A stretch of DNA of 64,000 nucleotides from an uncultured Acidobacteriota bacterium (GTDB lineage: Bacteria > Acidobacteriota > Thermoanaerobaculia > Gp7-AA8), in contig CAWGHO010000001.1 of NCBI GenBank assembly GCA_963822445.1, forward strand, positions 1,195,967-1,259,966, written 5' to 3'. Both the position numbers and the translations under genes were made by a program. Shown in pieces: positions 1-64,000 of this stretch (within the stretch, counting starts at the first letter, position 1; each line of letters begins with the position of its first letter). The notes beneath the pieces are model-generated. The model saw only the letters and a list, made by a program, of their open reading frames with translations. It was not told the origin of the DNA and made no database searches.

Positions 1-1316
1 CCCGTTCTGCCGTTCAAGACGCAGATCGACGTGCTTGCCGGCGCCGGTGAACTTGATCGCGTTCGAGAGCAGATTGCCGATGACCTGCTGCATGCGGTTC
101 GGATCGGCGGCGACCATCGTCGCGCGATCGTCGAGGTCCCAGGTCAGTTTCACGTCGCGTGCGGACGCGGCCGGCCGCGCCGTCGTGAGCGCGGCCTCGA
201 TGACATCGCCGATGCGGGTCGGCTTGAGATCGACCTGGAACTTACCGAGGACCATGCGCGAGACGTCGAGCATGTCGTCGATGAGGCGGGCCTGGAGACG
301 CGCGCTCGATTCGATGGTCTGCAGCGCTTCGTGTAACTCTTCGGGCTCGAAGTGTCCGGTGCGCAGGAACTGCACCCAGCCGAGGATGGAGGTCATGGGC
401 GTGCGCAGCTCGTGGGAGAGCGTGGCCAGGAAGTTGTCCTTCGCCCGATTCTGAGCCTCGGCCTCCTGATACCGCCGCTCCGCCTCGGCTGCCTGCGCCG
501 CGGCGCGCTTTTCAGTGACGTCGCGGAAGGTGATTACTGATCCGAGGAGATCGCCGCTCTCCTCGCGCATCGGCGATGCGCAGAACTCGACCGGGAAACT
601 CGTGCCGTCCGCGCGGAAGAACGTGTCCTGGATCTCGTCGTACGCCGAGTCGCCGTGCACGACCGCGTGCAGCCGGCAGCGTTTGACGTCGCAGGTCAGC
701 ACTCCCGGAAAGACGGGGTGAACCAGCGAGTGCATGTCGTTGCCTTTGATCTCTTCGACGGTGCGGCCGATCATCCGCGCCGCCGCCGGATTGACGAACG
801 TGGTCGAACCTTCCAGGCCTACGCCAAACACCCCTTCGGCCGCCGCGCGCAGGATCAGCTCGTTCTGCCTGATCAGCCGCGAGAGCTCGTGCGCCTGCCG
901 CTTGAATGCCTCGCGTTTGCGGAACAGCTCCACGAACACGTTGACCTTCGAGCGAAGGATCTCCGGGTGGAAAGGCTTGAAGATGTAGTCGACCGCGCCG
1001 AGCTCGTAGCCGCGGAAGACGTTCGTCTCGCTGCGGCTGAGTGCGGTGAGAAAGATGATCGGCGTGTCGCGGGAGCGGTCGCGCTGGCGGATGAGATTCG
1101 CAGTCTCGAATCCGTCCAGATCGGGCATCTGCACATCAAGGAGCACGACCGCGAAGTCCATCTGCAGCAGGTGCTTGAGCGCCTTCGCTCCGGAATCGGC
1201 CTGAACGGTGTTCAACCCCAGGTCGCTCAGGATCGACTCCAGAGCGAGGAGGTTGTTCGGCTGGTCGTCGACCAGCAGGATGTTCACGCGTTCGTCGTTC
1301 CCTGGCAGCGGCGTCA
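1..1316 (-). CDS. Response-regulator receiver-PAS-HisKA-HATPase_c hybrid sensor kinase, partial (C-terminus runs off the window start)
   Basis: Manual minus-strand translation from the ATG at 1316 gives MTPLPGNDERVNILLVDDQ (receiver start), then PAS, a LATLSHELRTP H-box and an NLLSNAIKFT N-box. The plus-strand ORF 655..1647 is its antisense artefact. Confidence 0.7.
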
Positions 1317-1404
1317 TCGGCTGCTCCGGCAATCGACGGTGCACTGGAGATCCCGCGTCTTCGCGCGGGATAAATTGAACTGTTCGTCTGTCATTGAAGT
1401 TCCG

Positions 1405-1974
1405 TCATCGGCTGCTCCGGCAAAGCTCGACGAGGAAGGGCCCGATGCGTTCGAGAGGCAAAATCCGATCCACGCGACCGGCAGCAATGGCAGCCTCGGG
1501 CATGGCCGGCGATTCGGCCGTCTTGGGGTCCTGGGCAATCACGAATCCGCCGCGCTGCTTGATGCGTCCTGCGCCGCGCGTCCCGTCGCTGTTCGCGCCC
1601 GTCAGAATGACTCCGATCACCGACTGCCCATAGGCATCGGCGGCTGACTCGAACAGCACGTCGATCGACGGCCGGGAGTACGCCACGGCGGCATCGACGG
1701 AGAGACTGAGCTCGCCATGTTCCGCGGTGCGCTCGACGAGCAGGTGATAGTTCGCCGGCGCAAGATACACATGCCCCGGCTGCAACCACTGCTTGTCATC
1801 CGCATCGACGACGCTCAGCGACGAGTGACGCCGGAAGTACGCCGGCAACGCTTCGCTCGACGTTTTGTAGCGATGCTGCGCGACGACGATCGGCACGCAG
1901 AATTCCTTGGGAAGTGACTCGAGGATGATGTGCAACGCGCGCATCCCGCCCATTGAGCAGCCGATGGCGATCAA
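1405..1974 (-). CDS. cheB: CheB-type protein-glutamate methylesterase, catalytic domain only (no receiver domain)
   Basis: 189-aa ORF. MIAIGCSMGGMRAL...HVYLAPANYHLLV...ILTGANSDGTRG match CheB methylesterase domain motifs. Confidence 0.85.
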   Translation of the reverse strand: MIAIGCSMGGMRALHIILESLPKEFCVPIVVAQHRYKTSSEALPAYFRRHSSLSVVDADDKQWLQPGHVYLAPANYHLLVERTAEHGELSLSVDAAVAYSRPSIDVLFESAADAYGQSVIGVILTGANSDGTRGAGRIKQRGGFVIAQDPKTAESPAMPEAAIAAGRVDRILPLERIGPFLVELCRSSR

Positions 1975-2058
1975 TTCGTACGTGCGCAGTGCCTCGCGCG
2001 TGACCCGGCCGTCTCGCCAGGAGCGAATACCGGGAGGAGAGTTGCGGTGCGGCCGCCA

Positions 2059-2913
2059 TCACCTCACCCTCCGGTACAGCTTCTCTTCCGCGTCGACGAC
2101 CTCGTAGCTGTCGGCCACGCCGGTGTATTTGATCGACTCCTTCTTGCCGAGGCCGAGGATGCCGAACATCTCCATCGACTGGAGGAAGAGCTCCTGCACG
2201 CGCTCCTGCAGGGCGTTGTTGAAGTAGATCAACACGTTCCTGCAGAAGATGACGTTGAAGTGATTGAACGACGCGTCGGTCACGAGGTTGTGCTGCGCGA
2301 AGACCACGTTCTCGCGCAGTGACGGGCGGAAGATCGCGTAGTCGTAGCGGGCGGTGTAGTAGTCGGAGAACGTTCCCGTACCGCCGCCGGTGATGTAGTT
2401 CGAGGTGTTCTCCTGCATCGTCGACAGCGGAAAGATGCCGGACTTGGCTTTCTGCAGGACGGCCTCGTTGATGTCGGTCGCATAAATCCGGCACCGGTCG
2501 TAGAGGCCCTCTTCCTGGAGAAGAATGGCCATCGAGTAGACCTCTTCGCCGGTCGAACAGCCGGCGTGCCAGATCCGGACGAACGGATAGGTGCGGAGGA
2601 TGGGGACGACCTTCGTGCGGAAGGCGAAGTAGAAGGTCGGGTCGCGGAACATCGCCGTCGTGTTGACGGAGAGGTCGAGAAGCAGGCGCTCCATGACTCC
2701 GGAGTCATGCAGCACTTTCTCGATGAGCCCCGAGACGGTGCTCAGCCCCTCGGCATAAACGCGCTTCCAGATCCGGCGGCGCAGGGAGGGCAGGGAGTAA
2801 TCGCGGAAGTCGAAGCCGTAGTGGCGGTAAATGCCCTCCGTCAGAAGGCGAACTTCGATCTCCTCCAGTTCCGCCCGGGTCTGTTCATCGTTGATGGCGG
2901 CGGGATTCGACAT
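2059..2913 (-). CDS. cheR: CheR-type chemotaxis protein methyltransferase
   Basis: 284-aa ORF with the CheR N-terminal helical domain and SAM-dependent methyltransferase motifs (RIWHAGCSTGEEVYSMAILL, ATDINEAVL, NVLIYF). Confidence 0.9.
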   Translation of the reverse strand: MSNPAAINDEQTRAELEEIEVRLLTEGIYRHYGFDFRDYSLPSLRRRIWKRVYAEGLSTVSGLIEKVLHDSGVMERLLLDLSVNTTAMFRDPTFYFAFRTKVVPILRTYPFVRIWHAGCSTGEEVYSMAILLQEEGLYDRCRIYATDINEAVLQKAKSGIFPLSTMQENTSNYITGGGTGTFSDYYTARYDYAIFRPSLRENVVFAQHNLVTDASFNHFNVIFCRNVLIYFNNALQERVQELFLQSMEMFGILGLGKKESIKYTGVADSYEVVDAEEKLYRRVR

Positions 2914-2992
2914 GTTGCTTCACACTGCTACAGAGCAAACGGCAGGCCGTCCACGCGCGCGGCGGCGGGGGCCGCCGCCGCGCGCGTGAACC

Positions 2993-4887
2993 TTACCGGT
3001 ACAACCAGACCCGGAGCAGGCTTACCAGCTGCTGCGCGTCAATCGGCTTGGTGATGTAGTCGCTCGCCCCTGCCTCCATGCACTTCTCGCGATCGCCCTT
3101 CATCGCTTTCGCGGTCAGCGCGATCATCGGCAGGTTCTTGTATTCGTCCATGCCCCGGATCCGGCGCATCGCTTCGTAGCCATCCATCTCCGGCATCATC
3201 ACGTCCATCAGCACGACGTCGATGTCTGCGTTCTGATTCAGCGCGTCGATGCCTTCCTGGCCGCTCTCCGCGTACAGCACCTTCATCTTGTGGCGCTCGA
3301 GCAGCGATGTCAGCGCGTAGATGTTGCGCATGTCGTCGTCGACGATGAGCGCCTTCTTACCGGCCAGCACGGGATCGGACTCGTGCAGTTGCTCGAGCAT
3401 CTTCCGCTTCTGCTCCGGCAGGTTTTCCTCGACGCGGTGCAGGAACAGCGCGGTCTCGTCGAGCAGGCGATCCGGCGAGCGGACGTCCTTGACGATGATC
3501 GCGTCGGCCATCCGCTTGAGCTCCGTCTCTTCCTTCCGCGACAGATCGCGGCCGGTGTAGACGACGATCGGCGTGTCGGTGAATTTCCAGCTCGGTCTTC
3601 ATCCGGTTGATGAAGTCGAAGCCGTTCATGTCCGGCAGGCCGAGGTCAAGGACCATGCAGTCGAAGCGGCGCTCGCGCAGCAGCTGCAGCGCCTCCTCGC
3701 CCGTTCCGACGGCGGTGATCTCGACGTCGCCTTCGCCGATCAGCTCCACGATCGCGTTCCGCTGGGCTTCGTTGTCTTCAATGACCAGCAGCGACTTGTT
3801 CGGCCGCTCGAGGAAGCCCTGGATCTTCGCGAACGCGTCGTCCAGCGCGTCTTTCGTGACCGGCTTCTGCATCTGCGCGAATGCGCCGAGGCGCAGGCCG
3901 CGCGCCGCCTTCTTCGTCGCGCGGAGATGATGTGCACCGGGATGTGCCGCGTGACCCGATCGTGCTTGAGACGATCGAGCACCGTCCACCCTTCCATGTC
4001 CGGCAGCTCGAATGTCGAGCGTGATGGCGTCGGGGCGGATAGCGCTCGGCAAGCTGCAATGCTGTTTCGCCGCGCGTCGCGACGATGCCTTTGAAGCCCT
4101 TCTCGTGCGCCATGTCGAGGAGGATTCGGGCAAACGCGACGTCGTCTTCGACGATGAGCACCGTGCGATCGCCCTTCCACGATGTTGTCGCGATCGTCCG
4201 GCACCTGCTCTTCGATCGATGACCAGTTGCTCCTCACGTTCAGCGCCGCGCGCCTCGCGAGACTCGCGGTCCGGCGAGGTCTCGGCATTGAAGGTCGGGA
4301 ACGTCAGCGGCAACGGGCGCTCGTCGGTGTTCCGGTCGCGGTCCCTATCACGGCGCGCGATCGGGGCCACATACGTCTGCGGCAGGTAGAGCGTGAACGT
4401 CGATCCGACGCCCTGCTCGGCTTTCCACGCGGATCTCGCCGCCGAGCAGTCTCGCGATCTCGCGGCTGATCGACAGTCCCAGTCCGGTGCCGCCGAACTT
4501 GCGCGTCGTCGACGCGTCGGCCTGCTGGAAGGCCTCGAAGATGATCCGCTGCTTCTCTTCGGCGATGCCGATGCCCGTGTCGGTGACGCTGAACGCGACC
4601 ACGCCCGGTGCACGGTCGAGCACGTCATGTCCGTGAGTCCAGCCCGACAGCGCCGTCTCCATCTTCAACGTCACGCCACCCTTTTCGGTGAACTTGAAGG
4701 CGTTGCCGAGGAGGTTCTTGAGCACCTGCTGCAGGCGCGTCGGATCGGTGTGGATGGTGTGAGGAAGGTTCTCGGACTGCTGGATGGTGAAGTCGAGATT
4801 CTTGTCGTTGGCGACCTGGCGGAAGGTCCGCTCGGTCAGCTCGCCGACCTCCCGGAACGCTACGTCCTGTAGCGCGACGGTCATCAT
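2993..4887 (-). pseudogene. C-terminal part of the poly-HAMP hybrid kinase: HATPase_c plus three CheY-like receiver domains, split by about five indel frameshifts
   Basis: Domain pieces lie in different frames. HATPase_c: 4348..4887, continuing as GSTFTLYLPQ in frame 3357..4628. REC1: [10 protein letters not shown] in 3778..4161 and [12 protein letters not shown] in 3740..4288. REC2: [11 protein letters not shown]...MVLDLGLPDMNGF in 3357..4628. REC3 is intact in 2993..3511. The breaks are indels only, with no stop-codon decay. Confidence 0.6.
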
Positions 4888-7800
4888 TCCGCGACTCGAT
4901 CTTCGACAGGTCGAGGATGTCGTTGATCAGCGTGAGCAGGTCCTGACCCGAGCCGTGAATCGTCTTCGCGAACTCGACCTGCTTCTCGGTGAGGTTCTGA
5001 TCCGGGTTGTCCGACAGCAGCTTGGCCAGGATGAGCAGCGAGTTGAGCGGCGTGCGCAGCTCGTGGGACATGTTCGCCAGGAACTCGCTCTTGTACTTCG
5101 AGGTGAGCGCGAGCTGGCGGGCTTTCTCTTCGAGCTGCCGCTTGGCCTGTTCGACCTCGCGGTTCTTCTGCTCGACCTCTTCGTTCTGCGCGGTGAGGAG
5201 GCGGGCCTTCTCTTCGAGCTCTTCGTTCGTCTGCTGCAGTTCTTCCTGCTGTTGCTTGAGCAACTCTTCCGAGGCCTGCAGCGATTTGGCCTGGGACTCG
5301 AGACGCTTGTTGGTCTCGGTGAGCTCTTCCTGCTGCGTCTGCAGCTCTTCGGCGAGCGACTGCGACTGGACGAGCAGCTCTTCCGTCCGCATGTTCGCCT
5401 GGATGGTGTTGAGCACGACGCCGATCGACTCGGTGAGCTGATCGAGCAGCGACTGGTACGTCTCGGTGAACCGCTGGAAGGAGGCCAGCTCCATCACCGC
5501 CAGCACCTGGCCTTCGAAGACGATCGGCAGGACGATGATGTTCAACGGCTTGGATTCGCCGAGGCCGGAGTTGATCTGCACGTAGTCTTCAGGCGCGTCC
5601 GTGATGAGAATGCGCTGCTTCTCGAACGCGGCCTGTCCGACCAGCGACTCGCCGATGCGGAACTCCTTGTTGAGATGCTTGCGCTCCTTGAACGCGTACG
5701 ACGCCGCAAGCTTGAGGCGCGGCTCCGATCCGCTCGAATCCATGACGTAGAACACGCCGTGCGCGGCACTGACCACCGGCGCGAGCTCGCTGAGGATCAT
5801 CTGCGAGACGTTGGTCAGGCTCTTCTGCCCCTGCATCATCCGCGTGAACTTGGCGAGGTTCGTCTTGAGCCAGTCCTGCTCGGCGTTGCGCGACGTGGTC
5901 TCGCGCAGGTTGACGATCATCGAGTTGATGTTGTCTTTCAGGGCCGCGACTTCACCCTGCGCCTGCACGGTGATGTTCCGCGTCAGGTCGCCCTTGGTCA
6001 CGGCCGTGGCGACGTCGGCGATGGCGCGCACCTGCGTGGTGAGATTCGCGGCGAGCTGGTTGACGTTGTCGGTGAGGTCTTTCCACGTTCCCGCGGCGCC
6101 CGGCACGTTTGCCTGACCGCCGAGGCGTCCTTCGACACCGACCTCGCGCGCAACCGTGGTGACCTGATCGGCGAATGTAGCGAGCGTCTCGATCATGTCG
6201 TTGATCGTGTCGCCCAGCTCCGCGATCTCGCCTCGTGCTTCGACGGCGAGCTTCTGCTTCAGATTTCCTTTGGCGATCGCCGTCACGACCCGGGCGATAC
6301 CGCGCACCTGACTGGTCAGGTTCGCGGCCATCATGTTGACGTTGTCGGTGAGGTCCTTCCACGTGCCGGCCACGCCCTTGACCTGGGCCTGACCGCCGAG
6401 CTTCCCTTCCGTGCCGACTTCGCGAGCGACGCGCGTGACTTCCGAAGCGAAGGAGTTGAGCTGATCGACCATCGTGTTGATGGTGTCCTTCAGCTCGAGG
6501 ATCTCGCCCTTGACGTCGACGGTGATCTTCTTCGACAGATCGCCGTTCGCGACGGCCGTCGTCACCTGGGCGATGTTGCGCACCTGGTTGGTGAGGTTGG
6601 ACGCCATCATGTTGACGTTGTCCGTCAAGTCTTTCCACGTACCGGAGACTCCCCTCACCTGGGCCTGACCGCCAAGCCGGCCTTCGGTACCGACCTCGCG
6701 GGCCACGCGCGTGACTTCCGAGGCGAAGGAGTTCAGCTGATCGACCATCGTGTTGATGGTGTTCTTCAGCTCGAGGATCTCGCCGCGCACATCGACGGTG
6801 ATCTTCTTCGACAGATCACCGAGTGCGACGGCGGTAGTCACTTCGGCGATGTTGCGCACCTGCGCGGTGAGGTTCGAGGCCATGGAGTTGACCGAGTCGG
6901 TCAAGTCTTTCCACGTACCGGAGACGCCTTTGACTTCGGCCTGACCGCCCAGCCGCCCTTCCGTGCCGACCTCGCGAGCAACGCGCGTGACCTCCGCCGC
7001 GAACGAGTTGAGCTGGTCGACCATCGTGTTGATGGTGATCTTCAGCTCGAGAATCTCGCCGCTGACTTCGACGGTGATCTTCTTCGACAGATCGCCGTTC
7101 GCGACGGCGGTGGTGACCTGGGCGATGTTGCGCACCTGATTGGTCAGGTTCGACGCCATCATGTTGACGTTGTCGGTGAGGTCCTTCCAGGTACCGGCCA
7201 CGCCTTTGACCTGCGCCTGGCCGCCCAGCTTTCCTTCGACGCCGACTTCGCGCGCGACGCGCGTGACTTCCGAGGCGAAGGAGTTGAGCTGATCCACCAT
7301 CGAGTTGATGGTGTTCTTCAGCTCGAGGACCTCGCCTTTGACGTCGACGGTGATCTTCTTCGAGAGATCGCCGTTCGCGACGGCGGTTGTGACGTCGGCG
7401 ATGCTGCGCACCTGCGCGGTGAGGTTCGCGGCCATGTAGTTGACCGAGTCGGTCAAGTCTTTCCACGTGCCGGAGACTCCCTGCACGTCGGCCTGGCCGC
7501 CGAGCTTTCCTTCCGTACCGACTTCGCGCGCCACGCGCGTGACTTCGGCAGCGAACGAGCGGAGCTGATCGACCATCGTGTTGATGGTGTTCTTCAGCTC
7601 GAGGATCTCGCCTTTGACCTCGACGGTGATCTTCTTCGACAGGTCGCCGTTTGCGACGGCCGTCGTGACCTCGGCGATGTTGCGCACCTGGCCGGTGAGG
7701 TTCGAGGCCATGTAGTTGACCGAGTCGGTCAGATCCTTCCACGTGCCGGCGACGCCCTTCACTTCGGCCTGGCCGCCGAGCATGCCTTCCGTGCCGACCT

Positions 7801-10240
7801 CGCGCGACACGCGCGTGACTTCCGATGCGAAGGCCGAAAGCTGATCGACCATCGTGTTGATCGTTTCTTTGATCTGCAGGATCTCGCCGCGGACGTCGAC
7901 CGTGATCTTGCGTGTCAGATCGCCGCTGGCGATTGCCGTCGCGACGCCGGAGACGTCACGCAACTGGACGGTGAGGTTTGAGGCCATGGAGTTGACCGAG
8001 TCGGTGAGGTCTTTCCACGTACCGGCGACGCCTTTGACCTCGGCCTGCACGCCGAGCTTCCCTTCCGTTCCGACTTCCCGCGCGACGCGCGTCACTTCGG
8101 CGGCGAAGGAGTTGAGCTGATCGACCATCGTGTTGATGGTGTTCTTCAGCTCGAGGATCTCGCCGCGCACTTCGACGGTGATCTTGCGCGACAGATCGCC
8201 GAGTGCGACGGCCGTCGTCACCTCGGCGATGTTTCGCACCTGCGCGGTCAGGTTGCCGGCCATGGCGTTGACCGAGTCGGTCAGGTCCTTCCACGTTCCT
8301 GCAACGCCAGGCACTTCTGCCTGACCGCCGAGCTGTCCTTCCGAGCCGACCTCGCGAGCGACGCGCGTGACTTCCGACGCGAACGCGCTGAGCTGATCGA
8401 CCATCGTGTTGATGGTGTTCTTCAGCTCGAGGATCTCGCCGCGGACATCGACGGTGATCTTCTTCGACAGATCGCCCATGGCGACGGCGGTGGTGACGTC
8501 GGCGATGTTTCGCACCTGCGCGGTGAGGTTGCCGGCCATCGAGTTGACCGAGTCGGTGAGGTCTTTCCACGTGCCGGCCACGCCTTTGACTTCGGCCTGG
8601 CCGCCCAGTTTTCCTTCCGTTCCGACTTCGCGGGCGACGCGCGTGACTTCCGAGGCGAAGGAGTTGAGCTGATCGACCATCGTATTGATGGTGTTCTTCA
8701 GCTCGAGGATCTCACCGCGGACTTCGACGGTGATCTTCTTCGAGAGGTCGCCCATGGCGACCGCGGTCGTGACCTCAGCGATGTTGCGCACCTGGTTGGT
8801 GAGGTTCGAGGCCATCGCGTTGACCGAGTCGGTGAGGTCTTTCCACGTGCCTGCGACACCGGGCACTTCGGCCTGGCCGCCGAGGCGTCCTTCCGTGCCG
8901 ACTTCGCGGGCGACGCGCGTGACTTCCGACGCGAACGCGCGGAGCTGATCGACCATCGTGTTGATGGTGTTCTTCAACTCGAGGACTTCGCCGAGCGCTT
9001 CCGCGGTGATCTTCTTCGACAGATCGCCGTTCGCGACGGCGGTCGTGACCTCGGCGATGTTGCGGACCTGACTGGTGAGGTTCGCGGCCATGTAGTTGAC
9101 CGAGTCCGTCAAGTCTTTCCACGTACCGGAGACGCCCTGCACTTCCGCCTGGCCGCCGAGTTTTCCTTCCGTACCGACTTCGCGAGCGACGCGGGTGACT
9201 TCCGAGGCGAAGGAGCGGAGCTGGTCGACCATCGTGTTGATGGTTTCCTTCAGCTCGAGGATCTCGCCGCGCGCTTCGACGGTGATCTGTTTGGAGAGAT
9301 CGCCGTTCGCGACGGCGGTGGTGACCGCGGCGATGTTGCGAACCTGATTGGTGAGGTTCGCGGCCATGTAATTCACGGAATCCGTCAAGTCTCTCCACGT
9401 ACCGGAGACACCCTGCACATCTGCCTGACCGCCCAGCTTTCCTTCCGAACCGACTTCGCGGGCAACACGGGTGACTTCCGAGGCGAAGGAGCGGAGCTGA
9501 TCGACCATGACGTTGATGGTGTTCTTCAGCTCGAGGATCTCGCCGCGCACTTCGACGGTGATCTTCTTGGAGAGGTCGCCGGTAGCGACGGCCGTCGTGA
9601 CTTCGGCGATGTTGCGGACCTGGGAGGTGAGGTTCGCAGCCATGAAGTTGACCGAGTCCGTCAAGTCTTTCCACGTACCGGAGACGCCCTTGACGTCGGC
9701 CTGGCCGCCCAGCTTTCCTTCGGTGCCGACTTCGCGAGCGACGCGCGTGACTTCCGACGCGAACGAGGCCAGCTGCGTGACCATCGTGTTGACTGTTTTC
9801 GCCGTCCGCAGAAACTCACCCTTGAGCGGCCGGCCGTCGAACTCGATGGCCATGGTCCGGGTGAGATCGCCCTTCGCGACCGCGCCGATGACGCGCGCGA
9901 TCTCGTTGGTGGGCTGGACGAGGTCGGTGACCAGGTTGTTGACCGCGTCGGCCATGACCGCCCACTGGCCGTTGGCCGCGGGAGCCTTCAGCCGCTCGTT
10001 CAGCTTTCCCTCTTTGCCGACGACCGTCGAGATGCGCTCGATCTCGGATGAGGTCCGCTCGTTGAGCTCGAGGATGTCGTTGAGAGTGTCGGAAATTTTT
10101 CCCTGAACGCCGGTGAAGTCGACGGGCATCCGCACGCGGAAATCGCCCTTCTTCATCGACGTGAGAGTGCGCAGCAACAGCCGGTCGAAGTCCTTCGGGC
10201 CAAGCTCAGTGGCCTTGTCGACGCCAATGCCCGTGGTCAT
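4625..10240 (-). CDS. Giant sensor kinase: N-terminal HAMP-like, then about 15 tandem HAMP repeats (poly-HAMP), GAF, an E/Q-rich coiled coil and HisKA; reading frame is lost near 4885
   Basis: 1871-aa ORF with a 92-aa (276-bp) unit repeated roughly 15 times (…[57 protein letters not shown]…). GAF region [17 protein letters not shown]…, H-box [14 protein letters not shown]. The frame is lost after LDLSKIES and continues in the fragments listed as pseudogene 2993..4887. Confidence 0.8.
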
Positions 10241-10402
10241 ACGCGGGTTCTCCTCCGAGGTGAGGTAATCAATTGTGCTGAAACGGATTAGCAGGCTGGA
10301 CGGTCCCTCGCGGACGAGGGCTGATTCAGTCTTGGGAGGGGGGTGAATGCAAGTGAAGTGCCGTTATGGTTGAGTGTGGTTTCGGGCGAATCGGATGCCG
10401 AA

Positions 10403-10497
10403 GGAGGGCGGCCGCCCCGGCCGCCCTCGCTGGGCACCTTGCCCGGCGATTAGCACCGGGCGAGGCGCCCGGTGCGAGGCGAGCGAGGCGCTCGCCC
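10403..10497 (-). terminator. Cluster of three GC-rich perfect hairpins downstream of the propeller kinase, upstream of the poly-HAMP kinase start
   Basis: GAGGGCGGCCG-ccc-CGGCCGCCCTC (10403-10427), GCACCGGGCG-agg-CGCCCGGTGC (10453-10475) and GCGAGCG-agg-CGCTCGC (~10479-10495). None has a T-tract, as is common in high-GC genomes. Confidence 0.35.
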
Positions 10498-10512
10498 TCC
10501 GAGACGGTTCGG

Positions 10513-13500
10513 TCAGCGAACCGGTACGGCCCGCACCGGTATCACCACCCGGAACGTGCTCCCCTCCCCCTCCTCACTCTCCACCTCCACCACCCCGCCG
10601 TGCAGCTCGGTGAAGCGCTTCACCACGGAGAGGCCGAGGCCTGTGCCTTGGGGGCGGCGGGTGCCGGGTGGGTGGATCTGGCGGAACTCGTCGAAGATCG
10701 CGTGCTGGTCCTCGGGGGCGATGCCGATGCCGTGATCGATGACCGACACGGCGATGGAGTCGGTGCGGATTGGCGACTCCATCGCCGGCAGGAGGCGGGC
10801 GACGATCTGCACCTTCGAGCGATCGGGCGAAAACTTCACGGCATTCGAGACGAGGTTGTAGAGCACCTGTTTGAACTTGATGCCGTCGACCACGATCATC
10901 CCGATGTCCGGTGAGAGATCGAACTCGAGATCGATGCCGCGCGGGATGGTGATGCCCTTGAGCACGCGCGCCACGCTGTCGAGCGTCTCGCGCAGAACCA
11001 CCGGCTCGAGGTCGAGACTCATCTTCCCCGCCTCGATCTTCGCCAGGTCGAGGATGTCGTTGATGAGCGTCAGCAGATGCTCGCCGGAAACGGAGATGTT
11101 GTTGAGGAAGCGCATCTGCCGCTCGGTGAACGTCGCTTTCTCGCCGTCGCGCAGCAGCACGCCGGCGAAACCGATGATCGCGTTAAGGGGCGTGCGCAGT
11201 TCGTGGGAAACGTTCGCCAGGAAGATGCTCTTGGCCTGATTCGCCGACTCGGCCTCGATCAACGCCGCCTCGATGTCGCGCGTGCGGGCGGCGACGACGT
11301 CCTCCAGCTCCTTCTCGCGGCGTTTGCTCACGTACACGCGGCGCTGCTGGAGCAACCACACCAGCGAGACGAGCAGCAGAAGGATCAGCAGCGGGAACCA
11401 GAGCGTCTGCACGAACTTCCGCTCGACCTTCATGGCCAGCGATGCGCCCTGGCGGTTCCAGGCGCCGTCCGCGTTCGCGGCGATCACCTGAAAGCGGTAC
11501 TCGCCGGGCGGCACGCCTGTGTAGAACGCGACGCGGCGCTGGCCGGGATCGACCCAGTCCCGGTCGAATCCCTCCAGCCTGTAGCGAAATTTGACTTTCA
11601 TCGGCGACGCGTAGGTCAGCGCGGCGTAACGGAATTCGATGTGTTGCGTGTCCGGCGGGATGACCAGCTTCGTCGAAACCGGCACTTCACGCCCATCGAC
11701 GATGGCCGCTTCGAGACGAACGGGCGGCGGCCGCGGATTTCTGAGCGCCGCGTCGCGCGGCGCGATCGTCGCCACGCCATCGACCGTTGAAAACCAGAGC
11801 CGCCCGTCGCGCGAGCGCATGGCCGCTGGATACGTGCTGCCGTTGCACTCCACGCTGCGGACACCGTCGCCTGCTCCGTAGACTTCCGAGGTTACGCGGG
11901 TGCGTTTGCCGGCGGCGACTTCCTCGAGCTCGCGCGCGGTGACGCTCCAGATGCCCCGTCCGCCGCCGAACCAGAACCGGCCGCTCGCGTCCTCGAGCAA
12001 CTGCATGACCTTGTCGCTGAAGAGTCCCGAGTCGACGGTGTAGCGCGTGAAGCGGCCGTCCTTCATGCGGATCAACCCCGCGCTGTCGGTGCCGATCCAG
12101 ACCGTGCCCGCCGCATCTACATGCAGCGCAAGAACATGTGAGTCGGGCAACCCTTCCGCCTCCGTCCAGGTCGTGAACCTGCCGTTCTGATGACGAGCGA
12201 TGCCGCGGCCGTCGGTACCGATCCAGATGCTGCCGTCGGGCGCGGCAGCGAATGCCTGCACGAAGGTCGCGTTCCATCGCGGGCCGGGCAGGAGCCTTTC
12301 GAACTTCCCGTTGGTGTATCGCGTGAGGCCGCGATCGGTGCCGATCCACAGCTGCCCTTCCCTGTCGAAGAAAAGCGCGCGAACGGTGCGGCTGGAAAGT
12401 CCGTCCGCTTCTCCGAACGTCGTCACGCGCCCGTTGGCGAAGCGATTCAATCCCGTCGGCGTGCCTACCCACATCGCCCCGTCCGGCGCCTCCGCGAGAC
12501 TGAGCACGTAGTCGTTCGTGAGTCCATCCTTCGTGGTGAAGGTCGTCTTCTCCCGGCCGGTGAACCGCGTGAGACCGTTCGCGGTGCCGATCCAGATGTT
12601 GCCCGCGCGGTCTTCGAGCACCGTGCGCGCGTACGAATCGACCAATCCTTCCGGTCTACCCACCGTGACGAACTTGCCGCGGGTCAGGCACTCCAGGCCA
12701 CCGTTCGTGCCGACCCAGATGTTCTTTTCGACGTCCTCGAACAGCGAGCGGACGGAGTTGTTGAGGAGCCCTTCACCGGTGGTGAAGCGATCGACCTCGC
12801 CGCCGGCGATCCGAAAGAGACCGTTGCTGTACGTCCCGATCCACAGCGTGCCGTCGGAATCGTGCAACAGCGCCGTGACCTGCTCTTCGGGGATTCCCTC
12901 GATGCGCTGGACGTCGGCGGCGATCCGATGCAGACCCTGATTCGTTCCGGTCCAGACCGTGCCGTCGCGATCGGCGAGGATCGCGTAAACCGACGCGGTC
13001 GAAAGCTGCGGCGCAACCGGCGCGACCACGCCGTTGCGCAGCACGAGCAGTCCGCTGCCGCGCGTTCCGACCCACAACGCGCCGTCGGGCGCGATGGTGA
13101 GCGACAGAACGGAGATGTCCGGGATGACCGGCTTCTCCACGCGGCCGTTGCGATACGCGCACAGCCCCGCCGAAGTCCCGATCCACACCGTCCCATCCCC
13201 CGCCTCGGCCAGCGCCGCCACGATGTCGCTCGGCAGGCCTTCCTCCATCCCGAGAACGCGAACCTTTCCATCGCGCAGCGAGCCCGCACCGCCGCCGTTC
13301 GTGCCCGCCCACAACGTTCCGTCGCGGCTCTTCATCAGCGCGAGCACGGTGTCGCGGCGCAATGCGGGCAGGTTCTTCTTGTCGAAACGGGTGAAGGTCT
13401 CGCCGTTGAATCGCGCCAGACCTTCGTACGTGGCGACCCAGATGTAGCCGTCGCTGGTCTGCAGGATTCCGCGCACGACGCTGTTCGGAAGTCCGTCCTC

Positions 13501-13611
13501 GAGCTTCCACGAGCTTCGCGCGTACTGGCTGATGGCGCGGTCGGCTTCCAGCGCGTGCGCGGACGACGACGCGAGCGCAACCACGACTACGGCGGCAGCC
13601 AGCTTACGCAA
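10513..13611 (-). CDS. Sensor histidine kinase with a periplasmic two-component-regulator beta-propeller (Reg_prop repeats) plus Y_Y_Y domain, one TM helix, HisKA and HATPase_c
   Basis: 1032-aa ORF. Signal peptide MRKLAAAVVVVALASSSAHA, about 14 propeller blades of the form G(T/L)WxGTxxGLxR, TM LLILLLLVSLVWLL, H-box [14 protein letters not shown], and a G-box GTGLGLSVV. Confidence 0.85.
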   Translation of the reverse strand: MRKLAAAVVVVALASSSAHALEADRAISQYARSSWKLEDGLPNSVVRGILQTSDGYIWVATYEGLARFNGETFTRFDKKNLPALRRDTVLALMKSRDGTLWAGTNGGGAGSLRDGKVRVLGMEEGLPSDIVAALAEAGDGTVWIGTSAGLCAYRNGRVEKPVIPDISVLSLTIAPDGALWVGTRGSGLLVLRNGVVAPVAPQLSTASVYAILADRDGTVWTGTNQGLHRIAADVQRIEGIPEEQVTALLHDSDGTLWIGTYSNGLFRIAGGEVDRFTTGEGLLNNSVRSLFEDVEKNIWVGTNGGLECLTRGKFVTVGRPEGLVDSYARTVLEDRAGNIWIGTANGLTRFTGREKTTFTTKDGLTNDYVLSLAEAPDGAMWVGTPTGLNRFANGRVTTFGEADGLSSRTVRALFFDREGQLWIGTDRGLTRYTNGKFERLLPGPRWNATFVQAFAAAPDGSIWIGTDGRGIARHQNGRFTTWTEAEGLPDSHVLALHVDAAGTVWIGTDSAGLIRMKDGRFTRYTVDSGLFSDKVMQLLEDASGRFWFGGGRGIWSVTARELEEVAAGKRTRVTSEVYGAGDGVRSVECNGSTYPAAMRSRDGRLWFSTVDGVATIAPRDAALRNPRPPPVRLEAAIVDGREVPVSTKLVIPPDTQHIEFRYAALTYASPMKVKFRYRLEGFDRDWVDPGQRRVAFYTGVPPGEYRFQVIAANADGAWNRQGASLAMKVERKFVQTLWFPLLILLLLVSLVWLLQQRRVYVSKRREKELEDVVAARTRDIEAALIEAESANQAKSIFLANVSHELRTPLNAIIGFAGVLLRDGEKATFTERQMRFLNNISVSGEHLLTLINDILDLAKIEAGKMSLDLEPVVLRETLDSVARVLKGITIPRGIDLEFDLSPDIGMIVVDGIKFKQVLYNLVSNAVKFSPDRSKVQIVARLLPAMESPIRTDSIAVSVIDHGIGIAPEDQHAIFDEFRQIHPPGTRRPQGTGLGLSVVKRFTELHGGVVEVESEEGEGSTFRVVIPVRAVPVR

Positions 13612-13659
13612 CGTTTGAATTCCTCGGACCTGCGGATGGGGCGCGGAGATTCTACTCGT

Positions 13660-14886
<1,227 letters not shown>

Positions 14887-14904
14887 GAGTCACGCGCTCC
14901 GCGC

Positions 14905-14939
14905 GGATTGAGGATTGAGGATTGAGGATTGAGGATTCA
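14905..14939. repeat. Tandem heptamer (GGATTGA)x4 plus GGATTCA
   Basis: Direct reading of the sequence. It lies between the stop of the upstream permease paralogue (TGA at 14937-39, inside the last unit) and the ATG of the intact permease (14886). Confidence 0.9.
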
Positions 14940-16190
14940 TTCGTATCTCAAAGCCTCGATCGGATCCAACCGCGATGCCGTCAGCGCCGGCGCGAATCCC
15001 GAGAAGATTCCGGTCAGGGTCGACACGAACAGACCGGTGATCACCAGCCCGACCGAGAACTTCAGCGGGAACGACGGGAACGCTGCCGCGACCGCGGCGC
15101 AGAGCAGCCAGGAGAGAGTCAGTCCGATGACGCCGCCGACGAGGCAGATCGAGACCGCTTCGATCAGGAACTGCAGAAGGATCGTGCGGCGCCGCGCGCC
15201 GACGGCCTTGCGCGTGCCGATCTCGCGCGTCCGCTCTTTCACGCTGACGTAGGTGATGTTCATGATCCCGATCGCGCCGACGAACAAGCGCCAGGCCGGT
15301 CACGAAAAGGCCGGCCACGGCGATGCCGCTCTTGATCGGATCGATCGTGCTGCGCAGCGCCTGCTGCTCGTTGATGGAGAAGTCGTTCTTCTGCTCCGGG
15401 CGAAGACCGCGCACGCGGCGCATCGCCCCGGTCAACTCGTCCGTCGCCGCTCCCATCCGGTTCTTGTCGCGAACCTTCACGCGGATCGACGTATCGAGTC
15501 GCGAGCTGAATGCTTTCTGAAATGCCGGCAACGGCACGACGGCATACGTGTCGAAGCTGAACAGCCCGAGAAACGTCCCCTGCTTCGCGTAAACGCCGAT
15601 GACCTTGAACGGCGTGCCGCTGATCATCACCGTCTTGTCGAGGGGGCGCTCGTTCGGGAAGAGTGCTTCGGCGACGTCGAATCCGAGGATCACTACGTTG
15701 CGGCCGGAGCGCGCTTCGGGCTCGTTGAAGAAACGCCCCTCGCGGAACGACGACGTCGACGTGACCAGAAACTCGTCGGTCGTCCCCTGCGTGAACACGC
15801 CGCGCACTTCGTTGTCCGCGTACTTCACGCTGCGCATGGTGTTGATCGTCGGCACGGCGATCATCAGCTCGGAGTTCGGCGTCGCGTCGATGATCCGCTG
15901 CAGGTCCTGCGCGTACCGCGACTGCATCGTCCGGCGGTTGCGGTAGTTCCACCAGTCGTCGACGTGTCGACCACGGCCATTTCTCGACGTAGAGGATGTC
16001 ATCGCCGATCACGGCCAGACTGCGCTCGAACCCCGTTTCGATCCCGCCGATCGCCGAGCCCATGAGCGTGACGGCGATGATGCCGATGATCACGCCGAGG
16101 GCCGTGAGCGCCGAGCGCATCTTGTGCGCACGGATGACCAGCGCCGCGATGCGGAAGGATTCGGTGATCTCGGTGAGGAGGTCGATCATG
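14937..16190 (-). pseudogene. Second MacB/FtsX-family permease (paralogue), split into three frames by two indel frameshifts
   Basis: N-terminus MIDLLTEITESFRIAALVIRAHKMRSALTALGVIIG in ORF 15260..16279. Middle periplasmic domain in 14890..16002. C-terminal FtsX domain …VKERTREIGTRKAVGA…DPIEALRYE in 14937..15287. Confidence 0.7.
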
Positions 16191-16297
16191 GGTTGCTGAG
16201 TTGCTAGGTTGCTGGGTTGCTGAGTGCTCCGCTTGTGCGTGAGTCGTGGCTCTCGGCGCAGCACCGAGCAACCCAGCAACCTAGCAACCCAGCAACC
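16191..16297. repeat. About 42-bp imperfect inverted repeat; each arm is itself a tandem array of GGTTGCTG(A/G), with a 23-nt loop
   Basis: Left arm GGTTGCTGAGTTGCTAGGTTGCTGGGTTGCTGAGTGCTCCGC; right arm GCGCAGCACCGAGCAACCCAGCAACCTAGCAACCCAGCAACC, its near reverse complement. It sits exactly between the membrane-fusion-protein stop (TAG 16297-99) and the start of permease 2 (~16190). Confidence 0.85.
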
Positions 16298-17628
16298 TAA
16301 GTTTTCGCTTTCTCCACCTTCTCCAACGCCACCTTCATCCCGTCCTTCAGCTTCCTGGAAATGGCCGTGTACGAGCCGGAGACGATCTCGTCGCCGCTCT
16401 TGATGCCGGACTTGATCTCGATGAAGGTGTCGTCGGCGATGCCGGTCTCGACTTTCTGCATCTTCACGATGTCGCCGTTTTTCACGAAGACGACTCGCTG
16501 CAGTTTGAGGCGCTGGGCGCGTTCTTTCTGTTTCTCCAGCGTTTCGTTGGCGACGTCGGCGCGGTTGTCGTCCTTGTCCCGCGCGGCCTGGGCCACGCGC
16601 TGCCGCTCCAGCTCCTCGGGCGAGAGATCGGTATCGGTGCTGCGCACGGTCACGCTCTGAATCGGCACGGCGATCACGTTCTTCACCGTGGCGGTCTCGA
16701 TGTCCGCGGTCGTGCTCATGCCCGGGCGGAGTCGCACGGAGCGATCGGGGATGCTGATCTTGACCTCGAAATTCGTGACCTCTTCCTGCGTGCCGGCGTT
16801 GCGGGTGAGCGCGGTGCTGGCGATCTCGCGCACGACGCCGCGGATCTCGCGGTCGGGATAGGCATCGACGCTGATGCGCGCCGAATCGCCGACCTTCACG
16901 TCGACGACGTCGTTCTCGTTGACGTTGACCCGCGCTTCCATGTGATCGAGATCGGCGATGCGCATGACTTCCGTGCCGGCGAACTGGCTCGTGCCGACGA
17001 CGCGCTCGCCGACGCGGCTGGTCAGCGAACTGATGGTGCCGTTCGCCGGCGCGTAAATGACGGTCTTCGACAGCGATTCATTGATCTGCCGCAACGCTCC
17101 CTCGGCCTGCTGGATCTGGAACCGCGCCGAGTCCAGCGCCGCTTTCGCGCCGTCGTACGCGGTCTTCGCGGCGTTGAGCTCGGATGCGGAGGTGAGTCCG
17201 CCTTCGTGGAGCTTCTGGATGCGCCGGTATTCGTTCTCGAACTTTTCGAGCTCCGCGCGATTGCGAACGCTTGCCGACCGCGCGCCGTTGAGCGCGGCCA
17301 TCGACGACTCGACCTGCGCGCGATAGGTATCGGGCTTGATGCGCAGCAACATCTGTCCGCGCTGCACGACCTGCCCTTCCTTGACCGTGATCTCGACGAT
17401 CTCGCCGGACACTTCCGGCGCGATCTTCACCTCGACCTCCGGCTGGATCTTCCCCGTCGCCGTCACGACCTCGGTGAGGTTGGTGACGAAGGCCTTGTCC
17501 GTCGTCACGAGGACAGGCTTTTCCTTCTTGCGCGATGCCGCCACCGCGGCGACGACGCCGGCGAGCAGGACGATCACACCAATGATCCAGTACAGCTTTT
17601 TCCGCGAACGTCTCGGACCTTCAGCCAT
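16297..17628 (-). CDS. HlyD/MacA-family periplasmic adaptor (membrane-fusion protein)
   Basis: 443-aa ORF with an N-terminal TM anchor, a coiled-coil hairpin, and lipoyl/beta-barrel domains typical of MacA/DevB adaptors. Confidence 0.85.
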   Translation of the reverse strand: MAEGPRRSRKKLYWIIGVIVLLAGVVAAVAASRKKEKPVLVTTDKAFVTNLTEVVTATGKIQPEVEVKIAPEVSGEIVEITVKEGQVVQRGQMLLRIKPDTYRAQVESSMAALNGARSASVRNRAELEKFENEYRRIQKLHEGGLTSASELNAAKTAYDGAKAALDSARFQIQQAEGALRQINESLSKTVIYAPANGTISSLTSRVGERVVGTSQFAGTEVMRIADLDHMEARVNVNENDVVDVKVGDSARISVDAYPDREIRGVVREIASTALTRNAGTQEEVTNFEVKISIPDRSVRLRPGMSTTADIETATVKNVIAVPIQSVTVRSTDTDLSPEELERQRVAQAARDKDDNRADVANETLEKQKERAQRLKLQRVVFVKNGDIVKMQKVETGIADDTFIEIKSGIKSGDEIVSGSYTAISRKLKDGMKVALEKVEKAKT

Positions 17629-17707
17629 GTCGATGACTCCGTAACGGCATTATCTGTTTTGAGCATACGAGGACCGCGGGAAAACGTTCCAGACTAGACT
17701 TATTCGC

Positions 17708-18616
17708 ATGATCCTGGCGGCGATTGCGACCTGGCTGACTCTGGCGCCAGTGCTCGTCCCGCGGCAGGAAGTGGCGGTCGCGGCGGTCAACGGGAAGGTC
17801 TACCTGATCGGCGGGATCGCCGCGGATCAATCCATCCTCGATTCCGTCGAGGAGTACGACCCGGCCACGAATTCCTGGCGCTTCATCGCGCCGCTGCCAC
17901 GGCCGCGGCATCACACGGCGGCGACGGTCGTCGGAACGGACATCTACGTGATCGGCGGTTTCGGTCCGTTCGGCTTCCAGCCCGAGCGCAACGTGTATCG
18001 ATACGAGTCGCGGTCGGGCCAATGGTCGGAAGTTGCGCCGTTGCCGGTATCGCGCGGCGCTCTCGCGGCGGTGACGATCGAGGGGAAGATCTACGCGGTC
18101 GGTGGCGTCCCGGGTTCCGGTCGCGATCTGACGATGTACGACCCGACTACGAACACGTGGACATCGCGGGCGTCGATGCCCACCGGGCGCGAGCACCTTT
18201 CCGCGGCGACGATCGACGGGAAGTTGTACGTGGCGGGCGGACGGCTTGGCGCGAATACGGATGCGTTCGAGCGATACGACCCCGTCACGAACACGTGGAC
18301 GGTGTTGCCACCGCTTCCGACCGCGCGCGGCGGACTCGCGGCGGCGGCTGTCGGGTCCCGGATTTACGTGTTTGGCGGGGAAGGCAATCCATCAACGGCG
18401 ACGGGCGTGTTCGAAGAGAACGAATCGTTCGATGTGGTCAGCGGGACGTGGCGAGCCGAGGTGCCGATGGCCTTTCCGCGACATGGCATCGGCGCGGTGT
18501 CGATCGGGAATCGCATCTACATTCCGGGAGGTGCGCCGGTGCAGGGATTCGGCACGACGAACGTGCACGATGTGCTGGTGATCGACGCGCCGCGGCGAAG
18601 GTCAGTGCGGAAGTAG
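17708..18616 (+). CDS. Kelch-repeat beta-propeller protein
   Basis: 302-aa ORF with six repeats of the form …IYVIGG…YDPxTNxW…. Confidence 0.8.
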   Translation: MILAAIATWLTLAPVLVPRQEVAVAAVNGKVYLIGGIAADQSILDSVEEYDPATNSWRFIAPLPRPRHHTAATVVGTDIYVIGGFGPFGFQPERNVYRYESRSGQWSEVAPLPVSRGALAAVTIEGKIYAVGGVPGSGRDLTMYDPTTNTWTSRASMPTGREHLSAATIDGKLYVAGGRLGANTDAFERYDPVTNTWTVLPPLPTARGGLAAAAVGSRIYVFGGEGNPSTATGVFEENESFDVVSGTWRAEVPMAFPRHGIGAVSIGNRIYIPGGAPVQGFGTTNVHDVLVIDAPRRRSVRK

Positions 18617-18689
18617 GAGGGGAGCGGCCGTCCCGGCCGCATGCGCGGGGCATGATGCCCCGCGCGTGCGAGCGGGACGCTCGCTCCCC

Positions 18690-19439
18690 TTACACAACCG
18701 CTCCCATGTTCTCCTCGAGGTGCTTCACCTTCGAGGTCCCCGGAATCGGCAACATCACCGGCGATCGCTCGAGGAGCCATTGCAGCGCCTCGCGCGCCGA
18801 TACCTTCAGTTTCCCCACCTGCAGCGGATACCAGGGGATGAAGGCGATGTTCTCGCGCTCGCAGTAATCGAGGACGTTCTCCCACTCACGGTCTTCGAGG
18901 TTGTAGCGGTTCTGCACGGACACGACATTGAAGTGTTTCCGCGCGCGCTCGATCTGCTCGATGGTCACTTCGGAAAGACCGAGGTGGCGGACCTTGCCTT
19001 CGCGCTGAAACTCGACCAGCGCGCCGAACTGCTCCTCCTCGGGGACCTCGTCGTCGATGCGATGCAGTTGAAAGAGATCGATCCGGTCGAGCTTCAGCCG
19101 CCGCAGGCTTCCTTCGAGACCTTCGCGCAGCCGCTCGGGCCGGCAATTCACGACCCACTCGCCCGGACCGGGACGATCGAAGCCGGACTTAGTCGCGATC
19201 ACCAGCCCATCCGGATACGGATGCAGCGCTTCGGCGATCAACTCCTCCGAAACGTACGGGCCGTACGACTCCGCGGTGTCGATGAGGTTGACGCCGAGCT
19301 CCACCGCGCGGCGCAGGACCGCCAGCGCTTCCTCGCGATCGCGCGGCGGTCCCCACACCCCTTCACCGGTGATGCGCATGGCGCCGAAACCGAGGCGGCG
19401 GACGGGAAGATCGTTGCCGAGGAGAAAGGTGTCGTTCAC
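18690..19439 (-). CDS. Aldo/keto reductase family oxidoreductase
   Basis: Motifs [33 protein letters not shown]. Its ATG overlaps the stop of the upstream gene as ATGA. Confidence 0.75.
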
Positions 19440-20656
19440 TTCCGCGGAACTATAACCGTCGCCGTCTTCGTCGCGGCATTGCCCGAGGCATCCTTCACTT
19501 CGACAGTGATCGTGTACGTGCGGCCGGGGCCTTTGCCCCCGCGTTCCGCGCGCAGCTCGATGGTCAGAGATCCGGTGATGTTGATGTCGTTCGCCGTGTC
19601 GCCGTCGCCGAGTCCGTTGTCAGGCTCGCTGCTGGTGACGCTGATGATCCTCGCGACCGGCGCGGGATCGACGTCGTCCATCGCGAAGACGCTCACCGTG
19701 ACCGGCACCATCTTGTGATTCGGAACACTGAGCACTGAAGGCGATGGCGTGACGCTGACGATCACCGGCGCCGTCGTATCAGTCGGGGTCGGATTGATCT
19801 GAAGAGCGTAGTGATCCGTGCTGCAGCCACCGATCGTGTGCAACTCGTCGTCGTCGAAAACAGCCGCGTAGTTGCCGGCCTGCGGCGGCGCGGGCGCGAC
19901 CTGCGTCCACGTTCCACCGTTCAGGCGATACACGCCGGCATCGAGCAGGACGTGAAGGTCGCCGCCGACCACACCGCCCGCGTAAGCGTTGCTCGCGAGC
20001 GGCAGGGCCGGGCCGCTGCTCCAGGTGCCGATCAGCGGATCGAAGACGTCGATGGTGGCGATCGGTGAGACCCCGTCGTTCCCGCCGATGACCCAAAGCT
20101 TGCCGCCGTGATTGACCACCACCGGATCGATGCGTCCGGTCGGCAGGCTGGCGAAGACGAAGAAGGTGTATGGGCCGGGCTGGAATCGCGTGGCAATCGT
20201 GGCCGGGCCGAAAAAATCACCGCCGAAAACGTAGACGTACGTGCCGAGGGGAATCGTTCCGACGCTGGAGATCGGCAGCGGATAGTTCACGACGTTGAGC
20301 GTCCACGAGTCGCCCGTCGCGTTGTAGATGTCGACGGACTGCGCGTTCGTCCCGTTGTTCAGATTCTTGCCGCCGAAGAAGTAGACGTTGTCGCCGAGAA
20401 CAGCATTCGAGTTCAGATTCGTGCGGCCGACGGGACGCGGATTCGGTGCATTGGCCGACCAGGTGTTGCCGCTAAGGCTGTACTCGTCGTGGTTTGCGCC
20501 GTCGACGAGCACGATGGAGTTGTTGACGATGGCGATTCCGGATCCGCCCGCGCATCGCGCGGCGGGCAGCGGCGCGCGCGGCGTCCACCCGGCGGCGCCT
20601 GCGCTCACGGCGATCAGGGACACTGAGATCACACAGGAAACGAGACTCTTCCGCAT
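19436..20656 (-). CDS. Secreted Kelch-like beta-propeller protein with a C-terminal Ig/cadherin-like domain
   Basis: Start set at [23 protein letters not shown] (signal peptide) rather than the upstream in-frame 20878. Kelch-like GG repeats. C-terminus …[17 protein letters not shown]. Confidence 0.65.
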
Positions 20657-20743
20657 TGCTGCTCTCCTTCTCTCCGTAGGACCGTGGGTATGGCTCGACA
20701 TATTACGTCCGCTGGCGCCGGCCGGATGCATAGAATCGAAACG

Positions 20744-22189
20744 ATGTCCGCGGTGCTCGCCCTCGACGCCGGAACCACCAGTTCCCGCGCGCTCGTCTTC
20801 GATGAGCGCGGCGGGATCCTCGCGGTCGCACAGCGGGAGTTCCGGCAGCTCTATCCGCAACCTGGGTGGGTCGAGCACGATGCCGAGGAGATCTGGCGGA
20901 CGCAGATCGAGGTGGCGGCGGAGGCTGTCGCCGCGTCAGGCGTGGACATCGGCTCGATCGGGATCACCAACCAGCGCGAGACGACGGTGTTGTGGGATCG
21001 CGAGACCGGGAAACCGGTCGCGAACGCGATCGTCTGGCAGGACCGGCGAACCGCGGAGATGTGCGACGCACTGCGAAGCACGGGGCACGAGGAGCTGATC
21101 CGCGCGCGCACCGGATTGGTCATCGACGCGTACTTCTCCGGCACGAAGCTGCGCTGGCTGCTCGACCGAACTACGGCCGATGTGTCGCGCCTCGCTTTCG
21201 GAACGATCGACTCCTGGCTGGTCTGGAACCTGACTCGCGGTGCGGCGCATGTCACCGACGTGACCAACGCCTCGCGCACGATGCTGTTCGACATTCATCG
21301 CGCGGCCTGGGACGACGAGCTGTTGTCGATCATCGGCATCCCGCGATCGGTGCTGCCCGAGGTGCGCTCGTCGAGCGGGATGTTCGCGCGGACCGCGGAG
21401 GGTCTACCGATTCCGGCCGGCATCCCCATCGCCGGAATCGCGGGCGATCAACAGGCCGCGCTCTTCGGCCAGCGCTGCACGCGCGCGGGTATGGCCAAGA
21501 ACACGTACGGAACGGGATCGTTCGTGGTGATGAACACCGGCGCGAAACCGGCGATCTCCTCACACGCGCTCCTGACAACGATCGCCTGGCGCCTCGGCAA
21601 TGAGCCGATGCACTACGCGCTCGAAGGCAGCATCTTCGTCACCGGCGCGGCCGTGCAGTGGCTGCGCGATCAGTTGCACATCATCAAAACCGCGTGTGAT
21701 GTCGAAGCGCTGGCCGCGTCAGTCCCCGACACCGGCGGCGTGGTCGTCGTTCCCGCGTTCACCGGCCTCGGCACACCACACTGGGACCCCTACGCCCGCG
21801 GCGCAATCCTCGGCCTGACGCGCGGTTCCTCCGCCGCGCACATCGCGCGGGCCACGCTGGAGTCGATCGCGCTGCAGACCGCGGACGTCCTGCAGGCGAT
21901 GCGCGACGACTCCGGAATCGAGCTGACCGAGATGCGGGTCGACGGCGGCGCGTCGACGAACGATCTGTTGATGCAGATGCAGGCCGATCTCGCCGGCATC
22001 CCAGTCGTACGTACGCGCAATCCGGAAGTGACGGCGCTGGGTGCCGCGTATCTGGCCGGGCTCCCTGCGCCTGACCTGCAGGCCACGCCCGATCGCGTGT
22101 TCGAGCCGCGCATGAGCAGCGCGGAACGCGAGGAGAAGATCGTCGTGTGGCGAAGGGCGGTGGAGCGCACGAAGGGTTGGGCGTCGTAG
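20744..22189 (+). CDS. glpK: Glycerol kinase
   Basis: Start [20 protein letters not shown]…, plus [12 protein letters not shown] and the FGGY-family N- and C-terminal domains. Confidence 0.9.
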
Positions 22190-22312
22190 TACCCTCGTTT
22201 CATTCGAAAACCACTGCTTTCCCTCCTGTTCTGCTTCGTCGCGTGGAGTGCCGCGGCCGACGTCATCTTCGCGGTCGTCCCTTCCGTCGGCCGGCCTGAA
22301 GGCGGCGAGCGC

Positions 22313-23779
22313 GTGCGCATCATCGGCACAGGTCTTCGGGGCCCGGTCCGCGTCCTCTTCGACGTCCGCCAACCGCTACCGGTCGAAGCATTCGTCATCG
22401 GGCGGACCGACACGGAAATCGAAATCCTCACGCCGTCCATCAATTTGCTGGTCGGGCAGCAGCTCGCAGCGACGATTCGCGTCGTCACCGCTGCGGGGAC
22501 GAATTCTGAGCAACACCTGACGTTGCACGAGGGGTTCACCTTCCGCAGAGATATCCTCACGCCGCGGATCGTCACGCTCGCTCCCAACTCGGGATCTGTT
22601 GTGGGCGGGTTGCGTGTGACGATTTTCGGCGACGGCTTCCAGGCGCCGGTGCAGGTCATGGTGTTCACCGACGATGCTCCGCTCGGCGCCGAGGCGCGCG
22701 TCATGAACGTGCAGTTCGACCAGATCGTGATCGAGATGCCCTCGGCAAACGACGCGCGCGCCGTCGCAGGCCAACCGATCCACGTCCGCGTGCGGAACAT
22801 CAACTCGGGCACGGACGCGGTGCTGCGCAACGCGTTCGTTTACCGGCCGCCCATCGAGATCACGTCCATCTCCCCCACCATCGGTCCGGCTGACGGCGGA
22901 ACGGAGCTGCACATCACCGGCATCGGCTTCGAGAATCCGTCGATCGTGCTCGTGGGCAACATTCCCGCGCTGGTGTTGCGCATCTCCCCGACGCTGATCG
23001 TCGCGAGAACGGGGCGTCTGGAAACGACGACCTGCAGCGACATGACCGCGGCGGTGCGGGTCATCGACATCAACAAGGGCTACTTCGCCGACGGACCTCC
23101 GTTCACGTATTCCGTGAGCAGGCCGGTCATCCTCGACGTTGCGCCACGGATCGCCGAGGTCGGCACGATGGTGGAAGTCGACCTGGTGAATGCCAACGGC
23201 ATGAACGCGATGGTGAGCCTGGGCGGCGAAACCTTTTCCGCGCCGATCTCCGGCTCGAAACTGAACTTCTTCGTCCCTGCTTCACTGCCCTTCCACCAGA
23301 CGCCCTGCACGCTCGAAGGAATCGACGGAACCGGCCCGGCAGCCTTCGTCGCCGATCTGACCATCACCGATGCCGCGGGATGCACGATCGTCGAACCGTC
23401 CGCCATCACGGTGCTGCCCGCGGCTCACACGCTCTGCACGATTCCGCCCTCCGCCCAAGTGATCGCACCGGACGAAGGACACTGCCTCCGCTTCGGACGA
23501 AACAAACCGCGAACGCGAACGATCTCCATCCTTAATCGCGACCTCCCCGGCCGCTCGCCTCTGTACGTGACCGGCATGTCCCTCACCGGCCCGGCCGCCG
23601 CGGAGTTCGTGCTCGTACGCACATCACCGAATGCCTTTGCCGAACCCGGCGAGACGATCGACTTCGACGTGACGTTCACAGGCGAGGTAGAAGGCTACCG
23701 CGCCGCCAGAGCGACGTTTCACACGAACGATCCGGAGAGGCCGGTGGTCTCTGTGTGTTTGAGTGGGTTTAGGTACTAG
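22313..23779 (+). CDS. Surface protein with multiple IPT/TIG domains; true start probably further upstream
   Basis: Repeated IPT starts (…ITSISPTIGPADGGTELHITGIGF…). An in-frame signal-peptide-like segment LLSLLFCFVAWSAAADV extends upstream to the glpK stop without an ATG, suggesting a non-canonical start or an indel. Confidence 0.6.
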   Translation: MRIIGTGLRGPVRVLFDVRQPLPVEAFVIGRTDTEIEILTPSINLLVGQQLAATIRVVTAAGTNSEQHLTLHEGFTFRRDILTPRIVTLAPNSGSVVGGLRVTIFGDGFQAPVQVMVFTDDAPLGAEARVMNVQFDQIVIEMPSANDARAVAGQPIHVRVRNINSGTDAVLRNAFVYRPPIEITSISPTIGPADGGTELHITGIGFENPSIVLVGNIPALVLRISPTLIVARTGRLETTTCSDMTAAVRVIDINKGYFADGPPFTYSVSRPVILDVAPRIAEVGTMVEVDLVNANGMNAMVSLGGETFSAPISGSKLNFFVPASLPFHQTPCTLEGIDGTGPAAFVADLTITDAAGCTIVEPSAITVLPAAHTLCTIPPSAQVIAPDEGHCLRFGRNKPRTRTISILNRDLPGRSPLYVTGMSLTGPAAAEFVLVRTSPNAFAEPGETIDFDVTFTGEVEGYRAARATFHTNDPERPVVSVCLSGFRY

Positions 23780-23783
23780 TTGC

Positions 23784-23865
23784 GGGGTTGCGGGGTTTCG
23801 GGGTTACGAGGGAGTCACCCCACTGCTAACCCCGTAACCTCGTGACCCCGAAACCCCGTCACCCC
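23784..23865. other. G4-forming G-rich tract followed by a C-rich tract, together forming a 21-bp near-perfect inverted repeat (terminator-like hairpin)
   Basis: GGGG-TTGC-GGGG-TTTC-GGGG-TTACGA-GGG (23784-23812), then CCCC runs through 23865. The arms CGGGGTTTCGGGGTTACGAGG and CCTCGTGACCCCGAAACCCCG lie immediately after the TIG-protein stop (23777-79). Confidence 0.7.
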
Positions 23866-23898
23866 TGCTACCATCACCAAACACAGAGAGGACAATTC

Positions 23899-26021
<2,123 letters not shown>

Positions 26022-26025
<4 letters not shown>

Positions 26026-27554
26026 CGAACCGTCACGCCGGCGCTGAACTCGGTGATGTACATGTCGGGCGCGTCGAGAAACTCGGCTGAGCTGACGAGC
26101 GCGGTCACGATCTGCCCGCGCAGGTCTTCGCGGATCTCCACCGCGAATGAAAAGTTGTCGCCCGTGGGCAGGCCCGAAGCTGACACATACCGCTGCCCCT
26201 CTGCATTTCCGCTCGGATTCAAGGCGGGCGAAACGTAAATCCAGACGGACCTCTTCGGCCCAGTCACGCTTCGCGGCGGAAAGGTTCCCCTCACAACGGT
26301 CACGGCCCTTTGCGCATCGTAGTAAGCGTCGGTGATCGTGGGCCGCGGACGGATCCGCGGATCGGTGTCGGACGACGGACCATCGAGACCCCAATCGATG
26401 CCTGTGATTCCGTTCGAATGCATCGAACCGGTGAATGACGCGTTTCTGAGATGGGTCGCCAGGGCCAGGCCGAATTCACCGTTGTGCGCGATCTCCGTCG
26501 AGCTCACCAGCATGGCGCCGAAGGCCGCGAACACGCCGCTCGCTCCGTTGCCGAGGACCTTCGATGACGACAGGTGCGTAATGCCATTCCAGTGGAAGAT
26601 GCCCGAGCGCCGATTGCCGCTGATCAGGCAATTCCGCACTTCGACGTAGCCGGCCTCGCGGAACACGCCGACACCGCGCGTATTCGGCCGCGCGATTTTC
26701 CCGGTGATGTCCGTGCCGAGGAAGAGGCCGGTCAGGTGCACGTTCGGACCGCGGTCGCGAATGAGCACCGCGTAATCGGGGAAGTCGTTGATGGCCAGGT
26801 CTTCCAGATGCCACGCGCCGAAACACTTCGTGGCGCCGAACTCGAAGCCGCTGCCGGTGGTGAGCCTGCGTCCGGTGATCTCGAGGCGGCGGTCGCCGGT
26901 GATCTGCGCATTCGCGCGCATCTCCACGTTGCAACTGGTGATGACCGGGAGAGGCGTCAGCAGCTCGATGGTCGAATACTGCGGAAGGTCGAAGAGGATC
27001 CTGCAGGTGCTGTTGTCGCCGCAGTGTTCGTTGCTCTCGGTGATGACCGTTCGCAGCGTGTCCGGTCCTGAATCGGCGGTCGACCGGACGATGTAGGTCC
27101 CGAACGTCGTCGCCCGAACCTGGGCCGTGGCCTGGCTGAACGTCTTCGGCGGCTCCACCGTCGCTGTTGCCACGGCCGAGAAGTGCATGCCCCGTTGATC
27201 GGACGGGAGCTCGATGCTGATCTTCACTCCCTGAGCAGTCGACGTCACGGGAAGGGACGCGCGCGTGCAACGAACGTCGTTCGCTCCCAGGACGCACTGC
27301 CACTCGTCGCTTTCCGGCGCGATGGAGACGCGTCCGGGCGGCACAGGGATGCGCATGGCCACGTTCCTCCCCGGCTCGCCGCCGGTGTTCCGGATGACCG
27401 CGCGATACGTGATGGTCGTACCGGGCGAGACCGGCCCGCCGGGAGTGATGTCGACGAAGAAGTAGAGGTCGTCGACGGCCAGCGCGGAAAACGTGAGGAG
27501 GGAGGACAGAAGGACGAGGAGGACCCGGGACATGACACTGATAATACGGTTCAT
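26022..27554 (-). CDS. Secreted right-handed parallel beta-helix (pectate-lyase-fold) protein with an N-terminal DUF11-like Ig domain
   Basis: Signal peptide MNRIISVMSRVLLVLLSSLLTFSALA. Repeated NxxIxxN beta-helix rungs (VRNCLISGNRRSGIF…, …VSSTEIAHNGEFGL…). Confidence 0.7.
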
Positions 27555-28473
27555 GCTCGATCAACATCGCTGGCTTCTCTCCGATCGCGTCCGGACGCTC
27601 GCTTTCCGGGACGCGATCCACCAGCTGGTCAAGCCCGGCGACGTCGTAGTCGACCTGGGCAGCGGCTCGGGAATCCTCGCCTTCTTCGCGGCTGAGGCTG
27701 GTGCGGCGCGGGTTTACGCGATCGAGAAGCAGCACATCGCCGACGTGGCTTCGCTGGTCGCGCGGCACAACCGTTATCACGACCGGGTCGTCCTCCTGCA
27801 CGAGTACTCCCTGAAAACGACAGTGCCCGAGCGGGCGAATGTCCTCATCACCGAGACCCTCGGCAACTTCGGTCTCGACGAGCAGATCGCCGGACTGACC
27901 ATCGACGCGCGCGAGCGCTACCTGATGCCGGACGCGATCCTCATTCCCCAGCGCGTCGTGCTGTCCGCGGTTCCGGTCGAGCTTCTGGAGATGTTCGAGC
28001 GGCACATCGAGTGGTGGGGTGAATCGCGTTACGGCGTCGATCTCAAACCGCTGCGCACCTTCGCGTCGAACACGGTTTACGCCGCCGACGTCTCCGAGCG
28101 GGCGCATCTCGCCGCGCCGGCGACGATGGTCGACATCGATCTCCGAACGATAGAGACGTCCGATGCCGCTGGAAAGGCTGTCTTCATCGCGACCCGCGAC
28201 GGCGTGCTGCACGGATTTGCAGGCTGGTTTGCCGCCACGATCGCGCCGGGCATCGTCATCTCCAATCCCGCTCCGCACGACACGCACTGGCAGCAGGCTT
28301 TCCTGCCGGTCGAACATCCCGTCGAAATCAAACGCGGCGACCAGATCGAGCTCGAGTTGCAGACGCACGACGGGCGGGCCTGGCGGTGGCGCGGGCGCGC
28401 CGCGGAGCAGGAGTTCGATCAGACCACCTGGCTCTCCGCGCCTCCGTGCACCCTTCTCGGCGCGCGGGACTAG
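27532..28473 (+). CDS. Protein arginine N-methyltransferase (PRMT)-like class I SAM-dependent methyltransferase
   Basis: PRMT signatures: motif I VVVDLGSGSGILAFFAAEAGAARVYAIE, double-E loop VLITETLGNFGLDEQ, and a THW loop at PAPHDTHWQQAF. The N-terminus HRWLLSDRVRTLAFRDAI aligns with the eukaryotic PRMT pre-motif-I helix. The start overlaps the divergent beta-helix gene start. Confidence 0.75.
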   Translation: MTLIIRFMLDQHRWLLSDRVRTLAFRDAIHQLVKPGDVVVDLGSGSGILAFFAAEAGAARVYAIEKQHIADVASLVARHNRYHDRVVLLHEYSLKTTVPERANVLITETLGNFGLDEQIAGLTIDARERYLMPDAILIPQRVVLSAVPVELLEMFERHIEWWGESRYGVDLKPLRTFASNTVYAADVSERAHLAAPATMVDIDLRTIETSDAAGKAVFIATRDGVLHGFAGWFAATIAPGIVISNPAPHDTHWQQAFLPVEHPVEIKRGDQIELELQTHDGRAWRWRGRAAEQEFDQTTWLSAPPCTLLGARD

Positions 28474-28483
28474 AATTCGCGGC

Positions 28484-29611
28484 ATGTACAGGGCCGCACT
28501 GCTTTTCGTCCTTCTCCTTCCCACGTTTGCATTCGCCCAGGGCCGCCGCGATGGCGACTGGCGTGAGTTTCCCGCGCAGAAAGGGTGCGTCGGCGGCAGC
28601 CGCTGCGCCGACAAGCGCTTCCGCATCGCGCTCGATGACAGGCCGGTCATCGCCGTGCGATTCAGAGCGCATGATCAAATCGGCGAGACGGCCGGCGGCG
28701 TGTTGCGGGTGAAGATCGACGGCGACACGATCCGCGGCTACCTCGATATCCCCCGCGCCGGCGAGCTGTTCACGATCGACGTGGACGAGCTTCGCGGACG
28801 GCAGCTCGTGTTCGAGCCGGTCGCGAATGATGAAGTCGAGATCTCCGACATCGCGGTCATGTACAGCCGCGAGAATACGATCCGCCGCATCCCCGAGGCT
28901 CGTCGGGGCGGGCGGGGCGGCGGCGGACCGGGATGGCGCTCGTATCCGAATGCCTCCGGTTGCATCGGCGGCGACGGCTGCCGCCAGAACGGCACCCGCA
29001 TCACCATCCCTCTCGAAGAAGCCCCGGTCCTCGGCATCCGCTTTCACGCCCACGACAACGTCGGCAAACGCGCCGACGGCAAGCTGAGCGTGCGCATCGA
29101 CGACACGACCATCGGCTGGTCGATCGACGTGCAGCGCAACGGCAAGCGCCATGACGTCGAGGTGGACAACGTCCGCGGCACGCGACTGGTGATCGAGACG
29201 GCGAACGACGACGAAGTCGAAGTCAGCGACGTCGAAGTGCTTTACGGCCGCCGCGGCGGAGTGGGCAGCAATGGCCCGCGCGAGATCGAGCACGAAGGCG
29301 GATGCATCGGCGGATCGGAATGCGGCGGCCGCCGCAATCGCATTCGCGTGGCCCTGCGCGATTACCCCGTCGAATCGATCCGCTTCTACGCCCGCGACGA
29401 CGTCGGCACCAGGGCCGGCGGCGAGCTCCGCATCCGCATCGACGAGGAGATCCTCCGCGATTACCTCGACATCCCCCGCGAAGGCCGCACCTTCACCATC
29501 GACGGCAAAGGCCTGGTCGGCGAGTACCTGATCATCGAGACGACCGAGGATGACGAAGTGGTGATCCGGGACATCAAGGTGAAGTTCGGGACGGGGGAGT
29601 ACGACGATTAG
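28484..29611 (+). CDS. Secreted protein built from three ~120-aa internal repeats, function unknown
   Basis: Signal peptide MYRAALLFVLLLPTFAFA. Each repeat has the form GC(V/I)GG…C…R(I/F)…D.PV..IRF.A.D.(G/V)…G.L.(V/I)(K/R)ID…I……DI.R.G..F.ID……G..LV.E…DE(V/E)(E/V).SD(I/V)…. Confidence 0.7.
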   Translation: MYRAALLFVLLLPTFAFAQGRRDGDWREFPAQKGCVGGSRCADKRFRIALDDRPVIAVRFRAHDQIGETAGGVLRVKIDGDTIRGYLDIPRAGELFTIDVDELRGRQLVFEPVANDEVEISDIAVMYSRENTIRRIPEARRGGRGGGGPGWRSYPNASGCIGGDGCRQNGTRITIPLEEAPVLGIRFHAHDNVGKRADGKLSVRIDDTTIGWSIDVQRNGKRHDVEVDNVRGTRLVIETANDDEVEVSDVEVLYGRRGGVGSNGPREIEHEGGCIGGSECGGRRNRIRVALRDYPVESIRFYARDDVGTRAGGELRIRIDEEILRDYLDIPREGRTFTIDGKGLVGEYLIIETTEDDEVVIRDIKVKFGTGEYDD

Positions 29612-29955
29612 GGGCGCGGAGTTGATTGCGCGTATCGCTACGGGCAATCCGGGTACGCGCCTGGATAAATCGCTTTTCCATTCTGGGGCGTGATCGCGTT
29701 CTGCAGGTAGGCGACTGAAGCGACAATTCCTTAGCCAGTTCAGATTGGCTTGAACACGCGCAATGATTGCAACCCCGCTCGCAAGAACCGCCTATACGTG
29801 CGACCAAAGGCGGTATGGCAGAGTGCCCATCCTGCTGCACCCGACCTTCGTAAGGCGCCGGTTTGGGCTGAGTCCCAAGGTGCACGCGTCGTACTTCAGA
29901 ACAAACCGCACTTCTATACGCAGCCTAAATTCGAGTTATGCCGACGAACCGGAGA

Positions 29956-29962
29956 GTTAGCC
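29956..29962 (+). other. Core-site-like GTTAGCC marking the left boundary of the cassette array (an attC R' or attI-type recombination point)
   Basis: GTTAGCC is identical to the R' core of attC B and is the exact reverse complement of the R'' GGCTAAC found at the cassette ORF stops. GC content drops immediately after it. Confidence 0.4.
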
Positions 29963-29982
29963 AGACGTAAGATAAGCGACGC

Positions 29983-30603
29983 ATGAAATTGATTGCGATA
30001 CTTGAATCATGGGTCATTCCCGACGGAAGTTACCCTCCATTCGCTGTCGGAATGCCGGTAAACCTGTCTTTCGAGATGGCAGTGCGACAGATCTCTATCA
30101 ACGCCGCAGCTGAGGATTCGTTCGAATCGAATGGAGAGGGCGAGTACTCGTTTGCGGGCCGGGTTCTCGCAAAGTACAACGGTGGCGATCCGCTCGCGGT
30201 GGTCGAAGCAAGCGGGTTCCGCTTCTTCCTCGAAGGCACGCGCGCGCAGGAACTTCGCCCCGGTGAACGCGTTCAGGGACTAGGTTCTTTGGTGGTCGAC
30301 TACTACATATGGGTCGAATACGTCAACGAACGTCGTGAGGCGCCGGACCTTTTCTACAACTTGGGCGTTCGCCGTATTCGGCGCGTCCAGATTCCGGATT
30401 CTCTCGTCAGCCGTCACGCCACAGGCAAGGCGCTTCCTGCCCGAGTCGCGCCATCGGAGTTCGGCGCAATCACCGAGTTGCAGACAATGGTCGGACAGGA
30501 ATTTGACGAAGAGTTCTATCTCCTCGACCTAGAAACGACCGATCTAGCAGTGCCGCGGACTTTCTCGGGTGAGCCCCGCGAGTTCCGCCTTGAACGCAGG
30601 TGA
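29983..30603 (+). CDS. Cassette ORF of unknown function (206 aa)
   Basis: Intact ORF, GC about 50-55% against about 69% background. I found no recognisable motifs. Confidence 0.55.
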   Translation: MKLIAILESWVIPDGSYPPFAVGMPVNLSFEMAVRQISINAAAEDSFESNGEGEYSFAGRVLAKYNGGDPLAVVEASGFRFFLEGTRAQELRPGERVQGLGSLVVDYYIWVEYVNERREAPDLFYNLGVRRIRRVQIPDSLVSRHATGKALPARVAPSEFGAITELQTMVGQEFDEEFYLLDLETTDLAVPRTFSGEPREFRLERR

Positions 30604-30658
30604 TCACGGATGAGCGTACTTGTGCGAAAATGCGTAATGCCAGCTGAGGTTCACACTG

Positions 30659-31036
30659 TTGGATTCCGCCGAGATTGAACGAGCTGTTTGGGTTGCGACA
30701 GGCGTCGCGGCAATCACCGCGGCTCTGCTCACAGTCGTTGTGTATTACCTTCAACAACTTACCGTCGCCACCACCGGCATGCGCGTGCTTGGCAGCGTTG
30801 CCGCTTTGCTTCTGTCGTTCGGCGTCTACATCTTTGCGGCAGTCGTATTTTCTATCGTCATAAACGCACAGTTGCGGCAGACGAGTTCCGAGGGAGCGTT
30901 GAGCGTGCCTTGGTCAACTGTCTTCATTCACCCAGGGCCCTTGCACAAACTGGCACCCCTCTTCGCAATAGCTGCAACTTGGGCAACTCTTGCTTTCGTC
31001 GCTAGGCGACACCGTTCGCGAGAAATCGCTGGCTAA
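30659..31036 (+). CDS. Cassette ORF, small membrane protein (125 aa, 2-3 TM helices)
   Basis: Hydrophobic helices AVWVATGVAAITAALLTVVVYYL and LGSVAALLLSFGVYIFAAVVFSIV. The stop TAA is embedded in the attC inverse core GGCTAAC. Confidence 0.55.
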   Translation: MDSAEIERAVWVATGVAAITAALLTVVVYYLQQLTVATTGMRVLGSVAALLLSFGVYIFAAVVFSIVINAQLRQTSSEGALSVPWSTVFIHPGPLHKLAPLFAIAATWATLAFVARRHRSREIAG

Positions 31037-31968
31037 CTGTTGCGTCTCAGGACGTTGTTCCGATCCAGGCGACTGATGGGTGGATTGTAAGAGAGCGCGG
31101 TATGCGCTCGGTGGTAGTTGTAGAAGTGAAGGTACGGTGCGAGCCAACGGCGCCGTTCCTCGGAGCTGTGGTACGAGAACCGATAGGCCCATTCGCGCAG
31201 CAGCGTCTGGATGAACCGCTCCGCTTTACCGTTCGTCCGTGGTGTGTACGGCCGGATGCGGACGTGAGTGAGGTTCAGGCGGCTGCAGGTATCCCGGAAG
31301 TCGCGTGAGATGAAGGCCGATCCGTTGTCGGTCATCACCCGCTCGACGATGACATTCCGCTGAGCGAACCACGCCACCGCCCGAGTCAAAAACGAGCTGG
31401 CAGTCTCGCTACGCTCATCTGCCAGGACGTCGACGTAGGAGAGTCGGGTGAAGTCATCCGTCGCGACGTACACGAACTCGAAGCCCTGCTTCTTTGAGCC
31501 AAACGATCGACGCCTGGTGATGCGGTGTCCCACTCGATTGAACCGTCCCAGGCGCTTGATGTCGATGTGCACCAGTTCCCCCGGACGCTCCTTCTCGTAC
31601 CGAATTGGCACTGTTGCCGGCTCAAGCTGACGCAACCGAGCCAGCCCTGCTGACCGGCAGATCCGCGCTGCTGTCGACGCACTCACGCCCACTGCCTGCG
31701 CGATCTGTCGCACAGTCCGCCATTCGCGGCGAAGACTCAGAACACGCTGTCGTTTTATGTCGCTCGTGGCCCGGCCCCTGTGCGGTCTGGAGCTCCGATC
31801 GTTAAGCGGCTCGACCCTCAGACCACGACGGATCCACTCCCGCCCTCGCCGGTCACTCATACCGGCGGCCTCCGACGCCTCGCGCACCGACCATCCTTGT
31901 TCGCAGACTCGCTTGACCAGCAGTGCTCGACTCAACGGGCAGCTTCGCGCATTCTTGTGCACGTCCAT
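31033..31968 (-). CDS. IS481-family DDE transposase (integrase-core type)
   Basis: 311-aa ORF with an N-terminal helix-turn-helix and an rve integrase core (…HIDIKRL…VYVATDDFTRLSYV…TDNGSAF…). Its TAG stop lies in the duplicated target (plus-strand cta at 31033-35), as is typical for IS481. Confidence 0.85.
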   Translation of the reverse strand: MDVHKNARSCPLSRALLVKRVCEQGWSVREASEAAGMSDRRGREWIRRGLRVEPLNDRSSRPHRGRATSDIKRQRVLSLRREWRTVRQIAQAVGVSASTAARICRSAGLARLRQLEPATVPIRYEKERPGELVHIDIKRLGRFNRVGHRITRRRSFGSKKQGFEFVYVATDDFTRLSYVDVLADERSETASSFLTRAVAWFAQRNVIVERVMTDNGSAFISRDFRDTCSRLNLTHVRIRPYTPRTNGKAERFIQTLLREWAYRFSYHSSEERRRWLAPYLHFYNYHRAHTALSYNPPISRLDRNNVLRRNS

Positions 31969-32071
31969 CTGGGTTCCTTCCTGTCAACCTGTTCGTTTGA
32001 GAGCTTTCAGATTGACGAAAGTCGCCCGGATGGACAACCCGCTTCAAGGAACAACGTCCTGACACATCACA
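31038..32071 (-). mobile_element. IS481-family insertion sequence (1034 bp) with 25-bp imperfect terminal inverted repeats and a 6-bp target-site duplication GCTAAC
   Basis: Left end TGTTGCGTCTCAGGACGTTGTTCC; reverse complement of the right end TGTGATGTGTCAGGACGTTGTTCC. Flanking direct repeats GCTAAC at 31032-37 and 32072-77. It is inserted exactly in the attC R'' core. Confidence 0.8.
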
Positions 32072-32129
32072 GCTAACTACTGCCAGGAGCTGTCGGCGGG
32101 CCGTTCGCCGCGCCCGGCGGCCGAGCCGC
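32072..32129 (+). other. attC A, left (R''-L'') portion, between the two IS insertions
   Basis: GCTAAC-TACTGCCAGGAGCTGTCGGCGGGCCG…GCGGCCGAGCCGC. Together with 31031-31037 it reconstitutes GGCTAACTACTGCCAGGAGCTG, homologous to the left ends of attC B and C. Confidence 0.6.
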
Positions 32130-33456
32130 ATTCGCATTAAGTTAAGAGCCGGCGTACCCTAAGTGTATGAATCGACGGGTGGATGAGCGGGAGTGGATTC
32201 AGTATCAATGGGACTATCTGGTGGCGCTGCTGGGTGGCAAGCGGCGCATTGAGCGGCTGGCGTATGAGACCGGTGCATTTACGCGACGGCGGAAGGTCGA
32301 TAGTCCAAGTGATCTGCTGCGTCTGATCTTCACGTGGGCGGTTGCCGAACGGTCGTTGCAAGAGACTGCGGCCTTGGCTGCCGAGTCGGAACTGGCGGAT
32401 CTGAGCGCGCCCGCTCTGCTGGGCCGATTCTCACAGGCCGAGGCGTGGCTCGGGGCAGTTCTGGGTGATCTGCTCGCTGCGCGGAGCGCGGTCACCTACC
32501 GGGTACCGACGTCCGGTTAATCGATGCCACCTCAATCAGTTGCCGTGGCAGCAACAACACCGAGCGCCGGGTCCATCTCGCGCTGGATCTACGTACGAAC
32601 CGCACCACAGCGGTCGACCTCTCTGACCGGCACGGAGGCGAGACGCTGGAGCGCTTTGTCTTTCGTCCAGGGGAGATCGTGATTGCCGATCGCGGATATG
32701 CGAAGCGTAAGGACGTTGCGCACGTGTCGCGAAGCGGTGCATGGTTTGTGATCCGGATCGGCTGGACCAACCTGCCGCTCGAGCATCTGGACGGGGAACC
32801 TTTCGACCTGATTGGAACGCTTGGCGGCCTCCCTGAGGCGGCGGCTGCAGAGTTTTCCGTTCAGATTCGTACGGCGAAGGATGCGTTGGTGCCGTGCCCT
32901 GGTGGCTGTACGGAAGAGCGAACCAGCCGCCGAGCGCGCACGGCAGCAGATCCTCGCCGACGCCCGACGGCACGGCAATCCGCAGGTCGACCTGCGCACA
33001 CTCGAAGCCGCGGGGTGCATATTCGTCATCACCAATTTGCCCAACGAGATCTCGCCGAGAGCGTGCTGGAGCTCTATCGCCTACGGTGGCAGATCGAGAT
33101 CAAGTTCAAGACCCTCAAGTCCGTACTTCACCTCGGAAACCCGCCGACCCGAAGCGGCGAGCTGCTGAACGTTTATCTCATGGCGAAGCTGATCGTTGCG
33201 CTGCTGATCGAGGAGTTCATCTATCAGGCCGAGTCTATTTCCCCCTGGGGATACCCGCTCGAGGCCAATACAACCGTGGCGGCTGACGCGACTCCTGCTT
33301 GAAGCTGTGATCGCCGCAATCCGGCCAGTGCTGTCGCTGCGACTCCGCTGGAGTCGGCCCCTTCGCTGTTCCCGTCATCTTGCCCAAGCGAATAGAAGTC
33401 GACCAAACCAGCGCACGTCGGCACGCTACGTTACTGGAGACATAAGTTAATGCGAA
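32130..33456 (+). mobile_element. IS4-family insertion sequence (1327 bp) with 17-bp imperfect terminal inverted repeats and a 13-bp target-site duplication
   Basis: Left inverted repeat ATTCGCATTAAGTTAAG; reverse complement of the right end ATTCGCATTAACTTATG. Direct repeats GCGGCCGAGCCGC at 32117-32129 and 33457-33469. Confidence 0.75.
32167..33302 (+). pseudogene. IS4-family DDE transposase, one frameshift near 32470-32517
   Basis: N-terminal piece 32167..32520. Continuation LIDATSISCRG…IVIADRGYAKR…YRLRWQIEIKFKTLKSVLHL (DDE_Tnp_1 signature) runs in another frame from about 32517 to 33302. Confidence 0.7.
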
Positions 33457-33579
33457 TGCGGCCGAGCCGCCTACCACGTCCCGCGATGCACGGCGTCACG
33501 CCGCTTGCAACCGCGTCAACGTCAAATGCGGCAAGCGGCGTGCCGCGACTGCTCGCTCGCACGTGGGGCCTCGCCGCAG
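33457..33579 (+). other. attC A, right (L'-R') portion, ending in the core GTTCGTC
   Basis: …ACGGCGTCACGCCGCTTGCAACCGC…CCGCAGCTCAGGCGATAGAC-GTTCGTC is homologous along its length to attC B (…ACGGCGTCACGGCGGTTGCAGG…GCGCAGCTCAGGCGATAGAC-GTTAGCC). Confidence 0.6.
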
Positions 33580-34011
33580 CTCAGGCGATAGACGTTCGTC
33601 GAGAAGCACCCTTTCCATGAACGCTTCGTATCTCGCACGTTGAACGCGTGCGTGGCGCGGCGCCGCGCCCAGGCGACGCGGACGCACGACTTCCAACCGC
33701 GCACAATTCGCTCGATGAAATAGACGGAGGTTTGCGAATCGGTTCGGGCAACATGGCAAAGCGCCAAGCGCCCCATCGGTGGCATCTTCAATCTAGCGCA
33801 TCTCACGCGATCACCCTACTGTCCGCATGCCATTCAAACCGCGCAATAGACGGCGACCTCTATCGTTGCGGTGGTCGCTAAGCCAGTGCGTCTATTGGTT
33901 ATTCGGTCGACGAACACAAAAAGCTTAAGGTGGCTTTATGGGAGCCCGACCGCGCCTGACTCACGCCGCAGGCCGAGTGTCGGACGATCACATGCTATTC
34001 TTGATCTGCCG

Positions 34012-34545
34012 ATGCAGAGCTCGAGAGGCATAGTTGTACGTGCAGCGACTTGGGTGGTCGCGGCCTTCCTTGCTTCGGGGTTCCAATTTTCAACCTCCGC
34101 GCAGGAATCGCAGCGTCTCACGGCAAGCGATGCATTCGCCATGTACTCATCGATGCTTGCCGAGATTTCACACGCGTCGCTCGACGACTTTAAAACTGTC
34201 ATCGGCTTGCTTGAACGAGACGGCTTCCGAAAGGCGTCCGACAACTCCTGGCGTTTCCGAAACGAAAGCGGCAGCGTCGTCGTCGCCGCGTACCCAGAGC
34301 AGGGATCGTACTTTGTCTCGCTTGCGCCCAAGAATACAGGTCCGTTCGGCGATGCTGCTCTGGCCGCCCTGATAGCCAAGGCGGAGGCAGTCATGCTCGA
34401 CAGCGGCGGACAATCCATCGAGATATTGCTTCGCCGATCGAACCAGCAACGTCTTGGGAAGACCGTCGAGGTCAGCGAGTACATCTACGTCGCCCTGAAT
34501 GGTGCCATCTGGTGGCGAACGTCACGCGCAATCGTATGGCGCTAA
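34012..34545 (+). CDS. Cassette ORF: secreted or periplasmic protein of unknown function (~177 aa)
   Basis: Start chosen at MQSSRGIVVRAATWVVAAFLASGFQFSTSAQ (signal-peptide-like); the tool's ORF begins at a GTG at 33871. Stop TAA at 34543-45, just before the attC. Confidence 0.5.
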   Translation: MQSSRGIVVRAATWVVAAFLASGFQFSTSAQESQRLTASDAFAMYSSMLAEISHASLDDFKTVIGLLERDGFRKASDNSWRFRNESGSVVVAAYPEQGSYFVSLAPKNTGPFGDAALAALIAKAEAVMLDSGGQSIEILLRRSNQQRLGKTVEVSEYIYVALNGAIWWRTSRAIVWR

Positions 34546-34550
34546 ACGCG

Positions 34551-34748
34551 GCATAACTACTGCCAGGAGCTGTCGCGGCCCGGCTTCGGTCCGCCGGCCG
34601 AGCCGGCTGCTTTTTCGCCAGAGGGACGGCGTCACGGCGGTTGCAGGTCGCCACTCGCTGCATCGCAGTTCATTGGCGGCAACCGCCGCGCCGCTCCGGC
34701 TTCGGCGCGCGGGCCCTGGCCGCGCAGCTCAGGCGATAGACGTTAGCC
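34551..34748 (+). other. attC B (~200 bp): R'' GCATAAC … R' GTTAGCC
   Basis: The reverse complement of the left end, CAGCTCCTGGCAGTAGTTATGC, pairs with the right end CAGCTCAGGCGATAGACGTTAGCC with extrahelical bulges, an attC-like imperfect palindrome. Confidence 0.6.
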
Positions 34749-34847
34749 TGACACCGAGAGAGAGCGCCAGAACTCATACTTTCGAGCGCCGCATCCCGAT
34801 GACGTACTCGTGACGTAAGTCTCGGCACTCGTGTAAGATCGTTCGCA

Positions 34848-35072
34848 ATGCCACAAGCCTTCGACACCTCGCCGCGCGCAGCAGCCGTACACGCCCAGCT
34901 CTATCGTGACATCGGCCCAGCGAAGCGAGCTGAAATCATGGCGGAGCTCAGCGACGCGCTACGAGATCTCGCTGCGGCCGGCGTCCGGCGACGACATCCT
35001 GAGTACGATGACGAGCGTGTTCGAAAAGAAGTCCTCGCGGTCTTCTATGGCCGCGGTCGAACGTCGCTGTGA
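34848..35072 (+). CDS. Small cassette protein (74 aa), putative antitoxin partner of the downstream nucleotidyltransferase
   Basis: 4-bp ATGA overlap with the next ORF. The size and position match MenA-type antitoxins placed upstream of MenT-type toxins. Confidence 0.45.
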   Translation: MPQAFDTSPRAAAVHAQLYRDIGPAKRAEIMAELSDALRDLAAAGVRRRHPEYDDERVRKEVLAVFYGRGRTSL

Positions 35073-35626
35073 GCCTCCGAGACGCTTTTCGAAACATGCG
35101 AGATGCTCTTGAGGAGCTTGGAATACCGTACATGGTGACGGGTTCCGTCGCGAGCTCCGTGCACGGTGTTCCGCGAGCTACTCAAGACATCGATGTGATC
35201 ATCGAGCCGACACGTGACCAGCTAGTTGCGCTCTTAAACAGGTTTTCCGAACCAATCTACGACGCCGATCGCGACGACGCTTTGGATGCTCTCAATCGAC
35301 GATCAATGTTCAGCGTGATCGATCGCAGAGGCATATGGAAGATCGACTTCATCGTTCGCAAGCAGCGTCCGTTCAGTAAGAAAGAATTTGACCGACGGGT
35401 GAGAATCGATATTCTCGATGTTTTAGTGTATTCGGCGACACCGGAAGATGTACTCCTTGCAAAGCTCGAGTGGGCGAAATTGGGTGAATCCGAACGCCAG
35501 ATCCGTGATGCTGCAGGCATCATCGAAATTCAGGGCGAGAAGCTTGACCGTGAGTATGTGGAGCGGTGGGCCGCAGCCCTGGATATTGAGGATCAATTGC
35601 ACGCAGCACGAGCAAAGGCAGGCTAA
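35069..35626 (+). CDS. Pol-beta superfamily nucleotidyltransferase (185 aa), MenT/AbiEii-like putative toxin
   Basis: GSVASSVHGVPRATQDIDVII fits the hG[GS]x9-13DhD NTase motif, followed by KIDFIV (third acidic residue). The stop TAA lies inside the attC core GGCTAAC. Confidence 0.55.
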   Translation: MSLRDAFRNMRDALEELGIPYMVTGSVASSVHGVPRATQDIDVIIEPTRDQLVALLNRFSEPIYDADRDDALDALNRRSMFSVIDRRGIWKIDFIVRKQRPFSKKEFDRRVRIDILDVLVYSATPEDVLLAKLEWAKLGESERQIRDAAGIIEIQGEKLDREYVERWAAALDIEDQLHAARAKAG

Positions 35627-35794
35627 CTACTGCCCGAGGCTGTCGGAGAGCCGTCTGCCGCGCCCGGCGCTGAAGCGCCTCGTGAAGCGTTGCTTGCCCG
35701 CGGAAGGCCGGCCATCCCTACGCGCCACGGCGCCGAGGAGCGCGCCACGCAAACCCTACCCACGCGGAACCTCGCCGCATCTCACGCGTTAGAC
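35621..35794 (+). other. attC C (~170 bp): R'' GGCTAAC … R' GTTAGAC; last attC of the array
   Basis: GGCTAACTACTGCCCGAGGCTGTCGG … CGCCGCATCTCACGCGTTAGAC. More diverged than A and B, but the same architecture. Confidence 0.5.
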
Positions 35795-35853
35795 GCTGGA
35801 TTGCCCTCGATTCCGATAGCATCGAGCCCCGTAGCCGTCAGGGAGGGAGAAAG

Positions 35854-37020
35854 ATGACGTACCGCGTTCTTATATTCACCTTGCTCGCGCTCTGCGTGAG
35901 CGCAACCGCCGCGTCGCAGCCGGTCGTCGTCGGGCAAAGCCACCGCCTTCGTTCATCGGTCCTGAACGAAGACCGCACTTACCGCGTTCATCTTCCGGCG
36001 AGCTATGGATGGGCGAAGGATCGGCGATATCCGGTTCTGTACGTGCTCGATGGCGCGACGCATTTTCTGCACACGTCCGGGTCCGCCGGCTATCTCGCGG
36101 CGCAGGGCGAGATCCCGGAAATGATCGTGGTTGCGCTCGACAGCACCGTCCGGATCAGAGACTTCACCCAGTCGGACTGGTCGAGCGCATGGGTTGGAGG
36201 AGGGGGCGCGGCGAACTTCAAGCGCTTCCTTTCCACCGAGCTCATTCCGAACATCGAGCGCGCTTATCGCACCAACGGGTTCCGCGTGCTGGCCGGCCAC
36301 TCCGCCGGTGGACAGTTCGTCCTGTACTGCCTCACCTCCGAGCCGTCTCTCTTTCAGGCCTACATGGCGTTCAGCCCGAGTCTCGACTGGGACGACAACC
36401 TGCCCCAGAAATCGCTGGCCAAATCGTTCGACTCGACGCGCTCGCTGAAGGCGTTTCTGTACGTCGCGCGATCGGATGATTCCGGCCGCGCATTGGAGGA
36501 TTACGACCGGCTGGTGGAAACCCTGAAAACGAAATCGCCGCAGGGATTCCGCTGGCACAGCCAGCCCTATCCTGACGAAACCCACGGCAGCATTCCTTTG
36601 CTCGCACAGATCGATGCCCTTCGCCGACTGTACTCCGGTTACCGGTTTCACGGAGACCTGGTGTCGAAGGGCCTCGACTTCGCGGAGAAGCATTTCGAAG
36701 AGGTCTCCAGGACCGTGGGATGGCCTCTGCCCGTTCCCGAAAGCGTGATCAACGATTTCGGTTACGACGCGCTGGCGGCGGGGAAAACGGAAGCTGCCAT
36801 TACTCTCTTCACGCGCAACGTTCTGGCGAATCCGAATTCCGCCAACGCCTACGACAGTCTGGCGGACGCGTATGAAAAGGCGGAGAACTGGAAAGAAGCG
36901 GCAAAAGCAGCAGAGAAAGCCGCCGCTCTGGCTATAGAGTTCGACCTTGCCAACCGGGAGTACTTCATTCAGCACGCCGCAAAAATGAAGGCCCGGCTCG
37001 AACAGGAATCGAAACCATGA
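35854..37020 (+). CDS. Secreted 'putative esterase' family alpha/beta-hydrolase (enterochelin-esterase / esterase-D-like) with a C-terminal TPR region
   Basis: Signal peptide. YPVLYVLDGATHF, and GHSAGGQFVLYCL (a GxSxG nucleophile elbow). Confidence 0.75.
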   Translation: MTYRVLIFTLLALCVSATAASQPVVVGQSHRLRSSVLNEDRTYRVHLPASYGWAKDRRYPVLYVLDGATHFLHTSGSAGYLAAQGEIPEMIVVALDSTVRIRDFTQSDWSSAWVGGGGAANFKRFLSTELIPNIERAYRTNGFRVLAGHSAGGQFVLYCLTSEPSLFQAYMAFSPSLDWDDNLPQKSLAKSFDSTRSLKAFLYVARSDDSGRALEDYDRLVETLKTKSPQGFRWHSQPYPDETHGSIPLLAQIDALRRLYSGYRFHGDLVSKGLDFAEKHFEEVSRTVGWPLPVPESVINDFGYDALAAGKTEAAITLFTRNVLANPNSANAYDSLADAYEKAENWKEAAKAAEKAAALAIEFDLANREYFIQHAAKMKARLEQESKP

Positions 37021-37391
37021 TCAACGGCTTTCACGGCGTTCGCTATCAGGTGAAGGATGTCGCCCGATCGATCGACTTCTACACCGAACATCTCGGCTTC
37101 AAACTGGAGCACAAGCAGCTTCCCGCGTTTGCCGCTCTTTCCCTCGGCGCGCTCCCGCTCCTGCTGAGCGGGCCCGGCGCTTCGGGCTCGCGTCTCGTCA
37201 ATGGCGAGCCTCAGGAGCCGGGCGGCTGGAATCGCATCGTTCTTCGCGTTGCCGATCTTTCGTCATTCATCGAGGCCCTAAGCAAGGCCGGTCTCCGGTT
37301 TCGAGGCGAAATGCAGGTTGGCCCGGGAGGAAAGCAGATTCAATTGCTCGACCCCGACGGCAATCCGATCGAGCTATTCGAGCCGGCCTAG
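37017..37391 (+). CDS. VOC/glyoxalase-bleomycin-resistance family protein
   Basis: 124 aa with a betaalphabetabetabeta module (FHGVRYQVKDVARSIDFYTEHLGF…). ATGA overlap with the esterase gene. Confidence 0.75.
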   Translation: MINGFHGVRYQVKDVARSIDFYTEHLGFKLEHKQLPAFAALSLGALPLLLSGPGASGSRLVNGEPQEPGGWNRIVLRVADLSSFIEALSKAGLRFRGEMQVGPGGKQIQLLDPDGNPIELFEPA

Positions 37392-39665
37392 GATCTCCTG
37401 ATACCTGGCCTCCCCTCGCAGCGGCTCGAACGGCGGCGAGACGCGCATGGCCGACAGCCAGTAATCGCGATTCGCATACGCCTCGTCGAGCAGCGCCGTG
37501 GCGCGGGCGCGATCGCCGAGGAGGTACCAGGTGCCCGCTCGCAAAGCGGGGGTATGGGTGATGCCGGGCGAGGTCGGGCCGAGATCCTCGAGTGTGGCGA
37601 TGGCCGCGACGCGGTCGCCGGTGCGCGCGTACGCGTAGGCGAGAAACGACTTCGAGACCGGGAAGTTCCGCGATGCCGAGTAGCGAAGACCCTCGATGGC
37701 TTTCGCGTAATCGCCCGAAGCCAGCGCGACGTAGCCGCGGATGTGCCGCGGATACAGCGCGTTCGGATCGAGCTCGATGGTCTCGTCGATCTGCTTCGTC
37801 GCTTCCTCGCGACGCCCGGCGTGCACGAGCGCGAAGGCGACGTTCGACTGGATCTGCGTCGAGAACGGATCGAGCCGCGCCGCTTCCTGCATCTGTCCGA
37901 CGCCCTCCTGCGCGCGGCCGACGTTCACGAGGTAGACGCCATACCAGTGATGGGCGACGGCGTAGTTCGGATTGAGCTCGAGCGCGCGGCGGAACGATCG
38001 CTCGGCGGACGGCAGGTCGAGGAGGCAACAGAGATTCAGGTATCCGAGGGATGTGTGGGCTTCGGCGAGGCTCTCGTCGAGCTTCAGCGCCTGCCGCGCC
38101 GCGGAGACCGCGCGATCGCACGCCTGCCGCCACGGTGCCGTGCCGAGTTGCATCTGCCCGATGTACGCATCAGCAACGCCGCTGTAGGCGCGGCCATAAG
38201 TCGGGTCGGCTTCCAGGGCCTGTTGAAAGAAGCCGTGCGCCTTCGCCAGCGACTCGGCATCGCGCTTGTTCCAGAAATAGCGGCCCTTGAGATAGAGGTC
38301 CGTCGCCGCGCGGCTCTCCGTCGGTGCAGGAGGCGGCGATGTACGTCCACCGCCTCGCAACGCGCTGGTGACATCGCCGGAGATCTGGCGCTCGATGGCG
38401 AGCACGTCGTGCTCGTACTGCCTTCCCCAGAGCCGCGTGCCGTCGGCGGCGTCCACGAGCTCCGCGTCGACGAGCAGCCGCTTCCCCGAGCGCCGCACCT
38501 GCCCGGCCACGATCGCGTCGACGCCGAGCTCCTTCGCCACCGCCGGAAGCGCTTTGTCCGTGTTCTTGTAGCGAAAGGCCGTCGTTCTCGCGATGACGCG
38601 AAGATCGGGCACGCGCGAGAGATCGTTGAGTAACGCGTCGGTCACGCCGTCGCTGAGATATTCGAGATTCGCGTCGCCGGTGACGTTCCCGAACGGAATC
38701 ACCACCAGCGATTTCACGATTCGCGTCGGTGCCCTGTCCCGAAACAGCAGCGCGACCGCGGTCGCAATCACTGCGGCGGCGATCGCCAACGCCAGAACGC
38801 GCGAGCGCTTGCGTTTCGGTTCCGCGGCCGGCTTCCCCGCCAGCACTTCGCGCAGATCGATCGCGAGATCGCGCGCGGAGTGATAACGATCGTCCGGCTT
38901 CTTCGCGAGGCAGCGGCGGACGATGCGGTCGAGAGCCTCAGGATCGAGTGGCCGAGGCTGTCCGCTGACGATGTTCGAGAGGACGTCGAAGGACGACTCC
39001 CCTTCGAACGCCCGCCGCCGCGCGATGGCTTCGTAGAGGATGCAGCCCGCCGCGAAGATGTCGCTGCGCGCGTCGGCGGTTTTGCCGCGAATCTGTTCGG
39101 GCGAGATGTAGCCGGCTGTGCCGACGACGACGCGCGACTCGGGATCGAGCGGCGTCGTCGCATCGGTCGATCCTGCAATTTGCGGGACCTGCAGCTTCGC
39201 CAGACCGAAGTCGAGGATCTTCGCGTAACCGTCCGCGGTGACCATCACGTTGTCCGGCTTCAGATCGCGATGCACGATCCCCGCGGCGTGCGCCTTGGCC
39301 AGCCCCTCGACGACCTGCACGCAATAGCCGAGCAATTCGTCGCGCGATACTTCGGGATCGTTGATCAGGTCGCGCAGGCTGCGCCCTTCGATCAGTTCCG
39401 AGACCATGTAACTCCGCCCGTCGGCCTCGCCGAAGCCGTGCACGGTGAGGATGTTCGGATGATTCAGCGCCGACGCCGCCTCGGCCTCCCGCCGGAACCG
39501 CGCCACGGCGTCCGCGTCGTTCGCCAGATATGTCGCGAGCACTTTCACGGCGACGTCGCGGCGCAGCTTCAGGTCGCGGGCGCGATAGACCTCGCCCATT
39601 CCTCCCGCGCCGAGGAACGAGACCACTTCGTAGTCGCCGAGGCGCGTGCCGGGCTCGATGCGCAT
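37374..39665 (-). CDS. Ser/Thr protein kinase with a TM helix and an extracytoplasmic TPR-repeat domain
   Basis: Hanks kinase motifs GAGGMGEVYRA, VAVKVL, HRDLKPDNVMV, DFGLAKL. TM helix VLALAIAAAVIATAVALLF. C-terminal TPR repeats. Confidence 0.85.
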   Translation of the reverse strand: MRIEPGTRLGDYEVVSFLGAGGMGEVYRARDLKLRRDVAVKVLATYLANDADAVARFRREAEAASALNHPNILTVHGFGEADGRSYMVSELIEGRSLRDLINDPEVSRDELLGYCVQVVEGLAKAHAAGIVHRDLKPDNVMVTADGYAKILDFGLAKLQVPQIAGSTDATTPLDPESRVVVGTAGYISPEQIRGKTADARSDIFAAGCILYEAIARRRAFEGESSFDVLSNIVSGQPRPLDPEALDRIVRRCLAKKPDDRYHSARDLAIDLREVLAGKPAAEPKRKRSRVLALAIAAAVIATAVALLFRDRAPTRIVKSLVVIPFGNVTGDANLEYLSDGVTDALLNDLSRVPDLRVIARTTAFRYKNTDKALPAVAKELGVDAIVAGQVRRSGKRLLVDAELVDAADGTRLWGRQYEHDVLAIERQISGDVTSALRGGGRTSPPPAPTESRAATDLYLKGRYFWNKRDAESLAKAHGFFQQALEADPTYGRAYSGVADAYIGQMQLGTAPWRQACDRAVSAARQALKLDESLAEAHTSLGYLNLCCLLDLPSAERSFRRALELNPNYAVAHHWYGVYLVNVGRAQEGVGQMQEAARLDPFSTQIQSNVAFALVHAGRREEATKQIDETIELDPNALYPRHIRGYVALASGDYAKAIEGLRYSASRNFPVSKSFLAYAYARTGDRVAAIATLEDLGPTSPGITHTPALRAGTWYLLGDRARATALLDEAYANRDYWLSAMRVSPPFEPLRGEARYQEILGRLE

Positions 39666-39723
39666 GATGTGAGATCGCGATTATGGCGAAACCGGAGCGC
39701 CGGACCCAGCATCGAAGGGCGTA

Positions 39724-40361
39724 TGGATGAAGAGCAACGCCGATTGGTGCGCAAGCATCCGCTGGCGATCCGCTGGTTTCACTGGATCAACTTCCCGCTC
39801 CTCGCGCTCATGATCTGGAGCGGGATCCTCATTTACTGGGCGTATCCGGCCTACATCACCTTCGACCAGAAACTCTGGCGGGCGCTGGGCATCAACAACC
39901 GGCTGGCCGAGGGGATGGCGCTGCATTTCTTCTTCATGTGGCTGTTCGGCGTGAACGGCGTGCTGTACGTCGCGTACACGATCGTCTCCGGCGAATGGCG
40001 CGAGCTCGTTCCGCGCCGCGGTACGTTGCGCGAAGCGTGGCAGGTCGTGCTGCACGACCTGCGGATCCGCAAGGAACCTCTGCCTCGGAAGAAGTTCAAC
40101 GGCGCGCAGCAGATCGCCTACACGTCGGTGGTGCTCATGGGATTCGGCTCGCTGGTGAGCGGCCTGGCGATTTACAGGCCGGTGCAGTTCGCCTGGCTGG
40201 CCTGGATGTTCGGCGGATACCAGGGCGCGCGGCTCGTGCACTTCCTGCTCACCGTCGGTTACGTCCTCTTCTTCATCGTGCACATCGCCCAGGTCGTGCG
40301 CGCGGGATGGAACAACTTCCGGGCGATGGTCATCGGCGTCGAGGTCGTGAATGAGCGATGA
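39724..40361 (+). CDS. Di-haem cytochrome b membrane subunit (YedZ/MsrQ- or PhsC-like), partner of the downstream Mo-oxidoreductase
   Basis: 212 aa with four TM helices and conserved His (HWINFPLLALMIWSGILIY, …LHFFFMW…, …LVHFLLTVGYVLFFIVHI…). Confidence 0.6.
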
Positions 40362-41080
40362 CGTCGACAAAGAAATCAAGCGTCTGACCCGGCGCGGATT
40401 CCTCACCGCCGCGATCGCGGCCGGCGCCGGCTACGCGAGCTACAAGTGGCTTCGCACGCGTCCACGCGAAGGCGGCGTGGAATGGCCGATGCGGCGGGTG
40501 CTGCAGGCGAATGAAGCGCTGTCCAGCGCCTACTTCAGCACCGCGCGGCTCAGTCCTCAATTCGATCGCGGCGATATCACCCGCGCCCGCATCAACGGCC
40601 GTCTCGGATTGCAGTCGGCTTTCGATCCGGAACAGTGGCGTCTGAAGATCGAAGGGGCGGCGCAAGCTGTCGCGCTCACGCTGGACGAGATCAAGGCGCT
40701 CCCGCGGCACGAGATGATCACCGAGCTGCGATGCATCGAGGGCTGGTCGACGATCAACCAGTGGGCGGGCGCGCGGCTGCGCGGATGTGATCGCGAACTA
40801 CCCGCCGCAGCACGACTCGAAATTCGTCGGCATCGAGACGCCGGACCGCGCGTACTACGTGGGGCTGGACATCGAGAGCGCCCTCCATCCGCAGACGCTC
40901 CTCGCCTACGAAATGAACGGCGCGCCGCTGGCCGCGCTGCATGGCGCGCCGCTGCGGCTGGCCATCCCGGTGAAGTACGGGATCAAGAACATCAAGCGCA
41001 TCGGCACGATCCGTTACACGAACGTGCGGCCGGCCGATTTCTGGGCCGAGCGCGGATACGACTGGTACGCGGGGCATTAG
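40351..41080 (+). pseudogene. msrP: MsrP/YedY-like molybdopterin oxidoreductase (sulfite-oxidase fold), single-base frameshift near 40783
   Basis: Tat-like N-terminus RRGFLTAAIAAGAG. ELRCIEGWSTINQWAGARL matches the MsrP Mo-site region. The C-terminal half (DVIANYPPQHDSKFVGIETPDRAYYVGLDIESALHPQ…) continues in frame 40787..41080. Confidence 0.65.
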
Positions 41081-41123
41081 CGACCTCCCGTCACCGCCTC
41101 CCGGCCCCTTTCCATGCTAATGT

Positions 41124-41139
41124 CGTTGGGGTCCCAACG
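41124..41139 (+). promoter_or_regulatory. 16-bp palindrome CGTTGGGGTCCCAACG abutting the ATG of the diguanylate cyclase gene
   Basis: Direct reading; it occupies the ribosome-binding-site position. Confidence 0.3.
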
Positions 41140-44049
41140 ATGTCCGCTCCGCTCTCGCGCAGGCTCTATCGCGCGGCTTTGCCGTGGGTGGCGATTGCCG
41201 TGCTCATGAGCACGGTCAGTGTCTTCGCCGCGGAGCGCGGCTTCCCCCTGATCACCGTCTATCCCGCCGAGATGCACAAGGCCGGGCCGCAGACCTTCGA
41301 CATCGCCCAGGATCCCGAGGGCGTCCTCTATTTCGGCAACCTGCACGGTCTCGTGATTTACGACGGCGCCTGGTGGCGGCTGCTCGAATTGCCGGACGAT
41401 CAGGTCGCGCTCTCGCTGGCCACCGACGACAAAGGCCGCCTGGCCATGGGCCTGGTCAACGACCTCGGATATCTCGCCCGCGACGCCAGCGGCTCCCCCA
41501 TCTATCGCTCGCTGCTCGAGCAACTTCCCGGCGATCAGCGCGAGCTCGGCGACGTCCGCGACGTCTGCACCACGGCGGCCGGCTTTCTGTACGTCGCCGA
41601 GCGCAGTCTGATCCTGTGGGACGGCGCGAAAGCATCGGTGGCCGCGACGTTCGAAGGCGACTCCGCACCGCGCGGCTGCTCGTCCGAAGGCGGCAACGTT
41701 CTCCTCCGCGGACCGAAAGGCATTCATCGTTTCGATCCGCGGGCGCGCAAGGTCACGCCGACCGCCGTCACCGATCCCGTGGAGCTGATTCTTCCCCGCG
41801 CTGATGGAAAGCTCGTCGCCGTCGTGCGCGACAAAGGCGTCTTTCTCATCGACGGCGACACGGTCACTCCCTGGTCGCCGGCCGCAACGGCCTGGCTGAA
41901 GGGCGACGTCGCCAGCGGCGGCGCACGCCTGCACGACGGACGGCTGGTCATCACCTCCCGCCAGCACGGCCTGGCGATCCTCGACGCGAACGGCGAGATC
42001 GAACAGATCCTGCGCGACACTGCCGGTTTGCCGGACTCGGTCATCACCGAGGCGCTGGTCGACCGGGAGGGGTCGCTGTGGGTGGCCATGGAAGGCCCGA
42101 TCGTCCGCGTCGACGTCAGCTCGCCGGTCTCGGTGTTCGATGCGCGCCGCGGCATGAAGGGCGGCGCGATCGACGTGACCCGCTTCAACGGCCGTCTGTA
42201 CGCCACGACGTCGTACGGACTGCACGCGATCGACGCCGACGGCCACGCCCGCGTCATCAAAGGCATCAGAGGAGCGACCTGGCGTCTGCTGCCGTTCGAT
42301 GACGAGTTGCTCATCGCGAACACCAAAGGCATCTGGATCATGCGTGCCGACGAGAATCCGAAGCTGATCGTCGAGCGCGATGGCGAGCTCTCCGACTTTT
42401 ACCGCTCCCGCGTCGATCCGTCGCGGGTCTGGCTCGCCGAGCGGCACGGCATCTCCGCGCTTCGCCGCACCGCCGCGGGCTGGCAGTACGAGCCGGTGAT
42501 GAAGGGCATGCCCCAGTACCTGTCGTCCGTGCTCGAGCACGAGGGTGTGCTCTGGTGCGGCTCGGTATTCAACGGAATCGTCCGCGTGGATGACCCGCGC
42601 GGACCCAAGCAGCGCGTGCAGCAGTTCGGCGACGGGGAAATGAATGTGTTCATCGCCGGCGGCCGGCCGGTGTTCGTCCGCGCGCGCGGCGAGATCGTCG
42701 CCATCGGCAACGGCGGCAAGCTCGTCCCCGATCCCATCCTCGGCCGCATCACCGCCCCGCGCGGATTCTTCGTGCTCGCCGAAGATGCCCGCGGCAATCT
42801 GTGGATCAACTCCACACCGCCGCGCGTGATCGAGCGGACCGCTAACGGGTATGCCGAGGATGGCAAGCCGCTGGTCTCGGTGACGGCGGCGGACATCCAG
42901 ACGATCCGCGCCCATGCCGACGGCGTGGTCTGGTTCGCGTCGGACAAAGGCCTTTTCCGCTACGACCCTGCCGCCGCGAAGACTGCCGTGGCCGCGCAAC
43001 CCGCGCCGATGATCCGCCGCGTCGTGGCCGGTGAAAACCGCCTGCTCTTCGGCGGCGTCGGAACGGGCGGCGACATCGAGCTTCCCCACAACTTCGGACG
43101 CATGCGCCTCGAGTTCGCGCCGGTTTCCTATCGTCCCGGCGTCGAATACCAGTACCGCCTCGATCCGATCGACGAGGACTGGAGCGAATGGACCGCGCAG
43201 CCGTTCATCGACTACACCACCCTCGCCGCGAACAAATACGTCTTCCGTCTTCGCGCTCGCGGCGCGGGCAACGCGGCGAGCAAGGAAGAGCAGTGGTCGT
43301 TCTCCGTGCGCGCGCCCTGGTACAGCACCGGATGGGCGAAGGCGCTCTGGACGATTCTGGCGATGGCGCTGATCGCGCTGATCACCTGGATGCGCACCGG
43401 GACTCTGCGCCGGCAGGCGGAAACGCTTCGCGCGCGCGTCGCGGAAAAGACGGCGGAGTTGCAGCAGACCGTGAAGCTGCTCGAGCAGGCCAACACGCAG
43501 CTCGAGGCGCTTTCGCTCGAGGATGATCTGACCGGCATCGCCAACCGGCGGTCGTTCGAGCGGGCGCTTTCCGAGGAGTGGAATCGCGCGAAGCGGCACG
43601 AGCATTCGCTCGCGCTGATTCTGTTGGATCTCGATTACTTCAAAGACCTCAACGATCGCCGCGGACATCCTGCCGGCGACGACTGTCTGCGCCGCGTCGG
43701 TGCCTTTCTCGCCGAAACGATCCGCCGCAGCGGCGAAGTCGTCGCGCGTTACGGCGGCGAGGAGTTCGCGATTCTTCTGCCCGGCGTCGATGCCGAAGGG
43801 GCGATTCGCGTCGCTGAGGTATTGCGGGCGGGAATCGAGAACCTGGGCGTGCCGTACGGACAAGGCCATCGCCGCGTGACTGCGAGTTGCGGGGTCGCCG
43901 CGCTCGTGCCCGTGCAGGAGCTGACCGCGGAGAGTCTCGTCGCCAGCGCCGATCGTGCGCTGTATGCCGCGAAGCACAGCGGGCGCAATTGCGTCCGCGT
44001 CGCCGATGAGACGACCACCGGTACCTGGTTACGTGATGTGAGTGCATGA
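41140..44049 (+). CDS. Diguanylate cyclase (GGDEF) with a periplasmic Reg_prop beta-propeller plus Y_Y_Y sensor and one TM helix
   Basis: Signal peptide MSAPLSRRLYRAALPWVAIAVLMSTVSVFAA. Propeller repeats. TM ALWTILAMALIALITWM. GGDEF core RYGGEEFAILLPG. Confidence 0.85.
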   Translation: MSAPLSRRLYRAALPWVAIAVLMSTVSVFAAERGFPLITVYPAEMHKAGPQTFDIAQDPEGVLYFGNLHGLVIYDGAWWRLLELPDDQVALSLATDDKGRLAMGLVNDLGYLARDASGSPIYRSLLEQLPGDQRELGDVRDVCTTAAGFLYVAERSLILWDGAKASVAATFEGDSAPRGCSSEGGNVLLRGPKGIHRFDPRARKVTPTAVTDPVELILPRADGKLVAVVRDKGVFLIDGDTVTPWSPAATAWLKGDVASGGARLHDGRLVITSRQHGLAILDANGEIEQILRDTAGLPDSVITEALVDREGSLWVAMEGPIVRVDVSSPVSVFDARRGMKGGAIDVTRFNGRLYATTSYGLHAIDADGHARVIKGIRGATWRLLPFDDELLIANTKGIWIMRADENPKLIVERDGELSDFYRSRVDPSRVWLAERHGISALRRTAAGWQYEPVMKGMPQYLSSVLEHEGVLWCGSVFNGIVRVDDPRGPKQRVQQFGDGEMNVFIAGGRPVFVRARGEIVAIGNGGKLVPDPILGRITAPRGFFVLAEDARGNLWINSTPPRVIERTANGYAEDGKPLVSVTAADIQTIRAHADGVVWFASDKGLFRYDPAAAKTAVAAQPAPMIRRVVAGENRLLFGGVGTGGDIELPHNFGRMRLEFAPVSYRPGVEYQYRLDPIDEDWSEWTAQPFIDYTTLAANKYVFRLRARGAGNAASKEEQWSFSVRAPWYSTGWAKALWTILAMALIALITWMRTGTLRRQAETLRARVAEKTAELQQTVKLLEQANTQLEALSLEDDLTGIANRRSFERALSEEWNRAKRHEHSLALILLDLDYFKDLNDRRGHPAGDDCLRRVGAFLAETIRRSGEVVARYGGEEFAILLPGVDAEGAIRVAEVLRAGIENLGVPYGQGHRRVTASCGVAALVPVQELTAESLVASADRALYAAKHSGRNCVRVADETTTGTWLRDVSA

Positions 44050-46826
44050 ACGCGAAGACCACTCCCCGTCCGCCGACCACGATGTCCGAGCAGGCCGCGG
44101 CGCTGCACGCGAGCCGCGAGGCTTACCGCGTTCTTTTCACCCACGCGCCGATCGGCCTCTATCGTACGGACAGAGCGGGTGAAGTCATCCTCGCGAATCC
44201 CGCGCTGCTGCGGATGCTCGGTTACGAGTCGTTCGAACAGCTCGCCGCGGCCGACGTGGCCCGCGACGGCTTGCGCGCGGACCGCGATCGCAAGACGTTT
44301 CGCGATCTCCTGGCCCGCGGCGGCGTGAAGGACCTCGAATCGCACTGGTGGACCAACGACGGCGACACGGTCCTCCTCTGCGAGACCGCCAATCCCGTGC
44401 TCGGCGAGAAGGGCGAAGTGCTCTGCTACGAAGGCATCGTCAGCGACGTCAGCGAGCGCAACGCCCTGCGCGAGAACCGCGAGCGTTACGAGCACATCAT
44501 CGAGAACGCGAACGACATCATCTACCGCGCCGACTATCGCGGCCGTTTCACGTACGTGAATCCCGCCGCGGAGCGCATCACCGGCTTCGACGAGAACGAG
44601 CTGATCGGGCGGCACTTCCTCGACCTGATCGACATCGAGTACCGCGACGTCGCCGACTACTTCTACCGCAGCCAGTTCAACTCCCGCGAGCTGAGCACCT
44701 ACTTCGAGTTTCCGATGATCACCAAATCGGGGACGCGGATCTGGATCGGACAGAACGTTCTCACTCTGCTCGACGGCGACCGCGTAACCGGCTTCGAGGC
44801 CGTGGCCCGCGACATCACCGCCGGCAAGCATATGGAACAGGAGCTGTCCCAGGCGCGGGACGCGGCCATCGAGTCGGCGCGCGCCAAGACGGAGTTCCTG
44901 GCGAACGTCAGCCACGAGATCCGCACGCCCCTCAACGGCGTCCTGGGCATGACCAACCTCCTCCTGGGCACCTCGATCACGCCCGAGCAGCGCGAATATG
45001 CCGAGGCCATTCGCTCGAGCGGACAGTCCCTGCTTTCGGTCGTCAACGACGTGCTCGATCTCGCACGCGTCGAGTCCGGCAAGCTGACCATCGAAAACCT
45101 CGACTTCGATCTCGACGATCTGATCGAGACCGTGACCGACGTCTTCGCCGCGCGCGCCGCGGCGAAGCGATTGAAGTTCCGCACGCACATCGCCTCCGAC
45201 GTTCCGCGATTCCTGCGCGGCGATTCGTATCGCATCAATCAGGTCCTTCTGAATCTGGTCGGCAACGCGATCAAGTTCACCGATCGCGGCGAGGTCGTGC
45301 TGACGGTCATGCAGGCCGGACGAAAGGATTCCTTCGCCAGCCTCCGGTTCCTCGTCACGGACACCGGCATCGGGATCGACGCGAATGCGCAGCGGCGGAT
45401 CTTCACGCCGTTCACCCAGGCCGACGGCACGACGTCACGCAAGTACGGCGGAAGCGGACTGGGACTCGCGGTCGCGAAACAGCTCACCGAGGCGATGAAC
45501 GGCGAGATCGGGGTGATGAGCGTGGCCGGCGAAGGATCGACCTTCTGGTTCGAGCTGCCGCTCATCATGCAGGACACGCCCGGCGAGCGCGCCGCGGCGC
45601 GATGGGACCTTCACGACAAACGGGCCCTGCTCGTCGACGGCAACGACGCGCAGCGGCTCATGGTGGCGCGGCATCTCAGCCCGACGGCGATCACCATCGA
45701 CGAGGCCATGAGCGCCGGCGACGCGATCGCCGCCGCGTATCGCCGCAGGTACGACGTGATCATCTTCGACATGCAGTTGCCGGATGACGACGGCATGTCG
45801 CTAGCCCGCTCGATCCGCGCCGATCCCGCGCTGGCAACCACGCGGCTCGTGCTGTTGACCTCGTTCGGCCGCCGCCGCGCGGACGTCATCGCCTTCGAGA
45901 CCGCCGGCATCGATCGGTTTCTCATGAAGCCCATCCGCCGCACGCAATTGTGTGAGACCGTTGCGCGCTTGATCGCCGGAGACGACCAGACCCCGCAAAT
46001 CCGACACACGACCGTCGAGAGCGCGCCGCCGAAATCAGCGCGCGTGCTTCTCGTCGAAGACAACAGCGTCAACCAGCTCGTGGCCCTGGGCCAGCTCCGC
46101 AAGCTCGGACACGAATGCGTCATCGCAGCGAGCGGCGCCGAAGCGCTGGCCGCCCTCCCCGACGGCCATTTCGACGTCGTGCTCATGGACTGCTCGATGC
46201 CGGACATGGACGGCTACGAGACCACGCGCCGCATGCGTCAGCTCGATTCGGTCGTGCGCGCCGTTCCCATCATCGCCATCACCGCCCACGCCCTCCCCGG
46301 CGAGCGCGAGAAGTGTCTCGCTTCGGGCATGAACGACTATCTGGCCAAGCCGGTTTCGACCGAACAGCTCGGCGCGATGATCAAGCTCTGGACAAGCAAG
46401 GATTCTGCAGCGACAGTCGAAACGCCGGACCTGGTGATGGAAGAGGATGATCACTTCGTGCTCGATCGCGAACGGGTGAGCTCGTTCATGACCATCGGCC
46501 GCACGCAGGAGGGGTTCCTCGAAGGTCTCGTGCGGACGTTCAAGCAGGACGTGCCGTCCCGTCTCGATGCATTGCGCGCCGCGGCCGCGACGGCAGACAC
46601 GCACGACCTCGCGCTCGCCGCGCACGCGCTGAAGAGCTCGTGCGGAACTGTAGGCGCGCGGCGGATGTACGCGGTGGCAGCGACTTTGGAACAGAAAGTT
46701 CGGGCCGGAAGGCTCGAAGGCGTGAACGCATCGATCGAGCAACTGGCCGCCGAATTTCCGCGCGTGCTCGAGGCGTATACCGGCATTATCCGACGCAGCG
46801 GCCAGCATCGCGCTGCGGGCTATTGA
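44046..46826 (+). CDS. Hybrid sensor kinase: PAS x2-3, HisKA, HATPase_c, REC, REC, Hpt
   Basis: H-box LANVSHEIRTPLNGV, G-box GSGLGLAVAKQLTEAMNGEIGV. REC RVLLVEDNSVNQLV…DVVLMDCSMPDMDGYE. Hpt HALKSSCGTVGA. ATGA overlap with the GGDEF gene. Confidence 0.85.
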   Translation: MNAKTTPRPPTTMSEQAAALHASREAYRVLFTHAPIGLYRTDRAGEVILANPALLRMLGYESFEQLAAADVARDGLRADRDRKTFRDLLARGGVKDLESHWWTNDGDTVLLCETANPVLGEKGEVLCYEGIVSDVSERNALRENRERYEHIIENANDIIYRADYRGRFTYVNPAAERITGFDENELIGRHFLDLIDIEYRDVADYFYRSQFNSRELSTYFEFPMITKSGTRIWIGQNVLTLLDGDRVTGFEAVARDITAGKHMEQELSQARDAAIESARAKTEFLANVSHEIRTPLNGVLGMTNLLLGTSITPEQREYAEAIRSSGQSLLSVVNDVLDLARVESGKLTIENLDFDLDDLIETVTDVFAARAAAKRLKFRTHIASDVPRFLRGDSYRINQVLLNLVGNAIKFTDRGEVVLTVMQAGRKDSFASLRFLVTDTGIGIDANAQRRIFTPFTQADGTTSRKYGGSGLGLAVAKQLTEAMNGEIGVMSVAGEGSTFWFELPLIMQDTPGERAAARWDLHDKRALLVDGNDAQRLMVARHLSPTAITIDEAMSAGDAIAAAYRRRYDVIIFDMQLPDDDGMSLARSIRADPALATTRLVLLTSFGRRRADVIAFETAGIDRFLMKPIRRTQLCETVARLIAGDDQTPQIRHTTVESAPPKSARVLLVEDNSVNQLVALGQLRKLGHECVIAASGAEALAALPDGHFDVVLMDCSMPDMDGYETTRRMRQLDSVVRAVPIIAITAHALPGEREKCLASGMNDYLAKPVSTEQLGAMIKLWTSKDSAATVETPDLVMEEDDHFVLDRERVSSFMTIGRTQEGFLEGLVRTFKQDVPSRLDALRAAAATADTHDLALAAHALKSSCGTVGARRMYAVAATLEQKVRAGRLEGVNASIEQLAAEFPRVLEAYTGIIRRSGQHRAAGY

Positions 46827-46846
46827 GTTACCCTGACCGGCCATTT

Positions 46847-48208
46847 ATGGAACAGCTAGGCATCTACAAATTGATCAGCCGCCTCGGCGCCGGAGGCATG
46901 GGCGAGGTGTGGCGCGCGGAAGACACGCGGCTGCTGCGGCAGGTTGCGGTGAAGATCCTTCCCGATGCGCTGGCGGCCGATCCGGAGTGGAAAGAACGGT
47001 TCATGCGCGAGGCCCGGACCATCGCGCAGCTCAACCACCCGAACATCGCCACGATCTACAGCATCGAGGAGTACGGCGACACGCTCTTCATCGCCATGGA
47101 GCTGGTCGAGGGCGAGCCGCTTTCGAACCTGATCGCGAATGGGCCGTTGATCCCCGCGGACGCGGTGCGGGTGGCCACCCACGTTTCCGACGCGCTTTCC
47201 GAGGCGCATCACAAAGGCATCGTTCACCGCGACATCAAGCCGGACAACATCCTGGTCTCGACCCGTTTCATCAAGGTCCTCGACTTCGGCATCGCCAAGC
47301 ACATCGGAGGGACTTCGGACGCGAATCTGACCCAAGGCGGGATGGTGGTCGGCACGCCGCACTACATGGCCCCCGAGCAGGCCCTCGGCCGCGCCGTCGA
47401 CACCCGCACGGACATCTTCTCCCTCGGCGTCGTGCTGTACGAGATGCTGTCCGGTCAGAAGCCCTTCACCGGCGACGCCGTCACCGCGATCCTGCTGCAG
47501 ATCGTGATGACCGAGCCGACGGACATCGCCATCGCCGCTGCGGGGATCAGCCCCGCGCTGGCGAGCATCGTCCGCCGCTGCATGAGCAAGCAGCCGGACA
47601 ATCGCTTCCAGGATTGCGACGAGCTGCGCAAGGCGCTCACGAGTGCGCTGCGCGATGAGCGTGGGTCGGCGCGGCAGTCCCAGGTGCCGACGATCTCCGT
47701 TCCCAAGGCCGTGAAGCCGGACGCTGCACCGACGATCGCTCAGGTTCCGCCGGCGGTGGTGCGCAAGGCGACCGAGCCCGGGCGCACGCCGCAGCCGGAG
47801 CCGATTCGCCCGATGGCGACGGCGCCGAAACCACCATCCGCCGCGAATGCGTCAGGCAAGCGTGCGCTGGTCGCGGATGACGATCCGGCGACGCGCTATC
47901 TCCTGAACAGCGTGCTGGCGCGGTACGAGATCGCCGTCGACGAGGCCGAGAACGGCGCGGACGCGGTGAAGTACCTCAAGCAGAACGAGTACACGCTGGT
48001 GTTCCTCGATCTGCTCATGCCGCGCGTCGATGGCTGGGGTGTGATCGACTTCCTGCGCTCCCGTCGCGGCGGCCGTGCGCCGCAGCTGTACGTCGTGACC
48101 GGTGTGCACAATCAGAAGCTGAGCGCCGCCGATCAGGATGTGGTGTCGGGGCTGTTGTACAAGCCGATCGATCTCACTCAGGTGGAGCGTCTGGTTCAGG
48201 CGGTTTAG
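46847..48208 (+). CDS. Ser/Thr protein kinase fused to a C-terminal response-regulator receiver domain
   Basis: Kinase motifs GAGGMGEVWRAED, VAVKIL, HRDIKPDNILV, DFGIAKH. Receiver KRALVADDDPATRYLL…LVFLDLLMPRVDGWG…LYKP. Confidence 0.8.
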   Translation: MEQLGIYKLISRLGAGGMGEVWRAEDTRLLRQVAVKILPDALAADPEWKERFMREARTIAQLNHPNIATIYSIEEYGDTLFIAMELVEGEPLSNLIANGPLIPADAVRVATHVSDALSEAHHKGIVHRDIKPDNILVSTRFIKVLDFGIAKHIGGTSDANLTQGGMVVGTPHYMAPEQALGRAVDTRTDIFSLGVVLYEMLSGQKPFTGDAVTAILLQIVMTEPTDIAIAAAGISPALASIVRRCMSKQPDNRFQDCDELRKALTSALRDERGSARQSQVPTISVPKAVKPDAAPTIAQVPPAVVRKATEPGRTPQPEPIRPMATAPKPPSAANASGKRALVADDDPATRYLLNSVLARYEIAVDEAENGADAVKYLKQNEYTLVFLDLLMPRVDGWGVIDFLRSRRGGRAPQLYVVTGVHNQKLSAADQDVVSGLLYKPIDLTQVERLVQAV

Positions 48209-48524
48209 GTTCCTTCGCCTTCTCTCTGACCGCCTTGAATGCCGCCTCGATCTCGTGCCACGCGCGCTCGAAACCGGTTCTGATCTCCGCCGCGACCGGC
48301 GCGCCGTTTTTCTGCAGCCCGACGACGATGTCCTTGGCCCGCACGAGCGTGTGCCGCAACGTGCCGGTGATCTCGGAAAGATCGCCGCGCGCCGACTCGA
48401 GCGATTCCTTCGCACGCTCCTCGAACCTGTCGACGTCGATCCCCCAGTCGCGAAGGGAGTCGGTGACTGATTTCTTGTCTTTGTCTTCCTGGTCGGACAT
48501 GCGAGTTAGGGTATCAGAGGCCAC
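48174..48524 (-). CDS. Small acidic, coiled-coil hypothetical protein (~109-116 aa)
   Basis: Intact ORF 12 bp downstream of the next minus-strand gene; non-repetitive composition. Confidence 0.4.
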   Translation of the reverse strand: MASDTLTRMSDQEDKDKKSVTDSLRDWGIDVDRFEERAKESLESARGDLSEITGTLRHTLVRAKDIVVGLQKNGAPVAAEIRTGFERAWHEIEAAFKAVREKAKEPKPPEPDAPPE

Positions 48525-48535
48525 GAACTGCAGCG

Positions 48536-49687
48536 CTAGAGCACGTCTTCCACTTTGTAGTAGAGGTAGTAGTCGGCGCCGTCGCTGCAGAACCGGACAC
48601 GACTCTCGCTCGTGGCCACGACCGGAATCGTGCGCTCGCCGAGCTTGTCGTGCTGATCCGGAAAGTGCCCGAGATCCTCATCCCACAACGTCACGATGAG
48701 CGGCATGGTGAATGGCATGAGCTCCCAATTGATCTGCCAGACATCGCCGTCGTTCATGTCCTTCCTGTTCGGCACCATGATGTTGGGCCCGCCGGCAACG
48801 ACCTTGACGTCGAGACGGCACTCGTCATCGCCGAGCCAGTCCTCGGTCGCGCAGCACACCAGACGCAACAACGTCACCTTGAACACGCGCGGCCTGTCGG
48901 TGAGCACCAGGATCGGATCCGCCGTTGGCGCACATGCCGACTTGGTTCCGTCGCGCAAGACACGCACGCGATACGGACCTGCGAACGGCGCCGTCGCGGG
49001 CAGCGCAACCACAACCTCGGCCTCACCCCAACTGCTGACAGTCAGGTTCTCTGTCTGGTTTCCCTGGCCAGTGAGCGTGACGGTGCCGGTGGCGCTGCCA
49101 AACCCGTTTGGCGAGAGGACGGTCCGAAGGGCGATGTCATCACCCCAGAATGCGACGGTGGGCGTCACCGTGAAGAGCGGACAACTTGGGTTGGTGACGT
49201 CGAAGATCGAGATCGCGCGCGGCGGGCAGGTCTCGTTCGGCGCCTGGATCCAGTACGGCGGGCCGCCTGCGAGCGGAGCGGCCGGCAGCGTGATGCGGAC
49301 GCTGGTCAGCGTCCACGACGTCACCGTTGCCTCGACCCTTGTCACCGGCGCCATCGCATTCGGGCCGGCCAGCAGCCAGACACTGCCAGGCAGCCCGAAA
49401 TTCGGCAAGCCGACGACGTCGAGCGTCACGGCGTCACCCCAGTGCGGGGCCAGCGGACTGACCGTGTAAATCGGGCAGAGCTCACCGCCGAGCTCCAGCA
49501 AATCCATCACGCCGGCGAACGCATCTCGATGCCGGCGCCAGTTCGGAATCACCGTGGCGAGCGTCTTGAGATCTCGATTCGCCCGCTCCAACGCTTTCGA
49601 CTGCTTCGACTTCGACTGCTTCGACCGCTTCGGCGCTGACTTTTTGGATGGTTTCCTGGTGGCTTTCATTTCTGGCCCGCCCTTCAT
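48536..49687 (-). CDS. Hypothetical protein with a Lys/Ser-rich basic N-terminal tail and two IPT-like repeats
   Basis: KATRKPSKKSAPKRSKQSKSKQSK tail. Repeats CP(I/L)(Y/F)TV(S/T)P…WGD…. Confidence 0.5.
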   Translation of the reverse strand: MKGGPEMKATRKPSKKSAPKRSKQSKSKQSKALERANRDLKTLATVIPNWRRHRDAFAGVMDLLELGGELCPIYTVSPLAPHWGDAVTLDVVGLPNFGLPGSVWLLAGPNAMAPVTRVEATVTSWTLTSVRITLPAAPLAGGPPYWIQAPNETCPPRAISIFDVTNPSCPLFTVTPTVAFWGDDIALRTVLSPNGFGSATGTVTLTGQGNQTENLTVSSWGEAEVVVALPATAPFAGPYRVRVLRDGTKSACAPTADPILVLTDRPRVFKVTLLRLVCCATEDWLGDDECRLDVKVVAGGPNIMVPNRKDMNDGDVWQINWELMPFTMPLIVTLWDEDLGHFPDQHDKLGERTIPVVATSESRVRFCSDGADYYLYYKVEDVL

Positions 49688-49797
49688 TTAAAGGAGTGCC
49701 TCGAACGGCTTTTTCCACACCCATCCGGAGATCAGTCCAAGCGTCTCGACCGAAAGAGGCCGCGCTTGAAGTAGGCTTTTGAACACAGGAGAACGCC

Positions 49798-50289
49798 ATG
49801 AACATCACTGAGGTATTGCTCGCCCAACTGGAACGGGAGATTGGCGCAACGCGCAAGGGCCTGGAGCGCGTGCCGGAGGGGAAGCCTGATTGGAAACCGC
49901 ATCCGAAATCGATGCCGCTGGGGTACCTCTCGGCGCTCATCGCAACCATGTTCGGGTGGATCGAGATGATGGTCCAGAGCGACTACCTCGATCTCGCCAG
50001 CGGGAGCAGACCATCGGCAAACACGGGTCCCGAGCGTCTGGCCCTCTTCGACAAATCTGTCGAGCAGGCGCGCCGCGCGCTGACGAACACCACGGACGAT
50101 CACCTCATGAAGCCATGGCAACTCCGGGTCGGAGGGAAGGTCGTGGACGAGAAGCCACGGCACGTCATGATCGCCGATACGTTCTCGCACCTGGCCCATC
50201 ACCGCGGACAGCTGACGGTTTATCTCCGGCTCAACGAGCAGAAGGTTCCTTCGATCTACGGACCGACGGCGGATGAGGGGTGGCAGTAG
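49798..50289 (+). CDS. DinB/YfiT-like (DinB_2) metal-dependent hydrolase-fold protein
   Basis: 163 aa with a four-helix-bundle His triad including HLAHHRGQL. Confidence 0.65.
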   Translation: MNITEVLLAQLEREIGATRKGLERVPEGKPDWKPHPKSMPLGYLSALIATMFGWIEMMVQSDYLDLASGSRPSANTGPERLALFDKSVEQARRALTNTTDDHLMKPWQLRVGGKVVDEKPRHVMIADTFSHLAHHRGQLTVYLRLNEQKVPSIYGPTADEGWQ

Positions 50290-50311
50290 ACGTGCCTGAC
50301 GCGACCCACTT

Positions 50312-51064
50312 TCACGGTTTGACGCAGACCCGTCCCGTGTAATCGATCCGGTGCAGCAACGGCCGCGGGCGCAGCCGGTCCAGATACTCGTCCGTCGCTT
50401 TCCGCGCCCCACGCCAGTAACCGTAATCGTCGACGATCAGCACGCCGCCGCGAACGAGGTGCGGGTAGAGATGCTCGAGCTCGTGCCGCGTCGAGGCGTA
50501 CCAGTCCGTGTCGAGGCGAAGCAGCGCGAGCGCGTCGGGCGCGGATTCCGGCAACGTCGTCATGACGTCCCCTTCCACGAAGCGGAAGCGCTCGAAGGGA
50601 TAGCCGGTCCGGCGGAGATTCGCCGCCACCGCGGCCCGCGACGCAATGCCCCAGAACGGATCGTCAGCACTGCGCGGGTGCTGCTCCAGAATTTCGGCAG
50701 CGGTGCGTCCGCTCATCTCCTGCACGTCCTCGGCGGTCGGCGCGGTCATGCCGCCGAAGGTGTCGTAGAGCCAGAGATTGCGCGTCGTATCGCCGTGGCG
50801 CAGCAGCGTCAGCGCCATCAGCATCAGCGATCCGCCGCGCCACACACCGCATTCGGCGAAATCGCCCGCGAGCCCGTTCTCCGCGACATAGCGCGTCGCC
50901 GACCAGAGCGCGTACATCCGCTCCAGCGAGGTCATGGTGTGCTCGCGGCAGAGCTCGTAAAGCTCGAGGAACTCCGGCTCGAGATCGAACTGGTGGCTCA
51001 CGCGCCGATGATCGTCCGCGGGCCCATTTGTGCGACCTCGGAGCGCGGACTGATGAGGAGCCAT
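50312..51064 (-). CDS. TylF/MycF-family (macrocin-type) SAM-dependent O-methyltransferase
   Basis: DLEPEFLELYELCREHTMTSLERMYALWSATRYV…GDFAECGVWRGGS…LYDTFGGM…DTDWY are characteristic TylF-family blocks. Confidence 0.75.
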   Translation of the reverse strand: MAPHQSALRGRTNGPADDHRRVSHQFDLEPEFLELYELCREHTMTSLERMYALWSATRYVAENGLAGDFAECGVWRGGSLMLMALTLLRHGDTTRNLWLYDTFGGMTAPTAEDVQEMSGRTAAEILEQHPRSADDPFWGIASRAAVAANLRRTGYPFERFRFVEGDVMTTLPESAPDALALLRLDTDWYASTRHELEHLYPHLVRGGVLIVDDYGYWRGARKATDEYLDRLRPRPLLHRIDYTGRVCVKP

Positions 51065-52752
51065 GGACTGGCGACTTCCGACCGGACGATCTCCGGCAGG
51101 ATCGGCGTGAGCATCAACATATTGATCCGTGGATCTCTGGTAAACGGCTGCCGCAGAATCGCGAGCAACTCCGCATGATCGGGATGCGACGGCGAGGTCA
51201 CGTCGGCTTTCGCGAAAACGCTCTCGTCGAACGAGCCGTAATTCGTCAGACGCTGCAGCCAGATGCTGTCGACGCCGAGACGGTCGCCGAGGGCGATGAA
51301 GTCGGGAAGCTCGCGGAAGTTGTCGGCCTGGACGACGAAGTTGATCTGCAGACGGCGGATCTCCCCGGACGCGCGCATCCGCGCGATCAGCTCCAGGTTT
51401 TCCATGAGCACGTTCCACTTGCCGGGGCGGCGCAGCCGCTCGTAGGTCTCGGCCCGGGCGGCGTCGATGGAGATCGAAAGATTGCCGATCATCTCCGGCA
51501 GCTCGGGGAACTCGGCCCATCGCTTCGCGGTGAGCAGCTGCGCGTTCGTGATCAGGAAGACATACAGCCCCGGAAAGTCGTTCCGGTTCAGCGAGGCCAG
51601 GATCTTCCGGTAGTGCGTGCTCGAGAACGCCTCACCGCCGCCGGAGATGTAGGTCATGCCGGTCATTTTGCGCAGGAGCGGGAGCAGCACGCGGTCCGCG
51701 GACTCGAGGTAGACCCGCTGCTCGTCGGGTCCGGCCGTGACGATGCCGGTCCGGCACGACGGGCAGGCCAGGTTGCAGGTCTGGTCGTGATTCATCTCCA
51801 CCATGCCCGGCGACTCTTCGACGACGAGAGTGCGCTCGGCGATGTAGCGGAGCAGAAGGGGATCGGTGACCTCCGTTTTTTTCGGCAGGGAGCGGCCGGC
51901 GATGTACGAGCAGAGCGTGCGGCTGCAGTACTTGAAATCGCCGTCGTGGATGGAGCGCCGGATCTCCACGGCCGCCTCCGAATTCCAGATCGCCTCGGCA
52001 GACGGCGCCTCGACCACGTTGCCGACCGGATAGGGCACCCATGCCGAGCAGGAGCAGGCGAAGGCGTCGCCCCTGAAGCTCGTCGAAAGATGCGTGAACG
52101 GCATCGGGCAGAACCTGTCGCTGAGGTCGTAGGCCGTTTCCGGAACGGCGCGCGCGAGTAACTGCTGCGCGGTCTGACAAACCGCCTGCATCCGCAGTGC
52201 GCGCCGGATGAGCGGCGTTGCTTCGTCCGTTCTGCCGCGATCGAGGAGCAGTTCGGCATGCACCAGCAGCGCTGCACGATCGTCAGGGGCGTGCTCGGCG
52301 ACGGCCGCCGCGACCATCGCGGCATCGCCACCGAACGGCGGTTCCGGCGCAACGTACTCGGCAAGCGCACGAAGGGCAGCCATGCGAACGGAAATGTCGA
52401 CGTAGGACTGCATCCCCGCGGGGCGGAAGCTCGCCTTGGCGATGTGCGAGATCGCGATGAGCGAGTCTAAAAACGCCTTGCGCGCAGTGCCGTCGCCGCT
52501 CGTGACGGAGGACGCCAGCGCGCGGAGCCGCACGGCTTCGAAGGCCAGGAGGCGCATTGCCTGGACCGGCGCGCCGCTGCGTGACTCGAAGTGCATGAAC
52601 GCGCCGCGGATCGTTTTCAGCGCAGCGCGTCCTCTGCGCCAGGCCATCGTGGACGCGACTTCGTACCTGACCCGTCCGGCGATCTCCCTCATCAGGAGCC
52701 GGGTGGGGGCGGGGATGAGCCGGGTCGCGACACGCCGGACGGAGGTGGTCAT
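50998..52752 (-). CDS. Radical SAM enzyme with an N-terminal helical/TPR-like region and a Cys-rich pre-domain (paralogue 2)
   Basis: CNLACPSCR radical SAM triad, preceded by FCPMPF…CSCSAWVP…YCSRTLC. Overlaps the downstream methyltransferase start by 67 bp. Confidence 0.7.
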   Translation of the reverse strand: MTTSVRRVATRLIPAPTRLLMREIAGRVRYEVASTMAWRRGRAALKTIRGAFMHFESRSGAPVQAMRLLAFEAVRLRALASSVTSGDGTARKAFLDSLIAISHIAKASFRPAGMQSYVDISVRMAALRALAEYVAPEPPFGGDAAMVAAAVAEHAPDDRAALLVHAELLLDRGRTDEATPLIRRALRMQAVCQTAQQLLARAVPETAYDLSDRFCPMPFTHLSTSFRGDAFACSCSAWVPYPVGNVVEAPSAEAIWNSEAAVEIRRSIHDGDFKYCSRTLCSYIAGRSLPKKTEVTDPLLLRYIAERTLVVEESPGMVEMNHDQTCNLACPSCRTGIVTAGPDEQRVYLESADRVLLPLLRKMTGMTYISGGGEAFSSTHYRKILASLNRNDFPGLYVFLITNAQLLTAKRWAEFPELPEMIGNLSISIDAARAETYERLRRPGKWNVLMENLELIARMRASGEIRRLQINFVVQADNFRELPDFIALGDRLGVDSIWLQRLTNYGSFDESVFAKADVTSPSHPDHAELLAILRQPFTRDPRINMLMLTPILPEIVRSEVASPWLLISPRSEVAQMGPRTIIGA

Positions 52753-54551
52753 GCGCTGCGAGCCTCGAGCTGCGTGAGGAACGCCGTCATGACCCGCGGA
52801 TTCCGCATGGCCGGGTCGTGCAGGATGGCTTGAAACTCCTCGTGATCCGGATGTGCCGGCGAGGTGATGTCTCTCGATGCGAAGACTTCCGCTGGTTCGT
52901 GTCCGAAGCTGTAGTACTTCTGAAAAACGACGCCGGCGCCGAGCTCCTCGCCGAGCTGGACGAAGGCCGGCATCTCCCGGAAGTTGTCGCTCTGCACGAC
53001 GAAGTTGATCAGGAACCGATACGGCTGCTCGGTGTCGAGATGCAGATCGGTGCTGACGGATCGCGTCCCGTCAGCGAGCGAGTTGCGGTTGAACGTCCCG
53101 GTGCGATGCAGCTCCCCCATCAGGTCGAGGTTCTCGCGAATGACTTCCCAGCGTCCGGGGCGGCGCACGTTCTCGTAGGTCGGTTTCGTTGCCGCATCGA
53201 CCGAGACCCGCAGCTCGACAATCTTTTCGGCGAGATGCGGCATCGCCTTCCACGTCTGCGGGGTGAGGCCCAGGCCGTTGGTCAGCATGAACAGACGCAC
53301 GCCGTCGAACTCCGGCGCGCGCAGAGCTTCGAGGATCGACCGGTAATGGCGGCTGGCGAACGGATCGCCCCAGGACGTCATCTGCACGGCGGTCTGCCGG
53401 TTGCGCAGCATCGGCAGAATGACCCGGTCGCGGCCGCGATCCAGCCGCTCGCTCTCCTCTTTGTTGGCCATCATCAGATCGTTGCGACAGGTCGGGCAGG
53501 CGAGGTTGCACGAGCTGTCGTGGCCGAGGGCGACGATGCGTGGGCCGTCTTCAACGACGGTCTCGCGATTGTCGATGATGCGGCGCAGACGCGGCGCCGT
53601 GATTTCTTCGGCGCGTGGCAGCAGGCCGTTCGTGATGAAGGGGCACAGCGTCCGGCTGCAGTAGGAGAAATCGCCGTCGAGCACGGACCGCCGCACTTCC
53701 TGCATGCCGGGCGAGTTCCAGACGGCATCCGCCGATTCGCCTTCCAGCATGTTGCCGGTGACGGCCGGCACCCACGCGGCGCAATCGCAGGCGTAGGTCG
53801 AGCCCATCACCTGCTCGGTCGTGCCTTTTGCTTCGTTCCATTGCAGGCCCTGCCCGCTGACGAGGATTTCGAACGGCCGCGGGCAGAAACGGCCGCGAAG
53901 ATCGGCCAGGCCGTTCTCTTCCGTCGGAGTGAGCGTTGCGCCGGCGTTCCGCCGTGCGCGCAATGCGTCCATGAGGAGTTTCTGCGACGTGGGACAGGCG
54001 GACATGATGTCGAGTGCGCGACGCGCGTACGTGGCCGCGTCGTCATGCCGTACGGCGTCCAGCATGCGCCGGCCGGCGGCGAGGAGCGCTTCGCGTCCGC
54101 TTCCGCCCGCGTTCGCAAGGCGCATCGCAACATCCATCTCGTCCAGCGACAGCTCCTCCGCGATCGACCGCAGAAGAGCGTCGAAAACGGCCAGGGTCGC
54201 ATTGATGTCGCAGTACGCGCGGACCCTGGTGCCTTTCGTGGTGATCGCGGCGCAGAACGTCAGCTCGTCGAGTGCGTGAGAAAGCTGGTACGCGAACCGG
54301 CTCTCGTCGAGCACCGCTGGCCCCTTTTCGAGCCCGGCCAGGGCCGCCGACAGTCGCGGCGCGACCCTTTCGAGAACTTCGCTGACGTGCGCGGGGCCGC
54401 GTTCACTGACCAGCAGCGATGCGACGTTCTTCTTCAGCCACGACCCCGACCGGCGCCGCCATGCGGGCGTCCGGAGCAGACGCGTACCACGCACAGCCAG
54501 GTTCCAATATTGGCGCATGAACGACGAATCATACCGTGCGCGTGCGCTCAT
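52749..54551 (-). CDS. Radical SAM enzyme, paralogue 1 of the downstream gene
   Basis: CNLACPTCR triad plus the same Cys-rich pre-domain (FCPRPF…CDCAAWVP…YCSRTLC). Co-linear similarity to 50998..52752 across the whole catalytic region. ATGA-type overlap with it. Confidence 0.7.
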   Translation of the reverse strand: MSARARYDSSFMRQYWNLAVRGTRLLRTPAWRRRSGSWLKKNVASLLVSERGPAHVSEVLERVAPRLSAALAGLEKGPAVLDESRFAYQLSHALDELTFCAAITTKGTRVRAYCDINATLAVFDALLRSIAEELSLDEMDVAMRLANAGGSGREALLAAGRRMLDAVRHDDAATYARRALDIMSACPTSQKLLMDALRARRNAGATLTPTEENGLADLRGRFCPRPFEILVSGQGLQWNEAKGTTEQVMGSTYACDCAAWVPAVTGNMLEGESADAVWNSPGMQEVRRSVLDGDFSYCSRTLCPFITNGLLPRAEEITAPRLRRIIDNRETVVEDGPRIVALGHDSSCNLACPTCRNDLMMANKEESERLDRGRDRVILPMLRNRQTAVQMTSWGDPFASRHYRSILEALRAPEFDGVRLFMLTNGLGLTPQTWKAMPHLAEKIVELRVSVDAATKPTYENVRRPGRWEVIRENLDLMGELHRTGTFNRNSLADGTRSVSTDLHLDTEQPYRFLINFVVQSDNFREMPAFVQLGEELGAGVVFQKYYSFGHEPAEVFASRDITSPAHPDHEEFQAILHDPAMRNPRVMTAFLTQLEARSA

Positions 54552-55135
54552 GCGACCCGCCTGAGGTAGCCGTCGACGTTCCAGGTCACGTTGTGCCCGT
54601 AGTAATCGCAGAACGTGCGATCGATCTCGTATCGCCCGCCTGAGCGCGCGAGAAACTCATGGATCGCGCGAAGCGGCCCGCCGTCGTATGTCTCTGCAAC
54701 GCGCATGGCCGTGAGGATGCCGTCCTCGATCACGATGTACTCGCCCGGCCGCAGCCAGCGATCGAAGAAATCGAGCACGGCCGTGGTGGTGCCGGCGAGA
54801 TGGCTGGAGTCCTCGACCACGAGAAGCGGCCGCGCGAACGACTCCATCACATCCGGAGTCAGCACGTCGCCGAGACGTTGTGCATCGCCTCGAAGAAATC
54901 GCGCGGATGGATGCGACACGTCTGTCGGCGTCTCGAGGTCGATCGATAGCACCTGCAGGCCAGGCCGCTGGTCGGCGAACCAGAGCGCGCTCCCGCCGGC
55001 GTGCGTGCCGATCTCGATGAGCGTTGCCGGCCGCGCGCGCTCGAGCAGCATCGCGTAGAGCGCGAGATCGAACGGATTCTTCAGCATCGGAACGCCGCGG
55101 TAGCGGTAGCTCATCGTGCCCTGCTGAATCTTCAT
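54548..55135 (-). CDS. CmcI / 'cephalosporin hydroxylase'-family class I methyltransferase
   Basis: NPFDLALYAMLLERARPATLIEIGTHAGGSALWFA…LVVEDSSH matches the CmcI-family methyltransferase fold. Start set at MKIQQ; the upstream part of the tool's ORF is low-complexity. Confidence 0.6.
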   Translation of the reverse strand: MKIQQGTMSYRYRGVPMLKNPFDLALYAMLLERARPATLIEIGTHAGGSALWFADQRPGLQVLSIDLETPTDVSHPSARFLRGDAQRLGDVLTPDVMESFARPLLVVEDSSHLAGTTTAVLDFFDRWLRPGEYIVIEDGILTAMRVAETYDGGPLRAIHEFLARSGGRYEIDRTFCDYYGHNVTWNVDGYLRRVA

Positions 55136-55158
55136 CAGCAGCTCGTAGGGAATGTCGG

Positions 55159-56601
55159 TCACGACGGCAGCATCTCCAGGAAATGCGCTTTCGCCGAGAC
55201 GAGCAGATCGCGCTTTCGGCCGCTGAAGCGCGCGGCGGCGCGATCCATCAGCGCGCTGCGCTCGTCGACGGTGAGGCTGGCGACACTGTGGCGACGCAGC
55301 ACCGACGGCGGAATCGCCTTCGTGTTCAGGAACACCGCGGAGTTCACCTCCGTGTCGCAGACATACTCGAAGTAATCGGCGTACAGCTCCATCGTCACGT
55401 GCAGCCAGGCCACCCAGTGATGGTAGAGATAGTCCTGCTGCACGACCAGCGAGCGGCCGGGGATGAGGTGCGGGAAGAACTGCCAGGTCACCCAGTCCGA
55501 GACCGTCCAGTGCTTGGCGATGTCGATGAAGAGAATCTCGATCGGCCCGCCGGTCCACTGCTGATCCATCACATCGCCGGCGTGCACTTCCACGAGGTCG
55601 GCGTACGGAGCGATGTTGCTGTCGAACTGCTCGCGGACGCTCGTTCCCGCCGCGACGTGCTCCGGAAAGTACACGCCTCGCATCCACTCCTCGACCTCGA
55701 ACCGGTCGTACGAGTGGATCGGCTTACCGCTTGCGGGGCGGGTCCAGCGGCGATTGCGACGCAGGCCCTCGGCGAGGGCGACTGTCGATCCGCCGAGGAA
55801 CGCGCCGGCGTCGACGATCGCGCCGGCGCCGGTGTAGACGTCCTGGGCCAGGTAATTCAGCAGCCGAAGCTCGGCGGGAACCAGCATCGTCGGCACGTTC
55901 GTGCAGGCCGCCGGCAGCGGCTGCCGGCGCCACTTCGCGCCGATGCTCTCGGTCGTGTGCGGAACGCGGAAGACGGCCTGCACCGTGTTCGCGTTCTTCA
56001 GCACCTTCGGCTCGGTGCGGTTCCAGAGGCGCGTCATCAGGAAAGCGATCAGCCACGCCGCGGCCTTGCGCAGCCTGCCGCCTTTTTCGCGCGCGTACTC
56101 CCAGAGGATCCAGCCGAGCGTCTGCGCGATCGAGTGCACCGGCAGCAGCTCGACGACTTCCAGCCCGGCGTTGCTCCCGAGCTGCGCCAATCCGTCGGCG
56201 GTGTAGCGCCGGTAATCGTCGGGCGAGGCGTGATACGGCTGCAGGAACGGCACCGTCACGACGAGGTACCCGCCCTTGCGCACCACGCGCGCGAGCTCCT
56301 CGATCCCGCGCTCGGCATCGAAGACGTGCTCGAGGACCGCGTTGCAAAGCGCGGAGTCGAAGCTCCCGTCGGCGAACGGCATCGACTCGATCGGCCCGAG
56401 GATCACGTCTGGCTCCGTCGAGGCGATGTCGTAGCGGGTCAGCTCCGTCACGCCGTGCGCGCGCAGGAAGGCCGTGATGTCGCGCATGCCGCAGCCCGCG
56501 TTCAGCATCCGCCCGGAGAGATAGCGCGCGACCGGCTTCAGCTCCTGTTCGAGAGATTGAAAGTGGATCGGGCTGACGAAGGAAAGCTTCAAGAAGGGCA
56601 C
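55159..56601 (-). CDS. Class I SAM-dependent methyltransferase (Methyltransf_11-like) with a large C-terminal domain of unknown function
   Basis: LNAGCGMRDIT (motif I) and FDSALCNAVLEHV (motif II region). The roughly 250-aa C-terminal extension has a second Rossmann-like GxG (IVDAGAFLGGST). Confidence 0.65.
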   Translation of the reverse strand: MPFLKLSFVSPIHFQSLEQELKPVARYLSGRMLNAGCGMRDITAFLRAHGVTELTRYDIASTEPDVILGPIESMPFADGSFDSALCNAVLEHVFDAERGIEELARVVRKGGYLVVTVPFLQPYHASPDDYRRYTADGLAQLGSNAGLEVVELLPVHSIAQTLGWILWEYAREKGGRLRKAAAWLIAFLMTRLWNRTEPKVLKNANTVQAVFRVPHTTESIGAKWRRQPLPAACTNVPTMLVPAELRLLNYLAQDVYTGAGAIVDAGAFLGGSTVALAEGLRRNRRWTRPASGKPIHSYDRFEVEEWMRGVYFPEHVAAGTSVREQFDSNIAPYADLVEVHAGDVMDQQWTGGPIEILFIDIAKHWTVSDWVTWQFFPHLIPGRSLVVQQDYLYHHWVAWLHVTMELYADYFEYVCDTEVNSAVFLNTKAIPPSVLRRHSVASLTVDERSALMDRAAARFSGRKRDLLVSAKAHFLEMLPS

Positions 56602-56607
56602 CGGCGA

Positions 56608-57819
56608 TTATGGCATGTGGCGGATGACCGCCGAAATGTCGGCCAGGCCGACGTAATGGCGCGGCACGGAGACGGTGAGATGCAGCACGTGGACGCGCGT
56701 GTCGAGGACGCTGATCGCGCCGCCCGCCAGCTCGAAGGCCGAGACGTCGATGAAGACGTCGCCCACGCCGACGTCCAGGCGGAACGACACCTCGACGCGG
56801 CGCCGCTCCCCCGCGAACGCGGGCACTGCCGCGACGCCGAGCATGACCGTGGTGGTCATGTAGATGCGCGTTCCTTCTTTCGTCGAGCAGGCGAAGCCGA
56901 ACTGAGGCGCTTCGACGTCGCGGGAGAAGTCGACGTCGAACACGAGCCGCGCCGTCTCGCCGGCGGTGAACGACGTCGCTTCCTGCGAGCCGTTGCGGTA
57001 GGCCACGACGTGCGAGATCGTCGCGCCGCCCAGACCATACCGGGGCTCGCCGCCGATGGCCGTCGTCCGCTCAGGTTGCTCCGGCGCGGAGAAGAAAAGC
57101 TCGTAGTAACGGTCGACGGCGCGGCCCGGCTCGCCGTCGAAGGCGATGCGGCCATGGTCGAGCACCAGCGCGCGATCGCAGATCGCGGTCAGGCCATGCA
57201 TCACGTGGGTGACCAGCAGGATGGTCGTGCCGCGTTCGCGCATCTCGCGCAAACGGCCGTAGCACTTCTGCTGGAATCGCGCATCGCCAACAGCCAGCAC
57301 TTCGTCGATCAGCAGAATGTCAGGCTCCTCGGCCGCCGCGCACGCAAACGCGAGCCGCAGGAACATGCCCGACGAGTACGTGCGCACCGGACGATCGAAA
57401 AACTCGCCGAGCTCGGCGAAGGCCTCCACCTCTCGCTCGCGAGCCAGCGGATCGCCCTCATCACGCGCGATGAGCCGATGATAGAAACGCGCGTTCTCGC
57501 GGCCGGTCAGCTCGGGAAGAAAGCTCCCGCCGAGGTCGAGCAGCGCCGTGACGCGGCCATCCACGGTGACGCGACCCGACGATGGATCCAGCAGTCCCGC
57601 GACCAGATGCAACAGCGTCGATTTGCCGACGCCGTTGGCGCCGATGACGGCCACGCTCTCCCCGCGGCTCACCGAGAAACTGACGTCGTCGAGCACCGGG
57701 ACCGCGACGTCGTGCCGCCGCCCGAACGGCCAGAAGATGTCGAACAGGCGATGAATCGGCGAGCGGTAATGGCGGAACTGCTTCGACACCTGGTCGAACT
57801 GCAACGCGATCCCGGTCAT
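56608..57819 (-). CDS. Wzt-type ABC transporter ATP-binding protein with a C-terminal glycan-binding domain
   Basis: Walker A GANGVGKST, signature SSGMFLRLAF, Walker B ILLIDE, and a ~150-aa C-terminal beta-sandwich extension. Start at MTGIAL with an ATGA overlap. Confidence 0.8.
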   Translation of the reverse strand: MTGIALQFDQVSKQFRHYRSPIHRLFDIFWPFGRRHDVAVPVLDDVSFSVSRGESVAVIGANGVGKSTLLHLVAGLLDPSSGRVTVDGRVTALLDLGGSFLPELTGRENARFYHRLIARDEGDPLAREREVEAFAELGEFFDRPVRTYSSGMFLRLAFACAAAEEPDILLIDEVLAVGDARFQQKCYGRLREMRERGTTILLVTHVMHGLTAICDRALVLDHGRIAFDGEPGRAVDRYYELFFSAPEQPERTTAIGGEPRYGLGGATISHVVAYRNGSQEATSFTAGETARLVFDVDFSRDVEAPQFGFACSTKEGTRIYMTTTVMLGVAAVPAFAGERRRVEVSFRLDVGVGDVFIDVSAFELAGGAISVLDTRVHVLHLTVSVPRHYVGLADISAVIRHMP

Positions 57820-60641
57820 CGCCGCACCCATGTGCGCAGCCGTCTGAGCGCCCATCGCGCCGCGCGCAGCGCGAACGTGAAGCCGGAGTCGACCGCCGCG
57901 ACGGCGAGTGTCTTCCCCCATCCGCTCGGCGAGTGACGTGCTGCGGCGTCGTAGCCGGCGGCGAGGATGTAGTAGCGATCGTTGGCCGACGTTTCACCGT
58001 ATGGCGCGATGCGCGCGGGAAGCGAGCTGCGGACGTCGATGGAAACCGTTTGCGGCCGTTCGACGACCGGCTCGGGATAGGGCCAGATGCGCTCGCCGCG
58101 CGTGACGCAGAAGTCTGCGAGGCCGAGGAAGGGAGATTCGATCGCCAGCGCGCGGCCTTCAATCGCACGTTGAAACATCTCGCGACGCACGATGAGCGCG
58201 CCGCCGGACGTGACGCCATCGAGAAGACTCACCGCGACGCTGCCGCCGAGCGGCGGAACGACACGGATCCCGAAGTTGCCGGTGATGCTGCCCGCGGGCA
58301 CGAGGCCATCGACGTGCGCGCGGCCGAGGGCGTCGAGCATTGGCGTGAATGCTTCGGGGAGCAGCGCCACGCCGGAGTGAATCAGCAACACCGCATCCTG
58401 GGCGATGCCCGCGAGCTCCGTCGCGATGGCGTCGTTCTCGGCCGAGAGGAGATCGATGTTCTCGTGGCGCAAGGGCTCGCCGCCGCGGTTGAGGATGATC
58501 ACGCGATGAATCTGCGGGCAGGCCCACAGCGACTCGAGCGTGCGCGCGAGCGGGGCGCCGGCGGGATGATCGACGATCGCCGTGACGCTCGAGGCAGGTG
58601 ATTCCGCATCGACCGCGCCCGGAAGGAGCTCCTGCCAGTGGGCGTGCATCTCCTTCCAGCTCCGTCGCGTCTCTTCCATTGACACAGCTGGACGCGCGAT
58701 CCATCCGCCGTGCTCGATCGCACCCTCGAGCGCTTTGCGCAGCGCTTCGGTCGTGTGTTCAAAGAGCACGTGCTCGCGGTCAGCCTTCTCCACCAGCTCG
58801 GGGATGCCGCCGGTGCGTGCCGCGAGAAAGGGGATTCCCGCGCCGAGAGTCTCGTAAATCGTGCAGGGCGAGTTGTCGAACGGCGACGGCATGACCGCGA
58901 GCTTCTCCCCTTCCCGCAGGTACTGCAGCGCCTCGGGCTGCCCGAGATCCGTGATCGTCCGAACGGGGAAGCTCCACGCCGCGGCGCGTTTCGCGATGTA
59001 CTCGAGGCTGGGCATGCCGGCGCAGATCTGCGGCTTGCCGAGGAATGTGACGGTGATCCCGCGTCGCGCGAGCTCATCGGCCATCGCGTTCACGGCATTG
59101 CAGAAGAGGCGCAGACCTTTGCGTTCTTCGAGGCGTCCGAAGAAAACGATTTCCTTCGGCGGCGCGGTGCGGCCACGCTCAACATCAGACGCGGGCGCTC
59201 CCGGCATCACGTACTGCTGGATGTAGGTCTGCCGCGGCAGCTCGAAACCGCGCGAGGTGACCCAGTCCAGCAGGTAGCGGCTCGGACTCCAGAGCACATC
59301 GGCACAGGCGAGGCTGAGCCGCTCCGCGTAATCGAATGCCGCGCAGGTACGCGTTGCCGGCAGGAAGTGGTTGAGGTCGAAAACCCATCGCGACGGGCTG
59401 TGAAGCGCGACCACGAGCAGCGAATCACCGAACGCGAGGCCGAGCGCCTTCGCGGCGAGGGTTAGGCTTCCATCACCGCAACAGTCATTGAAGTGGATGA
59501 CGTCGAAGCGGCGCTCGCGCAGCCGCTGGTAGACGAGCCAGGGCGTGACGAAGCCGATTTCCTTGAGCGGCCCGTCGATCGTCTTCGTCTCCTCGATCGA
59601 CAGCGCGATCAGCTCGATGCCCCGCGCGGCGTAATGCTTCACCCACGGCGCCAGCCGCACCTCCGGCTGCCAGATCGCGCCTGTGTACAGCACCGTCACC
59701 GCGAAACCGTCGGCCCCGAGCATCTCCGCGAGACCGGTCATCGACGTACCGACACCGCCGTTGTTGAACGGTCCGATCAGCTCGTTCGTGACGATGCAGA
59801 TGGAAGGCCGGGAGGGCGCGTCGCGGTAGGTGCGATCGCGCAGCGACGGGTAATCAGCCCGCGCGCGCAACTGCACGTCGATTCCCGAGATCGGCAGGCC
59901 GGCCACATGCGGCGGAAGCTGCCAGGCCACGTCGGGATCGGGCACGTGCGCGACCGGTGTGACGTCGCCGCGCCAGGCCATGGCCATGATCTGCGCCGTT
60001 TGATACACGACGACGTTGAAGCCTTTTTCCTTCAGGAATCGCAGCGCCGCCGTCACCGCCGGCGAAGCGAGATCGTGAAAAACGAACGCACAATCCTCGG
60101 CTGCATACGACAGCGCGGCCGCGGTATCGCGCAGCGGCGCGGGCGATTCGTGATCGCCGTCGATGAAGAACAGGCTCCAGCGCTGGTTCAACTCCGCGAT
60201 GGACTCCGGGCTGCGGCCGCGCACGAGGTTCACCCGCTCGGCGACGCCGCAGCCGCGCAGTGAGTCTTCCACCGAGGCGCGGATGATCGGGTCTTCGTGC
60301 GCGGGATCGATCACGTCGAGCTGAACGCCGGCCATGGCAAGGTGGCACGTCGACCATCCGAGCCAGCTCCCGATCTCCAGCGCGCGTTTGCCGGCGAACT
60401 GCAGGGCGATGTTGTGCAGCAGGACCGCTTCATCGCGGTTGAGGAAGCCCATGAGCGGGAAGCGTTCGTCGGCATACCAGCGGTGGGGCACGTCGCGGCG
60501 AAGGTACTTCCAGGGATGGTGCAGCGGATCGCCCGGCCGCATGTGCGGGAAGGCGTCGTCGAGCCGCACGACGCTCAGCCCCGGGGAGATGTAGTCGTAG
60601 AGCGACCAGGTCGCCTCGTCGGTCGGCGTGGTTAGAGGCAT
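57816..60641 (-). CDS. Fused methyltransferase (Methyltransf_24-like) - GT4 glycosyltransferase - GT2-like glycosyltransferase
   Basis: Start at MPLTTPTDE; the tool's 214-aa N-terminal extension is an alternate-frame overlap of wzm. Methyltransferase ALEIGSWLGWST…FIDGDH. GT4 GGVGTSMTG…FFGRLEERKG…GIPFLAARTGGIPE. C-terminal GT2-like region. Confidence 0.7.
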   Translation of the reverse strand: MPLTTPTDEATWSLYDYISPGLSVVRLDDAFPHMRPGDPLHHPWKYLRRDVPHRWYADERFPLMGFLNRDEAVLLHNIALQFAGKRALEIGSWLGWSTCHLAMAGVQLDVIDPAHEDPIIRASVEDSLRGCGVAERVNLVRGRSPESIAELNQRWSLFFIDGDHESPAPLRDTAAALSYAAEDCAFVFHDLASPAVTAALRFLKEKGFNVVVYQTAQIMAMAWRGDVTPVAHVPDPDVAWQLPPHVAGLPISGIDVQLRARADYPSLRDRTYRDAPSRPSICIVTNELIGPFNNGGVGTSMTGLAEMLGADGFAVTVLYTGAIWQPEVRLAPWVKHYAARGIELIALSIEETKTIDGPLKEIGFVTPWLVYQRLRERRFDVIHFNDCCGDGSLTLAAKALGLAFGDSLLVVALHSPSRWVFDLNHFLPATRTCAAFDYAERLSLACADVLWSPSRYLLDWVTSRGFELPRQTYIQQYVMPGAPASDVERGRTAPPKEIVFFGRLEERKGLRLFCNAVNAMADELARRGITVTFLGKPQICAGMPSLEYIAKRAAAWSFPVRTITDLGQPEALQYLREGEKLAVMPSPFDNSPCTIYETLGAGIPFLAARTGGIPELVEKADREHVLFEHTTEALRKALEGAIEHGGWIARPAVSMEETRRSWKEMHAHWQELLPGAVDAESPASSVTAIVDHPAGAPLARTLESLWACPQIHRVIILNRGGEPLRHENIDLLSAENDAIATELAGIAQDAVLLIHSGVALLPEAFTPMLDALGRAHVDGLVPAGSITGNFGIRVVPPLGGSVAVSLLDGVTSGGALIVRREMFQRAIEGRALAIESPFLGLADFCVTRGERIWPYPEPVVERPQTVSIDVRSSLPARIAPYGETSANDRYYILAAGYDAAARHSPSGWGKTLAVAAVDSGFTFALRAARWALRRLRTWVRR

Positions 60642-61417
60642 TCCCAGAAATGAGGCCGGAGTCGACGGAAAAGGGCCGCGCCGATGAGCATCAAGCCGCC
60701 TGCGATCGTCCAGAAGGCAACTGCTTCGGCGACGGTCGGCGCGGCGAACGCCTGTGGCAGCAGCGCATGACGGTATCCGGAGACGACGTACGCGGCGGGG
60801 TTGAGAGCCAGCAGCGACTGTCCGCGCGGCGGCAGCGCCGTCGGCGCCCACGCGATCGGTGTCACCCAGAACCAGACGTTGAGAAAGGAGGGAAGGACCT
60901 GCTGCACGTCCCGCACGATGACGGCCAGGCCGGAGAGCATCATCCCGATTCCATGCGCGAGCACGACCGCGCAAGCATAGAAGTAAGGAAGGAGCAGCAG
61001 TCCGGGGAAGCTCGCGTAGCCGGACGAGACCGACGCCGCGAGCGTGAGCGCCAGCAGCACGACGTGCGGCAGCGACTGCACGACGATCGAGCTCGCGGAG
61101 ATGATCTGCAACGGAAAGCGGACGCGCTTGACGAGATGGCGGTGACCGATGATCGATCCCACGCCGCTGCCGATGCCCGTGGAGATGAGCACCCAGGGCA
61201 CATACGCCGCGGCGAAGCCGAGGACGTAGGGCGCTTTGCCGAGCGGGAGACGAAGGCCGAGGGAAAAAATGGCCGTGAAGCACAGCAGCGGGATGAGCGG
61301 CGTGAGCACCGCCCAGGCCATGCCTGCCGCCGTGCCCGCGTACGTACGCCGAAGCTCCTGACGCGCAAGCGACGCCAGCAGATGCCGATTCGGCCAGAGG
61401 CCAGCCCGCTCGCGCAT
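60632..61417 (-). CDS. Wzm/KpsM-type ABC-2 transporter permease
   Basis: 262 aa from MRERAGLWPNRHLL with six TM helices and an ABC-2 family signature. Confidence 0.75.
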   Translation of the reverse strand: MRERAGLWPNRHLLASLARQELRRTYAGTAAGMAWAVLTPLIPLLCFTAIFSLGLRLPLGKAPYVLGFAAAYVPWVLISTGIGSGVGSIIGHRHLVKRVRFPLQIISASSIVVQSLPHVVLLALTLAASVSSGYASFPGLLLLPYFYACAVVLAHGIGMMLSGLAVIVRDVQQVLPSFLNVWFWVTPIAWAPTALPPRGQSLLALNPAAYVVSGYRHALLPQAFAAPTVAEAVAFWTIAGGLMLIGAALFRRLRPHFWECL

Positions 61418-61486
61418 GAACTGGTTAGGGTACCACCGGCCCCGATGATCGCCTCGCCGTGAAACGCTTTCGCGGCCATCGCCACT

Positions 61487-62467
61487 ATGCAGGTGATGGC
61501 ACTCCTTAACGAAGGACAAAACGCGACGTCCCTGCCGCCGCTGCCGAAGCGGTTCCGGCACCACGTGCTCTTTTCGTACGCCTCGGCGGACGCGGAGTAC
61601 GTACGGGCCGTTCGCGCCGCCTTGCCCAAGGAAGTCGACGCGTTCGACTACGCGGAAGGGGGCATGTGGGGCGAACAGCTCGTGAAAGGGCTCGAGCACC
61701 GCTACAAGAATGAAGCGCCGTTCTGCGTCGTCTTCATTTCGAAGGCCTATCTCGCCAGTCCGTGGACGCAGAAAGAGCTCGGCATCGTCCAGCGCGTCGC
61801 CAAACGCAAGCCCGGATACATGTTGCCGGTCGTGCTCGACGGCACGATCGTCCCCGAGATCGAAGGGATCGTCTGGCTCGACAAGACCCTGACTCCCGAG
61901 CAGCTCGCGGCGCGTCTCGTCGCGAAAATTCGCGAGCCGCCGCCGAAGCCCTGGTGGTTTTACGTTTCCACCGAAGTCAAAGTCGCGATTGCGGCGGTGC
62001 TGCTCGCGCTGATCCTCTTCGCGCGTCCGGCGGTCAACTACTTCCGCCCCTCGCGCACGACGATCCGGTCGGTGAGCGCGAACGCGCAGGAAATCACCGC
62101 GCGCCTCGTGAACAGCGGCCCGAAGAGTTCCACCGTGGTCGGCCAGCGATTGAAGTTCGGTGCTCTGCCGATCGAGGACGCGGTGCTGCATCTCGACAAG
62201 AAGGCGTCCGCGACGATCGCCCCCGGCGGGCACGACCTGAAGCTGAAAGCGCTGACGCTCCTGACCAAGTGCGACGCCAACGGCATCCTCCCGAACAACG
62301 ACATGGTTGCGGCCCTCCTCGGTCAGCAACCCGTCACGCTTGAAGTCGATGTCCGGGAGTCCGACGACCCTCCCGGCCAGACGACGCGGAGGATCGCGAC
62401 GATCCCTGCCGCGCGTCTCGAACCGTTCGTCAGAAGGTTGGCACCGAATGATCTCGATGATTGCTAA
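61487..62467 (+). CDS. TIR-domain protein with a central TM helix and a C-terminal (extracytoplasmic?) domain
   Basis: HHVLFSYASADAEYVRAVRAAL…APFCVVFISKAYLASPWTQKELGIV fits the bacterial TIR fold. TM VKVAIAAVLLALILFA. Confidence 0.7.
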   Translation: MQVMALLNEGQNATSLPPLPKRFRHHVLFSYASADAEYVRAVRAALPKEVDAFDYAEGGMWGEQLVKGLEHRYKNEAPFCVVFISKAYLASPWTQKELGIVQRVAKRKPGYMLPVVLDGTIVPEIEGIVWLDKTLTPEQLAARLVAKIREPPPKPWWFYVSTEVKVAIAAVLLALILFARPAVNYFRPSRTTIRSVSANAQEITARLVNSGPKSSTVVGQRLKFGALPIEDAVLHLDKKASATIAPGGHDLKLKALTLLTKCDANGILPNNDMVAALLGQQPVTLEVDVRESDDPPGQTTRRIATIPAARLEPFVRRLAPNDLDDC

Positions 62468-63209
62468 GGCCCTGGTTTGCGTTCTTCTCGCCGCGACCGC
62501 GGCACAAGCCCAGATCACCACGTCCCAGGTGAATGTGTTCGTCAGGGGCAAGCGTTGCAGCGAACTGACGAACGTCTACCTCGTCATCAACGGCAAAGAC
62601 CTCGACAGCGGCTGGGTCAAGCTCGAGCCGGCCGGGCCCTGCCGGTGGAAGGCCGACCTCGGCAGCGGCACGATCTCCACGAGCAACGCGCGCTTCAGCC
62701 TCCGCGGCGACTTCGCGCGCTCCGATTGCCAACGGGCCGCCCCGAACGAGGAGCAGCTCACCGCCAACCTCGAGTTTGCCTGCTGCGTCGAGGGGCCGCT
62801 CCGCAACGTGAGCGTGAAGATCGACCCTCCGATGCCGGTCAGTTACGTCCGCGACGTGCGGCCCTTCCCCGGCGCCCGGGTCCCCGGGATCAAATGCCTG
62901 GAAAGAGCGACCTTCAGTGAAGGACAAGGCTCGATCGGCCATGCGCAGTTTTCCGGCGAAGACGTCTATCTCCATCTCGGCCCGTTCGACAGGAAACAGC
63001 CGATGCTCGGGCTGCTGCTCGATGACGTCGTCAACGACGATGGTCCGCTGGTGCTAACGCGCGAAGGCGTGGTCTACCGGCTGGCCGTGCAGCGTGCGAA
63101 AGGAAAAGCGCGGAGCGCGCCGGCGGTGTCGTCGAACGCGATCCTGATCGACAGCAAGAAACTGGGCACGCTGAAGCTCGAGCGGGCCGAGATCGAGGTG
63201 ATGAAATGA
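62448..63209 (+). CDS. Secreted hypothetical protein (253 aa)
   Basis: Signal peptide MISMIAKALVCVLLAATAAQAQ. Start overlaps the TIR gene by 20 bp. Confidence 0.55.
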   Translation: MISMIAKALVCVLLAATAAQAQITTSQVNVFVRGKRCSELTNVYLVINGKDLDSGWVKLEPAGPCRWKADLGSGTISTSNARFSLRGDFARSDCQRAAPNEEQLTANLEFACCVEGPLRNVSVKIDPPMPVSYVRDVRPFPGARVPGIKCLERATFSEGQGSIGHAQFSGEDVYLHLGPFDRKQPMLGLLLDDVVNDDGPLVLTREGVVYRLAVQRAKGKARSAPAVSSNAILIDSKKLGTLKLERAEIEVMK

Positions 63210-64000
63210 CTCGTGCAGCCGCAATCCTCTTTGCTCTGGTCTTCGCCCTGACAGCCGCCGCGCAGGACCCGCTCTTCGGTCCGGATGACTCCGTCGATCC
63301 GCGCGCGACCGGCGGACGGCCGGTGTTCATCTCGCGGCTGGTCATCGGCGCCGCATCGAACATGAACGGCGACGGCTTCCGCCCCCTCGGCGAAAACGTC
63401 GGATACGTGCATCTCGCGACGAGTTTTTCCTGGCGGTCGGTGCAGTTCGATTACAAGCGGAGCCAGTTGAAGGCCGAAGATGGGGAGGCGGCGTTGTGGA
63501 ACGTCAGCCAGGAGCGAGACCTGCTCATCTCTCCGCCACCACCGCAACAACCGCAGGAATCGCGGCTGATGCGCAACGCCACTCCGAAATCGAAAGACAC
63601 GTTGAACGCGGCGGTTTACTGGCCGGTGCCGGTTGGCACGGGGATCCCGGTGATGCTTCGGTCACGGGTCACGTTCACGACGCAGCCGATCGATACGGAG
63701 GTCGTCGAGGACTCAGAGCTGCAACGCATGTCCGGCCGCGAGCGCACCTTCGCCATCGACACCGACACATGGTTTCGCGTCGCCGGTCTCAACGTATTCG
63801 GCTCACTCGCCGTCTCTGAAACGGAGACCACCGGCACACTTGCTGACCGCAAAGAGCGCGCACTCACCTACACCAATCGCTTTCCATCGCTCTCTCTCGA
63901 TCGAGCAAAGATCCTGATCCGCCCGACTCTCACCGTCGGGGGCATCTCGAACCGCGGCGGCTCGGCGGTGAACCTCGTCAATCCGGCAATCGAGATCTTC
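63206..64000 (+). CDS. Secreted hypothetical protein, partial (runs off the window end)
   Basis: Manual translation MTRAAAILFALVFALTAAAQDPLFG… It stays open to position 64000. ATGA overlap with the upstream gene. Confidence 0.5.
   Translation, partial: MTRAAAILFALVFALTAAAQDPLFGPDDSVDPRATGGRPVFISRLVIGAASNMNGDGFRPLGENVGYVHLATSFSWRSVQFDYKRSQLKAEDGEAALWNVSQERDLLISPPPPQQPQESRLMRNATPKSKDTLNAAVYWPVPVGTGIPVMLRSRVTFTTQPIDTEVVEDSELQRMSGRERTFAIDTDTWFRVAGLNVFGSLAVSETETTGTLADRKERALTYTNRFPSLSLDRAKILIRPTLTVGGISNRGGSAVNLVNPAIEIF

Follow-up and report, generated by a model that had tools for sequence, protein, structure and literature searches.

A candidate MenAT1-type toxin-antitoxin pair on an integron gene cassette of an uncultured Acidobacteriota bacterium

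An integron gene cassette of an uncultured Acidobacteriota bacterium carries two overlapping genes that probably make up a toxin-antitoxin module of the MenAT1 type. They lie in a 64-kb window, by which we mean the whole stretch of DNA that was analysed. The first gene encodes a three-helix protein of 74 residues, a candidate antitoxin that resembles MenA1 but has one more helix at its N-terminus, and the second a 185-residue nucleotidyltransferase (NTase) of the Pol-beta fold, a MenT1-like candidate toxin from the DUF6036 family. The system that they resemble, MenAT1 of Mycobacterium tuberculosis, consists of the toxin MenT1 (Rv0078A) and the antitoxin MenA1 (Rv0078B), with structures in PDB entries 8AN4, 8AN5 and 8RR5. 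On the comparisons below, both proteins are remote homologues of MenT1 and MenA1, and the catalytic and phospho-acceptor residues are conserved. We infer the toxicity of the pair, its tRNA target, its mode of neutralisation and its biological role.

Both genes are on the forward strand. The small ORF starts with ATG and occupies 34848..35072, while the NTase ORF occupies 35069..35626, which gives the 4-nt overlap described in the initial annotation of this DNA. The overlap reads GTGA and not ATGA as given there, because the NTase ORF has a GTG start (35069-71), which runs into the TGA stop of the small ORF (35070-72). In an alignment of 25 NTase homologues, the proteins begin at the same column with M, V or L, and conservation extends over residues 1-21; these residues also form a confident N-terminal helix in the AF2 model. 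Since the homologue starts share a column and the first 21 residues are conserved, the GTG at 35069 is the right start. The annotation of the source genome uses an internal ATG, giving a 164-aa protein (P0004, 100% identical), and leaves the small ORF uncalled.

It is clear that the two ORFs are genuine genes under purifying selection and that neither is a chance ORF. Compared with the related locus L086, nucleotide differences at codon positions 1/2/3 number 14/12/53 in the small ORF and 33/17/98 in the NTase gene. A search of 90% clusters returns 2295 homologues of the NTase (E<=1e-3), and an exhaustive HMMER search gives 7098 clusters at 50% identity, 2563 of them at E<=1e-10. For the 74-aa protein there are 35 close homologues, and 78 after profile search. 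Those of the closest homologues that carry a name come from metagenome-assembled genomes of Thermoanaerobaculia (Acidobacteriota).

The 185-aa protein bears the hallmarks of a Pol-beta NTase, i.e., the hG[GS] motif, the DxD and a third carboxylate, D93. Both motifs proposed earlier are present: hG[GS]x13DID as G25-S26, thirteen residues and D40-I41-D42-V-I-I, and the downstream acidic KIDF as K91-I92-D93-F94. With 24.8 bits (cut-off 23.6) the protein passes the Pfam threshold for DUF6036, a family described there as 'nucleotidyltransferase of unknown function', but it fails that of AbiEii/DUF1814 (PF08843; 14.1 bits, E 0.044, cut-off 22.5). A MenT1-family protein passes the latter with 53.5 bits, and the window NTase is therefore a sister family and not a formal member of DUF1814. 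NCBIfam and PADLOC searches gave no match for the NTase.

Searches of the PDB with single sequences gave no significant match for either protein of the pair. With a narrow profile of 25 NTase sequences MenT1 is a marginal match (E 0.0027), and the broader profile A3, built from 115 sequences of 33-88% identity, was needed for a significant one. The best solved relative is then MenT1 (8an4/8an5/8rr5, E 7.7e-9), followed by a fungal NTase-like protein (5uvd, 2e-7) and TM1012 (7e-5), and no antibiotic NTase is found among the A3 sequence matches. Structurally, the picture is the same. The AF2 model of the NTase (pLDDT 95.9, pTM 0.90) was compared with the PDB using Foldseek, and the best five matches are all MenT1 chains, the best of them 8an5_A (E 5.6e-8, TM 0.75/0.72). 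In these matches MenT1 is only 14-21% identical to the NTase. The antibiotic-modifying enzymes ANT(2'')-Ia and LnuA come behind MenT1, with TM values of 0.57-0.65. The check by structure and profile proposed for both proteins in the initial annotation thus returned MenT1 as best for the NTase, and an aminoglycoside-NTase-like model did not emerge. All that could be examined computationally agrees with the MenA/MenT-like module suggested there, and more narrowly with one like MenAT1.

A set of MenT1-family proteins was collected by searching GTDB genomes with a MenT1 fragment and extracting the genes from 80 MenT1-family loci. Aligned with hhalign to 73 of these proteins, the A3 profile matches over the full length (97.7%, E 1.6e-12, 189 columns). 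The alignment maps T38, D40, K132 and D147 of the NTase onto T39, D41, K137 and D152 of MenT1, which are active-site residues defined by experiment, T39 being the phospho-acceptor (PMC10435456, PMC11375011). Each of the four mapped residues is at least 90% conserved in the 115 NTase relatives, as are R36, K91, D93 and E126, and D42 is also conserved among homologues. The window NTase thus resembles MenT1 in length (about 190 aa), in fold and in the possession of the DxD, the phospho-acceptor Thr, the catalytic Lys and the second Asp, with a Lys-to-Asp spacing of 15 residues. Unlike MenT1, which belongs to AbiEii/DUF1814, it falls in DUF6036, and its family has a conserved basic block, R97-K98-x-R100-P-F-S...R109-R110. 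As this block is missing from MenT1, the substrate of the NTase could differ.

The 74-aa protein is modelled with confidence (AF2, pLDDT 90.3) as three helices, residues 9-21, 23-49 and 55-67. Its match to Pfam PF18993, the 'Rv0078B-related antitoxin' family, is below threshold (14.5 bits against a cut-off of 27.1), and the link becomes firmer through its relatives. PF18993 is matched by 13 of 15 close relatives, and a precomputed assignment to it is carried by 15 of the 78 relatives from the profile search. Such PF18993-bearing proteins match the family down to E 3.8e-7, and the profile of the close 74-aa family (A2) aligns to them in hhalign at 99.65%, E 5e-25. For comparison with MenA1 itself, we took as the MenA1 family 49 proteins encoded by ORFs of 66-80 aa directly upstream of MenT1 homologues. 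A profile of 46 sequences (A6) matches this set over residues 23-70 (96.8%, E 2.3e-10); the narrow 74-aa profile alone reaches 67.7% and a negative control 0.1%. On this evidence from profiles, the 74-aa protein and the antitoxin MenA1 are remotely homologous, in agreement with the MenA-like partner proposed earlier. The remark that the pairing has no obvious close named family does not hold, as the NTase passes DUF6036 and its partner is a sub-threshold relative of PF18993.

In direct comparison with solved structures, none of the small-protein profiles matched the MenA1 chain in the PDB, and none of the Foldseek matches of the 74-aa model is significant; MenA1 (8an5_C) is found at rank 11 with a non-significant E of 5.1. 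The same chain has the highest target-normalised TM for the model (0.74; rmsd 1.9 A, 44 columns). MenA1 has been described as a long helix plus a short helix (PMC10435456), and these correspond to helices 23-49 and 55-67 of the 74-aa protein. The core is thus shared, i.e., a long helix, an RRxxP[ED] turn and a short helix. Unlike MenA1, the 74-aa protein has an additional first helix that carries a near-invariant D6-T7, and it lacks the C-terminal tail RPGAxxGDxxGRPSxRF. Some other matches were set aside. Those of profile A5 to de novo TIM barrels are short, repeated and of low complexity, and were discarded. Sub-threshold Pfam matches to DUF1804 and HAAS were judged to be noise from helical composition, because both profile-profile comparison and the pairing of the genes in genomes back the PF18993 link.

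The pairing of the 74-aa and 185-aa genes is nearly obligate. Of 68 metagenome loci with enough upstream DNA and an NTase 47-85% identical to that of the window, 67 encode a homologue of the small protein immediately before the NTase gene and in the same orientation; in the single unpaired locus the NTase is truncated. This bears out the claim that the small partner stands upstream as in MenAT modules. In MenAT1, too, the small gene is directly upstream with a 4-nt overlap, an arrangement found in most MenT1-family loci. The small proteins flagged with PF18993 likewise stand before DUF6036-type genes. The pair occurs in both cassette and non-cassette settings, including unrelated chromosomal contexts.

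Unlike MenAT1, the DUF6036 pair is often fused. Among the 150 best cluster representatives, 19 (13%) unite both parts in a single polypeptide, and one such fusion, P0162, bears both Pfam signals. Fusions are also found on finished plasmids, as Haur_5016 of Herpetosiphon aurantiacus and FD725_RS30230 of Nostoc. A Planktothrix plasmid encodes an NTase with an intact DxD and no small-protein part, with an IS701 element 45 nt upstream; an unpartnered copy therefore appears to be tolerated there. In plasmid records the relatives are labelled 'hypothetical protein'.

The pair sits in a true integron cassette of 1046 bp (34743..35788, forward strand), which contains both genes and their own attC site. 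The left boundary is G34742|TTAGCC, in the R' of the preceding attC, and the right boundary is G35788 of the R' sequence GTTAGAC. Circularisation of the cassette would create the junction GTTAGCC, which is exactly complementary to the cassette's own R'', GGCTAAC. The cassette's own attC (attC#3, forward strand, 35621..35794) runs from this R'' at 35621-35627 to the R' GTTAGAC at 35788-35794, and the TAA stop of the NTase gene is contained within the R''. The attC of the preceding cassette (attC#2, forward strand, 34550..34748) has R'' GGCATAAC at 34550-57 and R' GTTAGCC at 34742-48.

In all, three attC-type repeats are recognised here. Their left ends, GGCTAAC or GGCATAAC followed by TACTGCC, lie at 31031 (with a second copy at 32072), 34550 and 35621, and their right ends at the G|TT cores of 33594, 34742 and 35788. 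attC#2 forms a long, imperfect hairpin whose stability is reached by none of 200 shuffled sequences (z -4.28), and the site also contains a terminator-like stem and T-run at 34593-34607. attC#1, in its IS-free reconstruction, also forms a long hairpin (z -3.53). The ends of attC#3 align with those of the other two sites and its centre is degenerate; its bottom strand folds no better than shuffles (z +0.7).

The same cassette is found between intact attC sites in two further loci, L088 (93% nucleotide identity) and L086 (71%). The homologous cassette in L088 has an intact site of the attC#2 type. The L086 array has at least six attC sites, and the neighbouring cassettes there carry BrnT/BrnA, Unstab_antitox, Gp49/HTH_3 and DUF3800 genes. 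Counting these two, attC sites of the same type surround the pair in 14 of 89 loci. The recurrence of the cassette in other arrays implies mobility. The cassette-borne nature proposed in the initial annotation is thus confirmed, both by the attC-type repeats with R''/R' cores that flank the pair and by the other arrays that hold it.

A tblastn search of the window with IntI1 gave only noise, and the ORFs adjoining the array have no recombinase match in Pfam. As no intI was found, the array is an attC cluster without an integrase within the window. Between 29.5 and 37 kb the GC content falls to 0.53-0.60, compared with 0.64-0.69 outside this segment.

Upstream of the small ORF there is a conserved box, TCGTGTAAGATC (34829..34840, forward strand), which contains a -10-like TAAGAT (34834-34839) and stands 8 nt before the ATG. 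In the form TCGTGTAA[G/A/C]ATC it is kept at this distance in the window and in the loci L088, L086, L001 and L087, and the remaining upstream DNA is unrelated among these five. This conservation suggests that the box is a private promoter of the pair, giving a leaderless or near-leaderless mRNA. A scan for the sigma-70 consensus called no promoter upstream of the small ORF and did not pick up the box, and it is for this reason that we word its promoter function as an inference. The 105-nt leader contains no operator-like repeats.

Several known systems share part of this organisation. AbiEi/AbiEii, MenAT3 and MenAT4 each combine a COG5340 antitoxin with a DUF1814 toxin. AbiEii, MenT3 and MenT4 are, like the window NTase, Pol-beta NTases with motifs I and II and a Ser/Thr at the phosphorylation position. 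However, these toxins are larger, and their antitoxins AbiEi, MenA3 and MenA4 are winged-helix proteins of about 22 kDa, unrelated to the 74-aa protein. TM1012 (PDB 2EWR/2FCL/4HX0) and 5UVD share the minimal NTase fold and are detectable sequence relatives, but they are weaker matches than MenT1 and have no known function or described partner. In its setting the pair is like the toxin-antitoxin cassettes of chromosomal integrons, for instance those of the Vibrio superintegron, being a self-contained two-gene unit with its own attC and probably its own promoter in an attC array. It differs from these cassettes (RelE, ParE, HigB, Phd-Doc etc.) in that the toxin class is an NTase, and in that the array is short and interrupted by two IS elements, and has no integrase within the window. 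In HEPN-MNT systems (HepT/MntA, type VII toxin-antitoxin) the partner would have to be a HEPN protein; here it is a three-helix protein of 74 aa with no HEPN match and no Rx4-6H motif, and this assignment was rejected.

We suggest that the 185-aa NTase would be a toxin acting on tRNA 3' ends, and that the 74-aa protein would be translated first, from a transcript common to both genes. Its long central helix would most likely bind across the active-site face of the NTase and so neutralise the enzyme, and it may induce self-phosphorylation of Thr38, the equivalent of Thr39 in MenT1. On a cassette array, such a module could act as an addiction element against cassette loss, or as an abortive-infection defence.

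The second of these roles leads to a reading in which MenAT1-like biochemistry serves phage defence by abortive infection, as in AbiE, and not the stabilisation of cassettes. We regard it as possible, short of likely, and it is compatible with a MenAT1-type module, as the two are not mutually exclusive. Integron cassettes are known as reservoirs of defence genes, and the fused forms of the pair resemble single-chain sensor toxins. The original definition of the MenT/AbiEii superfamily also came from an Abi system (PMC10435456). Against a defence role, PADLOC finds no match, and the surroundings of the pair in the window show no phage or defence-island genes. No relatives were found among viral contigs or in PHROGs either, a result that we count as neutral. 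The data here do not separate defence from addiction.

The pair could also be a regulated, non-toxic nucleotidyltransferase, in which the small part is a permanent regulatory or substrate-adaptor subunit and the substrate is some RNA or a small molecule. It would then be an ordinary two-subunit enzyme and not an addiction module. Near-obligate pairing is also what enzyme subunits show, and the frequent single-chain fusions, both among the cluster representatives and on the two plasmids, are ill-suited to a classical labile antitoxin. The tolerated partner-less copy in Planktothrix and the conserved basic residues that MenT1 lacks point in the same direction, and they stand as counterpoints to a toxin-antitoxin pair, as does the fact that both proteins score below the Pfam thresholds of the MenAT1 families. 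Within the same superfamily, MenT2 has no detectable toxicity (PMC10435456). However, the two parts have as homologues a toxin and an antitoxin proven by experiment, and the pair makes up a self-contained, mobile cassette that has other toxin-antitoxin cassettes as neighbours. Fusion also need not exclude toxicity, since toxin and antitoxin are joined in one protein in CapRel, for example. We therefore consider a non-toxic enzyme unlikely.

That the cassette instead carries an antibiotic-modifying NTase, like aadB/ANT(2'')-Ia or the lnu lincosamide NTases, is very improbable: the fold matches to ANT(2'')-Ia and LnuA and the location on a cassette, of which aadB and lnu are classic examples, speak for it, but there is no ANT or Lnu family signal in Pfam, NCBIfam or PDB sequences, MenT1 is clearly better by sequence and fold, and resistance NTases need no 74-aa partner of the kind present in nearly all loci here.

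The MenAT1-type module thus remains the best explanation of the pair. The kind of system is already known, from work on MenAT1 in 2020-2024, and the advance is therefore incremental. What is new is a sister NTase family together with an extended antitoxin, often fused to it and, in the window, borne on a cassette in an Acidobacteriota bacterium. The family goes by no other name than DUF6036, and in the literature that could be searched no paper on 'DUF6036' was found.

Given the extra Asp-Thr helix and the frequent fusions, the mode of control could differ from that of MenAT1. It can be speculated, by analogy with fused CapRel-type systems, that the partner could act as an intramolecular lid, which a trigger, for instance a phage protein, would release. 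The RNA target of DUF6036 NTases might also be different from the CCA end of tRNA. These ideas belong to one broad reading, in which DUF6036 NTases and their extended MenA1-like partners make up a very large family of self-inhibited nucleotidyltransferase switches, and which is in our estimate quite doubtful.

If the MenAT1-type assignment is true, the experimentally defined MenAT1 mechanism, in which a very small helical antitoxin restrains a tRNA-blocking NTase by inducing its self-phosphorylation, would no longer be limited to a handful of actinobacterial systems and would reach a far larger sister family. An NTase-class toxin would then also join the toxin-antitoxin modules carried by environmental integrons, and the natural fusions would provide ready-made constructs for studying how a small domain controls an enzyme.

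True pairs of MenT1 and MenA1, the nucleotidyltransferase toxin and antitoxin of M. tuberculosis, are also found outside the Actinomycetota. Among the 80 MenT1-family loci retrieved from GTDB genomes (L006-L085), matches also occur in Acidobacteriota, Thermoanaerobaculia, Myxococcota, Planctomycetota, Rokubacteria and Chloroflexi MAGs, and nearly all of these loci have an upstream ORF of 66-77 aa with a 4-nt overlap.

Some other homologues of the nucleotidyltransferase are fused to the partner or lack it. In natural fusions of a MenA1-like domain to the nucleotidyltransferase, the first catalytic Asp is lost in some and kept in most. It is gone in Haur_5016 from plasmid pHAU01 of Herpetosiphon aurantiacus (L171, 1240-2088), which reads PRATLGIDL, and in the protein P0232, which reads PRATNHVDF. 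On plasmid p1 of Planktothrix agardhii (L170, 383-2043), an IS701-like transposase gene ends 45 nt 5' of a homologue whose STQDLDLVI motif is intact, but whose N-terminus is unrelated and which has nothing MenA1-like.

In the window, the low-GC cassette region is adjoined on its left by a 482-aa ORF (28163-29611) with internal direct repeats of families D1, D5 and D6, spaced by 342 nt and about 70-80% identical. Pfam searches gave no match for this ORF or for the 439-aa ORF overlapping it on the minus strand. The sequence GTTAGCC at 29957-63 is a candidate for the array's first recombination site. No Pfam family was matched by the proteins of the array cassettes other than the MenAT1-like one (29958-31030 and 33595-34741), i.e., a 206-aa protein (29983..30603), a probable membrane protein (about 30611-31030) and the product of 33871..34545, listed as 224 aa, whose true start may be later.

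Two insertion sequences are housed inside the site attC#1. An IS481-family element (31038-32071; transposase 31033..31968 on the minus strand, Pfam matches LZ_Tnp_IS481 and rve) has its insertion point exactly within the site's R'' core; it has the terminal inverted repeats TGTTGCGTCTCAGGACGTTGTTCC and GGAACAACGTCCTGACACATCACA and is flanked by a 6-bp target duplication, GCTAAC, at 31032-37 and 32072-77. The second element is IS4-like (32130-33457), with 15-nt inverted ends ATTCGCATTAAGTTA and TAAGTTAATGCGAAT and a 13-bp direct duplication around it, GCGGCCGAGCCGC, at 32117-29 and 33458-70. A DDE_Tnp_1 fragment is found at 32679..33302, and the reading frame of the transposase looks broken into pieces.

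Just upstream of the MenAT1-like cassette, attC#2 contains a terminator-like GC stem followed by a T-run (34593-34609), which would keep read-through transcription out of the cassette. On the other side, downstream of the last attC and still within the low-GC stretch, are a gene for a TPR-tailed esterase (35854..37020, PF00756) and, overlapping it from about 37018, a small ORF that looks glyoxalase/VOC-like when its sequence is read by eye. No attC was recognised 3' of these two genes (35854-37392), and a Ser/Thr kinase-TPR gene follows on the minus strand (37374..39665).

The cassette's own site, attC#3 (35621-35794), keeps both conserved ends and has lost its self-complementary centre, and its bottom-strand fold z is +0.7 compared with -4.3 and -3.5 for the neighbouring sites. 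In the copy of the same cassette found elsewhere (L088), the attC is intact. Since attC#3 is without its self-complementary centre and is the final attC of the array, the MenAT1-like cassette may have become immobilised in the window.

Follow-up and report, generated by a model that had tools for sequence, protein, structure and literature searches.

Two paralogous radical-SAM enzymes encoded in a Wzm/Wzt glycan-export operon with five methyltransferase domains

In the terminal-cap pathway of Escherichia coli O8/O9a, WbdD serves as the chain terminator. Methyltransferases may also be fused to the enzymes that build the chain: in the ABC-transporter-dependent pathway of the S-layer glycan of Geobacillus stearothermophilus, which relies on a methylated terminus, WsaE joins one O-methyltransferase to two glycosyltransferase modules (rhamnosyltransferase domains). 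Radical-SAM sugar epimerases and dehydrogenases are found in natural-product pathways: AviX12 (avilamycin), HygY (hygromycin B) and BtrN (butirosin) are a precedent for a radical-SAM enzyme with an auxiliary cluster acting on the C-H bonds of a sugar or cyclitol, including those of an assembled oligosaccharide, beside O-methyltransferases. Their auxiliary domain is C-terminal, and they come from antibiotic clusters rather than an exported-polymer pathway; we liken them to the enzymes described here by description only. Two papers state that ABC-dependent O-polysaccharide pathways export a completed lipid-linked chain (PMC9445017, PMC6379404), and one of them that the carbohydrate-binding domains (CBDs) of Wzt in such transporters recognize a chemically modified chain terminus (PMC9445017). 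In the literature searched, no paper tied radical SAM to Wzm/Wzt or described an N-terminal twitch enzyme, and for no Wzm/Wzt system there were two radical-SAM enzymes embedded in the operon, as found here, on record.

A translationally coupled glycan-export operon

Analysis of start codons and junctions in positions 50312-61417 of the window (the whole stretch of 64,000 nucleotides analysed) revealed eight densely packed genes on the minus strand. The original prediction had placed a single eight-gene operon here, and every gene was found where it had been put. The first gene, wzm (60632..61417; 261 aa; ATG start at 61417), codes for the ABC-2 type permease of a glycan exporter. Its stop is overlapped by 10 nt by the start of a gene for a 941-aa methyltransferase-glycosyltransferase (MT-GT) protein (57816..60641), which is followed, through an ATGA overlap, by wzt (56608..57819; 403 aa). 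Next come genes for a double methyltransferase (55159..56601; 480 aa; GTG start) and a CmcI-like protein (54548..55162; 204 aa; GTG start within a GTGA overlap), then those for the radical-SAM proteins rSAM1 (52749..54551; 600 aa), with ATGA overlaps at both ends, and rSAM2 (50998..52752; 584 aa). The last gene, coding for a TylF-like protein (50312..51001; 229 aa), has a GTG start in a GTGA overlap with the rSAM2 stop. Several overlaps had been anticipated; six of the seven junctions overlap, one by 10 nt and five by 4 nt (ATGA or GTGA), the other being a 6-nt gap. Our models of MT-GT, rSAM1 and rSAM2 agree with public gene calls, whose lengths are exactly 941, 600 and 584 aa.

Wzm matches Pfam ABC2_membrane (1.9e-14, 54 bits) and, weakly, the NCBIfam galactan Wzm/RfbD model. 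Wzt matches ABC_tran (73.8 bits) and carries a C-terminal Wzt_C carbohydrate-binding domain (about 56638-57045; Pfam 63.6 bits); the closest relative of solved structure is the O-antigen transporter WzmWzt of Aquifex aeolicus with its CBD (8dku/7k2t; E 5e-55). We conclude that the eight genes form a single operon, coupled in translation, for an O-antigen-type surface glycan of the ABC-transporter-dependent kind (Wzm/Wzt with a CBD). Judging from its gene content, the operon is predicted to build, heavily O-methylate and export a surface sugar polymer.

A Wzm permease and a Wzt ATPase with a C-terminal CBD are shared with both E. coli O8/O9a (wzm-wzt-wbdD-wbdABC) and A. aeolicus WzmWzt-CBD. As in capped O-polysaccharide systems, there is a GT4-type polymerising transferase, and SAM-dependent methyltransferases could cap the non-reducing end. 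Unlike these systems, however, the operon has no recognisable WbdD-like kinase or coiled-coil terminator, and it has five methyltransferase domains, not one. It also departs from them in having a GT-A-fold module without DxD and two radical-SAM enzymes, and in that genes for the initiating transferase, the ligase and precursor supply are not linked to it: the whole window yielded no gene for an initiating transferase or a ligase and no sugar-nucleotide gene.

Methyltransferases, glycosyltransferases and conservation of the cassette

The 941-aa protein consists of a Methyltransf_24 module (about 60072-60380; Pfam), a GT4 module (about 58710-59759; Pfam Glyco_trans_4_4 and Glyco_trans_1_4 for the N and C halves) and a C-terminal domain (about 58053-58586) that had been described as GT2. 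The C-terminal ~290 aa gave no match in Pfam or to PDB sequences. When an AF2 model of this domain (pLDDT 75.9) was searched with Foldseek, all of the top 50 matches were GT-A glycosyltransferases (WrtF at 9e-9, SpsA, TarP/TarS, K4CP, BcsA). Thus, a GT-A fold stands, as seen only in the AlphaFold model and Foldseek, whereas the assignment to GT2 found neither a Pfam match nor a DxD motif. The MT-GT4-GT-A architecture is repeated in 291 homologues; it differs from WsaE, with which we compare it by description only, in its set of modules: MT24, GT4 and a GT-A domain lacking DxD. Most related loci have an extra stand-alone GT4, which is absent from the window locus.

The double methyltransferase matches Pfam Methyltransf_11 in its N-terminal part (52.3 bits, residues 34-115) and Methyltransf_24 in its C-terminal part (26.5 bits against a cutoff of 26.3, residues 264-386), and is a candidate chain terminator or capping enzyme. 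The CmcI-like protein, 204 aa long in its orthologues too, matches Pfam RMNT_CmcI (70.2 bits) and scores 46.9 bits with the NCBIfam rhamnosyl O-methyltransferase model, under the cutoff of 400. The TylF-like protein is a TylF/MycF/NovP-like O-methyltransferase (Pfam TylF, 1.8e-41, 142.6 bits) with orthologues of 229-233 aa. By Pfam, the count is therefore five methyltransferase domains across four proteins and not the four modules first proposed.

A related cassette was found at 27 unique loci in MAGs of Thermoanaerobaculia, Blastocatellia and Pyrinomonadaceae, and gene content was counted in the 22 unique related loci that span at least 12 kb. Of these, 21 have the double methyltransferase, 20 have rSAM1, 20 have MT-GT, 14 have the TylF-like gene and 13 have the CmcI-like gene, an accessory member of the cassette. 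The radical-SAM pair stays beside the GT, MT, Wzm or Wzt genes in 20-21 of the 22; the pair and the GT gene are on opposite strands in 12 and share a strand in 8, and the genes flanking the cassette vary between genomes. A verrucomicrobial locus has the order Wzm-Wzt-GT8-double MT24-rSAM. The cassette is thus recurrent in Acidobacteriota and conserved in many soil members of the phylum; the density of methylation and radical chemistry, which had been called unusual, belongs to a common, uncharacterised arrangement.

Domain order and relatives of the radical-SAM paralogues

That rSAM1 and rSAM2 are paralogous, as proposed, was confirmed by 36% identity over their full length, with all Cys aligned. 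Pfam Radical_SAM scores 35.5 bits in rSAM2 (residues 321-458) and 29.0 bits in rSAM1, just under the cutoff of 29.5. In rSAM1, a helical N-domain is followed by a twitch-like Cys domain (about 53616-53891; C222, C255, C257, C298, C303) and then by the CX3CX2C motif (C348/C352/C355). In rSAM2, the TPR-like helical N-domain (residues 1-205) precedes a twitch/SPASM-like Cys domain (51883-52113; C215, C233, C235, C276, C281, plus C192) and the CX3CX2C motif (51754-51777; C326, C330, C333) of a partial TIM barrel. In a 96-sequence alignment of both paralogue groups, CX3CX2C, C215-X12-G-X4-C233, C235, C276, C281 and C192 are invariant, as are eight Arg residues (R159, R184, R265, R266, R278, R334, R441, R442). 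The motifs FCPxPF, CxCxAWVP, YCSRTLC and CNLACPxCR, on which the original prediction drew, occur in both paralogues and are invariant across the 96 homologues. Its suggestion that the Cys-rich pre-domain may hold an auxiliary cluster is favoured by a Pfam SPASM match in rSAM2 (28.6 bits against a cutoff of 21.5; residues 215-277, N-terminal to the core) and by the alignment of NCBIfam NF033640 over both twitch and core.

NF033640 (N_Twi_rSAM, N-terminal twitch) has the same domain order and aligns over model positions 1-307 of 398. Because rSAM2 and rSAM1 score only 81.4 and 45.8 bits against its cutoff of 170, and ten stand-alone relatives of ~350 aa also just 60-83 bits, we place the two proteins, on sequence grounds, in a large sister family to NF033640 that lies outside every curated model. 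The family of twitch + core modules comprises 995 clusters at E<=1e-30, under all curated NCBIfam cutoffs. It includes fusions to GT2 (P0179, P0237), to sulfotransferases (P0143, P0168, P0223, P0224) and to TylF (P0220, and P0391 from Azospirillum sp. TSO5). The Azospirillum fusion adjoins heptose-nucleotide (GmhA/HldE-like) genes, NDP-sugar epimerase/dehydratase genes, further twitch-rSAM modules and a carbamoyltransferase gene.

With the SPASM/twitch enzymes (BtrN, anSME, PqqE, SuiB, SkfB, MoaA), which feature among the Foldseek matches to the rSAM2 model, the pair shares a CX3CX2C core and a SPASM-matching Cys-rich domain, whose CX9-15GX4C signature is present as C215-X12-G-X4-C233 in rSAM2. 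In contrast to those enzymes, where it is C-terminal, the Cys-rich domain here precedes the core and no Cys lies past the barrel, a TPR-like helical domain of ~200 residues comes first, and the context is glycan, not peptide or cofactor; sequence similarity to each solved member is negligible.

The best Foldseek matches to the AF2 model of rSAM2 (pLDDT 88.8, pTM 0.86) were viperin, DesII and BlsE (E 4e-5 to 3e-4). To our knowledge, viperin and DesII have no auxiliary-cluster domain; unlike the window proteins, none of the three has an N-terminal helical or twitch domain or occurs as a paralogue pair. Resemblance to them is weak (identity 13-19%; Foldseek E about 1e-5 with TM 0.55 on the target; E 0.02 by sequence profile) and every model cutoff is missed. 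Viperin again ranks first by sequence profile, as it does with NCBIfam (viperin_w_prok 33.8 bits) and PADLOC (pVip 32.9 bits). All three work on nucleotide- or nucleoside-linked sugars (BlsE function: PMC3715490).

Place of the radical-SAM step in the pathway

We consider it probable, if by no means certain, that the radical-SAM pair are sugar-tailoring enzymes within the O-antigen-type ABC-export pathway. At the cytoplasmic face, the MT-GT4-GT-A protein would polymerise a simple glycan on a lipid carrier, and the five SAM-dependent methyltransferase domains would O-methylate its sugars and probably add a terminal methyl cap. The C-terminal domain of Wzt would then recognize the finished, capped chain, which Wzm/Wzt would export. 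rSAM1 and rSAM2, probably made in equal amounts and forming a hetero-complex, would each abstract a hydrogen from a sugar carbon through the CX3CX2C [4Fe-4S]/SAM site, while a putative auxiliary Fe-S cluster in the N-terminal twitch-like domain would deal with the radical or electron that this leaves. The outcome would most likely be epimerisation, keto-sugar oxidation or dehydration, and the substrate may be a residue of the lipid-linked glycan or its terminus. Possibly, the adjacent O-methyltransferases then cap hydroxyls which this step has created or re-oriented.

It also seems possible, as a tentative alternative, that the pair acts before glycosyl transfer and makes an unusual donor sugar from a housekeeping nucleotide sugar (e.g., GDP-mannose, dTDP-rhamnose or UDP-glucose). 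The radical reaction would be a dehydration, a deamination-like elimination or an epimerisation, and the cassette would then be self-sufficient without classical precursor genes. The substrates of the closest solved cores (CTP for viperin, a TDP-sugar for DesII, cytosylglucuronic acid for BlsE), the absence of sugar-nucleotide genes from the cassette and the whole window, the GT2 fusions and the Azospirillum neighbourhood are consistent with this, and the many invariant Arg residues would suit a pyrophosphate-bearing substrate. An undecaprenyl-PP-glycan would fit such a site equally, however, and the fusions to TylF-type O-methyltransferases and sulfotransferases point to tailoring after glycosylation, the stage at which known sugar O-methyltransferases of the TylF/NovP/CmcI families act. 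The TPR-like N-domain and tandem multi-module relatives likewise suggest action in an assembly complex or on the polymer.

The TPR-like domain could instead bind a protein, and most characterised SPASM/twitch enzymes have peptide or protein substrates; yet it appears very unlikely that rSAM1 and rSAM2 are RiPP- or anSME-type maturases that either have nothing to do with the glycan or mature an enzyme of the cassette. Their matches to NCBIfam sactipeptide, PQQ, mycofactocin and metalloenzyme maturase models are weak, far under the cutoffs; neither protein has a Pfam match to a PqqD/RRE domain, and a sulfatase gene adjoins one related locus (L082) only. The 4-nt overlaps of the radical-SAM genes with the genes on either side leave no space for a precursor-peptide gene, and the 27 loci share no conserved small gene or RiPP-type protease or exporter, with GT, MT and Wzm/Wzt genes conserved instead. 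These overlaps and the linkage kept in the long loci also speak against the separate, for example peptide-modifying, role that had been raised as a counter-case. Least plausible of all is a passenger role, in which the pair would serve some unrelated function on small molecules or lipids (e.g., membrane-lipid modification) and be co-located only by chance or for co-regulation. Roughly one in three acidobacterial loci has no adjacent Wzm/Wzt, and among distant single-copy relatives in Alphaproteobacteria the glycan context is not constant, relatives from Methylosinus, Oleispirillum and Thiomargarita having unrelated genes as neighbours. However, no tetraether or lipid-synthase radical-SAM enzyme was among the structural matches, and in the window the pair is translationally coupled to the CmcI-like and TylF-like genes. 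Moreover, its linkage to MT-GT and the double methyltransferase survives inversion and differing flanks, and GT2, sulfotransferase and TylF domains are joined to members of the family in physical fusions.

Layout of the operon and its exporter

All eight open reading frames originally predicted on the minus strand at 50312-61417 were recovered with the expected domain content in Pfam and NCBIfam searches, and the overall reading of the locus as a glycan operon with a pair of radical-SAM (rSAM) proteins is supported. Gene starts were refined from every candidate start codon and from the junctions. On this basis the operon comprises, in order and all on the minus strand, wzm (61417..60632), coding for an ABC-2 type permease; the gene for a methyltransferase-glycosyltransferase, MT-GT (60641..57816); wzt (57819..56608), coding for an ABC ATPase with a carbohydrate-binding domain; dMT (56601..55159), coding for a double methyltransferase; a CmcI-like O-methyltransferase gene (55162..54548; GTG start); rSAM1 (54551..52749); rSAM2 (52752..50998); and a TylF-like O-methyltransferase gene (51001..50312; GTG start). 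Of the seven junctions, five are 4-nt overlaps (ATGA or GTGA), one is an overlap of 10 nt and only the remaining one has a gap, of 6 nt. The exact lengths of three of the products (941, 600 and 584 aa) were also found among the gene calls in the protein collection, and the lengths of CmcI-like and TylF-like orthologues agree with the GTG starts predicted here. The operon is bordered on the wzm side by a divergent TIR-domain gene (61487-62467, plus strand) and on the TylF side by a convergent DinB-family gene (49798-50289, plus strand). A scan for consensus promoters and terminators between 49.5 and 62 kb gave no signal above shuffled controls; the G+C content of the window is about 65%.

The exporter is a standard ABC-transporter-dependent system. 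Wzm matches the ABC-2 permease profile PF01061 (54.2 bits, cutoff 26.9), and Wzt combines an ABC_tran domain (73.8 bits) with a C-terminal Wzt_C domain (PF14524; 63.6 bits, cutoff 30.4). Residues 10-326 of Wzt match 8dku/7k2t with an E value of 5e-55, the closest protein being an Aquifex O-antigen transporter with a carbohydrate-binding domain. Carbohydrate-binding domains of the Wzt type are described as binding a chain end that has been chemically modified (PMC9445017). MT-GT, encoded between wzm and wzt, supplies the predicted polymerising glycosyltransferases, in the form of GT4 domains and a domain with a GT-A fold. Four methyltransferase modules had been counted at first; the modules are present, but Pfam places five domains in four proteins, namely Methyltransf_24 in MT-GT, Methyltransf_11 and Methyltransf_24 in dMT, and those of the CmcI-like and TylF-like proteins. 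We propose that the GT4 and the atypical GT-A domains would polymerise the glycan, that the chain would be extensively O-methylated, including a probable methyl cap, and that export of the capped chain would be gated by the carbohydrate-binding domain. Genes for an initiating phosphoglycosyl transferase, for an acceptor ligase (WaaL or equivalent) and for sugar-nucleotide synthesis were not found by Pfam among the genes of the 64-kb window; those for the initiating transferase and the ligase may be located elsewhere in the genome.

The last ~290 residues of MT-GT, initially described as a GT2 module, have a GT-A fold in the predicted structure but do not match a GT2 profile in Pfam. No Pfam hit was obtained for this domain even at E=10, a profile built from its orthologues found nothing among PDB sequences, and a GT2 Pfam domain was present in none of the 120 listed MT-GT homologues. 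With both the Pfam and the PDB profile searches empty, the domain was resolved solely by structure prediction. An AlphaFold model of the segment, computed from a 19-sequence alignment, has a mean pLDDT of 75.9, rising to averages of 86-97 in most of the 10-residue blocks from position 31 to 140. The top 50 Foldseek matches of the model in the PDB are all GT-A glycosyltransferases, led by WrtF (E 9e-9) and including SpsA, B4GALNT1, K4CP, TarP/TarS and BcsA, and for this reason we consider the fold assignment to be right. The strand expected to carry the DxD motif, in a register taken from secondary structure only, without superposition, ends in LLIHSG and has no DxD; its S and G are invariant and its H nearly so. 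The domain appears to be an atypical GT-A, possibly metal-independent or non-catalytic.

Architecture of the radical-SAM pair

Aligned end to end, rSAM1 and rSAM2 share 36% identity. Residue conservation was assessed in two alignments, of 15 and of 96 sequences, with members of both paralogue groups (rSAM2 numbering is used throughout). The CX3CX2C triad, C326, C330 and C333, is invariant in the 96 sequences (CNLACPSC in rSAM2, CNLACPTC in rSAM1), and D323, H523, H526 and many arginines are also invariant in both groups. The Radical_SAM profile (PF04055) matches residues 321-458 of rSAM2 with 35.5 bits, and rSAM1 with 29.0 bits, 0.5 bit below the cutoff. Six further cysteines are invariant outside the core, five in the pre-domain (C215, C233, C235, C276 and C281) and one, C192, in the preceding helix; no conserved cysteine follows the barrel in these alignments.

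Some 40 residues separate the Cys-rich domain from the radical-SAM core, which follows it. In rSAM2 it resembles SPASM/twitch domains in that C215-X12-G-X4-C233 fits the SPASM signature CX9-15GX4C; in rSAM1 the corresponding Cys-Gly spacing is X26, because of a 14-residue insertion in the hairpin. The SPASM profile itself (PF13186) matches residues 215-277 of rSAM2, upstream of the Radical_SAM match, with 28.6 bits (cutoff 21.5). The best NCBIfam match of both proteins is NF033640 (N_Twi_rSAM), at 81.4 bits for rSAM2 and 45.8 bits for rSAM1 against a cutoff of 170, and the alignment spans both twitch and core. The signature, the profile match and the extent of the NF033640 alignment, together with the invariant cysteines, give good sequence-level support to the putative auxiliary cluster, which had been raised as a guess. 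Whereas canonical SPASM/twitch enzymes carry the auxiliary domain C-terminal to the core, rSAM1 and rSAM2 carry it N-terminally, in a permuted order. The NF033640 family embodies the same idea of an N-terminal twitch, but the rSAM proteins of the window score below its curated cutoff; the arrangement was previously known only as the annotation label of this sister family.

A confident AlphaFold model of rSAM2 (pLDDT 88.8, pTM 0.86) begins with a helical N-domain and the small Cys domain, which are followed by a partial TIM barrel and then by helices at the C-terminus. The N-domain, of ~205 residues, is TPR-like and gave TPR matches below threshold. Within this N-domain, Y117, R159, R184, C192 and Q196 (window ~52165-52404) are invariant in both paralogue groups. 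This pattern suggests that the N-domain may add to the active site or cluster environment, beyond mere docking.

When the rSAM2 model was compared with the PDB using Foldseek, viperin ranked first (E 4e-5), followed by DesII and BlsE, with SuiB, PqqE, MoaA, SkfB and anSME at lower ranks; the TPR part resembled SPY/OGT. Searching PDB sequences with rSAM2 or with the 96-sequence profile returned only marginal viperin and TPR matches. Viperin, the top though marginal sequence-profile match, was also returned as NCBIfam viperin_w_prok and as PADLOC pVip. The scores are just 33.8 bits on the NCBIfam model (NF038283) and 32.9 bits on pVip (cutoff 180), and the viperin family is defined by having no auxiliary domain, whereas an extra twitch-like domain is present here. 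The substrates of viperin and DesII are sugars linked to a nucleotide or nucleoside. The same holds for BlsE (PMC3715490). The similarity to these three enzymes is too weak for the transfer of a reaction.

Related loci and the wider radical-SAM family

At E<=1e-5, rSAM2 has at least 368 homologues, all unnamed or generically named, mainly from Thermoanaerobaculia, Blastocatellia and Pyrinomonadaceae MAGs; MT-GT has 291 homologues of the same architecture in the same groups. Related loci were collected by context look-ups and by a scan of one genome per GTDB species, and were then searched by tblastn with the window proteins. An rSAM2 orthologue with 50% identity or more was present in 27 unique loci, of which 22 span at least 12 kb of sequence. 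Among these 22, dMT is present in 21, rSAM1 and MT-GT in 20 each, Wzt_C in 15, Wzm and TylF in 14 each and CmcI in 13. rSAM1 is always directly upstream of rSAM2, often overlapping it. The rSAM pair runs opposite to MT-GT in 12 loci and shares its strand in 8, and the genes flanking the cassette vary between genomes.

In most relatives a stand-alone GT4 of ~360 aa lies between wzt and dMT (for example at 14606-15685 in locus L001 and at 4350-5447 in L081). It is absent from the corresponding position in the window (56601-56610), where tblastn found no match anywhere, and several Blastocatellia loci likewise have none; the repeat unit encoded here should thus be simpler. Six closely related loci (L005, L009, L019, L025, L026 and L079) retain MT-GT, GT4, dMT and the rSAM pair, with no wzt found between them by tblastn; their exporter may be encoded elsewhere or have been replaced. 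A verrucomicrobial locus, L032, has the order Wzm-Wzt-GT8-double MT24-rSAM, so that this rSAM type is found with Wzm/Wzt and MT24-type methyltransferases in more than one phylum and beside glycosyltransferases of different families.

The wider family was sampled by phmmer with the twitch-plus-core segment against 1.84 billion representatives of clusters at 50% identity, which yielded 8015 matches at E<=1e-3, 2615 at E<=1e-10 and 995 at E<=1e-30. Among the matches listed, which are between 163 and 1565 aa long, the shortest are fragments; stand-alone forms of ~350 aa and tandem repeats of the module are also present. Ten stand-alone forms reach only 60-83 bits on NF033640 (cutoff 170), which places the family outside every curated NCBIfam model. 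Two to four stretches matching the query were seen in P0132 (1565 aa), P0123 (962 aa) and P0237 (1331 aa), a sign that each polypeptide may carry the module in tandem. Among 19 long members, Pfam identified fusions to GT2 (2), sulfotransferase (4), TylF O-methyltransferase (1) and TPR repeats (2); TylF is the same domain type as that encoded by the gene overlapping rSAM2 in the window.

An rSAM-TylF fusion also occurs in the cultured Azospirillum sp. TSO5 (LGQY01000019.1, 349-14766; locus L084). The cluster there holds four modules with the twitch domain first, in a 526-aa protein, a 998-aa (SPASM-rSAM)x2 tandem and the 967-aa fusion, next to GmhA-like and HldE-like heptose-nucleotide genes, two NDP-sugar epimerase/dehydratase genes and a carbamoyltransferase gene. 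The neighbours of more distant, single-copy relatives in Alphaproteobacteria are mixed: GH26, a 1696-aa multi-GT4 protein and sugar oxidoreductases (Rhodoblastus acidophilus), an MsbA-like exporter and an acyltransferase_3 (Sphingomonas sp. MMS24-J45), or a GH2 glycosidase (Sphingomonas echinoides). The idea that all family members belong to glycan loci was rejected, as the neighbours in Methylosinus, Oleispirillum and Thiomargarita are unrelated to glycans.

Possible roles of the pair and other features of the window

We propose that rSAM1 and rSAM2 would act as a hetero-pair that abstracts hydrogen from a sugar carbon, in an epimerisation, oxidation or dehydration that would feed the O-methyltransferases. 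The favoured substrate would be the lipid-linked glycan or its terminus, in view of the TylF and sulfotransferase fusions, the TPR-like domain and the tandem-module relatives. The main rival is action on an NDP-sugar precursor, a reading based on the resemblance of the core to viperin, DesII and BlsE, on the number of invariant arginines, on the lack of precursor genes in the cassette and on the gene context in Azospirillum. That the pair matures a peptide or protein is unlikely: the overlapping junctions leave no room for a precursor-peptide gene, Pfam gave no PqqD match at E<=0.01, and the related loci have no conserved small gene. We rejected a RiPP-type maturase, as no precursor gene, RRE domain or conserved peptide genes were found. 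It is also unlikely that the pair is a passenger; the strand inversion in 12 loci and the varying flanks argue that its linkage is functional, beyond inherited gene order. A defence system, to which the TIR neighbour and a 'GT4-conflict' Pfam hit might have pointed, was rejected as well, since PADLOC returned only a generic ABC ATPase and the weak pVip match and the TIR gene does not recur in other loci; it is thus probably unrelated to the glycan operon.

Returning to action on the glycan, it seems possible, in a reading that we hold tentatively and rate somewhat below even, that rSAM proteins with the twitch domain first are an unrecognised, widespread class of carbohydrate-tailoring enzymes. 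In this operon the hetero-pair would radically modify a surface-polysaccharide sugar, for example by epimerising, deoxygenating or oxidising it at the polymer level in a step coupled to O-methyl capping, a kind of modification with no described enzymology in O-antigen-type pathways. If so, the pathway would yield a sugar residue or chain terminus of a new kind. The pathway type, ABC-transporter-dependent, is already known. The literature searched gave no link of radical SAM with Wzm/Wzt, O-antigen clusters or polysaccharide assembly, and described no enzyme with an N-terminal twitch/SPASM domain in polysaccharide assembly; the Xanthomonas papers matching the topic mention unrelated rSAM genes. 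In soil, Acidobacteriota rank among the most abundant bacteria, and to our knowledge their surface glycans are almost unstudied. The cassette combines, in one compact, self-contained and recurrent unit, the genes for an exported polymer that would be heavily methylated and hence probably hydrophobic. The cassette also offers a genomic handle on a large rSAM family (~1000 clusters at 50% identity, E<=1e-30) named by no curated model, with a predicted N-terminal auxiliary Fe-S domain and repeated fusion or linkage to glycosyltransferases, O-methyltransferases and sulfotransferases. Assigning the reaction would bring radical chemistry into the enzymology of bacterial polysaccharide assembly and permit the annotation of thousands of genes.

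Several other features of the window were recorded. The divergent TIR protein (61487-62467, plus strand; PF13676, 50 bits), 70 bp from wzm, has weak PADLOC matches to the candidate defence families PDC-S66 and TIR-NLR, and is followed by an ORF without a Pfam hit (62307-63209, plus strand). A 383-aa ORF (48536-49687, minus strand) lies beyond the DinB gene, some 600 bp downstream of the operon; it has good codon bias and a Lys/Ser-rich N-terminus, and no match in Pfam, NCBIfam or PADLOC. The stretch 30000-36000 has a G+C content of 0.59-0.61, against ~0.65 elsewhere, and contains several ORFs without Pfam hits and an IS481-family transposase gene (31033-31968, minus strand); it may be an inserted island. 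At 4625-10240 (minus strand) lies the gene for a sensor histidine kinase of 1871 aa, in which a poly-HAMP array of 14-15 consecutive domains is followed by GAF and HisKA. Signalling genes are also dense at 37374-48208, coding for a Ser/Thr kinase-TPR protein, a 1232-aa Reg_prop/Y_Y_Y-GGDEF protein, a hybrid PAS histidine kinase with Hpt and a Ser/Thr kinase fused to a receiver domain.
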